Shown one piece after another: positions 1 to 32,000 of a stretch of 32,000 nucleotides of DNA. This DNA is from Candidatus Saccharimonadota bacterium (GTDB lineage Bacteria; Patescibacteriota; Saccharimonadia; Saccharimonadales; Saccharimonadaceae). Under the pieces are notes generated by a model. The model was not told the DNA's origin, searched no databases, and saw only the letters and a program-made list of their open reading frames with translations. The position numbers were made by a program, and so were the translations under genes. Where the stretch lies: assembly GCF_025273655.1 (NCBI RefSeq), contig NZ_CP045921.1, positions 840,001 through 872,000 on the forward strand. Direction: 5' to 3'. Position 1 is the first letter of the stretch, and every line of letters begins with the position of its first letter.

Positions 1-1494
1 GGACCAATCTGCGGCTTCGGATCTGGTGACTCTTACTGTTGGGGACTGAATCAGCCCGGTACTGCAAGTCCCCTGCATGTCAGGCCAACCATGCTTAATA
101 CCAATGAATCAATTACAGATGGGGGCACCGGTGGTGGCGCAGCTGGTCTCTTTGGCATAGGTGGCACCCCCGGCAACAGTTGCTATGTCGCAAATGCAAC
201 CGTTTACTGTATCGGCAATAACGAATATGGTCAGCTAGGAAACGGCACTACGGGCGGATCATCTGGTAGCTCATTTGTGAAAGCCAATACCATAGGTCTC
301 ACCGACGGCAAAGCCGCCACCGACATCTCGTCTGGCACTGACTACAGCTGCGCAATAATCGATGGTCAGCCTTACTGTTGGGGCAACGGTAGTAGCGGCA
401 AGCTTGGTAACGGCGACAGTCTCAATCGCACCCACCCATATGGTGTCAATGGCCTGCCCGACTCGACGTCGTCGACACAGGTTACCGCCGGCAACGCTCA
501 TTCATGCTCAATCACAGGCGGTCACGCCTACTGCTGGGGTAGCAATGCGTCTGGGCAAGTCGGAAGTGGTGCTAATAATCCACAACTATCTGCTCGTCTC
601 GTGACGGGTAGTGGTTTTGAAAGTATGGCAGTCACCGACATCTCAGCCGGGCGAGATCACACTTGTGCTGTCGCAAATAGCAAGGCCTATTGCTGGGGAC
701 TTAACACTTATGGCCAACTTGGCAATAACACGACTACTGCAACAGGTACGCCTACAGCTGTCCGAGCCAACAGTGGCGATGCACTATATGGCAAACAGGT
801 GACCAAAATCGTTGCCGGTGATCGATTCACCTGCGCGATCGCCGACGGCCAGCCTTACTGCTGGGGGGAGCGCGCTAGCGGTAAAATTGGCAATGGTGGT
901 AGCACTAGTGGCAATACACTACTCCCCGCGGCTGTATCAAATATGACAGGCGCTTCCACCGATCTTGAAGCTGGACCAGATTATGCGTGCGCTATCGAAA
1001 GCGGCATACCGAAGTGTTGGGGCGAAAATCAGTACTACCAACTCGGTATTAATAGCACCGTTGATCAGACGACTCCCACTACCAACACCACATTACAAGG
1101 TAGCTCTAGTAGTCCAAAAAACACCACTTCCATGGCTCTTGGAACCTCTAGCGCCTGTGCAATTACCAATGGTACCACCTACTGCTGGGGCAGTCGTGCC
1201 AACGGGCGCATCGGTAACGGAGGCACCACTACTGGTAACACTGCCACTCCTACGGCAATCACGGAAGTCAACTCTACGACAGACCTAGGACCCCAAAATA
1301 CTCCGTATAAACTGTCGGCTGGCAGCTTCGGCTCTTGTGCGATAGCCAACGCCCGCATCTATTGCTGGGGTGACGGCAGTCAAGGCCAGATGGGTACCGA
1401 CACCACACCTTCAGCCACACTCGCACCAGGTATCACTGCCGACTATACACGAGATGTCACTATTATCTCTTGGGCAAATACTATCTTCTACTAA
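1..1494 (+). CDS. RCC1-repeat beta-propeller protein, 5' end outside window; paralogue of the C-terminal half of 2750..5641
   Basis: Frame 1 is open from nt 1 (GPICGFGSGDSYCWG...) to the stop at 1492-1494, so ATG 91 is probably internal. At least 9 repeats carry the ~50-aa signature [YK]C[WI]G-x-N-x-x-GQLG. Colinear with the last ~470 aa of the downstream RCC1 protein, including the shared C-terminal tail ADYxR...Y-stop. Confidence 0.85.
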   Translation, partial: GPICGFGSGDSYCWGLNQPGTASPLHVRPTMLNTNESITDGGTGGGAAGLFGIGGTPGNSCYVANATVYCIGNNEYGQLGNGTTGGSSGSSFVKANTIGLTDGKAATDISSGTDYSCAIIDGQPYCWGNGSSGKLGNGDSLNRTHPYGVNGLPDSTSSTQVTAGNAHSCSITGGHAYCWGSNASGQVGSGANNPQLSARLVTGSGFESMAVTDISAGRDHTCAVANSKAYCWGLNTYGQLGNNTTTATGTPTAVRANSGDALYGKQVTKIVAGDRFTCAIADGQPYCWGERASGKIGNGGSTSGNTLLPAAVSNMTGASTDLEAGPDYACAIESGIPKCWGENQYYQLGINSTVDQTTPTTNTTLQGSSSSPKNTTSMALGTSSACAITNGTTYCWGSRANGRIGNGGTTTGNTATPTAITEVNSTTDLGPQNTPYKLSAGSFGSCAIANARIYCWGDGSQGQMGTDTTPSATLAPGITADYTRDVTIISWANTIFY

Positions 1495-1540
1495 CGACGC
1501 GTATTGGCCGCATTAACTCGTATGGTCTCGTGGACGAATC

Positions 1541-1549
1541 TGCTACAAT
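1541..1549 (+). promoter_or_regulatory. extended -10 promoter element TGCTACAAT upstream of the minor-pilin genes
   Basis: Exact 9-mer TGCTACAAT, 13 nt before ATG 1563. The same 9-mer recurs at 12674, 16899 and 29807, always upstream of a + strand gene or tRNA. Confidence 0.45.
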
Positions 1550-1562
1550 AACCATAAGGATT

Positions 1563-2036
1563 ATGAGGGATATGCGGAGCGATACAGGTTTTACATTGGT
1601 GGAAATGCTTGTAACAGTAGTACTGATCGGCATATTTATTGCATTTTTCGTACAGATGTTTCGCGCAGGTGCCGCACAACAAGCGTCCATCGTACGCCAA
1701 GCAAAAGCCAACAACCTCGCCTACTCCAACCTCAGCAAATTCCCACGCGCTTCCAGTATTTCACCAGCCTACGTATGTGATACCTCCACCAACACTTCTA
1801 CCAATCAAAATAATCTGACAATCAATCCGAATGCAGCTGGCACACTCATACTTAGTGATGCAAGCGCCAATAAAGAACCGACAGACAGTGCACTGCCTAA
1901 TGCCACGCAGGAAGTCAGAGCATACTCCCCACAGGGATGCGGATCAAATGCCCTGGTAAAACTTATTTCAACAGTAACCTACGGTTTTACTGGCCAACAA
2001 ACGGACGCAAGCTATGCAACATATGTACAAAACTAA
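1563..2036 (+). CDS. minor (pseudo)pilin with prepilin-type N-terminal cleavage/methylation domain
   Basis: MRDMRSDTG/FTLVEMLVTVVLIGIFIAFF matches the prepilin peptidase motif G|F-x-x-x-E plus hydrophobic helix. The track start at 1470 would leave 40 aa before the motif and was rejected. ATG 1563 and ATG 1572 are both possible. Confidence 0.75.
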   Translation: MRDMRSDTGFTLVEMLVTVVLIGIFIAFFVQMFRAGAAQQASIVRQAKANNLAYSNLSKFPRASSISPAYVCDTSTNTSTNQNNLTINPNAAGTLILSDASANKEPTDSALPNATQEVRAYSPQGCGSNALVKLISTVTYGFTGQQTDASYATYVQN

Positions 2037-2796
2037 CAGGGGTTTTACGATACCAGAGCTACTCGTGGCCATGACCATAGCTGCAATCCTTCTTGTCGGC
2101 TTAGTAAGCCTCGTCATCAATCTCGTCAATACAAATGCAGCTACTATCGAACTTTCTAAGCAGGTCAACGAAGTGCAGTCGGGAATAGGCTCATTCCGTA
2201 CAGATATCGGACTTAGCCAGCGTTTCCTCATGACGACTACGATCACAGACACAACGCCAGCTGGCAATAGCTGGGACTTTCGCGGCGGCGGTAACACAAA
2301 TCGCGTCTTAATACTAAATGTCCAAGCCGCTTCGAGCAATCCGCTCGATACAAGCAGACAGCCTACCTACCTACAGGCGGGTGGATGTCCAATTGGAACA
2401 AGCCCCGCATACAACAATATTGTATATTTTGTATCTTCCGGTACACTATACCGCCGCATGATTGTACAGCCACCATCCGCCAATCTCTACTGCTCGGGAC
2501 AATCCAATGCCCAGACCCGTACTTGTAGCAATCCGGGGAGTGGCGGCTCACCAAGTAACTGTCAAGAAAAAGATGTTGCTATTATCCAAAATGTTACCAA
2601 TTTTAACGTCGAATATTATAATCAAGCGGGCGATACCACTCCGAATCAAACATTGTATAATACCGGTACAGCCCAGTCCTTACTGGACGGTATTGCCACT
2701 CTGAGAATTTCCCTTAGTACGCAAAAAAATATAGATGGAGTCAACACGAATGAATATGCCACGAGTATTCGAGTCACACGACCAATTGCCTTCTAG
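2014..2796 (+). CDS. minor (pseudo)pilin with prepilin-type N-terminal cleavage/methylation domain (PilW-size)
   Basis: MQHMYKTNRG/FTIPELLVAMTIAAILLVGLV has a canonical G|FTxxE motif. Overlaps the previous gene by 23 nt (14 nt if ATG 2023 is used), consistent with an operon. Confidence 0.75.
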   Translation: MQHMYKTNRGFTIPELLVAMTIAAILLVGLVSLVINLVNTNAATIELSKQVNEVQSGIGSFRTDIGLSQRFLMTTTITDTTPAGNSWDFRGGGNTNRVLILNVQAASSNPLDTSRQPTYLQAGGCPIGTSPAYNNIVYFVSSGTLYRRMIVQPPSANLYCSGQSNAQTRTCSNPGSGGSPSNCQEKDVAIIQNVTNFNVEYYNQAGDTTPNQTLYNTGTAQSLLDGIATLRISLSTQKNIDGVNTNEYATSIRVTRPIAF

Positions 2797-5641
2797 ACGA
2801 GCAGGGTTTGTGCTACCCGCGCTAATCATGTTGTCGCTCGTATTGATGTCAGCGGGGCTTGTAACACTACAGTATGTCTCATCCACCACGAGTTCAATCC
2901 AATCAAACCACTATATAGCCGTTGCCAAAAGTGCCGCCAACGCGGGTGCAAACTTGGCAATCAGTTGTATTCGTAGTGGCGATACTAGCTGGACCCAAAA
3001 TAGCGTGCCGCTTACCCCTAAAACAGGTTGTAATGGTGTCGATGTCGCCGCTAGGAGTAGTACTGTCAGCACAAGCGCGGATGGCAGCACCGTACAGACG
3101 ACTTTCTCTGTCGCGCCCCTTTCGGAGACTCCACAAGGAACAGTCGTCACCGCTACCGGTACCGTAGAATTTCGCTACGCAGGCAGTAGCACAGCCTCAA
3201 AGTCCTACAGTGCCACCAGCAAAGTGGTGATTCCCACGACATCTACTAACGATGTACGACCCATCGCACAGGGTGTAGCCGTTACTAAAGTAAAAGCCGG
3301 TGGTAATTTCAGTTGTGCAATTGCCAATCAGCAACTCTATTGCTGGGGCATCAACGATCAAGGGCAAAATGGCACCGCCGTATCTTCAAACGTCACAACG
3401 CCGACACTCTCAAATGCTGGAGCAATTACCGGCAAACGCATACAAGATCTAGACTTAGGATTCTATAATGGCTGCGCCATCGCCGATGGACGAGCATACT
3501 GCTGGGGACGTAATGCCATCGGACAACTTGGCACGGGGGGTACAGGTGGAGTGTCGCTACCTGTCGCGGTCGGCGGATCCCTCGCAAGTCAAAACGTACA
3601 AAAAATCACAGTAGGAACGAGTGCCGATGCGTCCAACCCTTCGCAATACGCATGTGCCATCGCACAAACAAAAGCATACTGCTGGGGCGCGAACAATTAT
3701 GCACAATTAGGCCAAGCCTCCTACGACTGCATCCCGATTATCGGCTGCTTTCAGCTCAGTACCAAGCCACTCTTTACCTCAGGCGTGTACGACGCGACAA
3801 AAGTAAGCCCGACAGAAGTGTTCGGCTACTCAAATCGCCAGTTTGAAAGCCAAAGCCAAATCTACAACCGCAACCCCTCAGACCTTGAAGCTGGCGCCTA
3901 CGGGGTATGCGGAGTGTTCAACGGTCGGGGATTTTGTTGGGGAAATCGTTTCGTCAGCTTACCGCTCAACGATGCCGGCGGCACAAACGACTCTAGCGGC
4001 TGGAAAAACGGTAGCTTATCTGGAAAGTTTGCCAGTTCACCTATTACCGGTGAATCAACTGCCTGTATGGTCGCGGAAGGACGCGCCCACTGCTGGGGCG
4101 CAAGACCGGGAGATGGCACCAACCCACTACTGCCAGACGGCACACCGCAGCTCGTACCAAACACTGCCGGCAATCCGCTATACGGCGTCAGTGTTTTAGG
4201 GGGCGACACTACCGATGATCAGGGACCAATCTGCCTCGTCGGTGCAGGTAACTCCTATTGTTGGGGAGCACCGACTGATACCGGCCTGTCGGTTGGCCTT
4301 GATTCAGATGCGTCCGCACAAGGCGCCGTCACCTCTACCGCGGGTGGTCGAGACTACGGCTGCTTCGTCGCCAATGGCTCCGCATACTGCATTGGAGACA
4401 ACTCCTCTTATGCCCTAGGGGATGGTACGACGACGACGCGAACAAGCCCCGTCAAAACTCTCAATATTGGCCTCACCTCTGGAGAAGCCGCAACCGACAT
4501 TAGCACGGGTGACAATCATTCGTGTGCCGTTATCAATGGCTACATATATTGTTGGGGGCGCAATTCAAGCGGCCAGGTGGGCGATAGTACAAATGTCAAT
4601 CGCTCACAACCATACGGCGTACAGGGTATTACCGAGCCTACGCGTGCAACTGCCGTAGCGGCTGGTGGCTCACATTCATGCGGTGTTATCAATGGTAGTG
4701 CATACTGCTGGGGCAGCAACTCAGCCGGACAGCTTGGCAACGGCTCGAATCTCGATACAAACTCGGCAGCCCTCGTAAGTGGCGGCACGATGGCCGGAAA
4801 AGACGTCACCGCTATCTCTGCTGGCAGCTCACATACCTGCGCAATTGCCAACGGAGAAGCCTACTGCTGGGGAGATAACTCAGCCGGACAGCTTGGCAAC
4901 AATACCACTACACAAAGTAACGTACCGGTTAAAGTACAAGGTATGAGCGGTCTTGCGGTCACATCGATCACCGCTGGCGGTAATTTCAGCTGTGCAATTG
5001 CCGATCAGCGTGCGTATTGCTGGGGCAGTAACACTTATGGCCAGATTGGACGAGCCGCCTCCCCGCAAGTAGGTGGCCAACAACTTACTGCGACAGCTGT
5101 CGACGCGCTCAGCACCTCAGCTTTTACTGAAATCTCAGCAGGCAAAGACTTTACATGTGCTATAGTGAACGGCTACGCACACTGTTGGGGCAATAACACC
5201 GAAGGCCAGCTCGGGCGCAGCTCAACCGCATCAAATCAATGGCAAGCCCTTCGTGTGGCCAGTCCTGTGGATGGTAAGGGCACCGCACATATCACTACTG
5301 GTACTGCCCATGCTTGTAGTATCACAAATGGTCTCGCATATTGCTGGGGACGTAATACCAGTGGCCAAATAGGCGACAGTTCCACCACCCAGCGCAACAC
5401 TGCAGTCACGGTCACTGCATCCGCCTCCTATTTAGGCAGCAACTACCCTTTTAAGATTTCTGCCGGTGGCAACAACACCTGCTCGATTGCCAACGGAAAA
5501 ATCATCTGCTGGGGTGCAGGCTCCGAAGGGCAGCTTGGCACAGGCACCACACCTTCTCTGTCAAATGCGCCAGTTGGCTGGTCGGCAGACTACATCAGAA
5601 GTAGACGAGTGCTCGATTTGTCCCGGATGGTTGCATATTAG
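2750..5641 (+). CDS. PilX-type pilin N-terminal domain fused to 14 RCC1 repeats (two predicted 7-bladed beta-propellers)
   Basis: N-terminus SRRAG/FVLPALIMLSLVLMSAGLVTL...SNHYIAVAKSAANAGANLA resembles the PilX_N family (hydrophobic helix, no Glu5, A-x-AG motif). From about aa 180 there are 14 repeats with [YFI]C[WI]G-x-N-x-x-GQ[LVI]G. GGAG lies 9 nt before ATG 2750; the track start at 2735 is also possible. Overlaps the upstream pilin gene. Confidence 0.85.
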   Translation: MNMPRVFESHDQLPSRRAGFVLPALIMLSLVLMSAGLVTLQYVSSTTSSIQSNHYIAVAKSAANAGANLAISCIRSGDTSWTQNSVPLTPKTGCNGVDVAARSSTVSTSADGSTVQTTFSVAPLSETPQGTVVTATGTVEFRYAGSSTASKSYSATSKVVIPTTSTNDVRPIAQGVAVTKVKAGGNFSCAIANQQLYCWGINDQGQNGTAVSSNVTTPTLSNAGAITGKRIQDLDLGFYNGCAIADGRAYCWGRNAIGQLGTGGTGGVSLPVAVGGSLASQNVQKITVGTSADASNPSQYACAIAQTKAYCWGANNYAQLGQASYDCIPIIGCFQLSTKPLFTSGVYDATKVSPTEVFGYSNRQFESQSQIYNRNPSDLEAGAYGVCGVFNGRGFCWGNRFVSLPLNDAGGTNDSSGWKNGSLSGKFASSPITGESTACMVAEGRAHCWGARPGDGTNPLLPDGTPQLVPNTAGNPLYGVSVLGGDTTDDQGPICLVGAGNSYCWGAPTDTGLSVGLDSDASAQGAVTSTAGGRDYGCFVANGSAYCIGDNSSYALGDGTTTTRTSPVKTLNIGLTSGEAATDISTGDNHSCAVINGYIYCWGRNSSGQVGDSTNVNRSQPYGVQGITEPTRATAVAAGGSHSCGVINGSAYCWGSNSAGQLGNGSNLDTNSAALVSGGTMAGKDVTAISAGSSHTCAIANGEAYCWGDNSAGQLGNNTTTQSNVPVKVQGMSGLAVTSITAGGNFSCAIADQRAYCWGSNTYGQIGRAASPQVGGQQLTATAVDALSTSAFTEISAGKDFTCAIVNGYAHCWGNNTEGQLGRSSTASNQWQALRVASPVDGKGTAHITTGTAHACSITNGLAYCWGRNTSGQIGDSSTTQRNTAVTVTASASYLGSNYPFKISAGGNNTCSIANGKIICWGAGSEGQLGTGTTPSLSNAPVGWSADYIRSRRVLDLSRMVAY

Positions 5642-5660
5642 CAAACAAAGCCGGTGTATG

Positions 5661-5703
5661 ACCAAGAAAAAAAGAGGTCTTGCTAACCTCTTTTTTTCTT
5701 GGT
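5661..5703. terminator. bidirectional intrinsic terminator (18-bp perfect stem with A-tract and T-tract)
   Basis: accaagaaaaaaagaggt / loop cttgcta / acctctttttttcttggt. Sits between the convergent RCC1 gene and tRNA-Arg. The right arm includes the tRNA ACCA end. Confidence 0.75.
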
Positions 5704-5775
5704 ACACCCGGTACGATTCGAACGTACGACACCTGGTTCCGAAGACCAGTGCTCTATCCACTGAGCTACGGGTGC
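5700..5775 (-). tRNA. tRNA-Arg (anticodon TCG)
   Basis: Reverse complement GCACCCG TA GCTC AGTGGATA GAGC A CTGGT CTTCGGA ACCAG GTGTC GTACG TTCGAAT CGTAC CGGGTGT ACCA folds as a 76-nt cloverleaf with the CCA encoded. Confidence 0.9.
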
Positions 5776-5833
5776 GTATATCGCAGTAGCGCGAAATTAA
5801 CAGTATATATTGTACCACATCTCCTATGCGCGC

Positions 5834-5839
5834 TATAAT
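5834..5839 (+). promoter_or_regulatory. -10 hexamer TATAAT (context cGCTATAAT) for murB
   Basis: Lies 11 nt upstream of ATG 5851 with no Shine-Dalgarno sequence between, implying a very short or absent leader. Confidence 0.45.
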
Positions 5840-5850
5840 AGACAGATACT

Positions 5851-6873
5851 ATGAATGTACACACCAACATACCTCTCAAAAACTATCTATCCATGAAGAT
5901 AGGCGGCCAGACGCGCTTCATGGCAGACGTCACGACAGTCGAAGAGCTTCAGCAACTCGTGAGCAACACCAAAGCAAAGGGTATTCCGTTTTTTATCCTA
6001 GGTAGCGGTAGCAACGTCATTGCCCGAGACGAAGAGTATCCTGGACTTGTCATTCGCGTACGCATTCCCGGTTTCGAAGTGATAGACGAAAATGCCACTA
6101 CGACCACTATCAAGCTCGGCGCAGGTGAGCTCTGGGACGATGTCGTCGCAAAATCTGTCGACATGAATCTAATCGGCATCGAAGCCATGTCCGATATTCC
6201 CAGCTACTGCGGCGCAGCACCCGTGCAAAACATCGGCGCCTACGGTCAGGAAATCGCTGATACACTCCTGTCGCTCGAAGCTTACGACACCGAAGCTGAA
6301 AAAATGGTGACGCTGAGTAACGATGAGTGTAAGTTTACTTATCGCGACAGCATCTTCCGCACCGAAGCTCGCGGTCGCTATATCATTACTTCAATCACGC
6401 TTCAGCTGTTCAAGGCAGCCCCAGAGCCACCGTTTTACAAAGGAGTTCAGAACTATTTTGACGAGCACAGTGTCACCATCTACACCCCACAGGCTATACG
6501 AGAAGCCGTCATAGCGATTCGCCACGAGAAGCTACCGAATCCTGTTGAACGACCAAATGCTGGCTCTTTCTTCAAAAACGCTATTATCGAACAATGGCAA
6601 CTCGACGAGCTGCTGCGCGACTATCCAGATGCGCCTCACTACGAGATGGACGAGAGCCGCCACAAAGTTCCGACAGGCTGGCTTATAGAGCAATGCGGCT
6701 TCAAAGGCCAGTCGCTCCATGGCTTCCTCGTCAACCCGGCCAACGCACTAGTGCTCATCAACGAATCTGCCACGGGATATCTAGATCTCTCACTCGCCAG
6801 AGGTGAAATTACCCAAGCTGTCCAAGACCGCTTCCGCATCAATATCGAACAAGAACCACTGGAGATAGCCTAG
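5851..6873 (+). CDS. murB: UDP-N-acetylenolpyruvoylglucosamine reductase
   Basis: 340 aa. Contains the FAD-binding GSGSNV motif, PVQNIGAYGQE, FxYRDSIF, NAGSFFKN and GWLIEQCGFKG, colinear with long-form (E. coli-type) MurB from memory. Confidence 0.9.
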   Translation: MNVHTNIPLKNYLSMKIGGQTRFMADVTTVEELQQLVSNTKAKGIPFFILGSGSNVIARDEEYPGLVIRVRIPGFEVIDENATTTTIKLGAGELWDDVVAKSVDMNLIGIEAMSDIPSYCGAAPVQNIGAYGQEIADTLLSLEAYDTEAEKMVTLSNDECKFTYRDSIFRTEARGRYIITSITLQLFKAAPEPPFYKGVQNYFDEHSVTIYTPQAIREAVIAIRHEKLPNPVERPNAGSFFKNAIIEQWQLDELLRDYPDAPHYEMDESRHKVPTGWLIEQCGFKGQSLHGFLVNPANALVLINESATGYLDLSLARGEITQAVQDRFRINIEQEPLEIA

Positions 6874-6953
6874 CTCATCAAAAAGCTTGCGCTTCCAGGA
6901 AATCTATAGTAATCTACAAACATAAATAACTAATTAGGGGGCATCTAATAAAA

Positions 6954-7406
6954 ATGAGTCTTCAAACATTAAAAGATCAAAAGGGTTTCACTATCGTTGA
7001 GCTCCTGATCGTGATCGTAGTCATCGGTATTTTGGCCGCTATCTCGATTGTGGCATACAACGGTGTAACAAAGCGGGCAAATGCATCTGCGGCAAAAGGT
7101 AATGCAGAATCTGTACAGAAGGTTGCAGAAGCCTACAACACAGATGAAAATAGTGCTGGTTACCCAACACTTGCTCAGATTAACGCAGGCACAACTACTG
7201 TCAAGATTCCGTCAGGAGTCACAGTTAGCGCAGCCGCTCCAGATGCAAGCAACGGCAAAACAGCCATTGGCTACAAGGAACTTGGTACCACAGGTGGCTG
7301 TATTGCATACTGGGACTTCAATGCTTCGACTCCAGCCGTTGCCTACGTATATGCCGGCGCAGCACGTACAGGCGGCGTAACTAGCGGTAACGTTACTTGC
7401 GCGTAG
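6954..7406 (+). CDS. type IV major pilin (PilA-like), copy 1
   Basis: MSLQTLKDQKG/FTIVELLIVIVVIGILAAISIVAY has the prepilin motif. 150 aa, with a C-terminal Cys pair (GGCIAYWDF...NVTCA) typical of the T4a pilin D-region. AGGGGG lies upstream. Confidence 0.85.
   Translation: MSLQTLKDQKGFTIVELLIVIVVIGILAAISIVAYNGVTKRANASAAKGNAESVQKVAEAYNTDENSAGYPTLAQINAGTTTVKIPSGVTVSAAAPDASNGKTAIGYKELGTTGGCIAYWDFNASTPAVAYVYAGAARTGGVTSGNVTCA
6984..7106 (+). repeat. 123-nt block 100% identical to 7577..7699 (5' ends of the two pilin genes)
   Basis: Direct comparison: ggtttcactatcgttgagctcctg...ggcaaaaggtaatgca is identical in both copies. Flanking sequence diverges, with many synonymous changes. Confidence 0.95.
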
Positions 7407-7431
7407 CACGATTAAGATAAATATTAGCTGG

Positions 7432-7461
7432 GGGCACGGCAGATTACTATCCGCCGTGCCC
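7432..7461 (+). terminator. hairpin after pilin copy 1 (weak terminator candidate)
   Basis: gggcacggc / 12-nt loop / gccgtgccc, a 9-bp GC-rich stem with no clear T-tract after it. Confidence 0.35.
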
Positions 7462-7564
7462 TGTCTCAATTAAAATAGAGGTCGATTCATCAAAAATGGC
7501 ATTCTTATTAAATAAATTAAATATCGTGAACTCAGCAGCTGAAAATCTACAAAGACAGCCACAC

Positions 7565-8020
7565 ATGACATCACGAGGTTTCACTATCGTTGAGCTCCTG
7601 ATCGTGATCGTAGTCATCGGTATTTTGGCCGCTATCTCGATTGTGGCATACAACGGTGTAACAAAGCGGGCAAATGCATCTGCGGCAAAAGGTAATGCAA
7701 CCTCAGTTCAAAAAGTAGCAGAAGCTTACAATGCCGATGAAAATGGAGGTGCGTATCCAACCCTTGCGCAGCTCACTACGGGTACTACAACAGTTAAGCT
7801 TCCCTCTGGTGTAACTGCTAGCGCAACAGCACCTACTGCGGCAAATGGTAAGACTACAATTGGCTATGCGACACTTGGCACTTCGCCTAACTTTACTGGT
7901 GCATGTATTGCCTACTGGGATTTCAATGCAAGCACTCCTGGAGTTGCGTATGTGTACGCTGGTGCGGCGCGAACGGGTGCACCTACAGGTACGACCACCG
8001 GCAGCGTCACCTGTGCATAG
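7565..8020 (+). CDS. type IV major pilin (PilA-like), copy 2
   Basis: MTSRG/FTIVELLIVIVVIGILAAISIVAY. 151 aa from ATG 7565, about 80% identical to copy 1 by eye, with the same C-terminal Cys pair (GACIAYWDF...SVTCA). The track start at 7496 gives a 28-aa leader and is less likely but not excluded. Confidence 0.8.
   Translation: MTSRGFTIVELLIVIVVIGILAAISIVAYNGVTKRANASAAKGNATSVQKVAEAYNADENGGAYPTLAQLTTGTTTVKLPSGVTASATAPTAANGKTTIGYATLGTSPNFTGACIAYWDFNASTPGVAYVYAGAARTGAPTGTTTGSVTCA
7577..7699 (+). repeat. second copy of the 123-nt identical pilin 5' block
   Basis: Identical to 6984..7106. Confidence 0.95.
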
Positions 8021-8035
8021 TAGGGATACTCACAT

Positions 8036-8065
8036 AAAAGTGCCACTAACCTTGCTGGCACTTTT
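8036..8065 (+). terminator. intrinsic terminator after pilin copy 2
   Basis: aaaagtgcca / loop ctaaccttgc / tggcactttt, with the T-run at the 3' side, 16 nt after the stop. Confidence 0.65.
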
Positions 8066-8458
8066 ATATTGACAAATGTCTAGGGTGAGATAAATCGCAC
8101 GTAAGCATACCCGCCCTCCCTGCCGCAAAGCACCTAAGGCATCTTGCTCATTTCCCCCAGACAGAGTAAAACCCTCTCAATCAATTGGTTCCTTCTCTTC
8201 ATTGCTGATGGCCCCTAAAGATATTGACCTACCCACTCGATGTTTAGAGTAAATCGTACCCAGATAAGCATCATCTAGTCGCTCATAGAAACATACACAA
8301 CATCGACGCGCAACCGTAGCATAACCTTGACCTTTTCTAGGCAGCAAACATACTTGCAATATGTTAGACTTTGTGTTTATACTGGATAGTTCTTCGACCT
8401 CCACATGAACTTGGAGTAGCAGCCAAGTCAGATCCTTAACAGTCACGATAGGAAAGAA

Positions 8459-9370
8459 ATGATACCGAAGGTTTTAATCACCCTACTGACAATACTCTGC
8501 ATGCAACTAGTCTACGGAGAGGGCACTGCGCAAGCAACCTCTGCTTATGATTCGGCACTCCTTACTGTCGACAAGCTGGAGATTCAAACGTATGGCACCT
8601 CTGTCAGTAGTTGTGCCAGGAAGGATATTTCCCAATCCTACGATGAGTACATCTTGAACTCGTCAAAGTGGGAATCGGGGATAGACTCTTCGATGACGGC
8701 TTCATTCAGTAATGCTCTCGACCATGGTCAGATAGGAGTAAGCCAGTTTGTTTACGGATCATCAGGTGTTACAGAGTACTCGGTGATAATCTATTGGACA
8801 GAAGATTTTTCTTTACAGCTAGACTGGAGAGATGCCTATAATGTCTTTGCCGTAAGCTCCACTTCTAGCACTATGCATTTCGCTCAAATCTACTACGACG
8901 CGAGCTGCAATGACAAGCTCATGTTCTACACTACGTCGTATAATAGCGGCGTAAACGTCTCGAATGGAGTAACTGTGTCGTACTCGGCACCATCAAGCGG
9001 CATGGCCATAGGTCAATACGCATTCGATGGCGAAGCCAATTACCCCGTGGGCTATGCCGGAGAAGTAGTATCAACAATACAGGCTCCTCCTGTAGAAGCA
9101 GTCTATAGCGGGACAGTTGATTGCGGAGGAGAGGAGCCAGTCTTGATGTCCATCTATCAGCCGGGCAACAACGGTGCGGCGACTCTGTCGGCACAGTCTC
9201 TCGGTCGTGCAAATTGGGTGTATAGTCTCAGAGATGCTTCTTATACGGTAACTGTTGATTGTGGGGGCGGGAAGATAGCCGGAGTGTTTAGCGCAGTAAG
9301 GCCCGAGGATGGAACTGACTGGGTATGTGACATCTACGGAACCGAACCGTATTACTGCGTGCTTAGCTAA
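8459..9370 (+). CDS. secreted hypothetical protein
   Basis: Signal-peptide-like N-terminus MIPKVLITLLTILCMQLVYGEGTAQA. AGGAAAG lies 4 nt upstream of the ATG. Two TVDCGG motifs sit about 46 aa apart near the C-terminus. No family recognised. Confidence 0.6.
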   Translation: MIPKVLITLLTILCMQLVYGEGTAQATSAYDSALLTVDKLEIQTYGTSVSSCARKDISQSYDEYILNSSKWESGIDSSMTASFSNALDHGQIGVSQFVYGSSGVTEYSVIIYWTEDFSLQLDWRDAYNVFAVSSTSSTMHFAQIYYDASCNDKLMFYTTSYNSGVNVSNGVTVSYSAPSSGMAIGQYAFDGEANYPVGYAGEVVSTIQAPPVEAVYSGTVDCGGEEPVLMSIYQPGNNGAATLSAQSLGRANWVYSLRDASYTVTVDCGGGKIAGVFSAVRPEDGTDWVCDIYGTEPYYCVLS

Positions 9371-9406
9371 CTTTTCGACACCAGTAGAATGAGTCGAAGA
9401 ACAACG

Positions 9407-9438
9407 CCCTCGGGAGCAATCCCGAGGGTCTCTTCTTT
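9407..9438. terminator. bidirectional terminator between convergent genes
   Basis: ccctcggga / gcaa / tcccgaggg followed by tctcttctttc. Lies between the stop at 9370 and the glyA stop at 9438. Confidence 0.6.
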
Positions 9439-10736
9439 CATTTATTTGTAAATCGCCATACCACGGAAGGCAGCGGGTACTTATCGATAAAGAATGCAAC
9501 CTCGCTACGCAATATAGCAAGCTCTTCGCTATTCGCACGAGAGTCTATTGCCCGTTTCATCCATTCCGCGATCTGCGCCATATGCTCTTCCTTTAGCCCG
9601 CGCGTTGTGAGCGCTGGCGTACCAAGGCGTATGCCACTCGGACGAAACGGTGGATTCGGATCATCTGGCACTGCATTTTTGTTCAGCGTCAGTCCTATTG
9701 CGTCTAGCGCCTCTTCGGCCACTTTGCCATCAATACCGAAGCTCTTCTGCACATCTGCGAGGATCAAGTGATTGCTTGTGCCCCCTGTCACGAGCACAAA
9801 TCCGCGCTTCTGCAACTCATCAGCCAACATGCTGGCGTTTTTGAGTATTTGCGCAGCATAGTCTCTGAACTCTGGCTGGAGTGCCTCGCCAAACGCCACG
9901 GCCTTTGCAGCGATCACATGCATATGTGGTCCACCTTGCATACCAGGGAAGATGGCACGGTCGATAAGTGTCGGAATATTTTCTATTGTTTTCTCTGGTT
10001 TTTTGAGTGGATTGCTCACTGTACCTTTGGTCAGTATCAAGCCGCCACGTGGTCCGCGCAGTGTCTTGTGAGTCGTAGTAGTGATCACATGGAAACCGTA
10101 GTCAAACGGATTTGCCGCCACGCCACCAGCAATTAGCCCGGCAATATGTGCCATATCCGCCATTAGTAGGGCCCCCACTTCGTTGCCTATCGCTGCGAAC
10201 TTAGCATAGTCAAGCTCGCGTGGGTAGCCAGAAAAACCAGCCAACACAATCTTCGGCTTATGCTCAAGTGCCAGAGCCCGCAATTCATCATAATCGATCT
10301 CGCCTGTATCGATATCCTTCATCTTGTAGCGCACGAAGTTATACAGCTGTGCACTCCGGGTCACAGGTGCGCCGTGCGTCAGGTGTCCACCGTGACTCAG
10401 ATCCATCGCAAGTACCGTATCGCCTGGCTCAAGCCATGCAGTATAGACGGCTTCGTTTGCCGGTGCCCCGCTATGGGGCTGCACATTGGCGTGATCCGCA
10501 CCAAAAAGCTGTTTGGCGCGGTCAATCGCTAATTGCTCTATTTTATCTGTCCACTCCTGGCCACCATAGTAGCGTCGGCCCGGATACCCTTCGGAATATT
10601 TGTTTGTCAGCTCACTACCCAGTGCTCGCAGTACGTTCTGCGAGATATAGTTCTCACTCGGAATCAGCTCTAAGCCTTCTTGTTGGCGCTTTTTTTCTGC
10701 CTCAATATATTCAAATACGATGTCATCTGTCATCAT
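9438..10736 (-). CDS. glyA: serine hydroxymethyltransferase
   Basis: 432 aa. LELIPSENY, YSEGYPGRRYYGG and the TTTTHKTLRGPRGG PLP-lysine motif are present. AAGGA lies 8 nt upstream of the ATG. Confidence 0.95.
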   Translation of the reverse strand: MMTDDIVFEYIEAEKKRQQEGLELIPSENYISQNVLRALGSELTNKYSEGYPGRRYYGGQEWTDKIEQLAIDRAKQLFGADHANVQPHSGAPANEAVYTAWLEPGDTVLAMDLSHGGHLTHGAPVTRSAQLYNFVRYKMKDIDTGEIDYDELRALALEHKPKIVLAGFSGYPRELDYAKFAAIGNEVGALLMADMAHIAGLIAGGVAANPFDYGFHVITTTTHKTLRGPRGGLILTKGTVSNPLKKPEKTIENIPTLIDRAIFPGMQGGPHMHVIAAKAVAFGEALQPEFRDYAAQILKNASMLADELQKRGFVLVTGGTSNHLILADVQKSFGIDGKVAEEALDAIGLTLNKNAVPDDPNPPFRPSGIRLGTPALTTRGLKEEHMAQIAEWMKRAIDSRANSEELAILRSEVAFFIDKYPLPSVVWRFTNK

Positions 10737-10781
10737 CGTGAATCCTTATCTGTTAACTATATTTAGTATACACTATTGCGT

Positions 10782-10801
10782 TTATATCATTTATGATATA
10801 A
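10782..10801. promoter_or_regulatory. candidate operator: 9-bp perfect inverted repeat TTATATCAT-TT-ATGATATAA overlapping the -10 of the HTH-murA gene
   Basis: Read directly from the sequence. The right arm overlaps the extended -10 TGATATAAT (10794..10802), which lies 7 nt before ATG 10810. Confidence 0.4.
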
Positions 10802-10809
10802 TTATCTTT

Positions 10810-12339
10810 ATGAGTGTCGAAGAATACCGTGCAAAAATAGGTAACCTAATCCAAGAAACCCGTCTCGCGCGTGGTTTTACGCAGGCACAACTCGCCGAAG
10901 CGCTTGGCACTAGCCAGAGCGCCATCAACCGCATAGAGAAAGGCGGCCAAAACATCAGCGTCGAAATGATTGCGCGTATCAGCGACGTACTGTCGAGCAA
11001 CATCATGACAATCAACCATAGTGGCAAAATTAATTTTCGCGTTCACGGTGGACACAAGCTCAGCGGCTCCATCGTTACCAAAACTAGCAAGAATGCGGCC
11101 GTTGCCCTCCTCTGCGCCAGTCTGCTCAACCAAGGCAAGACTACACTGCGACGTGTTGCTCGCATCGAAGAAGTCAATCGCATCATAGAGGTTCTTCAGA
11201 GTATTGGTGTCAAGACACGCTGGGTAGGCGAAGACAACGATCTGGAAATCGTCCCGCCGAAGACTCTTAATCTCGCACATATCGACATAGAAGCCGCCAA
11301 ACGCACACGTTCTATCATCATGTTCCTTGGCCCGCTTCTTCACCAATACAGTGAGTTTGAGCTGCCATTTGCCGGTGGCTGCAATCTCGGCACCCGTACC
11401 GTCGAACCGCATATGACAGGTCTCGAACCTTTTGGCCTCTCTGTCACAGCGACAAACAGTGCCTACGTTGCTACATCGTCACCACATGCAGTTAATCGTA
11501 CTATTCTGCTCACCGAGCGTGGTGATACTGTTACCGAAAACGTCCTGATGGCAGCTGCACGATACGACGGTACTGTCACGATACGCAACGCCAGCCCTAA
11601 CTATATGGTGCAAGACCTTTGCTATTTCCTGCAAAAGCTTGGCGTACAGATAGAAGGCATCGGCACCACTACCCTGCGCGTTACCGGTGTAAGCAAAATC
11701 GATACAGACGTAGAGTACTTCCCCAGTGAAGATCCGATCGAAGCCATGAGCTTCATCGCAGCTGCTGCTGTGACTGATTCTGAGTTGACAGTAGAACGCG
11801 CACCGATCGAATTCCTAGAGATTGAGCTCGCCGTGCTCGCCGGCATGGGTCTGCAATATGAACTCAGCGAAGAATATACTGCCCGCAACGGCTTCACTCG
11901 TCTTGTTGACATCCGACTCAAGCATTCACAGCTTGTCGCGCCCAAAGACAAATTGCATAGCATGCCGTTTCCTGGCGTCAACATGGACAACCTACCGTTT
12001 CTCGGTCTCATCGCTACCATGGCAAAAGGTCGTACACTTGTGCACGACTGGAGCTATGAAAATAGGGCGATCTACTTTACCGAACTAAGCAAACTCAACG
12101 CGCAGATCGAACTTGTAGATCCGCACCGGGTCTACATCACCGGTCCCACTAAGTGGAAACATGCAGATGTTGTCGCACCGCCAGCTCTGCGCCCCTCGGT
12201 CGTAATTTTGCTTGCTATGCTCGCAGCCCCTGGTGTCTCAACACTTCGCGATGTCTACTCGATCAACCGTGGCTACGAAGAACTCGCTGGACGTCTCAAT
12301 AGCCTGGGTGCGCAGATCGATACTGTGCGAGAGATTTAG
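10810..12339 (+). CDS. murA: XRE-family helix-turn-helix domain fused to UDP-N-acetylglucosamine 1-carboxyvinyltransferase (MurA-like)
   Basis: The N-terminal ~65 aa (RLARGFTQAQLAEALGTSQSAINRIEKGGQNISVEMIARI) form an HTH_XRE domain. The remainder (FRVHGGHKLSGSIVTKTSKNAAVALLCASLL...FAGGCNLGTRTVEPH...) is colinear with MurA and includes the active-site Cys loop. The track start at 10720 was rejected because its hydrophobic, AT-rich extension runs across the promoter. Confidence 0.85.
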   Translation: MSVEEYRAKIGNLIQETRLARGFTQAQLAEALGTSQSAINRIEKGGQNISVEMIARISDVLSSNIMTINHSGKINFRVHGGHKLSGSIVTKTSKNAAVALLCASLLNQGKTTLRRVARIEEVNRIIEVLQSIGVKTRWVGEDNDLEIVPPKTLNLAHIDIEAAKRTRSIIMFLGPLLHQYSEFELPFAGGCNLGTRTVEPHMTGLEPFGLSVTATNSAYVATSSPHAVNRTILLTERGDTVTENVLMAAARYDGTVTIRNASPNYMVQDLCYFLQKLGVQIEGIGTTTLRVTGVSKIDTDVEYFPSEDPIEAMSFIAAAAVTDSELTVERAPIEFLEIELAVLAGMGLQYELSEEYTARNGFTRLVDIRLKHSQLVAPKDKLHSMPFPGVNMDNLPFLGLIATMAKGRTLVHDWSYENRAIYFTELSKLNAQIELVDPHRVYITGPTKWKHADVVAPPALRPSVVILLAMLAAPGVSTLRDVYSINRGYEELAGRLNSLGAQIDTVREI

Positions 12340-12365
12340 GCTTCACTAGGTAGCAAGCAAACTAC

Positions 12366-12467
12366 TTAGCGATTGACCTTGTTCACTCGTCTCGGAGTAC
12401 TACTGAGCTTCGGTATATCGCCCTCTTCCGCCAATTGACTCCATAGTAATCCACGATGTTTTGTCAT
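12366..12467 (-). CDS. possible 33-aa small protein (MTKHRGLLWSQLAEEGDIPKLSSTPRRVNKVNR)
   Basis: Below the 60-aa track cutoff and found by hand. TATAAT (12474..12479, minus strand) lies exactly 6 nt upstream of the ATG, the same geometry as other genes here. No homology recognised. Confidence 0.25.
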   Translation of the reverse strand: MTKHRGLLWSQLAEEGDIPKLSSTPRRVNKVNR

Positions 12468-12535
12468 AGGGGTATTATAGTAGGTTCGCCGCTACATGGG
12501 GAGACACCGCCTCTGTTACACTTCGCAGCACATAT

Positions 12536-12574
12536 CAAAGTAAAAACCAGTCGCTGGGACTGGTTTTTACTTTG
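12536..12574. terminator. bidirectional terminator immediately 3' of tRNA-Gly
   Basis: caaagtaaaaaccagtc / gctgg / gactggtttttactttg, a 17-bp perfect stem. The right arm includes the last 2 nt of the tRNA CCA. Confidence 0.7.
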
Positions 12575-12647
12575 GTGCGGGTGGGGAGAATCGAACTCCC
12601 GTCTCGAGCTTGGAAGGCTTACATACTAGCCACTGTACTACACCCGC
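12573..12647 (-). tRNA. tRNA-Gly (anticodon TCC)
   Basis: Reverse complement GCGGGTG TA GTAC AGTGGCTA GTAT G TAAGC CTTCCAA GCTCG AGAC GGGAG TTCGATT CTCCC CACCCGC ACCA, 75 nt, CCA encoded. Confidence 0.9.
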
Positions 12648-12673
12648 GCTGGTAGTTGATTATACCGCAAAAA

Positions 12674-12682
12674 TGCTACAAT
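12674..12682 (+). promoter_or_regulatory. extended -10 TGCTACAAT (with TTGATT at 12656..12661) for the cupin operon
   Basis: Exact recurrent 9-mer. The -35-like TTGATT lies 15 nt upstream. GGAAGGAG precedes the GTG start at 12721. Confidence 0.5.
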
Positions 12683-12720
12683 ATAAAGAGTAAGAATAGC
12701 ATTAGGAAGGAGCAGCTATA

Positions 12721-13137
12721 GTGACAGACCACGGCGATAACCCATATGTCGTAGATATTCAGGAAGCAACTGTGGAGAATGACACGTTCCGTACCGCAGT
12801 TTGGACAGGGGCAAATCTCCAGCTTACCGTTATGTCGATCCAACCGGGTGACGACATTGGACTCGAAGTCCATGAAGATCATGATCAATTTCTCCGTGTC
12901 GAAGAAGGTGTTGGATTTGTTCAGATGGGTCCAAATGAAAATGAACTGGATTTTGAAGCAAATATAGAAGACGACTTCGCTATTTTCGTACCAGCGGGCA
13001 GCTGGCATAATGTCACAAATACTGGAGATATTCCACTCAAACTCTATTCCATCTATGCGCCAGGAGAGCATCCTCGCGGCACAGTCCATGAAACAAAAGC
13101 AGAGGCAGAGGCTGCGGAGCAAGAGCATAGCCACTAG
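12721..13137 (+). CDS. cupin domain protein
   Basis: GTG start with the strong GGAAGGAG sequence 8 nt upstream. G-x5-H-x-H...E and P-x-G-x2-H-x3-N type cupin motifs are present (GDDIGLEVHEDHDQFLRVEEG ... VPAGSWHNVTN). Confidence 0.8.
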   Translation: MTDHGDNPYVVDIQEATVENDTFRTAVWTGANLQLTVMSIQPGDDIGLEVHEDHDQFLRVEEGVGFVQMGPNENELDFEANIEDDFAIFVPAGSWHNVTNTGDIPLKLYSIYAPGEHPRGTVHETKAEAEAAEQEHSH

Positions 13138-13145
13138 GAGCAACC

Positions 13146-13694
13146 ATGGCGGACAATATTACCCAGCGGCGCATGAGCGCAGAAGAAGAAGCAAATCTTC
13201 ACAAACAGATACAGGACTTTAGCCACACTATACAGCCTTCGTCTGCATCAGAATTGGTTACTCAAGCTGCCAATCCTCTCGCTCAGATAGATAGTGGTCA
13301 GTCGCTTCACGAACAGCTTCTACGTCGTGCCGAGCAGCGCGAACATCTCGATGCCACGCTTGGTGATGACTCACGCTTCTACGACTACAAGACATCACTA
13401 GTCGGAAGTGCAGCCCAAGATCAGGAAGTTCGACGGCAAATGGCACTCGTACAGCAAAAAGACCGTCAAGCTCGAGAAAAGCGTTTCGCCCACAGAGGTC
13501 TATCTCGGCGAAACGCGCGTCATGTCGATACCAATCGCAGACAAAATTTCAATACAGCGACCACCCCCGGCACCAAAGAATCTAGTGACAACAAGTCGAC
13601 TAGGCAAGGTTTCAATGGACAACCCCCAGAGCAAGCACGAACGAATGTCAGTTTTCGTGAGCCGCAAACTCGCAGCTACGACCCATTCAAATAG
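13146..13694 (+). CDS. hypothetical protein, Q/R/E-rich and predicted disordered
   Basis: AGGAG lies 6 nt upstream of the ATG, 8 nt after the cupin stop, so the two are probably co-transcribed. No family recognised. Confidence 0.55.
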   Translation: MADNITQRRMSAEEEANLHKQIQDFSHTIQPSSASELVTQAANPLAQIDSGQSLHEQLLRRAEQREHLDATLGDDSRFYDYKTSLVGSAAQDQEVRRQMALVQQKDRQAREKRFAHRGLSRRNARHVDTNRRQNFNTATTPGTKESSDNKSTRQGFNGQPPEQARTNVSFREPQTRSYDPFK

Positions 13695-13724
13695 CTCGCA
13701 CCTCTAGAAATACTCTCCCGTATC

Positions 13725-13733
13725 TGCTACACT
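13725..13733 (+). promoter_or_regulatory. extended -10 variant TGCTACACT upstream of tRNA-His
   Basis: One mismatch from the recurrent TGCTACAAT, 27 nt before the tRNA 5' end. Confidence 0.4.
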
Positions 13734-13760
13734 AGCATCTGGATATCCACATATAGCTAT

Positions 13761-13838
13761 GGCGAATGTAGCTCATTTGGTTAGAGCGTCGGGTTGTGGT
13801 TCCGAAGGTAGAGGGTTCGATCCCCTTCATTCGCCCCA
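13761..13838 (+). tRNA. tRNA-His (anticodon GTG) with genome-encoded G-1
   Basis: G(-1) GCGAATG TA GCTC ATTTGGTTA GAGC G TCGGG TTGTGGT TCCGA AGGTA GAGGG TTCGATC CCCTT CATTCGC C CCA. G-1 pairs with C73, as is usual for bacterial tRNA-His. Confidence 0.9.
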
Positions 13839-13876
13839 TAGAAAAACGTTGACTTATGCGGTCAACGTTTTTCTAT
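13838..13876. terminator. terminator hairpin immediately 3' of tRNA-His
   Basis: atagaaaaacgttgac / ttatgcg / gtcaacgtttttctat, a 16-bp perfect stem starting at the terminal A of the CCA. Confidence 0.7.
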
Positions 13877-13890
13877 AGCCATAACGCCTA

Positions 13891-13899
13891 TGCTATACT
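13891..13899 (+). promoter_or_regulatory. extended -10 variant TGCTATACT, 7 nt upstream of ATG 13907
   Basis: Read directly. No SD sequence fits in the 7-nt gap, suggesting a leaderless transcript. Confidence 0.45.
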
Positions 13900-13906
13900 G
13901 GCACAT

Positions 13907-14329
13907 ATGGATACATCGTCTTTTTCGCACTACATAGTGAAGATCGAATACCTCTTTGCAGCAGTGCTTGTCGCCCTCTTCTATGTGACAGTTGGCCACT
14001 TCGATTGGTGGTGGCTTATCGTGCTATTTCCGATTTTCGACGCAAGCATGATCGGCTACATAGTTAATCCACATGTAGGCGCAATCACTTACAATATCGT
14101 ACACAGCCTCGTAGGACCCGCACTCCTCGCGCTTATCTACATCTTTACCGTAGGCAGCACCGCAGCAGACACGTCTCGCCCGTACGTAGCGGATGGCCTG
14201 TTACTATTCATCACGCTCATATGGCTGTTCCACATCTTCGTAGACCGTGCGCTCGGCTTCGGGCTCAAGCATGACGAAGGTTTTCATCATACTCATCTAG
14301 GCAAGATTGGCAAAGCAGCCAAAAAATAG
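13907..14329 (+). CDS. DUF4260-family membrane protein
   Basis: FDASMIGYIVNPHVGAITYNIVHSLVGPALL and HIFVDRALGFGLKHDEGFHHTHLG match the DUF4260 pattern as I remember it. The track start at 13856 lies inside the tRNA-His terminator and upstream of the -10, so it was rejected. Confidence 0.7.
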   Translation: MDTSSFSHYIVKIEYLFAAVLVALFYVTVGHFDWWWLIVLFPIFDASMIGYIVNPHVGAITYNIVHSLVGPALLALIYIFTVGSTAADTSRPYVADGLLLFITLIWLFHIFVDRALGFGLKHDEGFHHTHLGKIGKAAKK

Positions 14330-14330
14330 G

Positions 14331-14336
14331 TATAAT
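14331..14336 (+). promoter_or_regulatory. -10 hexamer TATAAT, 9 nt upstream of the tRNA-Arg 5' fragment
   Basis: ggTATAATtctacctac precedes GCCCCGG... at 14346. This probably drives the tRNA-Arg(TCT) precursor. Confidence 0.4.
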
Positions 14337-14345
14337 TCTACCTAC

Positions 14346-14363
14346 GCCCCGGTAGCTCAGTTG
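14346..14363 (+). other. 18-nt direct copy of the 5' end of tRNA-Arg(TCT) (tRNA fragment or relic)
   Basis: GCCCCGGTAGCTCAGTTG is identical to 14438..14455. The sequence then diverges and no cloverleaf can be completed. Confidence 0.8.
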
Positions 14364-14394
14364 CTAGCCTTGAGCGATAGAAAACACCAGCAGG

Positions 14395-14409
14395 TGCTCT
14401 ATCCAACTG
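14395..14409 (-). repeat. 15-nt inverted copy of the tRNA-Arg(TCT) D-arm
   Basis: The reverse complement CAGTTGGATAGAGCA is identical to 14450..14464. Confidence 0.8.
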
Positions 14410-14437
14410 TCTATGAAGCTAGCGGCGCGGAGTATCT

Positions 14438-14514
14438 GCCCCGGTAGCTCAGTTGGATAGAGCAGGAGACTTCTAAGCTTCAGGCCGTTGGTTCGAACCC
14501 AACCCGGGGTACCA
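14438..14514 (+). tRNA. tRNA-Arg (anticodon TCT)
   Basis: GCCCCGG TA GCTC AGTTGGATA GAGC A GGAGA CTTCTAA GCTTC AGGCC GTTGG TTCGAAC CCAAC CCGGGGT ACCA, 77 nt. There is one A:G mismatch at the bottom of the anticodon stem. CCA encoded. Confidence 0.88.
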
Positions 14515-14588
14515 AATCTAGATAACAGATCAATTTTTGCTTGATCATCGAGAAAGTTTTGTATCCTATAATGATACAATTTTAATAT

Positions 14589-15128
14589 ATGCAGAAAATA
14601 GATTTACAGTTTTTTAATCAGTTACTAGATGAATCTGACATAAAGCAGCGCATAAAACGCGAGCTACGTTTTAACACTAGCATTTCACATCTTAAGGATA
14701 GCGACTGGCTTGAGCTAGAAATGATACACATTTCTAATCGCAGTGGAAATGTGGGCGTTTTACTATTAGGATTAGCTACTTCTATTTACCTGATTCCATA
14801 CGAATTTAAGAAAATAGGGCCAAGCGCTTCAACGGGTCGGCAGCAACCAATCATTTGTGATTTTTGTAGAACGTGGCAGTCAGGCACGCGCGCAGGAACT
14901 ATTACATTCACCAATGTAAAATCAGGTAAATCTAATGTCACCTATTTATGTTGTGGTGATCTGCGTTGTAGCGACCATGTACGCTCCAAGACCAGTGCCT
15001 CTAAAACATCCAGAACACAGCTGCGAGAAGATATGGATAACGAGAACCGTATCGATAGATTCAATGAACGCCTAGATAGACTAGTGAATGATTTGGAGAT
15101 TACGCCACTAACACTTCCTGAAGAATAG
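14589..15128 (+). CDS. FBP domain protein (FusB/FusC-type C-terminal treble-clef zinc finger)
   Basis: ICDFCRTWQSGTRAGTITFT...NVTYLCCGDLRCSDHVR matches the CxxC...C-x-DL-x-C-x3-VR pattern of FBP_C proteins from memory. TGATACAAT ends 8 nt before the ATG. The gene is visibly more AT-rich than its neighbours. Confidence 0.65.
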   Translation: MQKIDLQFFNQLLDESDIKQRIKRELRFNTSISHLKDSDWLELEMIHISNRSGNVGVLLLGLATSIYLIPYEFKKIGPSASTGRQQPIICDFCRTWQSGTRAGTITFTNVKSGKSNVTYLCCGDLRCSDHVRSKTSASKTSRTQLREDMDNENRIDRFNERLDRLVNDLEITPLTLPEE

Positions 15129-15203
15129 TAATCGTAAGGTATTCTAAACTTCAGCCAAGCTGCTTACTGACGCGAAATTCGCCCAAGAAAAACGACGACC
15201 TGC

Positions 15204-15231
15204 ACGGATGCGATCATCTGATCGCATCCGT
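15204..15231. terminator. terminator hairpin between convergent FBP and carboxypeptidase genes
   Basis: acggatgcgatc / atct / gatcgcatccgt, a 12-bp perfect stem followed by ttt. Confidence 0.6.
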
Positions 15232-15253
15232 TTAGCGAGCATGCCTGTAGTCG

Positions 15254-16234
15254 CTATAGCTTTTCCTGCCTCTGTTTGAGCCCATACGCCTGTTGCGTTA
15301 CTGCAAGCAACAAACCGCTATCGTCATAAAGCGCCTCGGTGTCATCCTCACCCATCACTACACCCACTATCGTCACCGGCTGGTTTTCAGCGGTAGTGTA
15401 CTTGGCTGCAAACATAAGACAGCTCCCAGCCTCACCCGTAGTACCAGTTTTGATACCAACCACGCCGTTACTACCTAGTAACTTATTGGTGTTTCTCACT
15501 TCTCCAATCCCCGGGATATCCACCTCTGCTTGACCCACGATACGCGCGATCACAGGACTCGCCAGCGCAGCGATACCAATACGCACCAGCTCCGACGGAG
15601 TACTCACTGTCTGCGGGCTCATACCACTCGCATCTGCCACCACGGTCTTGGTGAGACCCATATTCCGTAACATGGTCTGCGCGTACGATGCATACGCCTC
15701 TTGGGAGCCAAACGTCTTATCAATAAGTGTGTCCGCCATATTGTTTGCAGACACCATGAGCATCAGCTGTAGCGCTTCGAGCTGAGTCACCTCCATACCC
15801 TCATACACCGGCACTACGGACCCTCCTGCGGACATATCTTGAGTATAATGCGCAACATCGTGGGCAGTAAGTACGTACTTCTCGCCGGTCTGCCCGGACT
15901 GGATCGGTCGCTTCTTAAGAATGGCGAGTGCAGCGATTACCTTTGCCATACTGGCCGTGGGTTGTGACACTTCATCGCTAGCCGATCGAGCAATGATGCC
16001 ACTGCTAGTACTCCCTATTGCTGCCGACGCGGTCGCCGGCCACGCAAGCTCTACGTCATCGGCAAGCTGCACGGACGCTTCAGGCTTCTCGACAGAGACG
16101 GGTGCTCCACCGAGCAACGAAACATGCTGCGCAAACCCTAGCCCGACGATCACAACCAGCAATATGCCAATGATAGAGCCTGCGAGGACTCTACGGCGAT
16201 ATGCTTGCTTTCGTTGACTACTTTGCGTCTTCAC
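15254..16234 (-). CDS. D-alanyl-D-alanine carboxypeptidase (peptidase S11, PBP5/6-like), N-terminally membrane anchored
   Basis: SxxK (ASMAKV), SxN (VSANNM) and KTG (IKTGTT) motifs occur in the correct order and spacing. N-terminal TM segment LAGSIIGILLVVIVGLGF. GTG start 19 nt after the LOG stop. Confidence 0.85.
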   Translation of the reverse strand: MKTQSSQRKQAYRRRVLAGSIIGILLVVIVGLGFAQHVSLLGGAPVSVEKPEASVQLADDVELAWPATASAAIGSTSSGIIARSASDEVSQPTASMAKVIAALAILKKRPIQSGQTGEKYVLTAHDVAHYTQDMSAGGSVVPVYEGMEVTQLEALQLMLMVSANNMADTLIDKTFGSQEAYASYAQTMLRNMGLTKTVVADASGMSPQTVSTPSELVRIGIAALASPVIARIVGQAEVDIPGIGEVRNTNKLLGSNGVVGIKTGTTGEAGSCLMFAAKYTTAENQPVTIVGVVMGEDDTEALYDDSGLLLAVTQQAYGLKQRQEKL

Positions 16235-16252
16235 CCCAACCCCATCGTACGC

Positions 16253-16825
16253 TTATCTCGGAGCCATCGTAGTCACATTTCCAAGCAACAGTATAGCCTC
16301 ATTCGGACTCTCGACAAACGTCACAAATTCATCGAGCGACCTTATTGCTAGATGTGTATTCTCGCCAGCACGAAGCATGTTTTCGTTTGCGATACGTTCG
16401 AGCTGCATGCGAAAACCGTCGTAGAAGCCATCTGTGTTGAGGACAATGATCTGCTTGTCATGGTGCCACTGACGCTTGAGCTCAATAAGTTCTGTCAGCT
16501 CGTCGAGTGTCCCAATACCACCTACCAAGACAAGTATCACATCCGAGCGCTCAAGCATCGCAGCTTTGCGCTCGCCCAGTGTCTTAGCCATGATCAGTTC
16601 ATCGACCCCACGATGAATGCTCGCAGAGTACACCGAAAGCGTCACGCCAGTGACGCGAGCACCACCTGCCTGCATCACACGCGCCATCCGACCCATCAGT
16701 CCGTGACTTGAGCCACCATAGACGAGCTGATGTCCACCGGCGGCCAGCTGGTCGGCTAAACGTGTAGCGGGATGTGTATACTTCTCCGGCAGCTCGTTTG
16801 ACGAACAAAAAAGGCAGATATTCAT
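16253..16825 (-). CDS. LOG-family protein (TIGR00730; cytokinin riboside 5'-monophosphate phosphoribohydrolase-like)
   Basis: LVYGGSSHGLMG and VGGIGTLDELTE (the PGGxGTxxE motif) are present. The start was moved to ATG 16825 (MNICLFCSS). TATGAT (16832..16837, minus strand) lies 6 nt upstream. Confidence 0.85.
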   Translation of the reverse strand: MNICLFCSSNELPEKYTHPATRLADQLAAGGHQLVYGGSSHGLMGRMARVMQAGGARVTGVTLSVYSASIHRGVDELIMAKTLGERKAAMLERSDVILVLVGGIGTLDELTELIELKRQWHHDKQIIVLNTDGFYDGFRMQLERIANENMLRAGENTHLAIRSLDEFVTFVESPNEAILLLGNVTTMAPR

Positions 16826-16898
16826 GCTCTTATCATACCAAATTTTATCGTAAATTTGACACATCTTTATAATAATTCTATAAAAATATCAAATTTTA

Positions 16899-16907
16899 TG
16901 CTACAAT
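16899..16907 (+). promoter_or_regulatory. extended -10 TGCTACAAT, 7 nt upstream of GTG 16915
   Basis: Exact recurrent 9-mer in the divergent intergenic region shared with the LOG gene. Confidence 0.5.
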
Positions 16908-16914
16908 AGGCTCC

Positions 16915-18519
16915 GTGAACCAAGACTCTCAGCTGAATCAGCTCGGCGCCCAGCTCGTTGATTCGCTCACCCGTATCGACGCGTACGAATCAGACGTACT
17001 TGCTCGTCGTGACAAAGAAACAATCCACATCCCCACGGTTGGCAGCAAGCTCTCAACAGCATATGAGCAGCTCCGTAATGCCTCCGAATACGCCGAAGAC
17101 AACCTGTTGCGCCAGCGTGCTATTCGCCGTTATCTTCGCCGCGTTCTGTCGTTTCATGAACATATCGGCACCAAGCCTTTTGCCGAAGAACTCGTCACCG
17201 AACTTACCCAGTCTGAATATCTACCAAATGATCACATTACTAAAAGCGACCTCAAGGCAATCTCTGAGCACATCAAGCACTACTACGGTGCATATTGGCA
17301 GTACGTCAAAATCGAATCAAGCAGCGGCAAACGTCTGCGCTTTCAGGGATGGATGCTTGACGTTCTGAGTGTTCGCTGTGAACAAGTACTGCAAAGCAAT
17401 ATCCGCCAGCTATCGTTTACACACTTTGCCTACACTTATCTGCAACCAAAACTGAGCGTCAAAAAGCTCGTGCGCAGCGGCGAGTCGATTGATGAGCAAG
17501 ACTATTCACTTGTACTCTATATCGCCATTCAGCGGGCCATCCTCAAATCAGACAGTGCCTCGATTCGCGCCGCGCTCATCGATAGCTATCGCCAAGATAT
17601 TGGTCTCATCCACAATTTTGAAGCGTTCAATGCGAAGTTTGATCAGCTCTACGATAGCAAGACAGTCGCCTACACTAGCCGCATTGTGAGTCGCAACGGT
17701 GCCACGCTCCGCATGCTCTACACAGGATTTTATACACATGACGCGCCGATCTCTCCGCAGGCGTTCAAAACAGAAGATAGCCTAGAATATGCCTTACGCC
17801 AGCACGTCGAGAAAGAATACGATGACCTAAACAAGCGTCTCGACAAAGGCATTCTGCGCAGTATCGCATTCCTACTTATCACCAAAAGCATCATTGGCCT
17901 CGGCGTCGAGGTACCCTACGATCTGTTTGTCGAAGGACACATTCTGTGGATGCCACTTGTTATCAATCTCTTCTTCCCGGCCGTCTTCATCGCCATTTCC
18001 CGCCTCACCCTTTCTACGCCAACTGGTCGCAATACCGACGCAATCATCGCCCATACCCGCCACATTTTGTACGAAGACCTCAGCGAAAACTCTGCTTCAT
18101 ATGCCATTCGTACCCCTCGCGCGACACCATCGGTCGGATTCAACCTCCTATATGCAGTCATGTTCATACTCGTATTTGGAGCACTCTCATATATACTCTT
18201 CCAACTCAAATTCAACATTGTACAAGGTATCATCTTCTTCGTTTTCTTGTCGACAGCTAGTTTTCTGGCATTTCGCTTATCCAACCAAATCCGCGAAATC
18301 GAAGAAGTCCATCTCTCGCAGGGATCACTTGCACTACTGCGTGATATCCTATACATGCCGTTTATCTACGTCGGACAACAAATTTCATTCCGTTATAGCA
18401 AGATTAATATTGTTGCCAACATCCTCGACATCTTGATCGAGCTACCCCTTAAGACCGTCTTGCGTCTCGCACGTCAGTGGACACAATTCCTCAACAGCAA
18501 AAAAGACGAATTGATCTAG
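16915..18519 (+). CDS. hypothetical membrane protein (about 320-aa soluble N-terminal region plus about 4 C-terminal TM helices)
   Basis: Long ORF with a GTG start and no in-frame ATG nearby. Hydrophobic segments include IAFLLITKSIIGLGV, ILWMPLVINLFFPAVFIAI, LLYAVMFILVFGALSYILF and IIFFVFLSTASFLAF. No family recognised. Confidence 0.6.
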   Translation: MNQDSQLNQLGAQLVDSLTRIDAYESDVLARRDKETIHIPTVGSKLSTAYEQLRNASEYAEDNLLRQRAIRRYLRRVLSFHEHIGTKPFAEELVTELTQSEYLPNDHITKSDLKAISEHIKHYYGAYWQYVKIESSSGKRLRFQGWMLDVLSVRCEQVLQSNIRQLSFTHFAYTYLQPKLSVKKLVRSGESIDEQDYSLVLYIAIQRAILKSDSASIRAALIDSYRQDIGLIHNFEAFNAKFDQLYDSKTVAYTSRIVSRNGATLRMLYTGFYTHDAPISPQAFKTEDSLEYALRQHVEKEYDDLNKRLDKGILRSIAFLLITKSIIGLGVEVPYDLFVEGHILWMPLVINLFFPAVFIAISRLTLSTPTGRNTDAIIAHTRHILYEDLSENSASYAIRTPRATPSVGFNLLYAVMFILVFGALSYILFQLKFNIVQGIIFFVFLSTASFLAFRLSNQIREIEEVHLSQGSLALLRDILYMPFIYVGQQISFRYSKINIVANILDILIELPLKTVLRLARQWTQFLNSKKDELI

Positions 18520-18525
18520 GGGAGA

Positions 18526-21231
18526 CTAGCTCGAAGCTTTAAAGATGATGTTGTTAGTGGTGTAGAAGTCATCATGGCTATTCGGAATCGTGTCCTCATC
18601 CCAGCATTGGCGCGAACCAGACATACTCGCGAGCACCGCGCATGCCATCGTATAGCCACGGAAATATTTCATCATTTCGCTACTGTCATCCATGCATTTT
18701 TTGCCCGTATACCACTCTTGGTCAGCCGTACTGCCCCAGCCCAGCGCATAGTAACTTTCTGGCTTTTCTTCATCATCCGGTTTCTCGCGTAAGCCACTAC
18801 GGTTATCCGAAGTACGGCGCCCCTTCTCGTCGACTGGGTCTTCAGCATATTTGGGATCCTGTTCATCCACCGCCATGCCAATACCACCCCAGGGATCTTG
18901 GCGATTAACACAATATTGCATAAATTTGGCATATTCGGTGTACTTGTTCGGCTTGCCTGTCGCAGGGTCAACATACGCTGCTGCTGCACCGTCCCGTGCT
19001 TGCTTTTTCATACGCTCGCCGCGCTCTGGGTCTGCACTTGTATCACGCGCATTTACTTCGGAAAGTGACTTCTGGGCATTGTCTGGATGAGGTTTCGTCA
19101 TGTAGTCGAGGATTTCAGATATATCGAGGCTTAGCTCCTGGGGTGTCATAGAGTAACGTATATTACACGCAAAGTCTGGATTGATCTCTATATCGAGGTC
19201 GCCCTGAATACCGCATACTGTCGCAGGCTGCATACGCGTCACCTGAAAATGAGATGGCTGTGTATAGAGCGCACTGACGCCAGTCTGCAGGACACCATTA
19301 GCAGCAAGTGGCAACGACGAAAGTAGGGTCGACACACCTCCTTGCCAAGAACCAGATGGCAATGCGGTACCAGCCGGTGCAAATTTCGCTACCACACTCC
19401 CCACGAAGCTATAGGGATTTGTTGCGTCCCAAGGAGTGCTGCGCGCCGCAATTCGCTCCTCATTCTCCAGTTTCTCTTGTAATAGCTGCGCCTGGGTCAT
19501 ATATACAGTCATGCTGGCTATATTTGCCGGGCGCATGCCAAGTGACTGCGCCCTATCGCCTAGTAATGTACCCGTACCTGCAAAAATAATATTTTGCGCC
19601 TGTATACCAGTGGTGGACGCACTAAATCGCTGCGATTCAGCCTGTGCCGCAATTCGAATACGCTCGGGGAGTGTTGCCGTGGCTTCTGTTCGAGTAGCCG
19701 CTTTCACGAGCTCCACTACAGATTTCACAGATGCCGGGCACATGATACGCTCTATTAAGTCTTTGGCAGCCCCAATTACACCACCAGCTGCCACCCCAAT
19801 ATAGCTCGCAAGTGGCATCGACGCAGGTGACCAACACAAGCCACTTTGCTCGGTTGCCATCTGCGCACCGCTCATTCCCTCAGAACAGAGCCCGTGGGCA
19901 GTTCTATCACGAGCTCCGTTTTGGACAATATTGCTTGTCAGCGCTAGTTTCAGGTACTCTGTTCCTGGTACCGAAGGTGCGCCCGGCTTAAGGATCCCTA
20001 GCAGTAGCAATGGCGTCAATTCGGTCAATATCGTAGCCCGATCCTTGATCGACTCGCCAAGTGCAGGCACACGATAGGTGTCGGCGTCCATAGCATTTTT
20101 GCCATTAGAGTTTGCCTTTGTCAGTTTGTTCGCGAGCGACTCTACGGCAATTTCTCCGTCGATGGGGGAACCCGCCTTGAGGTCATCGGCTACAGCAAGA
20201 TAATTCATAGCATACCGAGCCGTCGACACGACTTTGGCTCGCGCCACAGCATTTTCTGCCAAGTTGCCGTAAGTAGCATATGAACAGGCCAGAGAAAGAT
20301 GAGTATTCGCCTTCGCTTCTAGATTGGTATAGATTTTTGTCCTCCACGAATTGGACATTTCACTCAAGCTCGCAAGACTATAGATTCCCCGTCCATTTTC
20401 ATCGATTGCGTCCTGTGTATCTTGCGCATTTGTAGCTGCATTTTCCACATCGTCACTGAAGTCATTGTATCGGGGATCGCCGTGCGCAACGCGTTCGTCA
20501 AACGCTGCATCAAACTTCTCTACCGTATCTCCATGGAGCGTATTGTCTTGCTCAATACCAAACTTACTGAGCAGACGATCAAAGAACTGCCTGTCCTGAT
20601 AAATACCCGTGCGCGAACTATAGACTTTGTTCATCAGATCATCGGCACTATGATTATTCTTGCGTACTGCGTTAAGTGTCGTCGCATCAACCGCCGCACC
20701 CCCGCCATTTGGAAAAATCAGCGAGGATACATTGTAGCGCTTATTTGTCGCCTGGCTTGAAGTCAGGATAAATCCATAGCGTTCAAATCGTTCCTTGAGC
20801 ATAGGGCTCATAGTTTGGAATTTACATTTGATTGTCTTTTCACCGCAGCCTGCGCCGAGCTGTCCACCCAATACTTTGTTGGAATACGTATAGTACGCAT
20901 AGAGGCCGTCATTGAGATCGTTGGTCAATTGCTCTTTGTCATTGATCAGTAATACCATGGGTGAAATAAACAGTATACCAGTCACTGCCAAAATAAACAC
21001 AGCACAGACAAAGAGGACTGAACTCACATGCCCAGTATGAACTTTTTCGGTATAGTGAGTTTCGGTATCGACGTGCGTCTTCTTCTCGACCTCTTCCTTA
21101 TGAGTAACAGTCGTAGTACCACCGGTACCACTTGACTCAAGTCGTTTAAGCATAGACTGTGACTCACTCAAATCTCCCGTATCGTCCCGGTTGGCAGACG
21201 AGTTGTTGAGCTGCTGGTTGTTTTCCGGCAT
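18526..21231 (-). CDS. large N-terminally anchored extracytoplasmic protein (4th gene of the Clp-like membrane operon)
   Basis: 901 aa from ATG 21231 (TTG 21234 is also possible). About 70 charged N-terminal residues are followed by one TM segment (VSSVLFVCAVFILAVTGILFISPMVLL) and an ~800-aa domain with several Cys. The start overlaps the upstream stop (TGATG). No family recognised. Confidence 0.7.
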   Translation of the reverse strand: MPENNQQLNNSSANRDDTGDLSESQSMLKRLESSGTGGTTTVTHKEEVEKKTHVDTETHYTEKVHTGHVSSVLFVCAVFILAVTGILFISPMVLLINDKEQLTNDLNDGLYAYYTYSNKVLGGQLGAGCGEKTIKCKFQTMSPMLKERFERYGFILTSSQATNKRYNVSSLIFPNGGGAAVDATTLNAVRKNNHSADDLMNKVYSSRTGIYQDRQFFDRLLSKFGIEQDNTLHGDTVEKFDAAFDERVAHGDPRYNDFSDDVENAATNAQDTQDAIDENGRGIYSLASLSEMSNSWRTKIYTNLEAKANTHLSLACSYATYGNLAENAVARAKVVSTARYAMNYLAVADDLKAGSPIDGEIAVESLANKLTKANSNGKNAMDADTYRVPALGESIKDRATILTELTPLLLLGILKPGAPSVPGTEYLKLALTSNIVQNGARDRTAHGLCSEGMSGAQMATEQSGLCWSPASMPLASYIGVAAGGVIGAAKDLIERIMCPASVKSVVELVKAATRTEATATLPERIRIAAQAESQRFSASTTGIQAQNIIFAGTGTLLGDRAQSLGMRPANIASMTVYMTQAQLLQEKLENEERIAARSTPWDATNPYSFVGSVVAKFAPAGTALPSGSWQGGVSTLLSSLPLAANGVLQTGVSALYTQPSHFQVTRMQPATVCGIQGDLDIEINPDFACNIRYSMTPQELSLDISEILDYMTKPHPDNAQKSLSEVNARDTSADPERGERMKKQARDGAAAAYVDPATGKPNKYTEYAKFMQYCVNRQDPWGGIGMAVDEQDPKYAEDPVDEKGRRTSDNRSGLREKPDDEEKPESYYALGWGSTADQEWYTGKKCMDDSSEMMKYFRGYTMACAVLASMSGSRQCWDEDTIPNSHDDFYTTNNIIFKASS

Positions 21232-23234
21232 CAATGTAACCGTACGTCACCTGACATTACATCACTATCACTCGGGGTTTTTGGTATGAGACCCGCTTCA
21301 CGCATATCTTCTTGTTGGGCAAGTGCGTCTTGTGCCCCCGCCACATATTTCGCTGCACGAGTTTTTGCAAGCAGTTCATTACTGTTTTGAGAAGGCCGAC
21401 GTGGCGCGAAACCAGTACCACTAGCCAGTTGTGCATCACCTGTGCCGCCAGAGGATGGCTGTGCAGCTTGCACGATAATCGTCGCACCCCCCGTACTCGC
21501 TTGTGTGGCACCTCCTCCAGTAGATGGCGCAACCGTCATCGCTGACGCTGTCACACCACCAGTTGTCGGAGCGTGATAAGGGTCAGGTGGAGGCGTCTGA
21601 GCGTTACCTCCGGAAGACTTACCATCACGGTTGAGAGAGCTAATACCAGCTGCTTTCTTATCTTTCTCGTCGGACTGACTATCTTTGCTGCCCTTCTGCT
21701 GTTCTGCTCCGGGCGTTGATGCAACACCTACACCCTTGCCGAGGCTCTCAAGCAAAAATGCTTCCGATGCCTTGAGCTCGATTCCTTCGTAGCTATTGAT
21801 ATTCACACCGTCACTTCCAGCATCCCCATTCATACGATCCTGATAGCGCTGCAGCGCCTGTGAATACAGCTCCTGAGGTGAGCGACCAGCTTCCGAGCCG
21901 CCTCGTAGCTCACTGAGACGTTGCTGCACCTGCGAGTCAAACCTAGCTTGTTCGGGAGTTTTTGTCTGATGTTTGCCTCTTCCTCGATACGCCCCACCGA
22001 CACGTCCAAATATTGACGCATTGCTTTCACCATCTTTGGCAACGTTCAGCTGCTGCAAACGATTAATACCCCTGAGCATCATAGACTTTTTGTTCATATC
22101 CATAGCGGTCTGCTCACGCTTCTTGGCTTTTTCGTCACGCTCACGCGAACTACGGCGTAACCCATCACGCGACACGCGAGCACCAGCTGCATCGATAGCA
22201 TTTGTCGCGGCCTTGAAAGCATACCACGTTCCCACCAGTGGCAGTACCGCAGCTCCCGCAGCTACAAGATAAAGCGTTGCGCTCTGCTGGCCTGCAGGCT
22301 TAAGCGCGATTGTGTCGTTGTCAACCTGATAATCACTTCCGCCAGCCTTGATAATAGATGCGCTCACAATCTGACCCGCACCTATAAGAAAAGAGATGAT
22401 TGGAAACAGTAATAACATATGCAAAAACAACTTGAGCCACCTAGAGAAGTAATCTGACGTATTAGGTAGTAGATAAGCGAAAAAGGCAAGTGGCGCCAGT
22501 AAAATTAGCATCACCACTAACGCCTTGCGTACGATAAGCACGATAATCAGTGCAGAACAAATCACAGTCGCAGACATTACAACAGCAGTCAGAGGTGCGA
22601 GTAGCACCCAAGCAACTTCATTTTTCGAAATCACCCCAGACGTAATATCGGCAAGTGGGCTGACATCATATGTACCAGGGGAACTTGCGAGCGGCATAGC
22701 GGAGGCACCGATGTTCTTGGCAACACCGTCTACCAAAAGTTGCTGTATACCTACACCTAACAAATTCGATAGATCAACCATGATCTGACAGATATAGTAA
22801 GACAGGTTAACAAAAATAACCGCAAGTATGAAGCGCGGCACCAAACGCTTAAGGTTATAATTGCCGATACCACGCCCAGTAATCAGGGCATATACGATAT
22901 AGAGAAACGCGATTACAAATAGCACGTTGGCAATCGTGCGCATGATAGCGCCCGCCTGTGCGGCACCACTTTGCGTATTGTAAAACGACACTTCTACCTT
23001 CAAGAAGTTTTGAGATACAAACGTAAACGCATAGTCGCCCGCGACAGAAGTCGCGCGCAGTACTGGGCAAATAATCCAGCCCATGTTGTCATAAGCACAG
23101 GTCGAGACCGATCCTTGGCTCAGTAGCGATGGGATTCCGGTAGTAGAGACAGCTCTCGCTGTGCCCCCAACAAGGCTTACAGCCAGTACAACGGTAATCA
23201 GCCCGGCAACGATGAGACTCCAGAGCCGTTTCAT
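21231..23234 (-). CDS. polytopic membrane protein (about 7 TM) with an ~320-aa low-complexity C-terminal tail (3rd gene of operon)
   Basis: Signal-like N-terminus MKRLWSLIVAGLITVVLAVSLVGGTARA, multiple hydrophobic helices up to about aa 340, then a K/R/E- and G/S/T/P/Q-rich tail. GGAGG lies 8 nt upstream. An ATGA overlap links it to the Clp-like gene. The topology is reminiscent of VirB6/TrbL, but I cannot verify that. Confidence 0.7.
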   Translation of the reverse strand: MKRLWSLIVAGLITVVLAVSLVGGTARAVSTTGIPSLLSQGSVSTCAYDNMGWIICPVLRATSVAGDYAFTFVSQNFLKVEVSFYNTQSGAAQAGAIMRTIANVLFVIAFLYIVYALITGRGIGNYNLKRLVPRFILAVIFVNLSYYICQIMVDLSNLLGVGIQQLLVDGVAKNIGASAMPLASSPGTYDVSPLADITSGVISKNEVAWVLLAPLTAVVMSATVICSALIIVLIVRKALVVMLILLAPLAFFAYLLPNTSDYFSRWLKLFLHMLLLFPIISFLIGAGQIVSASIIKAGGSDYQVDNDTIALKPAGQQSATLYLVAAGAAVLPLVGTWYAFKAATNAIDAAGARVSRDGLRRSSRERDEKAKKREQTAMDMNKKSMMLRGINRLQQLNVAKDGESNASIFGRVGGAYRGRGKHQTKTPEQARFDSQVQQRLSELRGGSEAGRSPQELYSQALQRYQDRMNGDAGSDGVNINSYEGIELKASEAFLLESLGKGVGVASTPGAEQQKGSKDSQSDEKDKKAAGISSLNRDGKSSGGNAQTPPPDPYHAPTTGGVTASAMTVAPSTGGGATQASTGGATIIVQAAQPSSGGTGDAQLASGTGFAPRRPSQNSNELLAKTRAAKYVAGAQDALAQQEDMREAGLIPKTPSDSDVMSGDVRLH

Positions 23235-25684
23235 TCCCTTGCCTCCACACTTGCCTCGGCTACGATTGCATTTGCCGCCACTTCAGCACCAAGCACGCCC
23301 TGCACTTGCTCGAGCGTAATATACATAGTCGTACCCGGTGTGACGTTGCCCCCCAACATTTCTTTTGCGACGGTGTTTTCTATTGCTCGCTGGACAACGC
23401 GGCGCATCGGCCTGGCGCCCAGCCTAGGATCGTAGCCTTTATCTACTAAATATAGTTTAGCATCTTCTGTTACATCTACCGAAACTTTTTGCAGCGCCAG
23501 CGTCTTGTTAACACCTGCTATCATGAGGTTGATCACTTGTACTAGTTCTGCTTTGCCGAGTGGTGTAAATGTCACGATCTCATCGAAACGGTTGAGGAAC
23601 TCAGGGCGGAATTGATTGCTACTAATTAGCTCATCGATAAACTGCGGCTCGAACTGTTCTAATTGCTCGCCTTTCTCGATATGCTCACGTATACGATCAG
23701 CCCCCGCATTACTTGTAGCAATTACGATTGCATCGCGAAAACTCACTTCACGGTTGCGTACATCTCGCAGTATACCCTCATCCAACAGCTGCAAAAGTGT
23801 CGTTAAAACGTTTGGATGTGCTTTCTCAATTTCATCAAGTAAAACAACGCTAAACGGTTGCTTCATCACTTGGGCAGTCAGGCTATTTGGATCATCGGCC
23901 CCATCCGCAATCAAGCGATTCACATCTTCCAGCGTAACGTATTCGTTCAGATCGAGACGAATCATGCGATCTTCTCCGCCAAAATACACATCCGCGAGCG
24001 CTTTTGCGAGCTCCGTCTTACCTACACCCGTAGGCCCAAGAAACAGAAAAGTACCGATTGGTCGATCTTGATTGCGTACACCTGCCCTAGCCCTGCGAAG
24101 TGCATCACTCACCACTTGCACAGCACGTTTCTGATTGATCATGCGTTCATGGATCTTATCCTCGAGATTGAGCAATGTCTCGCGCTCGGCTGCGACGTCG
24201 GCAGTCCCTACTTTCACATTCATCGTCTGTTCGATAGCCTGTTGCACGGAGTTCATCGTCACAAATTTACCGCTCTCAGCATAACTTGCAGCCGTCTCAA
24301 GTAGTTTAAGGGCGCGCCCAGGCATCTCAAGATCATGTATGTATCGTTCGCTCAGCCGATATGCTTCCGCAAGTGACTGATACATGTATGTGACCTTACG
24401 CTTGTACTCCGTCATGATTAGTTGATCTTGCATCACAGCAACTGTTTCATCTCTACTGGCAGGTGCAAGTATGATGCGATTGAGTGCGTTTACTAACCCA
24501 GGGTTACGTTGTGCTATCTGCAGTAGACGCTGCTCGTCCATTGTGAGTATAATGCGGAGATTACCTGCCTCGAGTATTGGCAGTAACACATTCGTGAGAT
24601 CAACAGATCCAACACCCTCTTCAAAAAATAGCTGTGCATTGTCCAGACAAATAATGATATTTTTAGCTCGGTACGCCTCTGTAAGTACGCGCATTATTAG
24701 TCCTTCGAGCTCGCCGCGACCTGGAGCTGCCGAAATAAGTGCAGAAGAGTCCATCAGAAATACCTGGCGAAATTTGAGACTCGATGGCACCTGTGCATCG
24801 GCGTCAAGTAAGCGTTCCGCAAATGCGTGCAATAGCGTAGTTTTACCTACGCCTTCGGACCCCACAATTGCCGCGTTTTGACGTCCGCCACCACTCATCG
24901 CCTCTACAAGCTGATCGAGTGCCCGCAGGTGACTATCGAGCTCCACAGTAAACACGCCGCCGCCTTCACTAAGATTGACGCCAAAACGTTTAAGGAGAGG
25001 TACATAGCCAAACGACCAATCGCGCGCAATACCACCAGTACGGCGAGGCTTCGCCTGCTGCCCAATCAACTCTTGAATATGATCGTACCAGCGAATACCA
25101 GCAATGAGATCATCGAGCTCGAGATGCATTTGCGCCAGTAGTATGTCGTGATCAGCAAATTGTCGAATCAATGCTACAGCAACTATACCACCGTGGAGAA
25201 TCGGACTTCCTGTCTGCAGTTGAATATCTCGGGCGTCCACCCATATATCATCACTGCGCTTCACGTCGTCGCTTGCTATATTGAGCAGAAAATTGGCCGT
25301 TACACCAAAACGGACAGCCATAAATTGCCCAGCCTGAGACTTACCTATTAGCTCAGCGATTTGTGCCGGCGTTGCGCCCTCTGACAGCCCTGCTAGAATT
25401 GATGCCTCTAGCCATGCATCTACCGCTTCTCTATTGCTATCGGGCGGGAGATTTTTGAGCTCACCGGCATGCCATTCGACAAGCATCGCCGGGATAGCCG
25501 CAAGTCCGAATACAAACCAACCTATCGGTACGCCTAAAAACACCAATGCACAGCCACTAACACCGAGCACCAAAGTAGCGACCTTGAGCAGCGCAACAAT
25601 TTGAAATGTGAGTAACTTGCCAAAGCGCGCCTTGGCACGCCGCTCACTCGTGAGATTGAGCTCTAAAACTGCCATGGTATCCAT
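23231..25684 (-). CDS. membrane-anchored ClpA/ClpB-family double AAA+ ATPase, divergent (2nd gene of operon)
   Basis: Two N-terminal hydrophobic helices (LLTFQIVALLKVATLVLGVSGCALVFLGV, IGWFVFGLAAIPAML). D1 Walker A is GSEGVGKT. D2 carries FLFLGPTGVGKTELAKALA, VVLLDEIEKAHPNV, ATSNAG, RPEFLNRFDEIV and GARPMRR. The start was moved from 26023 to ATG 25684 (or 25675), because the track's N-terminal 113 aa overlap the real upstream gene in another frame. Confidence 0.85.
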   Translation of the reverse strand: MDTMAVLELNLTSERRAKARFGKLLTFQIVALLKVATLVLGVSGCALVFLGVPIGWFVFGLAAIPAMLVEWHAGELKNLPPDSNREAVDAWLEASILAGLSEGATPAQIAELIGKSQAGQFMAVRFGVTANFLLNIASDDVKRSDDIWVDARDIQLQTGSPILHGGIVAVALIRQFADHDILLAQMHLELDDLIAGIRWYDHIQELIGQQAKPRRTGGIARDWSFGYVPLLKRFGVNLSEGGGVFTVELDSHLRALDQLVEAMSGGGRQNAAIVGSEGVGKTTLLHAFAERLLDADAQVPSSLKFRQVFLMDSSALISAAPGRGELEGLIMRVLTEAYRAKNIIICLDNAQLFFEEGVGSVDLTNVLLPILEAGNLRIILTMDEQRLLQIAQRNPGLVNALNRIILAPASRDETVAVMQDQLIMTEYKRKVTYMYQSLAEAYRLSERYIHDLEMPGRALKLLETAASYAESGKFVTMNSVQQAIEQTMNVKVGTADVAAERETLLNLEDKIHERMINQKRAVQVVSDALRRARAGVRNQDRPIGTFLFLGPTGVGKTELAKALADVYFGGEDRMIRLDLNEYVTLEDVNRLIADGADDPNSLTAQVMKQPFSVVLLDEIEKAHPNVLTTLLQLLDEGILRDVRNREVSFRDAIVIATSNAGADRIREHIEKGEQLEQFEPQFIDELISSNQFRPEFLNRFDEIVTFTPLGKAELVQVINLMIAGVNKTLALQKVSVDVTEDAKLYLVDKGYDPRLGARPMRRVVQRAIENTVAKEMLGGNVTPGTTMYITLEQVQGVLGAEVAANAIVAEASVEARE

Positions 25685-26046
25685 CCTGCCGTCATAAGTA
25701 CGAACCCGGTGATAGGTAGCACTGGTACAATTGCCCATACCGCTAGTACGCAGACGCCCAAAAGTGCTTGGAGCGTAATCGTAACAAGGCCCATCACCAG
25801 CACCGTGCTGCGAATCATTGCACCAATAACGCGTGAGATCATGCGTCCCGCCCACGCCTGTACTTTCACTGACAGTGGACCATCTACCGAGCCAGCCCCA
25901 TCTTGGCGAAACAACGCAAACATTGTCCGTAGGAGCAGACCTATGGAGAAATAATCCATTGTACTTTCGAGTCGGGTCATCGTCATACGGGCGCGCTGTT
26001 GCCAGCCTATCGTATACCACCACCTCAGTAGGCCCACTATAAACAT
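25663..26046 (-). CDS. small integral membrane protein, 127 aa (1st gene of operon)
   Basis: Hydrophobic segments VIGAMIRSTVLVMGLVTITLQALLGVCVLAVWAIVPVLPITGFVLM. The stop overlaps the Clp-like start. TATAAT lies 6 nt upstream of the ATG. Confidence 0.6.
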   Translation of the reverse strand: MFIVGLLRWWYTIGWQQRARMTMTRLESTMDYFSIGLLLRTMFALFRQDGAGSVDGPLSVKVQAWAGRMISRVIGAMIRSTVLVMGLVTITLQALLGVCVLAVWAIVPVLPITGFVLMTAGWIPWQF

Positions 26047-26052
26047 AACCTC

Positions 26053-26058
26053 ATTATA
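26053..26058 (-). promoter_or_regulatory. -10 hexamer TATAAT, 6 nt upstream of ATG 26046 (operon promoter)
   Basis: The minus strand reads gagTATAATgaggttATG. Confidence 0.45.
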
Positions 26059-26126
26059 CTCTATTACCTCAGAAAAACTACCTTCTTTTCCCCTGTTTTG
26101 GGGTGTTTTTTCGCTCCACGAATCGC

Positions 26127-26132
26127 TATACT
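26127..26132 (+). promoter_or_regulatory. -10 hexamer TATACT (cGCTATACT), 8 nt upstream of murT ATG 26141
   Basis: Read directly. No SD sequence in the gap. Confidence 0.45.
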
Positions 26133-26140
26133 AAAAGAAT

Positions 26141-27412
26141 ATGGTTCGACCTCATATCGCTACTATTGGCAAAGTAGTCCGACAAGTCACTCGCCTGCGT
26201 GGTGGTGGCTCGGCCTTTCCTGGTCTCGTTATCGAAAAAATCGATCCTCGCTTCACCCGCGATGTACTCGCTAGCCTTCCATATGGCGTTGTCATCATCA
26301 GTGGCACCAATGGCAAGACCACTACCACAAAGATGACCGTCGAACTCCTCGAAAGCCAAGGGTTCCGCGTCTTTACTAATCGCACGGGGAGCAATTTCTC
26401 GCGTGGTGTCACCGCTGCTATACTCGGCGAGATCGATTACAAAGGTACGCTCAATGCTGACATCGCGGTGCTTGAGCTAGACGAAGCCCATGCAGTCAAA
26501 TTTGTGGATATCATCCCACCTCGCTATAGTTTGCTGCTCAATGTTATGCGCGACCAACTCGATCGCTTCGGCGAAATCGATACCACTGCCCGCATGCTTG
26601 AGCATATTGCCCAGGCCACCACTCATACAGTCGTGCTCAACCGCGAAGACCCACGCATCGCCCCTATCGGTGACTCACTTACCGCTCGCACCCAAGCAGA
26701 GTACTTCGGTCTTAGCGACGAGCTACGCCCCAAGTTTCCATCCGACGACGACATGCGCTCCAGTACAAAAGCAATTGATGCACGCGATGCCGATGTCATC
26801 CTGACAAACTTCGACGGTAACACCGCCTCGTTCCATTTCGACAACCGTGACATAGCTGTACCGCTCAAACTCCGCGGCATCTACAATATCTACAACGCAG
26901 CAGCGGCACTCACCCTCACGCGTACCATTGCTGCCGAACGTTACAACAAGAAGGCCCTACTCGAAGCCCTTGGCAACGTCGTGCCAGCCTTTGGCCGCGG
27001 TGAGACGGTCATGCTTGACGGCCAACCTGTCGAGCTGGTACTCGTCAAAAACCCTAGCGGCTTCCGTCTAGCCCTTGAGTCATTCTCGCCAGATGGCTAC
27101 GCAACCATGATCGCCATCAACGACAATTATGCCGATGGTCGTGATATGAGTTGGCTCTGGGATGTCGATTTTGACAGCCTTCGACCAGCAGGTGTTGCAC
27201 ACGTGAGCGGCGTCCGCGCCTACGACATGGCCCTTCGCCTTCAGTATGACGATGTCGAAACAGCACATGTCGACACCGACATACCAGCAGCACTGCGAGC
27301 TTTTTGCGCTGAGCATGCCGATTCACCAAAACGCATCTACTGCACCTATACCGCCATGCTTCGCCTGCGCGAGCTACTGAGCCGCATGACCCAAGTGGAG
27401 AAAATATTATGA
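26141..27412 (+). CDS. murT: lipid II isoglutaminyl synthase, Mur-ligase-like subunit
   Basis: Contains the GTNGKTTT P-loop, a Mur ligase central domain and the C-terminal DUF1727 signature DNYADGRDMSWLWDVDF. An ATGA overlap links it to the downstream amidotransferase. Confidence 0.85.
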   Translation: MVRPHIATIGKVVRQVTRLRGGGSAFPGLVIEKIDPRFTRDVLASLPYGVVIISGTNGKTTTTKMTVELLESQGFRVFTNRTGSNFSRGVTAAILGEIDYKGTLNADIAVLELDEAHAVKFVDIIPPRYSLLLNVMRDQLDRFGEIDTTARMLEHIAQATTHTVVLNREDPRIAPIGDSLTARTQAEYFGLSDELRPKFPSDDDMRSSTKAIDARDADVILTNFDGNTASFHFDNRDIAVPLKLRGIYNIYNAAAALTLTRTIAAERYNKKALLEALGNVVPAFGRGETVMLDGQPVELVLVKNPSGFRLALESFSPDGYATMIAINDNYADGRDMSWLWDVDFDSLRPAGVAHVSGVRAYDMALRLQYDDVETAHVDTDIPAALRAFCAEHADSPKRIYCTYTAMLRLRELLSRMTQVEKIL

Positions 27413-28137
27413 CCCAACCCGAACACACCCTCACTATCGTACAGCTCTACCCAGACGACATGAACATCTATGGCGACTGGGGTAACGTGCTCACTGTCAT
27501 GAAACGTGCAGAATGGCACGGCCTCTCGCCCTCGCTCATCAACTACAATGTTGGCGATGAATTCCCTGCCGAGGCGGATATTATCATCGGTGGCGGTGGT
27601 CAAGACAGCGGTCAGCTCAAAGTTCAGGCGGATTTGCAGCAGATCGCACCGCGCCTGCGCGAGTTTGCAGATGCCGATACGCCTATGCTCATGATCTGCG
27701 GACTCTACCAGCTGTTCGGCAGGTTCTTCAAGACAAGCAAAGGTGAAATCATACAAGGTATCGACATCTTCCATGCCGAAACGCATGGCGGCCCGGAGCG
27801 CTTGATCGGCAATATCGTCACTACCAGCGAAGAGTTCGGCGAAATCATCGGCTACGAAAACCACAGCGGTCAGACATTCATTGACAGCGACATGCAACCG
27901 CTAGGCCGTGTCCGTCAGGGCGCTGGCAACAATGGCCAAGATGACACCGAAGGCTGCATCTACCGCAATGTCATCGGCACATATCTGCACGGATCACTGC
28001 TGCCCAAAAACCCGGCCATCGCAGATGGTCTCATACAAGAAGCCGCCAAGAAGAAATACCCCGACTTCACACTCAATATCCTTGAAGATCGCTTCGCTAC
28101 GAAAGCTCGTGAAATCGCGCTCAAGCGACCACGATAG
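27409..28137 (+). CDS. gatD: lipid II isoglutaminyl synthase, glutamine amidotransferase subunit (CobB/CobQ-like GATase)
   Basis: YPDDMNIYGDWGN, the nucleophile context MICGLYQLFG and YLHGSLLPKNP are present. Translationally coupled to murT. Confidence 0.85.
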   Translation: MTQPEHTLTIVQLYPDDMNIYGDWGNVLTVMKRAEWHGLSPSLINYNVGDEFPAEADIIIGGGGQDSGQLKVQADLQQIAPRLREFADADTPMLMICGLYQLFGRFFKTSKGEIIQGIDIFHAETHGGPERLIGNIVTTSEEFGEIIGYENHSGQTFIDSDMQPLGRVRQGAGNNGQDDTEGCIYRNVIGTYLHGSLLPKNPAIADGLIQEAAKKKYPDFTLNILEDRFATKAREIALKRPR

Positions 28138-28150
28138 GCGCTGCCAGTAG

Positions 28151-28612
28151 CTAATTAGCTTGGAGTTTCTTCAGCTCAGCCACCACCTGCTCACCATGCC
28201 CATCCGGTGTCACGCGGCCATACGCTTTCACTACCACACCCTCCGGACTGATGATAAATGTCTTGCGCAGGATTCCCTCGCGCCCAAACTGTTTTTTGCC
28301 CCACGCACCATATGCATCGATAGTTACACCATCAGGATCGCTAAGCAGTGTGAAGTTAAGGTCATACTTCGCCTTGAATTTATCGTGCGCACTGGCTTCG
28401 TCCTTGCTCACACCCACTACCTGCGCACCAAGTGCTGTTAGGTCGTCACGGGCATCGCGCAGACTGCAGGCTTCGGCGGTACAGCCAGGCGTATCGTCTT
28501 TTGGGTAGAAGTATAGGACGAGCCACGAGCCAGCAAAATCCTGCAGGCTATGAGTCTTGCCTTTCTCGTCTGTCAAGGAAAAATCTTGTGCTGGATAGGG
28601 AACTTGTTTCAT
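28151..28612 (-). CDS. bcp: thiol peroxidase / peroxiredoxin Bcp
   Basis: FYPKDDTPGCTAEAC (PxxxTxxC with the second Cys at +5). The start was moved to ATG 28612 (MKQVPYPAQDF). TATAAT (28619..28624, minus strand) lies 6 nt upstream. Confidence 0.85.
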   Translation of the reverse strand: MKQVPYPAQDFSLTDEKGKTHSLQDFAGSWLVLYFYPKDDTPGCTAEACSLRDARDDLTALGAQVVGVSKDEASAHDKFKAKYDLNFTLLSDPDGVTIDAYGAWGKKQFGREGILRKTFIISPEGVVVKAYGRVTPDGHGEQVVAELKKLQAN

Positions 28613-28678
28613 AGTCCTATTATACCGCGTCACGCTTAGGAATACTTTCAGTTTCGCGCTATACTATATATCAGTACT

Positions 28679-29782
28679 ATGAGACCTGGTGAAAAACGAC
28701 GAATCTACGAGTTCGATTTGCTGCGCGGTATTTTTATCGTGATCATCATCATCGACCACCTGCAATTCTGGCCTAGCCCACTCAGCTATGTCACTGGCGA
28801 AGGCCGCCTGTGGGTGTCGGCAGCCGAAGGCTTCTTCCTTATTTCCGGCCTGCTTGTCGGCTATATCCGCGCGTATAAAGATCAGTCCAAGCACCTCTGG
28901 GATATTTCGAAGAAACTGCTCCAGCGTGCACTCATGCTGTATCTCTGGGGTATTGGCATTACCTTTGCGATCACCTGCTTCACGCTACTCATGCACGGCA
29001 ATCCTATGCTACCGAAACTGCCCGCTGCCGAGCAGCTCGCCTCGCCATTTGTATTCATCTGGAGCGTCATATCTGGCAATTATTTCAACGACTGGATCTA
29101 CTTCCTGCGTCTTTATGCCATTATGCTCGCCGTCACGCCGCTCTTCCTCTGGATGCTTCGTAAGCGGCAAGAGCGCGTCATCGTCGCGTTCATGGCGCTT
29201 GCCTATGCTGTCAGTTTCGTCTGGCCAGAAGGTGCATTGCAGTGGCAAGTCCTGTTCTTTGGTGCGGCACTGCTCGGCTACAAGCTCGAGGCGATCGGTG
29301 CCTGGCTCTCAGCACACCCTATCATCAAACTCGTCGGTACCGTGGCGCTTGTCACCGCTACCATTGTGACTATGGTACTCAGCTATTTCTTCGTACTAAG
29401 CTGGGGGCTGGTAGAAAATCCAAACTGGCACTGGATGGACCGCGAGCAATACGTTGCTATCCGTGCCGTGATCGATCCGTGGTTTAGCTCCAGCCCTATG
29501 TCGATCGGCCGCATAGCGCTGGCGTTTCTCTGGATGGGAGGCTTGTTCATGTTCGTACATACGTTCCGTCGATTTGTCATGCGATGGTTCGGCTGGCTGC
29601 TCATCCCGCTCGGAGGCCGTTCGCTTTCCGCCTACTGCCTACAAGCGCTGTTACTCCCACTCATCGTGATCACTATTCCCGTCACCGTACCAATTCTCAA
29701 CACTATCGTGGCACTTGGCACAGTGCTGCTCGTATGGTGGCTGCTGCGCGTCCCGATCATCAAACGATTTCTCCCTGTCTAG
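28679..29782 (+). CDS. OpgC/acyltransferase-3-like polytopic membrane protein
   Basis: The N-terminal motif EFDLLRGIFIVIIIIDHL is followed by about 10 hydrophobic helices. cGCTATACT (28660..28665) lies 13 nt upstream. Confidence 0.7.
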   Translation: MRPGEKRRIYEFDLLRGIFIVIIIIDHLQFWPSPLSYVTGEGRLWVSAAEGFFLISGLLVGYIRAYKDQSKHLWDISKKLLQRALMLYLWGIGITFAITCFTLLMHGNPMLPKLPAAEQLASPFVFIWSVISGNYFNDWIYFLRLYAIMLAVTPLFLWMLRKRQERVIVAFMALAYAVSFVWPEGALQWQVLFFGAALLGYKLEAIGAWLSAHPIIKLVGTVALVTATIVTMVLSYFFVLSWGLVENPNWHWMDREQYVAIRAVIDPWFSSSPMSIGRIALAFLWMGGLFMFVHTFRRFVMRWFGWLLIPLGGRSLSAYCLQALLLPLIVITIPVTVPILNTIVALGTVLLVWWLLRVPIIKRFLPV

Positions 29783-29806
29783 TCTCTGGTCAAAACCAAA
29801 ATAATT

Positions 29807-29815
29807 TGCTACAAT
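29807..29815 (+). promoter_or_regulatory. extended -10 TGCTACAAT upstream of tRNA-Pro
   Basis: Exact recurrent 9-mer, 15 nt before the tRNA 5' end. Confidence 0.5.
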
Positions 29816-29830
29816 AACACGTGCATCTAT

Positions 29831-29906
29831 CGGGGTGTGGCGCAGTTGATAGCGCGCGCGGTTTGGGACCGTGAGGTCGAAGGTTTGAGTCCTTTCACCC
29901 CGACCA
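29831..29906 (+). tRNA. tRNA-Pro (anticodon TGG)
   Basis: CGGGGTG T G GCGC AGTTGATA GCGC G CGCGG TTTGGGA CCGTG AGGTC GAAGG TTTGAGT CCTTT CACCCCG ACCA. C1:G72 is typical of tRNA-Pro. CCA encoded. Confidence 0.9.
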
Positions 29907-29946
29907 TAGAAAAAAGGCACACTCATGTGCCTTTTTTCTATGGTCG
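29901..29946. terminator. terminator hairpin overlapping the 3' end of tRNA-Pro
   Basis: cgaccatagaaaaaaggcaca / ctca / tgtgccttttttctatggtcg, a 21-bp perfect stem. The left arm contains the last 6 nt (CGACCA) of the tRNA. Confidence 0.75.
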
Positions 29947-29998
29947 GTTACGGCTCAAATCTTCGACACGAATCTTTACCTGGCAAGATATTCATCCG

Positions 29999-30547
29999 CT
30001 ACTTTTCAACCTCCATCAGTCGCCCGCTCTTACTCAGTTCAGGTTCTGTACAAGCTGCTAGGTTAAAACAGCATGGCCTGCGGTGCTTACCTTCAAGCTT
30101 AGATATCGTCTTGACAATACGTATCGCCCGCGTGTCGACGCTCCCAGTCGCATTGACCCAGCGAACCCATTCCCACCGTGCCATCGGTGTAATATCTTGC
30201 CACTTATCTTTGACTTTTTGCGGCGCTGCTGCCAGCGCATCCGCGATATCCTGAGGTAATGTTGGCTCTGGCCATATCTCACTCGTCGTCAGCTCTACAC
30301 TCACGGTATCTCCCACTTTCACATCGGCTATCCGTTGCATCTCATCGGTTACCCGCAGCCAGTGACTCCATCGCCCGTCGGGTTCAAGCACGGTCGAGAA
30401 TTCATGACCGCTTAACAGTCCCGTTACACTCACTTGCCCACGCGACGGCAGCTTGATACTCTCTTCTTCTGGCACTAGCAAAATCATATGGCTTTTCAGG
30501 GTGTGAAGAGTTGCATCAAATGTAACAGTAACTGGGTTTGCTTTCAT
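29999..30547 (-). CDS. DUF1905 plus YdeI/OmpD-associated domain protein
   Basis: The N-terminal half (VTFDATLHTL...LPSRGQVSVTGLLSGHEFSTVLEPDG) is DUF1905-like. The C-terminal half (LPQDIADALAAAPQKVKDKWQDITPMARWEWVRWVNATGSVDTRAIRIVKTISKL) is YdeI-like. The start was moved to ATG 30547, with TATACT (30554..30559, minus strand) 6 nt upstream. Confidence 0.7.
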   Translation of the reverse strand: MKANPVTVTFDATLHTLKSHMILLVPEEESIKLPSRGQVSVTGLLSGHEFSTVLEPDGRWSHWLRVTDEMQRIADVKVGDTVSVELTTSEIWPEPTLPQDIADALAAAPQKVKDKWQDITPMARWEWVRWVNATGSVDTRAIRIVKTISKLEGKHRRPCCFNLAACTEPELSKSGRLMEVEK

Positions 30548-30568
30548 ACACCCAGTATACACCGACGA

Positions 30569-30608
30569 AACAAGCAAAAATCGCCGATTCAGGCGATTTT
30601 TGCTTGTT
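30569..30608. terminator. 17-bp perfect hairpin, likely terminator of the small minus-strand ORF
   Basis: aacaagcaaaaatcgcc / gattca / ggcgatttttgcttgtt, 8 nt downstream (minus sense) of the stop at 30616. Confidence 0.6.
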
Positions 30609-30615
30609 CTCACCC

Positions 30616-30711
30616 CTAGATTTGCTTCAGCTTGAGATCTGGGTACTGCTCTAGCTTGCGGCGGATAAATGCCGAAATACGTTGGTCGATAGATTCAGTT
30701 GTTCTCTTCAC
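30616..30711 (-). CDS. possible 31-aa small protein (MKRTTESIDQRISAFIRRKLEQYPDLKLKQI, GTG start)
   Basis: Found by hand. GGAGGA lies 9 nt upstream of the GTG, a TATACT -10 lies further upstream, and a dedicated terminator hairpin follows directly. No homology recognised. Confidence 0.3.
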   Translation of the reverse strand: MKRTTESIDQRISAFIRRKLEQYPDLKLKQI

Positions 30712-30846
30712 TCCTCTAGTCCTCCGTTTCGTTTTATCTTACATTTTCAAGTATAAGCGTTTCCACAAGTAACGTCTGTTGGATTCCTCACAGAAGCCTA
30801 GTGAAAAATGTCACATTCAACGCATCTAGCGTATACTGAAAGAGAC

Positions 30847-31512
30847 ATGACGCCACATATAGAGATTATTCGTAAAAATGGAACCTCACGGCTATACAAA
30901 GCAGGTACATCTCTGTTCTATCAAGGCGAGTTTCCTCGTCATGGTGTTTTACTCACGAAAGGGGCGGTTCGCGCCTACACAATTGCCAGTTCGGGCGAAG
31001 AACGGACAATCGGGTTCTACACTGCCGGCGACCTGCTGCCTATCGCGTGGCTGCTCGACCAAGTAGGCATATCGCTATTTCACTATGTGGCGCTCAGCGA
31101 GGTGCGCGCGCTACGTTTTTCGAAAGAAGACTTTGATCGCACGATTCTGGGTGATCCTGTCGCGCTCAAATCGCTATTTACCAATCTCAGTAGAGATTAT
31201 TCAGCAGCTATGCTGCGTATCAACGGACTTGGTCAGTCGCGTGCCGACGAAAAGATTGCATTTACACTATACTACCTGGCGTTTCGCTACGGCACGCTAC
31301 TGCCAGACGGGCGACACGAGATCAAATTACGCCTTCCTCACGTAGTAATTGCCAGCATGGTGGGACTCAGCCGAGAAAGCACCACAAAAGCCCTGCGATC
31401 CTTGCAGAGAAAAGGCATCATTTCCTACTCACGTGGCGTATATACCGTCAACAAATCATCGCTAGAGCACTACGTAGGCGAGGATATCTACCAGAGCCTC
31501 GAGCTAGCCTAA
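30847..31512 (+). CDS. Crp/Fnr-family transcriptional regulator
   Basis: cNMP-binding beta-barrel region (LYKAGTSLFYQGEFPRHGVLLTKGAVRAY) and C-terminal HTH (MVGLSRESTTKALRSLQRKGIISY). ATG 30847 is preferred because TATACT (30832..30837) lies 9 nt upstream, which would place ATG 30808 before the transcription start. ATG 30808 is not excluded. Confidence 0.8.
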   Translation: MTPHIEIIRKNGTSRLYKAGTSLFYQGEFPRHGVLLTKGAVRAYTIASSGEERTIGFYTAGDLLPIAWLLDQVGISLFHYVALSEVRALRFSKEDFDRTILGDPVALKSLFTNLSRDYSAAMLRINGLGQSRADEKIAFTLYYLAFRYGTLLPDGRHEIKLRLPHVVIASMVGLSRESTTKALRSLQRKGIISYSRGVYTVNKSSLEHYVGEDIYQSLELA

Positions 31513-31538
31513 CTCATGTAAAATTTACGAGGCCTAGC

Positions 31539-31952
31539 TTATTGCCAGACCGCGAATATCACCGAGCCGATACTCATCACCACCAAAAAATACGCGCTAT
31601 TCAACCACAAGAAGCCCCACGCACGTTTGCTATACAGTGTCACGCCCACAGTCGTGGCCGCTACAAGTCCGAACCATAGCACTAGCCCGGCTACCATTCC
31701 TTCGGCTACTGTCGCAACATCCAGCGAATTGAGTACCAACGCCAATGTAAACGCCTGCACAAGCGACGATACCGCCACCGCCGCGATAATCTTGTTCGCC
31801 TGCTGAGTCGGGATCTTCAGTATGTCGATCTTGGTATACTTCGTCCATGCACGAGCAAATCCAGCGGTTGAATACCACCACGCACCAACCACCATATATA
31901 GCAGCCACGCTATCAGCACTGCCCAGTAATTTATCCCTGCTAATTCCAACAT
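31539..31952 (-). CDS. DUF1761-family membrane protein
   Basis: INYWAVLIAWLLYMVVGAWWYSTAGFARAW matches the DUF1761 N-terminal pattern from memory. 4 TM segments. AGGAGA lies 5 nt upstream of the ATG. Confidence 0.7.
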   Translation of the reverse strand: MLELAGINYWAVLIAWLLYMVVGAWWYSTAGFARAWTKYTKIDILKIPTQQANKIIAAVAVSSLVQAFTLALVLNSLDVATVAEGMVAGLVLWFGLVAATTVGVTLYSKRAWGFLWLNSAYFLVVMSIGSVIFAVWQ

Positions 31953-32000
31953 ACCTATCTCCTGTTATGTGATGTGTTCATCATACCATGCCAAACTTGT

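Follow-up and report, generated by a model that had tools for sequence, protein, structure and literature searches.

Organization of the minor-pilin locus

The analysed window is a 32,000-nucleotide stretch of DNA from Candidatus Mycosynbacter amalyticus, a wastewater Saccharibacterium that lives as an epibiotic parasite, in agreement with the earlier suspicion that the organism is an epibiont. Described here is the 3' portion of a minor-pilin locus that has been duplicated in tandem, with all features on the plus strand. Module 2 begins with the extended -10-like element TGCTACAAT (1541..1549), which is followed by a pilV-like minor-pilin gene (1572..2036, 154 aa, alternative start 1563), a pilW-like minor-pilin gene (2014..2796, 260 aa), and a gene for a PilX2-like minor pilin of modular build that carries two RCC1 propellers (2750..5641), identified by Pfam, alignment, AF2 modelling, and BLASTP. 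The small open reading frame listed from 1470 has its true start at ATG 1563 or 1572. The PilX2-like reading frame spans 2735..5641 and encodes 963 residues from ATG 2750, the start chosen by gene callers, or 968 residues from ATG 2735. GII36_04620 (WP_260762958.1), a Ca. Mycosynbacter amalyticus protein annotated as "hypothetical protein", matches the product of 2750..5641 with 100% identity.

Both genes upstream of the PilX2-like gene encode canonical prepilins (SDTG/FTLVEML and TNRG/FTIPELL), as originally predicted. The N_methyl profile matches PilV with an E-value of 1.1e-6 and PilW with 6e-7, TIGR02532 matches both, and there are weak matches of PilV to PilV/GspH and of PilW to GspJ/HpsC. 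The predicted gene overlaps are also present: the start at 2014 precedes the stop at 2036, and the start at 2750 precedes the stop at 2796. Further downstream are two major-pilin-like genes, pilA-a (6954..7406, 150 aa; N_methyl 1.5e-8; N-terminal matches to GspG/PilA/ComGC) and pilA-b (7496..8020; N_methyl 1e-6), which probably starts at ATG 7565 (MTSRG/FTIVELL). They are tandem duplicates, with 120 of 157 aligned positions identical.

The promoter proposed at 1541 is consistent with the distribution of its sequence. The window contains four copies of the 9-mer, all on the plus strand, against 0.35 expected, and none of 100 shuffled sequences reached four. For the copies at 1541, 16899, and 29807, the next gene or tRNA begins no more than about 30 nt downstream. 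An identical 9-mer stands ahead of the first pilin gene of module 1 (position 5090 of locus L002) and pilV in the related locus L009, which suggests that it is a promoter-like element of each module.

The window opens inside module 1, with the C-terminal 497 codons of a PilX2-like double-propeller protein (1..1494; translation, Pfam WD40_RLD 3.5e-106). The original prediction described this gene as a colinear paralogue of the second propeller. The colinearity holds, as does the identity of nucleotides 1-12 to 4223-4234, but the segment comprises nine blades and the tail, beginning in blade 6 of propeller 1. The full gene (L002 6395-9481) encodes 1028 residues, and its start lies some 1.6 kb before the window. 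Inspection of the upstream sequence revealed the same pilin-type N-terminus, RQQG/FILPALIVLSLLL..., also read as RQQG/FILPALIVLSLLLMSMGLVALQYV, preceded by pilV- and pilW-like genes of its own. The repeated module anticipated from the window is thus a complete second pilV-pilW-pilX unit. The two modules are colinear over their full length, and the identities between them are 61% for PilV, 39% for PilW, and 41% for PilX.

In two other Saccharibacteria, a single module and a single pilA stand in the order folD-DUF5684-pilV-pilW-pilX-murB-pilA-glyA; the related Saccharibacteria loci L007 and L009 contain one pilA. The lineage-specific duplication of the module is new here, as is the doubled propeller. 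Between close strains, dN/dS of both pilX genes is 0.01-0.13, similar to that of murB. At this level, selection on both pilX genes is purifying rather than diversifying.

Structure of the PilX2-like protein

The N-terminus of the protein encoded from 2750 reads ...SRRAG/FVLPALIMLSLVLMSAGLVTLQYV...AKSAANAGANLA. The leader is short and basic, and a conserved glycine stands directly in front of a hydrophobic helix of about 55 residues (G/F-x-L-P) that lacks Glu5. Residues 24-80 (2804..2974), delineated by the family motif, AF2, and hhalign, comprise the long helix together with a class-III-like signal junction at G24/F25 that has no glutamate at +5. Residues 81-180 (2975..3274) form a globular pilin-like head composed of a loop with C78/C99 and a four-stranded beta-sheet. 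The AF2 model of the N-terminal module (pLDDT 83.8) has a "lollipop" topology with a helix of 52-55 residues, 26-80 or 29-80 depending on the model, and strands 120-126, 130-132, 135-147, and 154-166. The two head cysteines are invariant in the alignments A2, A3, and A5.

The original prediction named this segment a PilX-type pilin helix, to be checked with the PilX_N and N-methylation profiles. Neither these profiles nor any NCBIfam pilin model matches the 968-residue protein, even at E<=10, an outcome that the original prediction had counted as evidence against itself, and Foldseek searches with the model of the N-terminal module did not retrieve pilins. The profile hhalign comparison with the N-terminus of Bacillus subtilis ComGG gives 88% probability (E 3e-6), over a match limited to the signal and the transmembrane stretch, a kind of region in which scores are inflated by hydrophobic composition; that with Pseudomonas aeruginosa PilX gives just 24%. 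What stands of the claim is the hydrophobic helix, the glycine junction, the fold, the operon position, and the orthology described below, and the label "PilX-type" is based on these rather than on a profile match. The motif G-[FY]-x-L-P directly precedes the hydrophobic stretch in about 135 of 150 family representatives, in which position +5 is never glutamate, and the glycine is conserved exactly at the junction of leader and helix despite the variable length of the leader. PilD may cleave the protein at this junction.

The predicted 14 RCC1-type repeats, enough for two seven-bladed propellers, are all present. The pattern C-x8-C-[WI]-G occurs exactly 14 times between residues 194 and 916, at spacings of 43-85 residues, and the 14 cysteine pairs are invariant among 31 full-length homologues. 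Pfam assigns WD40_RLD (1.9e-131) and RCC1 (3.4e-73) to the protein. Propeller 1 (blades 1-7, residues 181-515, 3275..4279) is defined by seven C-x8-C-W-G repeats and the AF2 strands, and propeller 2 (blades 8-14, residues 531-940, 4325..5554) by the best WD40_RLD stretch, 527-860, and by Foldseek. The full-length AF2 model (pLDDT 86.5, pTM 0.81) places helix 29-80, the four-stranded sheet, and the propellers in this order, with a low-confidence linker at residues 514-527 between the propellers. Foldseek matches the seven-bladed RCC1-like domains of UVR8, RPGR, HERC2, and RCC1 (E 7e-33, TM 0.89, rmsd 2.1 Å, about 370 columns) as well as tandem double-propeller proteins. Propeller 1 has long insertions in blades 3-4 and is 41% identical to that of the paralogue, with 53 gap columns; propeller 2 is 49% identical and is followed by a conserved C-terminal tail strand whose last residue is tyrosine. 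The motif, fold, and synteny support the proposed covalent fusion of propellers to a pilin-like anchor in the last gene of a minor-pilin operon.

The N-terminal module heads a large family of 498 representative clusters. Other members carry ricin-B lectin, ConA-like lectin, or phage tail-collar domains at the C-terminus, which is new evidence for an N-terminal module with swappable C-terminal binding domains. Some relatives are called "Tfp pilus assembly protein PilX" by JGI, and PilX_N touches just 2 of 82 relatives (E about 7e-4).

Orthology to PilX2 of TM7x and proposed function

PilX2 of the oral Saccharibacterium TM7x (Nanosynbacter lyticus) is described as a minor pilin of T4P-2 that carries an RCC1 propeller and lacks a canonical PilD signal (Grossman et al., ISME J 2025, PMC12206443; Nat Commun 2026, PMC13194787). 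The corresponding gene was identified in a TM7x-type locus (L012) by the published deletion primers, which flank a 576-residue reading frame, with PilX2_Up_R abutting its ATG exactly; its length and residue P159 agree with the published PilX2 construct. The gene order there is murB-pilZ2-pilV2-pilW2-pilX2-pilA2-glyA-HTH/EPSP. BLASTP aligns the M. amalyticus PilX to TM7x-type PilX2 with an E-value of 9e-49, including an in-register N-terminal segment, module-2 PilW to PilW2 with 27% identity (E 4e-17), and module-2 PilV to PilV2 with 30% identity (E 7e-12), and the position of pilA-a equals that of pilA2. These sequence comparisons identify the locus as the orthologue of type IV pilus locus three (pilV2-pilW2-pilX2-pilA2) of TM7x.

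In TM7x, deletion of pilX2 has the same effect on host binding as deletion of pilA2, reducing it by about half (4.6% versus 10.6% of hosts bound), the purified globular propeller domain binds TLR2, and the authors regard PilX2 as a putative tip-associated adhesin (PMC12206443, PMC13194787). The idea of a pilin-anchored RCC1 adhesin was already published for TM7x in 2025, and the protein described here is real and not new in kind. The core of the original prediction, comprising the fused propeller, its operon position, diverged paralogous modules, and a candidate tip adhesin, is borne out, including by this orthology.

The PilX2-like protein is likely to act as a modular minor pilin whose propellers bind a host ligand at the fibre tip, with the two modules providing alternative tips. 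PilV, PilW, and PilX would form a priming complex on the inner-membrane platform. The absence of Glu5 would make PilX the first and hence the most distal subunit, and polymerization of PilA beneath it would expose the propellers at the fibre tip, where they may bind a ligand on the surface of the host, Gordonia amarae. The two PilX proteins, which are 41% identical, could each be used with one of the two PilA copies and might differ in binding specificity, as originally proposed. The thin host-contacting filaments isolated from M. amalyticus were identified by cryo-EM as donor-strand-exchange Pam pili, with no report of a type IV filament in this material (bioRxiv 10.64898/2026.03.03.709456). 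Type IV pili with PilX2-like proteins may thus be scarce or conditional, or attachment may depend mainly on another organelle.

Priming complexes of minor pilins are well known from the GspHIJK and FimU-PilVWX systems, and with this precedent the complex could serve only to nucleate the pilus, the propellers being a structural plug or cell-wall-spanning spacer and not receptor-binding. The strong purifying selection, with no diversifying signal between strains, fits such a role, as do the lower number and length of filaments after pilX2 deletion in TM7x (PMC12206443), because of which the binding phenotype may partly reflect assembly rather than adhesion. However, the direct binding of TLR2 by the purified propeller domain, the binding character of the domains exchanged within the family, and the reduction of host binding in TM7x by deletion of pilX2 but not of pilV2 or pilW2 (PMC12206443) make this reading unlikely.

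The helix might instead be an uncleaved signal anchor, with propellers that work at short range on the cell body as an adhesin or sensor, independently of pili, and pilin neighbours that reflect only co-regulation. The lack of Glu5, of a pilin profile match, of pilins in the Foldseek results, and of type IV filaments in the isolated material agrees with this arrangement. It is nevertheless distinctly unlikely given the glycine fixed at the junction behind leaders of variable length, the pilin layout, in which a four-stranded sheet comes after a helix of about 55 residues, the translational overlap with two true prepilins that is conserved across Saccharibacteria, and the equal binding defects of the TM7x pilX2 and pilA2 deletions. 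A Com-like competence pseudopilus, in which propellers on a ComGG-like subunit would capture DNA or cell-wall material for uptake without host binding, is highly improbable. ComGG is the best remote match of the N-terminus and Saccharibacteria are naturally transformable (allelic exchange, PMC12206443), but the match is confined to the signal and transmembrane segment, neither the globular domain nor the NCBIfam ComGG model matches, and the TM7x locus-three mutants, which were made by transformation, are viable and defective in host and epithelial binding.

Comparison with known systems

The M. amalyticus and TM7x proteins share a homologous helix-and-head module with glycine at -1, no Glu5, and no PilD or N_methyl prediction, and, at the C-terminus, RCC1 propeller structure built of C-x8-C-W-G blades. 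The loci share the pilV-pilW-pilX order and the neighbours murB, pilA, glyA, and HTH-EPSP synthase. The single propeller of TM7x PilX2 (576 aa) has 7 blades, whereas the M. amalyticus proteins, of 968 and 1028 aa, each contain 14 blades in two propellers. M. amalyticus has tandem duplicates of the module and of pilA, lacks a pilZ2 (FimT-like) gene next to the modules, and has murB not upstream but between pilX and pilA. The host of M. amalyticus, unlike that of TM7x, is a mycolic-acid actinobacterium.

The proteobacterial PilY1/PilC with FimU-PilVWX similarly combines a beta-propeller at the type IV pilus tip, a priming minor-pilin set, and a role in adhesion. However, PilY1 is not a pilin but a separate protein, secreted by the Sec route, that docks onto minor pilins, whereas the M. 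amalyticus propellers are covalently joined to the pilin-like anchor. The PilY1 propeller is not known to be RCC1-type, and the PilY1/PilC family is absent among the Pfam matches of the window proteins. The caps ComGG (Com pilus), GspK (T2SS), and PilX (T4aP) are, like the PilX2-like protein, encoded by the last and largest gene of their operons and have glycine at -1 and no glutamate at +5, and GFIYPAVL... of ComGG aligns with GFxLPxV.... In contrast to these caps, the M. amalyticus protein has an appended binding region of about 780 residues; it matches neither PF14341, PF14173, nor NCBIfam models, and the globular parts are unrelated in sequence.

Streptococcus sanguinis has modular minor pilins, PilB carrying a vWA module and PilC a lectin module (PMC8179133), which likewise have an adhesive module grafted onto a pilin module in a monoderm type IV pilus. 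They differ in their canonical class III signals and in the modules carried, and have no sequence relationship to the M. amalyticus protein. The propellers themselves share the seven-bladed RCC1 fold of UVR8, RPGR, HERC2, and RCC1, and differ from these eukaryotic-type domains in being an extracytoplasmic tandem pair with two conserved cysteines per blade and a pilin-like anchor.

Organization and duplication of the minor-pilin locus

Bases 1 to 5641 of the window contain four genes on the forward strand. The first is an RCC1-repeat reading frame (1..1494) that is truncated at its 5′ end by the window edge and matches the Pfam families WD40_RLD/RCC1 with an E-value of 3.5e-106. It is followed by genes for two small prepilins, one of 154 residues (1572..2036) with weak similarity to PilV/GspH, and one of 260 residues (2014..2796) with weak similarity to GspJ/HpsC. 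The mechanical start of the 154-residue frame is at 1470, and gene callers choose 1563 or 1572. Prepilin motifs had been predicted in both small proteins, and they are recognized by Pfam (N_methyl, 1e-6 and 6e-7, respectively) and by NCBIfam (TIGR02532). The fourth gene, starting at 2750 or 2735 and ending at 5641, encodes a protein of 963 or 968 residues that matches RCC1/WD40_RLD with an E-value of 1.9e-131. The 968-residue form has the sequence of QHN43110.1 (GII36_04620, “hypothetical protein”) of Ca. Mycosynbacter amalyticus (100% identity), which is also deposited as WP_260762958.1 (“RCC1 domain-containing protein”). The gene is positioned 3′ of the pilV2- and pilW2-like prepilin genes and near a pilA2-like gene, in a murB/glyA neighbourhood. 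Downstream of it are tRNA-Arg, murB (5851-6873), and two tandem major-pilin-like (pilA) genes, the products of which are identical at 120 of 157 positions.

The reading frame entering the window at nucleotide 1 had been interpreted as a colinear paralogue of the large protein, belonging to a repeated module of minor pilins and an RCC1 protein. Contigs extending the window were reached by exact-protein look-up of the 260-residue pilin. They contain a complete second module upstream of nucleotide 1, encoding prepilins of 173 and 278 residues and an RCC1 protein of 1028 residues, the C-terminus of which is the first reading frame of the window. The N-terminus of the 1028-residue protein, RQQG/FILPALIVLSLLLMSMGLVALQYV...VANAGASLAYSC, is of the same kind as that of the window protein, RRAG/FVLPALIMLSLVLMSAGLVTLQYV...AANAGANLAISC, and both parts of the interpretation are thus borne out. 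The identity of nucleotides 1-12 to 4223-4234 was also verified. The three gene pairs of modules 1 and 2 are colinear over their full lengths, with identities of 61% for PilV, 39% for PilW, and 41% for PilX. Within the PilX pair, the helix is the most similar region (65% identity), followed by propeller 2 (49%), propeller 1 (41%, with numerous indels), and the head (35%).

All related loci identified in genomes are from Candidatus Saccharibacteria. A narrower N-terminal alignment yielded only three loci from Saccharibacteria metagenome-assembled genomes (MAGs), and Nanosynbacter lyticus TM7x was not among them. Two related loci have the order response regulator-folD-DUF5684-pilV-pilW-pilX-murB-pilA-glyA, with RCC1-containing pilX products of 993 and 1059 residues. 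Each of the two has one module and one pilA; therefore, the duplication of the module is specific to the M. amalyticus lineage.

The 9-mer TGCTACAAT, noted originally as a promoter element at position 1541, is present there and occurs four times in the 32-kb window, compared to 0.35 expected copies; none of 100 shuffled sequences reached four. All four copies (1541, 12674, 16899, and 29807) are on the forward strand. Because a gene or tRNA (tRNA-Pro in the case of 29807) begins within about 30 nucleotides 3′ of three of them (1541, 16899, and 29807), the 9-mer probably serves M. amalyticus as a conserved promoter element of the extended -10 type. The copy at 12674 is in the gap after tRNA-Gly. 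The 9-mer precedes each module (window position 1541, and position 5090 of the contig extending the window upstream), and a further copy is found at position 4714 of L009, a related Saccharibacteria locus. A sigma-70 two-hexamer scan did not flag the element at 1541 and returned no more sites than in shuffled sequences.

Several features of the surrounding region were observed in addition. The second pilA gene, pilA-b (7496-8020), differs from that of another strain by 57 synonymous and three non-synonymous substitutions (dS 0.60), compared to dS of 0.03-0.16 in the genes flanking it. It looks as though a more distant strain supplied this allele through recombination, leaving the protein nearly unchanged. 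Directly after the two pilA genes, positions 8459-9370 (+) encode a 303-residue protein with a signal-peptide-like N-terminus and no match in Pfam or NCBIfam; its counterpart in the other strain has 301 residues and a start displaced by about 80 nucleotides relative to the contig extending the window. Positions 10720-12339 (+) encode an EPSP-synthase/MurA-type enzyme with a fused HTH_3 DNA-binding domain, as do positions 6564-8087 of the TM7x-type metagenome contig L012, and the fusion adjoins glyA in both. The segment 18526-26023 may be part of a Patescibacteria type IV secretion/conjugation-like system. Its genes, all on the reverse strand, encode a TrbL/VirB6-like protein (21231-23234), flanked by a 901-residue product without a Pfam match (18526-21234) and a ClpB-like double-AAA protein (23231-26023).

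Two RCC1 propellers on a pilin-like anchor

The large protein contains exactly 14 C-x8-C-[WI]-G repeats, the number given in the original prediction, and their 14 cysteine pairs are invariant in 31 full-length homologues. In the full-length AlphaFold2 model (pLDDT 86.5, pTM 0.81), beta-strands extend from residue 156 to the end of the chain, with a low-confidence linker at residues 514-527, between blades 7 and 8. A Foldseek search with the model identified the complete seven-bladed RCC1-like domains of UVR8, RPGR, HERC2, and RCC1 (E-values down to 7e-33, TM-score 0.89, about 370 aligned columns), and, at lower ranks, tandem double-propeller proteins aligned over about 830 columns. The repeat count, the modelled linker, and the structural matches support the anticipated reading of the protein as two predicted seven-bladed propellers, each an RCC1-like domain of the PF25390/PF00415/PF13540 type. 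Two cysteines per blade are invariant; their spacing is C-x8-C in the full-length homologues as well as in the window protein itself, and C-x8 to x12-C in PilX2 of the TM7x type. The pilin head has a further invariant pair, C78/C99. In an extracytoplasmic protein, encoded by a bacterium whose genome is very reduced, the cysteine pattern suggests a single disulfide in each blade.

The part of the original prediction that failed is the expected PilX_N or prepilin signal on the large protein: its N-terminus has no match to PilX_N, N_methyl, or any NCBIfam pilin model, even at E≤10. Glycine at position -1 and phenylalanine at +1 are present, and position +5 is alanine. The protein is therefore neither a member of PilX_N (PF14341) nor a canonical type IV prepilin (PF07963/TIGR02532), whose class III signal, G-F-[TS]-L-x-E, has a glutamate at +5. 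It is also distinct from the PilY1/PilC tip adhesins (PF05567), since Pfam assigns only RCC1-type families to it and its N-terminus resembles a pilin rather than a Sec signal. The N-termini of Bacillus subtilis ComGG and Pseudomonas aeruginosa PilX, both sequences being validated by Pfam (ComGG 1.3e-28; PilX_N 2.4e-16), were compared to that of the window protein by hhalign. The alignment with ComGG has a probability of 88% and an E-value of 3e-6 over 29 columns, which cover the signal and transmembrane segment only; that with PilX has a probability of 24%.

An AlphaFold2 model of the N-terminal module, based on an alignment of 23 sequences, contains a helix at residues 26-80 followed by a four-stranded sheet (pLDDT 83.8), and the same “lollipop” is present in the full-length model. 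The predicted helix-plus-four-stranded-sheet arrangement is the layout of type IV pilins. When PDB sequences were searched with a profile of the module, the only match was a spurious one to a claudin (E 1.7). Like ComGG/GspK-type proteins, the window protein has glycine at -1, lacks Glu5, and is encoded by the last gene of a minor-pilin operon. Motif, topology, and operon position make an E5-less cap-pilin anchor of the ComGG/GspK/PilX-like kind the best description of the module; no curated HMM certifies it.

The anchor belongs to a large family, which was revealed because an exhaustive HMMER search was used (query residues 8-180, E≤1e-3). The N-terminal 173 residues gave no homologues in a word-indexed search, and a 40-sequence profile of the module retrieved only 19 short proteins. 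The family comprises at least 498 representative clusters at 50% identity, and the match is always N-terminal, in proteins of 110-1300 residues. Its members share a variable basic leader, the motif G-[FY]-x-L-P, a hydrophobic stretch, and the pattern QYY..LA.EAA.AG...A..C...W...L.P.T.C.G. Of 150 representatives, about 135 have glycine directly before the helix, and none has glutamate at +5. PilX_N is touched by two of 82 members scanned, with a best E-value of about 7e-4. The C-terminal modules of these 82 include RCC1 repeats (58), ricin-B lectin (5), phage tail collar with gp10_C (3), ConA-like Laminin_G_3 (2), Fib_succ_major (1), and similar modules. Among the 150 representatives, about 17-20 have 12-15 blades and about 26 have six to eight. 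Separately, two proteins from other lineages, P0248 (903 residues) and P0255 (1241 residues), combine RCC1 propellers with prepilin signals containing Glu5 (NGFTLIELVV and QGFTLSEVVV); therefore, canonical as well as E5-less pilin anchors have acquired RCC1 modules.

Proposed function in host attachment

In the best-supported model, which we consider probable overall, PilV, PilW, and PilX would form a priming complex. PilX, lacking Glu5, would be the first subunit and would end up at the distal tip as PilA polymerizes beneath it, and its propellers would bind a ligand on the host surface. Homology and architecture, the firmest part of the model, are assigned with high confidence; that the window proteins act as tip adhesins in M. 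amalyticus is given slightly better than even chances. The ratio dN/dS between strains is 0.01-0.13 for both pilX paralogues, similar to murB. This purifying selection argues that both paralogues are functional, and it argues against rapid diversification at the strain level; diversifying selection on the propellers was not seen between strains (dN/dS 0.00-0.13).

The rivals of the tip-adhesin model are that PilX is solely an assembly factor, that it is an uncleaved surface anchor, or that the locus encodes a competence pseudopilus. In TM7x, type IV pilus locus three comprises pilA2, pilX2, pilW2, pilV2, and pilZ2, and deletion of pilX2 lowers host binding as strongly as deletion of pilA2 (Grossman et al., ISME J 2025; PMC12206443). 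The same study proposed that PilX2 serves the thin T4P-2 as its adhesin, “similar to PilY1”. A purified PilX2 domain (P159 to stop 577) was shown in 2026 to bind TLR2, and PilX2 was called a putative tip-associated adhesin (PMC13194787). M. amalyticus is a cultured wastewater Saccharibacterium parasitising Gordonia amarae. Thin filaments contacting G. amarae were at first taken for type IV pili (PMC11880426). A cryo-EM structure later identified them as Pam pili built by donor-strand exchange, and the isolated fibres were not reported to include any type IV filament (bioRxiv 10.64898/2026.03.03.709456).

The concept of PilX2 as a pilin adhesin with an RCC1 propeller is already published. What goes beyond the literature consulted is that M. 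amalyticus has the double propeller and a tandem duplication of the module and pilA, that the N-terminal family is large and modular, and that its signal is ComGG-like and E5-less. Host recognition by ultrasmall epibiotic bacteria is an active question, and PilX2 is the leading adhesin candidate for TM7x. M. amalyticus has two diverged double-propeller versions, whose current annotations go no further than “hypothetical” or “RCC1”. Its attachment is known to require the mycolic-acid layer of the host, but none of its proteins has been named as an adhesin; the PilX2-like proteins are therefore concrete candidates to set against wild-type and pks13/pptT Gordonia. Across the family, C-terminal binding modules are swapped while the anchor is conserved, which suggests a way in which host specificity could arise in Saccharibacteria generally. 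More speculatively, the large Glu5-less cap-pilin family, whose named members are all from Saccharibacteria, might supply exchangeable receptor-binding modules that determine the host range of epibionts, like the receptor-binding proteins of phages. The duplication of module and pilA might then provide two alternative pilus tips, one or both recognizing the Gordonia mycolic-acid layer that resistant host mutants lack, and complementing the Pam pili.

Comparison with the TM7x locus

The TM7x-type contig L012 was reached by searching metagenome contigs for the published primer PilX2_Up_F, and its pilX2 was identified from the primers and the boundaries of the construct in the published work. A 576-residue reading frame (2917-4647) begins with an ATG directly adjoining the genomic part of PilX2_Up_R, and its residue 159 is proline; the product has the family N-terminal motif and seven C...CWG blades. 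The gene order, murB-pilZ2-pilV2-pilW2-pilX2-pilA2-glyA(-)-HTH/EPSP synthase, involves the same neighbours as in the window. The two PilX proteins match in BLASTP with an E-value of 9e-49 and an additional in-register N-terminal segment, in which window residue 18 corresponds to PilX2 residue 1; the E-values are 4e-17 for PilW and 7e-12 for PilV. The matches and the gene order establish that the window locus and TM7x locus three are orthologous, the propeller being doubled and the module duplicated in the former. The window protein shares with PilX2 the N-terminal homology, the lollipop, the C-terminal RCC1 propeller, and the operon context. A requirement for pilus-mediated host binding and a location on the T4P-2 fibre have been demonstrated for TM7x PilX2 only, whereas the M. 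amalyticus proteins are candidates. The TM7x-type locus contains an additional FimT-like pilin gene, pilZ2, which has no equivalent beside the M. amalyticus modules. In the TM7x-type contig, murB (L012 110-1135) precedes the pilin genes; in M. amalyticus and the two MAG loci, it separates pilX from pilA. TM7x PilX2 has a single propeller, whereas the window protein has two.

Follow-up and report, generated by a model that had tools for sequence, protein, structure and literature searches.

We found that four overlapping minus-strand genes (g1 to g4) in a 32-kb stretch of DNA, the window analysed here, probably make up an operon specific to one lineage, in which two independent and conserved gene pairs have been joined. 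Module A, g1–g2, would consist of a small membrane protein and a membrane-anchored Hsp100-type ATPase, with all folded domains on the cytoplasmic side. Module B, g3–g4, would be a copy of a VirB6/TrbL channel subunit together with a large disulfide-rich surface protein, both derived from the Saccharibacterial T4SS. The g3 product and GII36_04715 of Candidatus Mycosynbacter amalyticus (Saccharibacteria) are 100% identical.

Anatomy of the locus

The first gene, g1 (25663–26046, minus strand), encodes a small membrane protein of 127 aa in which hydropathy shows two strong TM segments towards the C terminus. It is followed on the same strand by g2 (23231–25684), encoding an 817-aa membrane-anchored Clp/Hsp100-type double AAA+ ATPase; g3 (21231–23234), encoding a 667-aa polytopic membrane protein of the TrbL/VirB6 family; and g4 (18526–21231), encoding a 901-aa protein with one TM segment and an ectodomain of ~810 aa. 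The anatomy that the initial annotation had given for the four products was correct by Pfam, hydropathy and AlphaFold modelling, and direct reading of the sequence bore out the overlapping or abutting ORFs and the TATAAT that it had described 6 nt ahead of the first ATG. The g1 stop codon (TAG, 25663–25665) lies downstream of both candidate g2 start codons, the ATG at 25684 (817 aa) and the ATG at 25675 (814 aa; independent gene call, identical Logan contigs). Read in the same way, the g2/g3 junction is an ATGA (23231–23234) with GGAGG 13 nt upstream, and the g3/g4 junction is a TGATG (21229–21233). Tight junctions are common to related four-gene loci, where, a few outliers aside, the spacing ranges from −8 to +29 nt for g2/g3 and from −11 to +3 nt for g3/g4. 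These overlaps suggest that g1–g4 are co-transcribed.

A −10-like hexamer, TATAAT (26053–26058, minus strand), was read directly 6 nt ahead of the g1 ATG. It was not listed by a generic sigma-70 −35/−10 scan, whose site count was not above that of shuffled sequences, because no −35 element is present. A TAnAAT hexamer recurs at the identical 6-nt spacing before g1 in nearly all of ~75 related loci, far beyond chance, which supports a leaderless g1 transcript; the hexamer at 26053–26058 is probably its promoter. Module A would be transcribed as a leaderless mRNA from this conserved −10, back-to-back with murT (26141–27412) and gatD (27409–28137), which occupy 26141–28137 on the plus strand, divergent from g1, and match Pfam MurT_C, Mur_ligase_M and GATase_3. 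At the opposite end, the gene n534 (16915–18519, plus strand), encoding a 534-aa membrane protein that matches no family, is convergent to g4; it is kept beside g4 in the four-gene clade. Neither ClpP nor VirB4 was detectable within the 32-kb window, as the initial annotation had stated, and the same was true of PrgI, TrsD and T4SS pilins.

The Hsp100-derived ATPase and its conserved neighbourhood

Pfam matches in g2 comprise AAA_2 (1.6e-44), ClpB_D2-small (2.7e-22) and AAA_lid_9 in addition to an N-terminal (D1) P-loop module, matching the class 1 Clp/Hsp100 layout: paired AAA+ modules, the D2 being of the AAA_2 type and accompanied by a D2-small domain. Its closest PDB relatives are ClpB and ClpC (~1e-100), and ClpA aligns as one stretch (query 231–795). 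Against the NCBIfam Clp equivalogs, all scores were far under the cut-off, at about one third of it (bits versus cut-off: ClpB 396/1232, ClpA 347/993, TssH 259/885, ClpG 304/1900); this also applied to ClpK. A TM hairpin at residues 27–76 (25457–25606, minus strand), seen by hydropathy and as AlphaFold helices 27–49 and 54–76 with pLDDT 85–93 and a loop of ~4 residues between them, is predicted to tether the ATPase to the membrane on its cytoplasmic side. Hsp100 ATPases are normally soluble, as the initial annotation fairly put it; a membrane-tethered Clp-like ATPase is unusual, and we found no description of one in the T4SS literature examined. Residues ~90–210 (25055–25417, minus strand) are predicted to form a Clp_N-like helical domain. 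When this part of the AlphaFold model was compared with the PDB by Foldseek, the top ~40 matches were all Clp/Hsp104 N-domains, with probabilities of 0.9–1.0 but E values of 0.04–0.6 and TM scores of ~0.4–0.5; HSP101 N-domain structures were among the fold matches, and Pfam Clp_N gave no match in g2. After this domain, at residues ~215–227, comes a family signature, RTGGIARDWSFGY, that is conserved among relatives.

Motif conservation suggests that, after the putative Clp_N-like domain of g2, D1 is degenerate while D2 remains catalytically intact. In alignments to ClpB and ClpC, the catalytic Glu of the D1 Walker B motif (‘LDNAQ’, residues 347–351; 24632–24646, minus strand) is replaced by Asn; of 58 orthologues, 46 have N at this position and the other 12 have D. 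The D1 pore loop (‘SAAPGRGELE’, residues 318–327) has no Tyr, and its A-P-G-R-G-E is found in all 58 orthologues. In the D2 pore-loop region, RLIADGADDPNSLTAQV (residues 590–606; 23867–23917, minus strand), the GYVG aromatic loop is deleted, with a five-residue gap relative to ‘GAPPGYVGY’ of ClpB/ClpC and an acidic loop in its place; the D2 pore aromatic is missing in 57 of the 58 orthologues, as it is in each of 40 distant family representatives. The Walker A, Walker B (LLDEIEKAH) and GARPMRR motifs of D2 are all invariant. The coiled-coil M-domain is skipped (query 470/471 align to ClpB 393/513), and no ClpP-docking loop of the IGF/VGF type is found in g2, which has a seven-residue gap opposite ‘RFAGFGG’ of ClpC. 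Because g2 has no pore-loop aromatics, M-domain or ClpP-docking loop, we consider it very improbable that it partners ClpP or works as a disaggregase of the classical threading type. The missing aromatics argue against threading, short of proof, and point to a non-threading mechanism. We infer that g2, driven by D2, acts close to the membrane as a remodelling or assembly factor together with g1.

The PADLOC DolB profile matches g2 residues 477–661 (E = 9e-30), and g2 could on this basis be a ClpB-like part of an anti-phage defence system such as Dodola. We find this barely credible: the match is limited to the generic D2 AAA+ core, and the gene holds a fixed housekeeping position beside murT in all related loci sampled, unlike defence islands. 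Membership in Dodola, which pairs DolB with DolA, was rejected, as PADLOC found neither DolA nor any other defence-system protein among g1, g3, g4 and n534.

The product of g1 has no match in Pfam, NCBIfam or PADLOC. In all 71 loci whose flank is long enough, the gene is directly upstream of g2, and the two overlap in every case except one. Module A is present in every related (Saccharibacteria-type) locus sampled; these loci are non-independent samples and include several near-duplicates (L086/L087/L091/L092 and L003/L081). The ATPase pair is an undescribed Hsp100 variant. MurT is divergent from and adjacent to g1 in 58 of 60 g2-centred loci, the two start codons being only ~30–130 nt apart in related loci. 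On the opposite flank, downstream of g2, nothing apart from g3 is conserved. One possible, if doubtful, explanation is that module A belongs functionally with murT–gatD (lipid II amidation) or with cell-wall precursor handling, as a membrane-anchored regulator or organiser that might be co-expressed via a bidirectional promoter, the adjacency of g3–g4 then being incidental. Synteny by itself is weak evidence in small genomes, however, and we know of no MurT/GatD system with an AAA+ partner, which also counts against this explanation.

Southlakia epibionticum ML1 has the identical arrangement. Its genes SEML1_0701 and SEML1_0700, annotated as a hypothetical protein and an ‘AAA family ATPase’ (Wang et al. 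2023, Tables S1 and S2, PMC10633639), are evidently orthologues of g1 and g2, judging from domain coordinates and synteny. The gene lengths are equal (384 nt for the g1 counterpart), as are the 22-nt overlap and the Pfam domain coordinates, and the pair is divergent from murT–gatD (SEML1_0702/0703). Unlike in the locus studied here, the next gene, on the opposite strand, is an unrelated TPR gene, and no VirB6-like or g4-like gene follows. In the published Tn-seq data, SEML1_0701 and SEML1_0700 are both scored NE, NE, GD, a late growth defect only, whereas murT and gatD are essential, which argues against a joint role of module A and murT–gatD.

T4SS paralogues and the single origin of the fusion

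The initial annotation could not assign the four-gene set to any described system, yet g3 falls in TrbL/VirB6. It scored 30.3 bits against PF04610 (TrbL/VirB6; gathering score 25.9, E = 4.4e-7) over residues 107–325, covering profile positions 2–205 of 215. The TrbL profile was matched individually by 18 of 19 members of the g3 family, and most of 92 g3 homologues have precomputed matches to PF19590 (TrbL_3) and PF04610. Hydropathy gives six hydrophobic segments, in keeping with the polytopic character of TrbL/VirB6 (at least five TM segments); no VirB6 chain was found among PDB sequences by HMM search. Cys46 and Cys56, in the first predicted external loop, are invariant. The 322-aa C-terminal tail is G/A/S-rich and, by TM count, should be cytoplasmic, on the same side as g2. 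By its family, g3 may serve as a T4SS channel subunit.

In g4, a single TM segment (residues 71–89) is followed by ~810 residues that are mostly alpha-helical and contain 12 invariant Cys. No match was found in Pfam, NCBIfam or PDB sequences, and the AlphaFold model (pLDDT 77, pTM 0.80) matched no fold in either the PDB or BFVD. Profile comparison tied g4 to proteins of Saccharibacterial T4SS clusters: hhalign aligned it both with proteins encoded after VirB6-like genes (probability 100, E = 4e-140, 792 columns) and with proteins encoded directly after virB4 (probability 100, E = 6e-75, 720 columns). The virB4-adjacent paralogues carry Exo_endo_phos (EEP), M23, GH43 or NlpC/P60-like domains, whereas g4 has no enzymatic C-terminal domain. 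A role for g4 as a VirB1-like cell-wall hydrolase was also considered and rejected, as searches of Pfam, NCBIfam and the PDB gave no lytic transglycosylase, peptidase or amidase domain. The family carries no name in the Saccharibacterial T4SS literature examined. It is restricted to Saccharibacteria, its members normally following a VirB6-like gene inside an extended T4SS cluster. As judged from these homologies, g3 and g4 appear to be T4SS parts of a known kind, extra copies of two components.

In most lineages, the g3–g4 pair resides in the extended T4SS cluster. At least 20 loci have g3–g4 without g1–g2, the pair usually being separated from VirB6–PrgI–TrsD–VirB4 by a few kb; tblastn maps place a g3-like/g4-like pair 3–8 kb upstream of this set (for example, at L013, L018, L019, L026, L034, L035 and L039). 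At L077 a pilin array adjoins such a pair, and L079 is a canonical T4SS locus with a pilin array, five VirB6-like genes, PrgI, a TraC-like gene and VirB4. Downstream of g2, g3 was present in only 10 of the 44 g2-centred loci with enough flank, the remaining 34 having g1–g2 without g3–g4, as does ML1. The g2/g3–g4 fusion had a single origin. Loci with g3–g4 form one clade in the g2 tree; outside this clade, no g2-centred locus has VirB4, PrgI or VirB6 within 10 kb, and g2 occurs at none of the T4SS loci mapped. At L143, g2 is followed by the n534 gene, with no g3–g4 between them. In the Mycosynbacter lineage, g3–g4 is situated between g2 and the next gene, still translationally coupled to g2.

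These results bear on the inference of the initial annotation that the four proteins constitute one dedicated, undescribed envelope machine, built from a Clp-type motor together with a channel and a surface protein. The stop/start overlaps, the one conserved promoter-like element and the plausibly complementary topologies are consistent with such a machine, and the proposed link to an envelope or secretion apparatus stands. The single four-part machine outside described systems does not: g1–g2 and g3–g4 are apart in most genomes, so that synteny largely refutes it, both the ‘channel’ and the ‘surface protein’ are paralogues of T4SS-cluster proteins, and the ‘motor’ is without the pore-loop residues used by Hsp100 translocases. 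The initial annotation had itself named placement in a known system and broken synteny as grounds for giving up this inference, and it fails because g3 belongs to TrbL/VirB6, g4 has T4SS homologues and synteny is broken. We regard a single machine as very improbable.

Another explanation, which we consider unlikely, is that g1–g2 serves the Saccharibacterial T4SS from the cytoplasmic face, as an energiser or an assembly chaperone, the operon revealing a class-wide partnership; g2 might, for example, act on long cytoplasmic VirB6-like tails or replace missing VirD4- or VirB11-type ATPases. Coupling of g2 to g3, by ATGA or near-abutting, is kept across a diverged clade, and the g3 tail should lie where g2 sits. 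Module A is constant among the Saccharibacteria-type contigs sampled, and the T4SS is reported to be conserved across the class; the S. epibionticum T4SS cluster is described in the literature as without a recognisable coupling protein. However, the adjacency arose only once, with the two sets of genes apart outside the clade, and the motifs of the g3 tail are kept equally in lineages where g3 does not adjoin g2. In ML1, moreover, the T4SS (SEML1_0006–0019) is located apart from SEML1_0701/0700 and is essential in the published data, in contrast to the late growth defect of that pair.

We favour the joining of two independent modules. In this operon, g3–g4 would act with a T4SS core (VirB4, TrsD, PrgI and pilins) encoded elsewhere and provide it with a channel and surface module, either accessory or alternative; that M. 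amalyticus has such a core elsewhere in its genome, its make-up and a possible second g3–g4 pair are assumed from the class-wide conservation reported. The fusion with its overlapping junctions is kept in a clade in which g4 identity drops to ~35%, so the coupling of g2 to g3 could be under selection, and modules A and B may not be functionally independent.

Comparison with known systems

Similar to ClpB, ClpC and ClpA, g2 has two AAA+ modules, an intact D2 Walker A, Walker B and sensor-2, and a putative Clp_N-like N-domain. It differs from them in its N-terminal TM hairpin and the Asn/Asp of its D1 Walker B, and in being without pore aromatics, M-domain and ClpP-binding loop. ClpV/TssH of the T6SS and HSP101 of the Plasmodium PTEX translocon are Hsp100 ATPases attached to envelope machines, and g2 resembles them as an Hsp100-type ATPase encoded beside secretion-apparatus genes. 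ClpV and HSP101 are, however, soluble subunits that retain pore-loop tyrosines, whereas g2 is itself predicted to be membrane-anchored and is without them; no T6SS genes are present, and the TssH score of g2 is the sub-threshold value given above.

Rickettsiales carry extended VirB6 paralogues. A review of T4SS nomenclature (PMC12857230) notes VirB6 paralogues that are multiple or ‘extended’ and have large hydrophilic domains. Like these, g3 has a polytopic core and a long hydrophilic C-terminal extension, with several paralogues per genome, some of them encoded apart from virB4; unlike them, it is found in a monoderm epibiont and is paired with a lineage-specific protein of ~900 aa. Module B can be compared with the chromosomal MPF-FATA-like T4SS of Saccharibacteria (Wang et al. 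2023, PMC10633639; Quinonero-Coronel et al. 2025, PMC12102498), in which relatives of g3 and g4 stand beside VirB2-like pilin arrays, PrgI/VirB3, TrsD and VirB4, g3 being a TrbL/VirB6 homologue and g4 a homologue of the large proteins after VirB6-like genes and virB4. By contrast, the g3–g4 pair described here is detached from VirB4, PrgI, TrsD and pilins, none of which lies within the 32 kb, and is joined instead to the operon of a Clp-like ATPase.

Type IV secretion relatives of g3 and g4

Re-reading the sequence bore out the anatomy that the initial annotation had given to four consecutive minus-strand genes, here called g1 to g4 in transcription order: g1 (25663-26046, 127 aa), g2 (23231-25684, 817 aa), g3 (21231-23234, 667 aa) and g4 (18526-21231, 901 aa). 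On identical contigs, an independent gene call puts the start of g2 at ATG 25675 (814 aa). The junctions are also as described: the TAG stop of g1 (25663-25665) lies within g2, g2 and g3 meet in an ATGA at 23231-23234, and g3 and g4 meet in a TGATG at 21229-21233. A 930-aa version of g2 starting from GTG 26023 was dropped; it would run over the conserved reading frame of g1, and the start in orthologues is at a MAVL motif.

Candidatus Mycosynbacter amalyticus, a cultivated Saccharibacterium that parasitizes Gordonia amarae, has a protein (GII36_04715) with 100% identity to g3. Residues 107-325 of g3 match the Pfam TrbL/VirB6 model (30.3 bits against a gathering score of 25.9; E = 4.4e-7), as do 18 of 19 g3 relatives taken individually, and most of 92 g3 homologues carry PF04610 and/or PF19590. 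A g3 profile returned only noise from PDB sequences. By these family matches, g3 is a TrbL/VirB6 member. For g4, no match was found in Pfam or NCBIfam or, with a g4 profile, in PDB sequences; its AlphaFold model is mostly helical (pLDDT 77, pTM 0.80), and a fold search with it in the PDB and BFVD gave no relative. Profile comparison nevertheless aligned the g4 family with the products of genes downstream of g3-like ones (probability 100, E = 4e-140, 792 columns) and with those of genes placed right behind virB4 (probability 100, E = 6e-75, 720 columns). These alignments put g4 in an unnamed T4SS-cluster family that is specific to Saccharibacteria. It has 12 invariant cysteines, and the first loop of g3 has an invariant cysteine pair.

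T4SSs of Patescibacteria have already been described as chromosomal and MPF-FATA-like, with VirB6, VirB3, TrsD and VirB2-like parts and usually no relaxase; a published survey found a minority of VirB6 homologues encoded apart from virB4. For epibiotic growth, the Saccharibacterial T4SS is essential. We scanned one genome per species with a g3 profile, built from an alignment of 19 sequences, took the best 80 of 321 relatives (74 distinct loci) and mapped g1-g4 and T4SS markers onto them by tblastn. Among these best 80 matches, at least 20 loci carried a g3-like/g4-like pair without any g2 inside 10 kb. The pair usually lay 3-8 kb upstream of a second VirB6-like gene, PrgI, TrsD and VirB4, as in loci L013, L018, L019, L026, L034, L035 and L039. 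In L077, a pilin array is divergent from a 674-aa TrbL_3 gene, which is followed by a gene for a 996-aa protein without a Pfam match that can be aligned to g4 from end to end. The same locus (7166-9942, minus strand) and its equivalents in L014-L025 hold conserved 348- and 408-aa genes without Pfam matches, beside a weak T4SS_pilin-like gene of 160 aa; most non-fused lineages have these genes in divergent orientation to the g3-like/g4-like pair, and the window lacks them. Locus L079 is a canonical Saccharibacterial T4SS locus, in which five tandem VirB6-like genes (775, 931, 824, 990 and 927 aa; 4812-18221) are flanked on one side by an array of nine VirB2-like pilin genes and on the other by PrgI (VirB3); a TraC-like/TrsD gene and VirB4 also belong to it. 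Its 927-aa product was considered as a g4 homologue and ruled out by BLASTP, being the fifth VirB6-like paralogue.

Proteins on the g4 scaffold are encoded immediately downstream of virB4 in environmental Saccharibacteria (L035 15892-19338, L053 15507-20333, L076 15867-20474, L059 11217-15419 and L073 14492-17668). These paralogues terminate in varied enzyme domains (Exo_endo_phos, Peptidase_M23, GH43 and a weak NlpC/P60), and they look like a modular T4SS surface protein with swappable hydrolase heads. By contrast, g4 has none of these domains. We found no VirB4, PrgI, TrsD or T4SS pilin genes in the window. We infer that g3 would be an accessory channel subunit working with a T4SS core encoded elsewhere, and that g4 would be a disulfide-rich surface component of the same T4SS.

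Two modules joined once

The initial annotation had suggested that the coupled genes g1-g4 make one dedicated envelope machine, which it could not assign to any described system. The relationships of g3 and g4 and the distribution of g2 contradict this reading. When a profile of the g2 N-domain was run against metagenome contigs, it detected 325 relatives; we kept 80 loci from these and mapped them by tblastn. In these loci, which are not independent and include several near-duplicates, g1 was directly upstream of g2 wherever the flank sufficed (71 of 71) and murT-gatD was divergent in 58 of 60 g2-centred loci, and g3 lay downstream of g2 in only 10 of 44. No other conserved downstream neighbour of g2 was found in the 80 kept loci. 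A VirB6 with a T4SS partner, and synteny missing in relatives, are the two outcomes that the initial annotation itself had named as refuting its proposal.

A neighbour-joining tree of g2 groups every locus bearing g3-g4 in a single clade, which is nested within loci that lack the pair. One of the latter, L143, has g2 followed 1.3 kb on by the counterpart (4729-6318) of a 534-aa gene that in the window (16915-18519, plus strand) is convergent to g4. Given the single clade and the arrangement in L143, the simplest history is that the g3-g4 pair moved once into the gap between g2 and the 534-aa gene. The junctions remain tight within the four-gene clade even though g4 identity drops to about 35%. 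The 534-aa gene, which has no family assignment, is kept convergent to g4 across the whole clade at 57-83% identity; its product is predicted to be cytoplasmic in its N-terminal half, with four C-terminal TM segments.

Published data on Southlakia epibionticum strain ML1 agree with a separate g1-g2 module. There, SEML1_0701 (384 nt) overlaps SEML1_0700 by 22 nt, the latter being labelled 'AAA family ATPase' with Pfam coordinates as in g2; the two are divergent from murT-gatD and are followed by an unrelated TPR gene (Wang et al. 2023, PMC10633639). In Tn-seq, both genes were non-essential with a late growth defect, and murT, gatD and the T4SS (SEML1_0006-0019) were essential (Wang et al. 2023, PMC10633639). 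Comparison of gene order and the g2 phylogeny thus shows that g1-g2 and g3-g4 are two modules whose fusion had a single origin.

The murT-gatD genes (26141-28137) are divergent from g1 in the window as well. Across about 75 related loci, the murT start is only about 30-130 nt from the g1 start (window spacer 26047-26140), so that both units would share a very compact bidirectional control region. The TATAAT reported initially was found at 26053-26058, 6 nt ahead of the g1 ATG; a generic sigma-70 scan did not list it and gave no surplus of sites in the region. Locus comparison was decisive: nearly all of the roughly 75 loci have a TAnAAT hexamer that precedes the g1 ATG by exactly 6 nt, and this fixed spacing implies a conserved -10 element positioned for a probably leaderless g1 mRNA. 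On its plus strand, the spacer also has a hairpin with a T-run after it (26091-26113). An Rfam search found no family in the operon or its leader; the families in the window are five tRNAs, all outside the operon.

Beyond the 534-aa gene lie a LOG-family gene and a D,D-carboxypeptidase, and further away are pseudopilins, RCC1 genes, murB, glyA and an HTH-MurA fusion. In this fusion (10720-12339, plus strand), an XRE-type HTH_3 (residues 44-91) precedes an EPSP_synthase domain (residues 109-523), an unusual joining of a DNA-binding domain to an essential cell-wall enzyme that is also present in the gene call on an identical contig. Four pseudopilin genes with N_methyl motifs are found at 91-8020 (plus strand) amid murB and two proteins with RCC1 repeats (beta-propeller; 467 and 968 aa). 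The group is a candidate cluster for minor pilins of a type IV pilus or for an adhesin.

A membrane-anchored Hsp100 derivative

The closest solved relatives of g2 are ClpB and ClpC (about 1e-100), although every NCBIfam Clp equivalog scored far under its cut-off. In the first AAA+ ring (D1), the pore loop reads APGRGE instead of the AKYRGE of ClpB and ClpC, and Walker B has LDNAQ in place of IDE. The GYVG loop of the second ring (D2) is deleted, leaving an acidic ADGADDPNS, as is the ClpP-docking loop of ClpC, and the alignment skips the ClpB M-domain. By contrast, Walker A, Walker B and sensor-2 of D2 are intact, as in ClpB and ClpC. These motif states are shared by 57 of 58 orthologues and on that count are family traits. 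The pore-loop aromatics were missing in 40 of 40 full-length representatives, down to 37% identity, among which D1 Walker B is variable. The one exception among the orthologues (L111 5216-7627), which has a lower overall score, is unique in having a canonical D2 loop, 'GAPPGYVGYEEGG'; probably it arose by chimeric assembly or by recombination with a canonical Clp gene.

AlphaFold modelled the N-terminal 260 residues of g2 as a TM hairpin (27-49 and 54-76) and a helical domain, for which the top 40 or so PDB matches in a fold search were all Clp or Hsp104 N-domains, with modest scores. A signature, GG[IVL][AG]RDW[SA]xG[YFW], connects this N-domain to D1. This N-domain family is small: a full HMMER search of 1.84 billion sequences gave 189 representatives, the full-length ones all being 777-840 aa. 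A word-index search with the N-domain gave only 10 fragments. We found no paper on a membrane-anchored Clp-like ATPase in Patescibacteria or on the g2 family, and the papers on M. amalyticus that we examined do not mention g1-g4. A defence-system reading of g2 was set aside, its only match being a generic one to DolB.

These features suggest that g2 would form a membrane-tethered ring in which D2 is the sole ATP-hydrolysing ring and the Clp_N-type domain serves for docking. Together with g1, it would act on a membrane-proximal client by means other than classical aromatic-paddle threading, and not as a ClpP partner. That the module is consistently kept, and that its loss carries a fitness defect in Tn-seq, indicate that g1-g2 probably has a specific task at the membrane.

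It may be that g2 serves the T4SS. Its translational coupling to g3-g4 has been retained in one clade, and the tail of g3 (residues 346-667) is predicted to be cytoplasmic; however, the adjacency arose once and is missing from all other T4SS loci, and the ML1 orthologues have a mild Tn-seq phenotype whereas the T4SS is essential. A link to murT-gatD, the sole neighbourhood of g1-g2 that is conserved throughout, is equally plausible. We consider it improbable that g1-g2 supplies the cytoplasmic-face ATPase or assembly chaperone that the essential T4SS of Saccharibacteria is missing, acting without threading on VirB6-type subunits, with the operon of the Mycosynbacter clade as a genomic trace of the partnership. 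A lineage in which g1-g2 is joined to, and putatively co-expressed with, T4SS paralogues provides a testable lead to a link between the T4SS and an ATPase, and its detached pair of VirB6 and surface protein helps to sort core from accessory T4SS parts.

Comparison with described systems

These findings do not make up a new secretion system. In annotation, g3 should be called VirB6-like and g4 a T4SS-cluster paralogue, and g2 should be called neither ClpB nor ClpC. What is undescribed and unstudied is a membrane-anchored Hsp100 variant with a small membrane partner, kept in every related locus sampled; its bearers have very small genomes. As far as its sequence can tell, g2 is Hsp100-derived yet does not conform to the functional motifs that define ClpA, ClpB, ClpC and ClpV, and so is not to be filed under any of them. 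With a membrane anchor, a single ring predicted to be active and no pore-loop aromatics, it would be an unusual mechanistic case among Hsp100 proteins.

What the first reader, a model, noticed from the sequence alone, without database searches (positions are those of the whole stretch)
23231..25684. The Clp-like ATPase lacks both pore-loop tyrosines and the D1 Walker-B glutamate and arginine finger
These comparisons come from aligning by eye against the ClpB/ClpC sequences I remember.
- The D1 pore loop (AGxKYRGEFEER in ClpB/ClpC) reads ISAAPGRGELEGL, so Tyr is replaced by Gly.
- D1 Walker B (ILFIDEIH) reads IIICLDNAQ, so Glu is replaced by Asn.
- The D1 arginine-finger segment (ALERRFQ) reads LVNALNRI.
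- The D2 pore-loop block (RLIGAPPGYVGYEEGGQLT) is shortened to RLIADGADDPNSLT, so the GYVG tyrosine is deleted.
- D2 Walker A/B (GPTGVGKT, LLDEIEKAH), sensor and GARPMRR motifs are intact.
- There is no long coiled-coil M-domain between D1 and D2, and I see no IGF/IGL ClpP-docking tripeptide.
- The N-terminus carries two TM helices before a possibly Clp_N-like region.

Established knowledge: the pore-loop tyrosines drive substrate threading in Hsp100 unfoldases.

Inference: this protein probably hydrolyses ATP only in D2 and does not thread substrates in the canonical way. It would then be a mechanistically unusual, membrane-bound Hsp100 derivative.
Basis: partly seen in the sequence, partly recalled or inferred. 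Interest (0 to 1): 0.7.

Follow-up and report, generated by a model that had tools for sequence, protein, structure and literature searches.

The report
Membrane-anchored Clp ATPase without pore tyrosines
A Saccharibacteria gene encodes a membrane-anchored relative of the ClpA/B/C protein-unfolding motors that has lost the substrate-gripping tyrosines of both rings and the catalytic residues of its first ring. This state is strictly conserved, and the gene is always paired with a small unknown membrane protein, so it looks like an uncharacterised kind of Hsp100 machine.

Summary
- D1 pore loop KYR is PGR.
- D1 Walker B DE is DN.
- The D1 RR finger is NA.
- The D2 GYVG loop is shortened by 5 residues.
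- There is no M-domain and no ClpP-docking loop.
- D2 catalytic motifs are intact.

An N-terminal TM hairpin and a diverged Clp_N-like fold are supported by hydropathy and AlphaFold2/Foldseek.

These are not decay. The altered motifs are near-invariant in 201 Saccharibacteria orthologues. All 84 full-length distant representatives (25-51% identity) also lack both tyrosines and keep D2 perfect.

New findings:
- A 127-aa membrane protein gene overlaps the start codon in 79/80 Saccharibacteria loci and in 5/5 distant loci.
- That partner is fused to the ATPase in six representatives.
- The orthologue in Southlakia epibionticum (SEML1_0700) and its partner (SEML1_0701) share a Tn-seq call of non-essential with a late growth defect. 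A canonical ClpC and ClpP exist elsewhere in that genome.
- The VirB6-like gene downstream is clade-specific.

Verdict: an uncharacterised two-component membrane AAA+ machine, probably driven by D2 only and not threading. It is a new variant of Hsp100. The function is inferred, not shown.

The parts
23231..25684 (-). Clp/Hsp100-derived tandem AAA+ ATPase, 817 aa (alternative start Met4 at 25675)
   Evidence: Pfam AAA_2 1.6e-44, ClpB_D2-small 2.7e-22, AAA_lid_9, and weak AAA hits over D1. PDB ClpB/ClpC matches at about 5e-100. Foldseek top hits are ClpC/ClpB/ClpA.
25663..26046 (-). 127-aa membrane protein, the obligate partner. Its stop codon overlaps the ATPase start.
   Evidence: Present directly upstream in 79/80 Saccharibacteria loci and in 5/5 distant loci (HMM E 3e-15 to 1e-44). 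Fused to the N-terminus of six long representatives. No Pfam or NCBIfam family.
25457..25606 (-). Transmembrane helical hairpin (residues 27-76)
   Evidence: Hydropathy. AF2 helices 27-49 and 54-76, pLDDT around 90.
25055..25405 (-). Diverged Clp_N-like eight-helix N-domain (residues 94-210)
   Evidence: AF2 model of residues 1-215, pLDDT 88.5. Foldseek PDB hits are nearly all Clp/Hsp100 N-domains, probability up to 0.99 but E 0.2-2. No Pfam Clp_N hit.
24983..25039 (-). Family-signature linker motif TGGIARDWSFGYVPLLKRF (consensus GGIGRDWxxGYTPxL)
   Evidence: W223 is present in 79/84 distant representatives, and position 227 is aromatic in 81/84. No equivalent conserved motif in my recollection of ClpA/B/C; the Tth ClpB reference used here begins after this segment, so the comparison was not tested.
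24839..24862 (-). D1 Walker A GSEGVGKT (intact)
   Evidence: GxxGxGK[TS] in 199-200 of 201 orthologues.
24701..24736 (-). D1 pore loop-1 ISAAPGRGELEG (Tyr replaced by Gly322)
   Evidence: Alignment to ClpB/ClpC. P321 in 200/201 and G322 in 199/201 orthologues. No aromatic residue in 79/84 distant representatives.
24632..24658 (-). D1 Walker B IIICLDNAQ (catalytic Glu replaced by Asn349)
   Evidence: N in 195/201 and D in 6/201 orthologues, never E.
24473..24499 (-). D1 arginine-finger segment GLVNALNRI (RR replaced by N399-A400; invariant R403 lies 3 residues later)
24014..24037 (-). D2 Walker A GPTGVGKT
   Evidence: 201/201 orthologues and 84/84 distant representatives.
23867..23920 (-). D2 pore loop-1 NRLIADGADDPNSLTAQV, 5 residues shorter than in ClpB, GYVG absent, acidic
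   Evidence: RLIADGA.DP.SLT is near-invariant. In the wider family the loop varies in length and sequence, with no aromatic residue in 79/84.
23816..23848 (-). D2 Walker B VVLLDEIEKAH
   Evidence: D617 and E618 are invariant in 84/84 distant representatives.
23573..23611 (-). D2 arginine-finger segment FRPEFLNRFDEIV
   Evidence: R699 is invariant in 84/84.
23324..23560 (-). ClpB_D2-small domain, including sensor-2 GARPMRR (23390-23419)
   Evidence: Pfam 2.7e-22. R758 in 84/84.
21231..23234 (-). TrbL/VirB6-like polytopic membrane protein. Its start overlaps the ATPase stop (ATGA). Clade-specific neighbour, not a core part of the module.
   Evidence: Pfam TrbL 4.4e-7, 30.3 bits against a cutoff of 25.9. 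Found downstream in only 8/80 loci.

Best explanation
The gene encodes the motor subunit of a two-component, membrane-embedded AAA+ machine derived from class-I Hsp100 (ClpA/B/C) proteins.

Shown by the analysis:
- A TM hairpin (N-in/C-in) holds a diverged Clp_N-like domain and two cytoplasmic AAA+ modules at the membrane.
- The architecture is ClpA-like: no M-domain and no ClpP-docking loop.
- D2 retains every catalytic motif.
- D1 keeps Walker A GKT and the Walker B Asp. It lacks the catalytic Glu, both arginine fingers and the pore tyrosine, yet it is as strongly conserved as D2.
- The D2 tyrosine loop is deleted.
- A 127-aa membrane protein encoded by the overlapping upstream gene always accompanies the ATPase and is fused to it in some lineages.

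Inferred:
- D1 acts as an ATP-binding but essentially non-hydrolysing assembly or regulatory ring, like NSF-D2 or Pex1/6-D1.
- D2 is the only motor.
- Without aromatic pore loops and without ClpP, the machine does not processively thread polypeptides. Instead it converts D2 ATP cycles into conformational work on its small membrane partner, or on a membrane-proximal client held by the N-domain and the GGIGRDWxxGY linker. This is a Torsin-like remodelling or switch mechanism.
- The likely arena is the cell envelope or membrane.

It is a specialised paralogue that works alongside a canonical ClpC/ClpP system.
For: Motif register against solved ClpB and ClpC.

Conservation:
- The altered D1 and D2 motifs are near-invariant in 201 orthologues of 60-99% identity. 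Column entropy of the D1 core is 0.3-0.55, equal to that of D2.
- Of 84 full-length representatives at 25-51% identity, none has the ClpB-type Tyr at the D1 position, 79 have no aromatic residue in either pore loop-1, and at most 3-4 of 84 carry K/R at either D1 finger position. All 84 keep D2 Walker A/B, sensor-1, finger and sensor-2. Nearly all have a hydrophobic N-terminus.

No ClpP loop or tripeptide. No M-domain.

TM hairpin and Clp_N-like fold.

Partner gene:
- Overlaps the ATPase start in 79/80 Saccharibacteria loci.
- Present in 5/5 distant loci.
- Rosetta-stone fusions in P0201, P0239, P0204, P0221, P0209 and P0210 (E 2e-12 to 7e-23).

Tn-seq in S. epibionticum (PMC10633639, Table S1):
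- SEML1_0700 and its 384-nt neighbour SEML1_0701 have the same call, NE/NE/GD.
- A canonical ClpC with a double Clp-N and a UVR domain (listed in Table S2, most likely SEML1_0512) and ClpP (SEML1_0493) exist separately.

Torsins are the precedent for a Clp-related, membrane-associated AAA+ without aromatic pore loops that is thought not to thread (PMC5425593).
Against: - No biochemical or structural data exist for any family member.
- Hexamer geometry could not be modelled, because only monomer AlphaFold2 was available and no coordinates were returned.
- The HCLR pre-sensor-1 hairpin of D2 (GILRDVRNREVSF) is retained and also lines the channel, so some form of translocation is not excluded.
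- 13/84 distant representatives keep Glu at the D1 Walker B position, so D1 inactivity may not be universal.
- A conserved basic residue at position 403 (R in 200/201 orthologues, K/R in 52/84 representatives) might act as a displaced finger.
- The envelope link rests only on neighbourhood: MurT-GatD is divergent in 77/80 Saccharibacteria loci, and an S11 DD-carboxypeptidase lies nearby in two distant loci. This could simply reflect conserved gene order.
Confidence: 0.55

Rival explanations
1. It is still a threading unfoldase or membrane-protein extractor, FtsH/Msp1-like but without a protease. It would grip substrates with non-canonical elements: the retained D2 pre-sensor-1 hairpin, R323 in the D1 loop, or the conserved Trp/Tyr collar of the GGIGRDWxxGY linker.
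For: - D2 is a perfect Hsp100 motor.
- The protein sits at the membrane next to a small TM protein that could be a client-delivery or pore subunit.
- W223 and Y227 are family-wide invariant aromatic residues of unknown role.
Against: - Pore loop-1 aromatic residues are the conserved and critical threading element of Clp/Hsp100 (PMC5425593).
- In the wider family the D2 loop is variable in length (4-14 residues) and sequence. That is not expected for a substrate-gripping element.
- Alternative aromatic positions F353/F354 are generic hydrophobic core positions (V in ClpB; F/L/I/V across the family).
Confidence: 0.2
2. It is an accessory ATPase or chaperone of the Patescibacteria type IV secretion system. 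For example, it could stand in for the missing coupling protein and act on the VirB6-like protein encoded immediately downstream.
For: - In this window the ATPase stop overlaps the start (ATGA) of a TrbL/VirB6-family gene (Pfam 4.4e-7). That gene is followed by a 902-aa single-TM protein.
- The Saccharibacteria T4SS lacks recognisable coupling and relaxase proteins (PMC10633639).
Against: - The VirB6-like and 902-aa pair follows the ATPase in only 8/80 Saccharibacteria loci. Elsewhere the next gene lies on the opposite strand.
- No T4SS genes flank the five distant loci examined.
- In S. epibionticum the T4SS cluster (SEML1_0006-0019) lies elsewhere and most of its genes are called essential, whereas SEML1_0700 and SEML1_0701 are NE/NE/GD.
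- The T4SS survey PMC12102498 never mentions a Clp or AAA partner.
Confidence: 0.08
3. It is a decaying or inactive Hsp100 paralogue, a pseudo-enzyme relic, in a reduced genome.
For: Several catalytic and pore motifs are lost. The gene is non-essential in co-culture.
Against: - Very strong purifying selection acts on exactly the altered segments, on all of D2 and on the whole D1 core.
- The family is retained across 381 species-level genome loci and in a wider set of distant representatives.
- Mutants show a late growth defect.
Confidence: 0.03
4. [quoted passage not shown]
For: Source annotations. A ClpP gene exists in Saccharibacteria.
Against: - The ClpP-docking loop is deleted and no [ILVM]G[FL] tripeptide exists.
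- Both pore tyrosines are absent.
- A canonical ClpC with double Clp-N and UVR domains is present separately.
- NCBIfam scores are far below every Clp equivalog cutoff: ClpB 396 against 1232, ClpA 347 against 993.
Confidence: 0.02

Closest known systems
ClpA / ClpC / ClpB (class-I Hsp100, HCLR-clade AAA+)
   Same: - The layout is N-domain, then D1, then D2.
- It has AAA_lid_9 and ClpB_D2-small lids.
- D2 is about 45-50% identical to ClpB/ClpC D2 and carries all catalytic motifs and the pre-sensor-1 hairpin.
- Like ClpA it has no M-domain. Like ClpB it has no ClpP loop.
- The fold matches with E around 1e-44.
   Different: - It has an N-terminal TM hairpin.
- The Clp_N domain is too diverged for Pfam to detect.
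- There is no Tyr in either pore loop-1, and the D2 loop is shortened.
- D1 lacks the Walker B Glu and both arginine fingers.
- It has a family-specific GGIGRDWxxGYTP linker motif.
- It has an obligate small membrane partner.
- It scores far below all NCBIfam Clp equivalog cutoffs.
Torsins (TorsinA with LAP1/LULL1)
   Same: Torsins are AAA+ proteins related to Clp/Hsp100. They are membrane-associated, lack aromatic pore loops, work with a membrane-protein cofactor, and are considered unlikely to thread substrates (PMC5425593).
   Different: - Torsins have a single AAA+ module and reside in the eukaryotic ER lumen.
- They lack their own arginine finger, which the cofactor supplies.
- Here the active ring (D2) has its own finger. 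The partner is a 127-aa TM protein with no AAA-like fold detected.
- This is a resemblance in how it may work, not membership.
Type-II AAA+ proteins with one non-catalytic ring (NSF D2, Pex1/Pex6 D1)
   Same: One ring binds nucleotide but is catalytically crippled and serves for assembly. The other ring does the work. This comparison rests on established knowledge and was not tested here.
   Different: Those proteins belong to the classical AAA clade and keep aromatic pore loops in the active ring. None is a membrane-integral Hsp100.
Plant SMAX1/D53 (SMXL) Hsp100-like proteins
   Same: These are Hsp100-derived double-ring proteins that have been repurposed away from unfolding. SMAX1 appears as a weak PDB hit (9kkx, 2e-8).
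   Different: They are soluble eukaryotic transcriptional co-repressors with degenerate ATPase sites. Here D2 is fully intact.

Membership tests
Class-I Hsp100/Clp (ClpA/B/C) | Tandem AAA+ modules with AAA_lid_9 and ClpB_D2-small lids | tested here: met
   Pfam AAA_2 1.6e-44, ClpB_D2-small 2.7e-22 and AAA_lid_9 5.9e-7. Foldseek to ClpC at 1e-44.
Class-I Hsp100/Clp (ClpA/B/C) | Double-repeat Clp_N N-terminal domain | tested here: inconclusive
   No Pfam Clp_N hit even at E<=10. The AF2 eight-helix domain hits almost only Clp N-domains in PDB, with probability up to 0.99 but E 0.2-2 and TM-score about 0.45.
Class-I Hsp100/Clp (ClpA/B/C) | Aromatic pore loop-1 in D1 (KYR) and in D2 (GYVG) | tested here: not met
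   D1 has PGR, and the D2 loop is deleted by 5 residues. This holds in 199-201 of 201 orthologues and 79/84 distant representatives.
Class-I Hsp100/Clp (ClpA/B/C) | Catalytically competent D1 (Walker B DE and RR fingers) | tested here: not met
   DN at residues 348-349 and NA at residues 399-400.
Class-I Hsp100/Clp (ClpA/B/C) | Score above the NCBIfam equivalog cutoffs | tested here: not met
   ClpB 396.5 against 1232, ClpA 347 against 993, ClpV/TssH 259 against 885, ClpG 304 against 1900.
ClpB/Hsp104 disaggregase | Coiled-coil M-domain inserted in the D1 small domain | tested here: not met
   ClpB residues 394-512 are skipped in the alignment. The AF2 model has only about 25 residues between the D1 lid and D2.
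ClpA/ClpC/ClpE (ClpP partners) | ClpP-docking loop with an [ILV]G[FL] tripeptide in D2 | tested here: not met
   A 7-residue gap lies opposite ClpC RFAGFGG. No such tripeptide occurs anywhere in the protein.
Type IV secretion system component | Encoded within a T4SS cluster with VirB4 and sharing its phenotype | tested here: not met
   - No VirB4 was detected among the window ORFs of 150 aa or more that were scanned.
- A VirB6-like neighbour is present in 8/80 loci only.
- Most Se T4SS genes are called essential, whereas the orthologue is NE/NE/GD.
Torsin | Single AAA+ ring lacking its own arginine finger, activated by a cofactor that supplies the finger | tested here: not met
   There are two rings, and D2 finger R699 is invariant. 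Torsin is an analogy only.
Anti-phage defence AAA+ (PADLOC DolB, PDC-M37B) | Full-length match and system partner genes | tested here: not met
   Only the D2 region (residues 424-669) matches, and the partner genes gave no PADLOC hit.

The most novel reading that the evidence does not exclude
Patescibacteria carry a lineage-wide, previously undescribed two-component membrane machine in which an Hsp100 motor has abandoned polypeptide threading. A nucleotide-locked D1 ring scaffolds a hexamer under a ring of about 24-30 TM helices, contributed by the ATPase and by its 125-aa partner. D2 hydrolysis is transmitted through the Clp_N-like domain and the invariant GGIGRDWxxGY collar to do mechanical work in or across the membrane. 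This could be remodelling of envelope or host-interface complexes of these epibionts. If so, it would be a bacterial counterpart of the Torsin problem in a genetically tractable organism.
Probability: 0.3. Interest if true: 0.8.

Novelty: new variant of a known kind. Interest (0 to 1): 0.6.

Why it matters
Aromatic pore loops are regarded as the universal working parts of Hsp100 unfoldases. Here a natural, strongly conserved, membrane-integral Hsp100 lacks them in both rings, keeps a perfect D2 motor and is always coupled to a small membrane protein. This shows that the scaffold has been repurposed for a different kind of work.

It offers a bacterial system for asking what pore-loop-less Clp-like ATPases do, which is the open question for Torsins. 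Saccharibacteria are now genetically tractable, so the question is testable.

The pair is conserved in ultrasmall epibionts with minimal genomes, so it may matter for their envelope or host-interface biology. Databases currently mislabel it as a ClpP-protease ATP-binding subunit (ClpC) or as a generic AAA ATPase.

Tried and rejected
- Pfam on residues 1-250 at E<=10 gave no Clp_N hit. The fold evidence had to come from AF2 and Foldseek.
- A third homologue search with an N-domain/linker profile returned only 10 fragments. Two cluster look-ups gave few names: one 'Patescibacteria group bacterium' and one 'bacterium ADurb.Bin212'. The claim that the family is Patescibacteria-wide is therefore only partly documented.
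- I considered whether F353/F354 after D1 Walker B could be relocated pore aromatics. I rejected this because these positions are generic hydrophobic residues (V in ClpB; F/L/I/V across the family).
- I considered a T4SS role because of the VirB6-like neighbour. I rejected it as a core function on synteny and Tn-seq grounds.
- I considered a defence system. PADLOC hits cover only the generic D2 region.
- The 902-aa downstream protein has no Pfam, NCBIfam, PADLOC or PDB sequence match.
- Literature searches found no description of this family.

Full report
**Observation**

The finding's coordinates correspond to an 817-aa ORF on the minus strand, window 23231-25684. The mechanical ORF list shows a longer 930-aa GTG ORF reaching 26023. 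Its extension overlaps, in another frame, a real 127-aa gene at 25663-26046, so it is an artefact. The start is either Met1 (25684) or Met4 (25675). Met4 has an AGGA eight bases upstream and matches the 814-aa, 99%-identical database protein P0001.

Pfam finds AAA_2 (1.6e-44, residues 541-703), ClpB_D2-small (709-787), AAA_lid_9 (411-501) and only generic, weak AAA hits over D1 (267-388). NCBIfam matches ClpB, ClpA, ClpG/K and ClpV models strongly, but all far below their curated cutoffs.

- D1 pore loop AGAKYRGEFE aligns to SAAPGRGELE.
- D1 Walker B FIDELH aligns to CLDNAQ.
- D1 fingers ALERRFQ align to LVNALNR.
- D2 pore loop RLIGAPPGYVGYEEGGQLT aligns to RLIAD-----GADDPNSLT.
- D2 Walker A, Walker B, sensor-1, finger and sensor-2 are intact.

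The ClpB M-domain (residues 394-512) has no counterpart, and ClpA aligns in one stretch. The ClpC segment carrying the ClpP loop (RFAGFGG) falls in a 7-residue gap, and no [ILVM]G[FL] tripeptide exists in the protein.

Hydropathy shows one continuous hydrophobic stretch at residues 21-70. AlphaFold2 with a 54-sequence alignment (pLDDT 76.5 for the full length, 88.5 for residues 1-215) resolves it into a helical hairpin at 27-49 and 54-76. An eight-helix domain follows at 94-210. Foldseek of the 1-215 model against the PDB returns almost exclusively Clp/Hsp100 N-domains: ClpC, ClpC1, ClpC2, ClpA, Hsp104 and Plasmodium HSP101. Probability reaches 0.99, but E-values are weak (0.2-2) and TM-score is about 0.45. 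Pfam Clp_N does not match.

**Organism and conservation**

The window comes from a Saccharibacteria (TM7, Patescibacteria) genome. The upstream 127-aa protein is 100% identical to a hypothetical protein of Candidatus Mycosynbacter amalyticus. A scan of species-representative genomes gave 381 loci encoding relatives. The best 80 are almost all Saccharibacteria/Saccharimonadales MAGs at 61-84% identity.

I aligned 201 orthologues. The altered motifs are not drifting. They are among the most conserved parts of the protein:
- AAPGRGELE, with P321 in 200/201 and G322 in 199/201.
- CLDNAQ, with N349 in 195/201, D in 6 and never E.
- NALNRI.
- RLIADGA(D/E)DPxSLT.

D1 Walker A GxxGxGKT is intact. Column entropy of the D1 core (residues 301-400) is 0.3-0.55, the same as for D2. 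D1 is therefore under strong purifying selection in its non-catalytic state.

**A wider family**

An exhaustive phmmer search with residues 1-500 against 1.84 billion cluster representatives found 105 proteins at E<1e-30. I examined the 84 full-length ones, which are 25-51% identical:
- None has the ClpB-type Tyr at the D1 position, and 79 have no aromatic residue in either pore loop-1.
- At most 3-4 of 84 carry K/R at either D1 arginine-finger position.
- The residue after the D1 Walker B Asp is N, D, E or another residue, with E in 13.
- The D2 loop varies from 4 to 14 residues with no conserved sequence.
- D2 Walker A Lys, Walker B Asp-Glu, sensor-1 Asn, the finger Arg and the sensor-2 Arg are invariant in 84/84.
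- Nearly all have a strongly hydrophobic N-terminus.
- A motif absent from canonical Clp proteins, GGIGRDWxxGYTPxL, lies in the N-domain/D1 linker. W223 is present in 79/84 and position 227 is aromatic in 81/84.

Two representatives carry source names: 'Patescibacteria group bacterium' (P0268) and 'bacterium ADurb.Bin212' (P0215), both annotated as ClpC-type Clp protease subunits.

**The partner**

In 79/80 Saccharibacteria loci, a gene homologous to window 25663-26046 lies immediately upstream and overlaps the ATPase start. The same arrangement, a 120-128-aa gene with no Pfam match that usually overlaps the start, occurs in all five distant loci I retrieved (L081, L084, L086, L087, L088). All five proteins match an HMM of the Saccharibacteria partner (E 3e-15 to 1e-44). 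BLASTP gives 3e-16 for L081.

In six long representatives (853-897 aa), the partner HMM matches residues 3-120 of the ATPase itself (E 2e-12 to 7e-23). A long hydrophobic stretch and then the N-domain follow. These are gene fusions that preserve an even number of TM helices. This is strong evidence that the two proteins form one machine.

The partner has invariant W9, W10, Y11, G14, F33, S34, F43, R72, G75, W104 and P108. It has a roughly 70-residue polar N-terminal part and a C-terminal TM hairpin. It has no Pfam or NCBIfam family and 1195 homologues, essentially all unnamed or 'hypothetical'.

**Context and published data**

MurT-GatD (lipid II isoglutaminyl synthase) is divergently adjacent in 77/80 Saccharibacteria loci and in L086. 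An S11 DD-carboxypeptidase lies within two genes in L081 and L084, and about 7 kb away in the window. This is a weak hint of an envelope role.

The TrbL/VirB6-like gene whose start overlaps the ATPase stop (ATGA), and the 902-aa protein after it, follow the ATPase in only 8/80 loci. Elsewhere the next gene is on the other strand.

Wang et al. 2023 (PMC10633639) give Tn-seq data for Southlakia epibionticum. By its position next to MurT (SEML1_0702) and GatD (SEML1_0703) and by its Pfam coordinates, the orthologue is SEML1_0700, annotated 'AAA family ATPase' and a core family. It and the 384-nt SEML1_0701 both carry the calls NE/NE/GD, meaning dispensable with a late growth defect. MurT is called essential from the first outgrowth point, GatD at the last, and most T4SS genes (SEML1_0006-0019, elsewhere in the genome) are essential. 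A canonical ClpC (double Clp-N plus UVR, most likely SEML1_0512) and ClpP (SEML1_0493) are present and non-essential.

The Patescibacteria T4SS survey (PMC12102498) never mentions a Clp or AAA partner. I found no paper describing this family.

**Mechanism**

Shown:
- Membrane anchoring with cytoplasmic rings.
- ClpA-like architecture without a ClpP loop.
- A fully competent D2.
- A D1 that can bind nucleotide (Walker A GKT, Walker B Asp) but lacks the catalytic Glu and the trans-acting arginines.
- Absence of the Tyr pore loops.
- Obligate coupling to a small membrane protein.

Inferred:
- D1 is an ATP-binding, essentially non-hydrolysing assembly or regulatory ring, as in NSF-D2 or Pex1/6-D1. 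This comparison rests on established knowledge.
- D2 is the sole motor.
- Pore loop-1 aromatic residues are the conserved, critical threading element of Clp/Hsp100 (PMC5425593), and the D2 loop is not even conserved across the family. The machine therefore probably does not thread polypeptides processively.
- Instead it would use D2 cycles to remodel or switch its membrane partner or a membrane-proximal client. This is the logic proposed for Torsins, the other Clp-related, membrane-associated AAA+ proteins without aromatic pore loops.

I give this reading about 0.55.

The main rival (about 0.2) is non-canonical threading or extraction. That could use the retained pre-sensor-1 hairpin or the W223/Y227 collar. 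A T4SS accessory role (about 0.08), a decaying relic (about 0.03) and a ClpP partner (about 0.02) are disfavoured for the reasons above.

**Comparison and novelty**

By homology this is an Hsp100/Clp derivative. It fails several defining functional features of ClpA/B/C: pore tyrosines, a catalytic D1, an M-domain or a ClpP loop, and the equivalog cutoffs. It should not be filed as ClpA, ClpB, ClpC or ClpV.

It resembles Torsins and one-dead-ring type-II AAA+ proteins in how it may work, but it is not a member of either group. I rate it a new variant of a known kind. It is an uncharacterised, apparently Patescibacteria-centred family of membrane-integral, pore-loop-less Hsp100 derivatives with a dedicated small membrane subunit. 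[quoted passage not shown]

**Limits**

- There is no hexamer model and no access to model coordinates.
- Two fold libraries were unavailable.
- The taxonomic range of distant members is poorly documented.
- Function is entirely inferred.

Noticed in passing
window 16915-23234 (VirB6-like 21231-23234 (-), 902-aa ORF 18526-21234 (-), 534-aa ORF 16915-18519 (+)): This module follows the Clp-like gene only in the 8 closest loci (L001-L006, L022, L041). It comprises a TrbL/VirB6-family polytopic protein with a long Ser/Gly/Gln-rich tail, a 902-aa single-TM protein with no detectable family or PDB relative, and a convergent multi-TM 534-aa protein. It looks like a second, T4SS-cluster-independent VirB6 paralogue that is translationally coupled (ATGA) to the ATPase.
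   Followed up: partly
window 10720-12339 (+); also L086 11540-12418: A MurA-type enolpyruvyl transferase (EPSP_synthase family) is fused to an N-terminal XRE-type HTH_3 domain. The same fusion appears in a distant Saccharimonadia-like locus. It is an unusual combination of a DNA-binding domain and a cell-wall enzyme.
   Followed up: no
window 91-8020 (+): Two large RCC1-repeat (beta-propeller) proteins (91-1494 and 2735-5641) are interleaved with four ORFs carrying the type IV pilin N-methylation motif (1470-2036, 2014-2796, 6954-7406, 7496-8020). This is possibly a pilus-associated adhesin cluster. MurB lies between them at 5851-6873.
   Followed up: no
window 25663-26046 (-) and 25675/25684: The upstream 127-aa protein is 100% identical to a hypothetical protein of Candidatus Mycosynbacter amalyticus (P0278), which identifies the source organism or a very close relative. 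The ATPase start is ambiguous between Met1 and Met4. Met4 has the better Shine-Dalgarno spacing and matches the 814-aa P0001.
   Followed up: partly
L081 3986-5260, L084 2318-3223, window 15254-16234 (-): An S11 DD-carboxypeptidase gene recurs near the partner/ATPase module in two distant loci and lies about 7 kb away in the window. Together with the conserved divergent MurT-GatD pair (window 26141-28137), this hints at a peptidoglycan or envelope connection. It could also be coincidental synteny.
   Followed up: partly
L011 (DATJIC010000036.1) and L077 (JBLMYW010000081.1): Contigs deposited as Verrucomicrobiia and Acidobacteriota MAGs carry the typical Saccharibacteria MurT-GatD / partner / ATPase locus at 64-68% identity. 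This probably reflects binning contamination in those MAGs.
   Followed up: no
window 23231-25684 (-), residues 424-669: PADLOC models DolB (9e-30) and PDC-M37B (5e-23) match the D2 module only. Single-ring ClpB-D2-like ATPases occur in candidate defence systems. I found nothing to link this locus to defence.
   Followed up: partly
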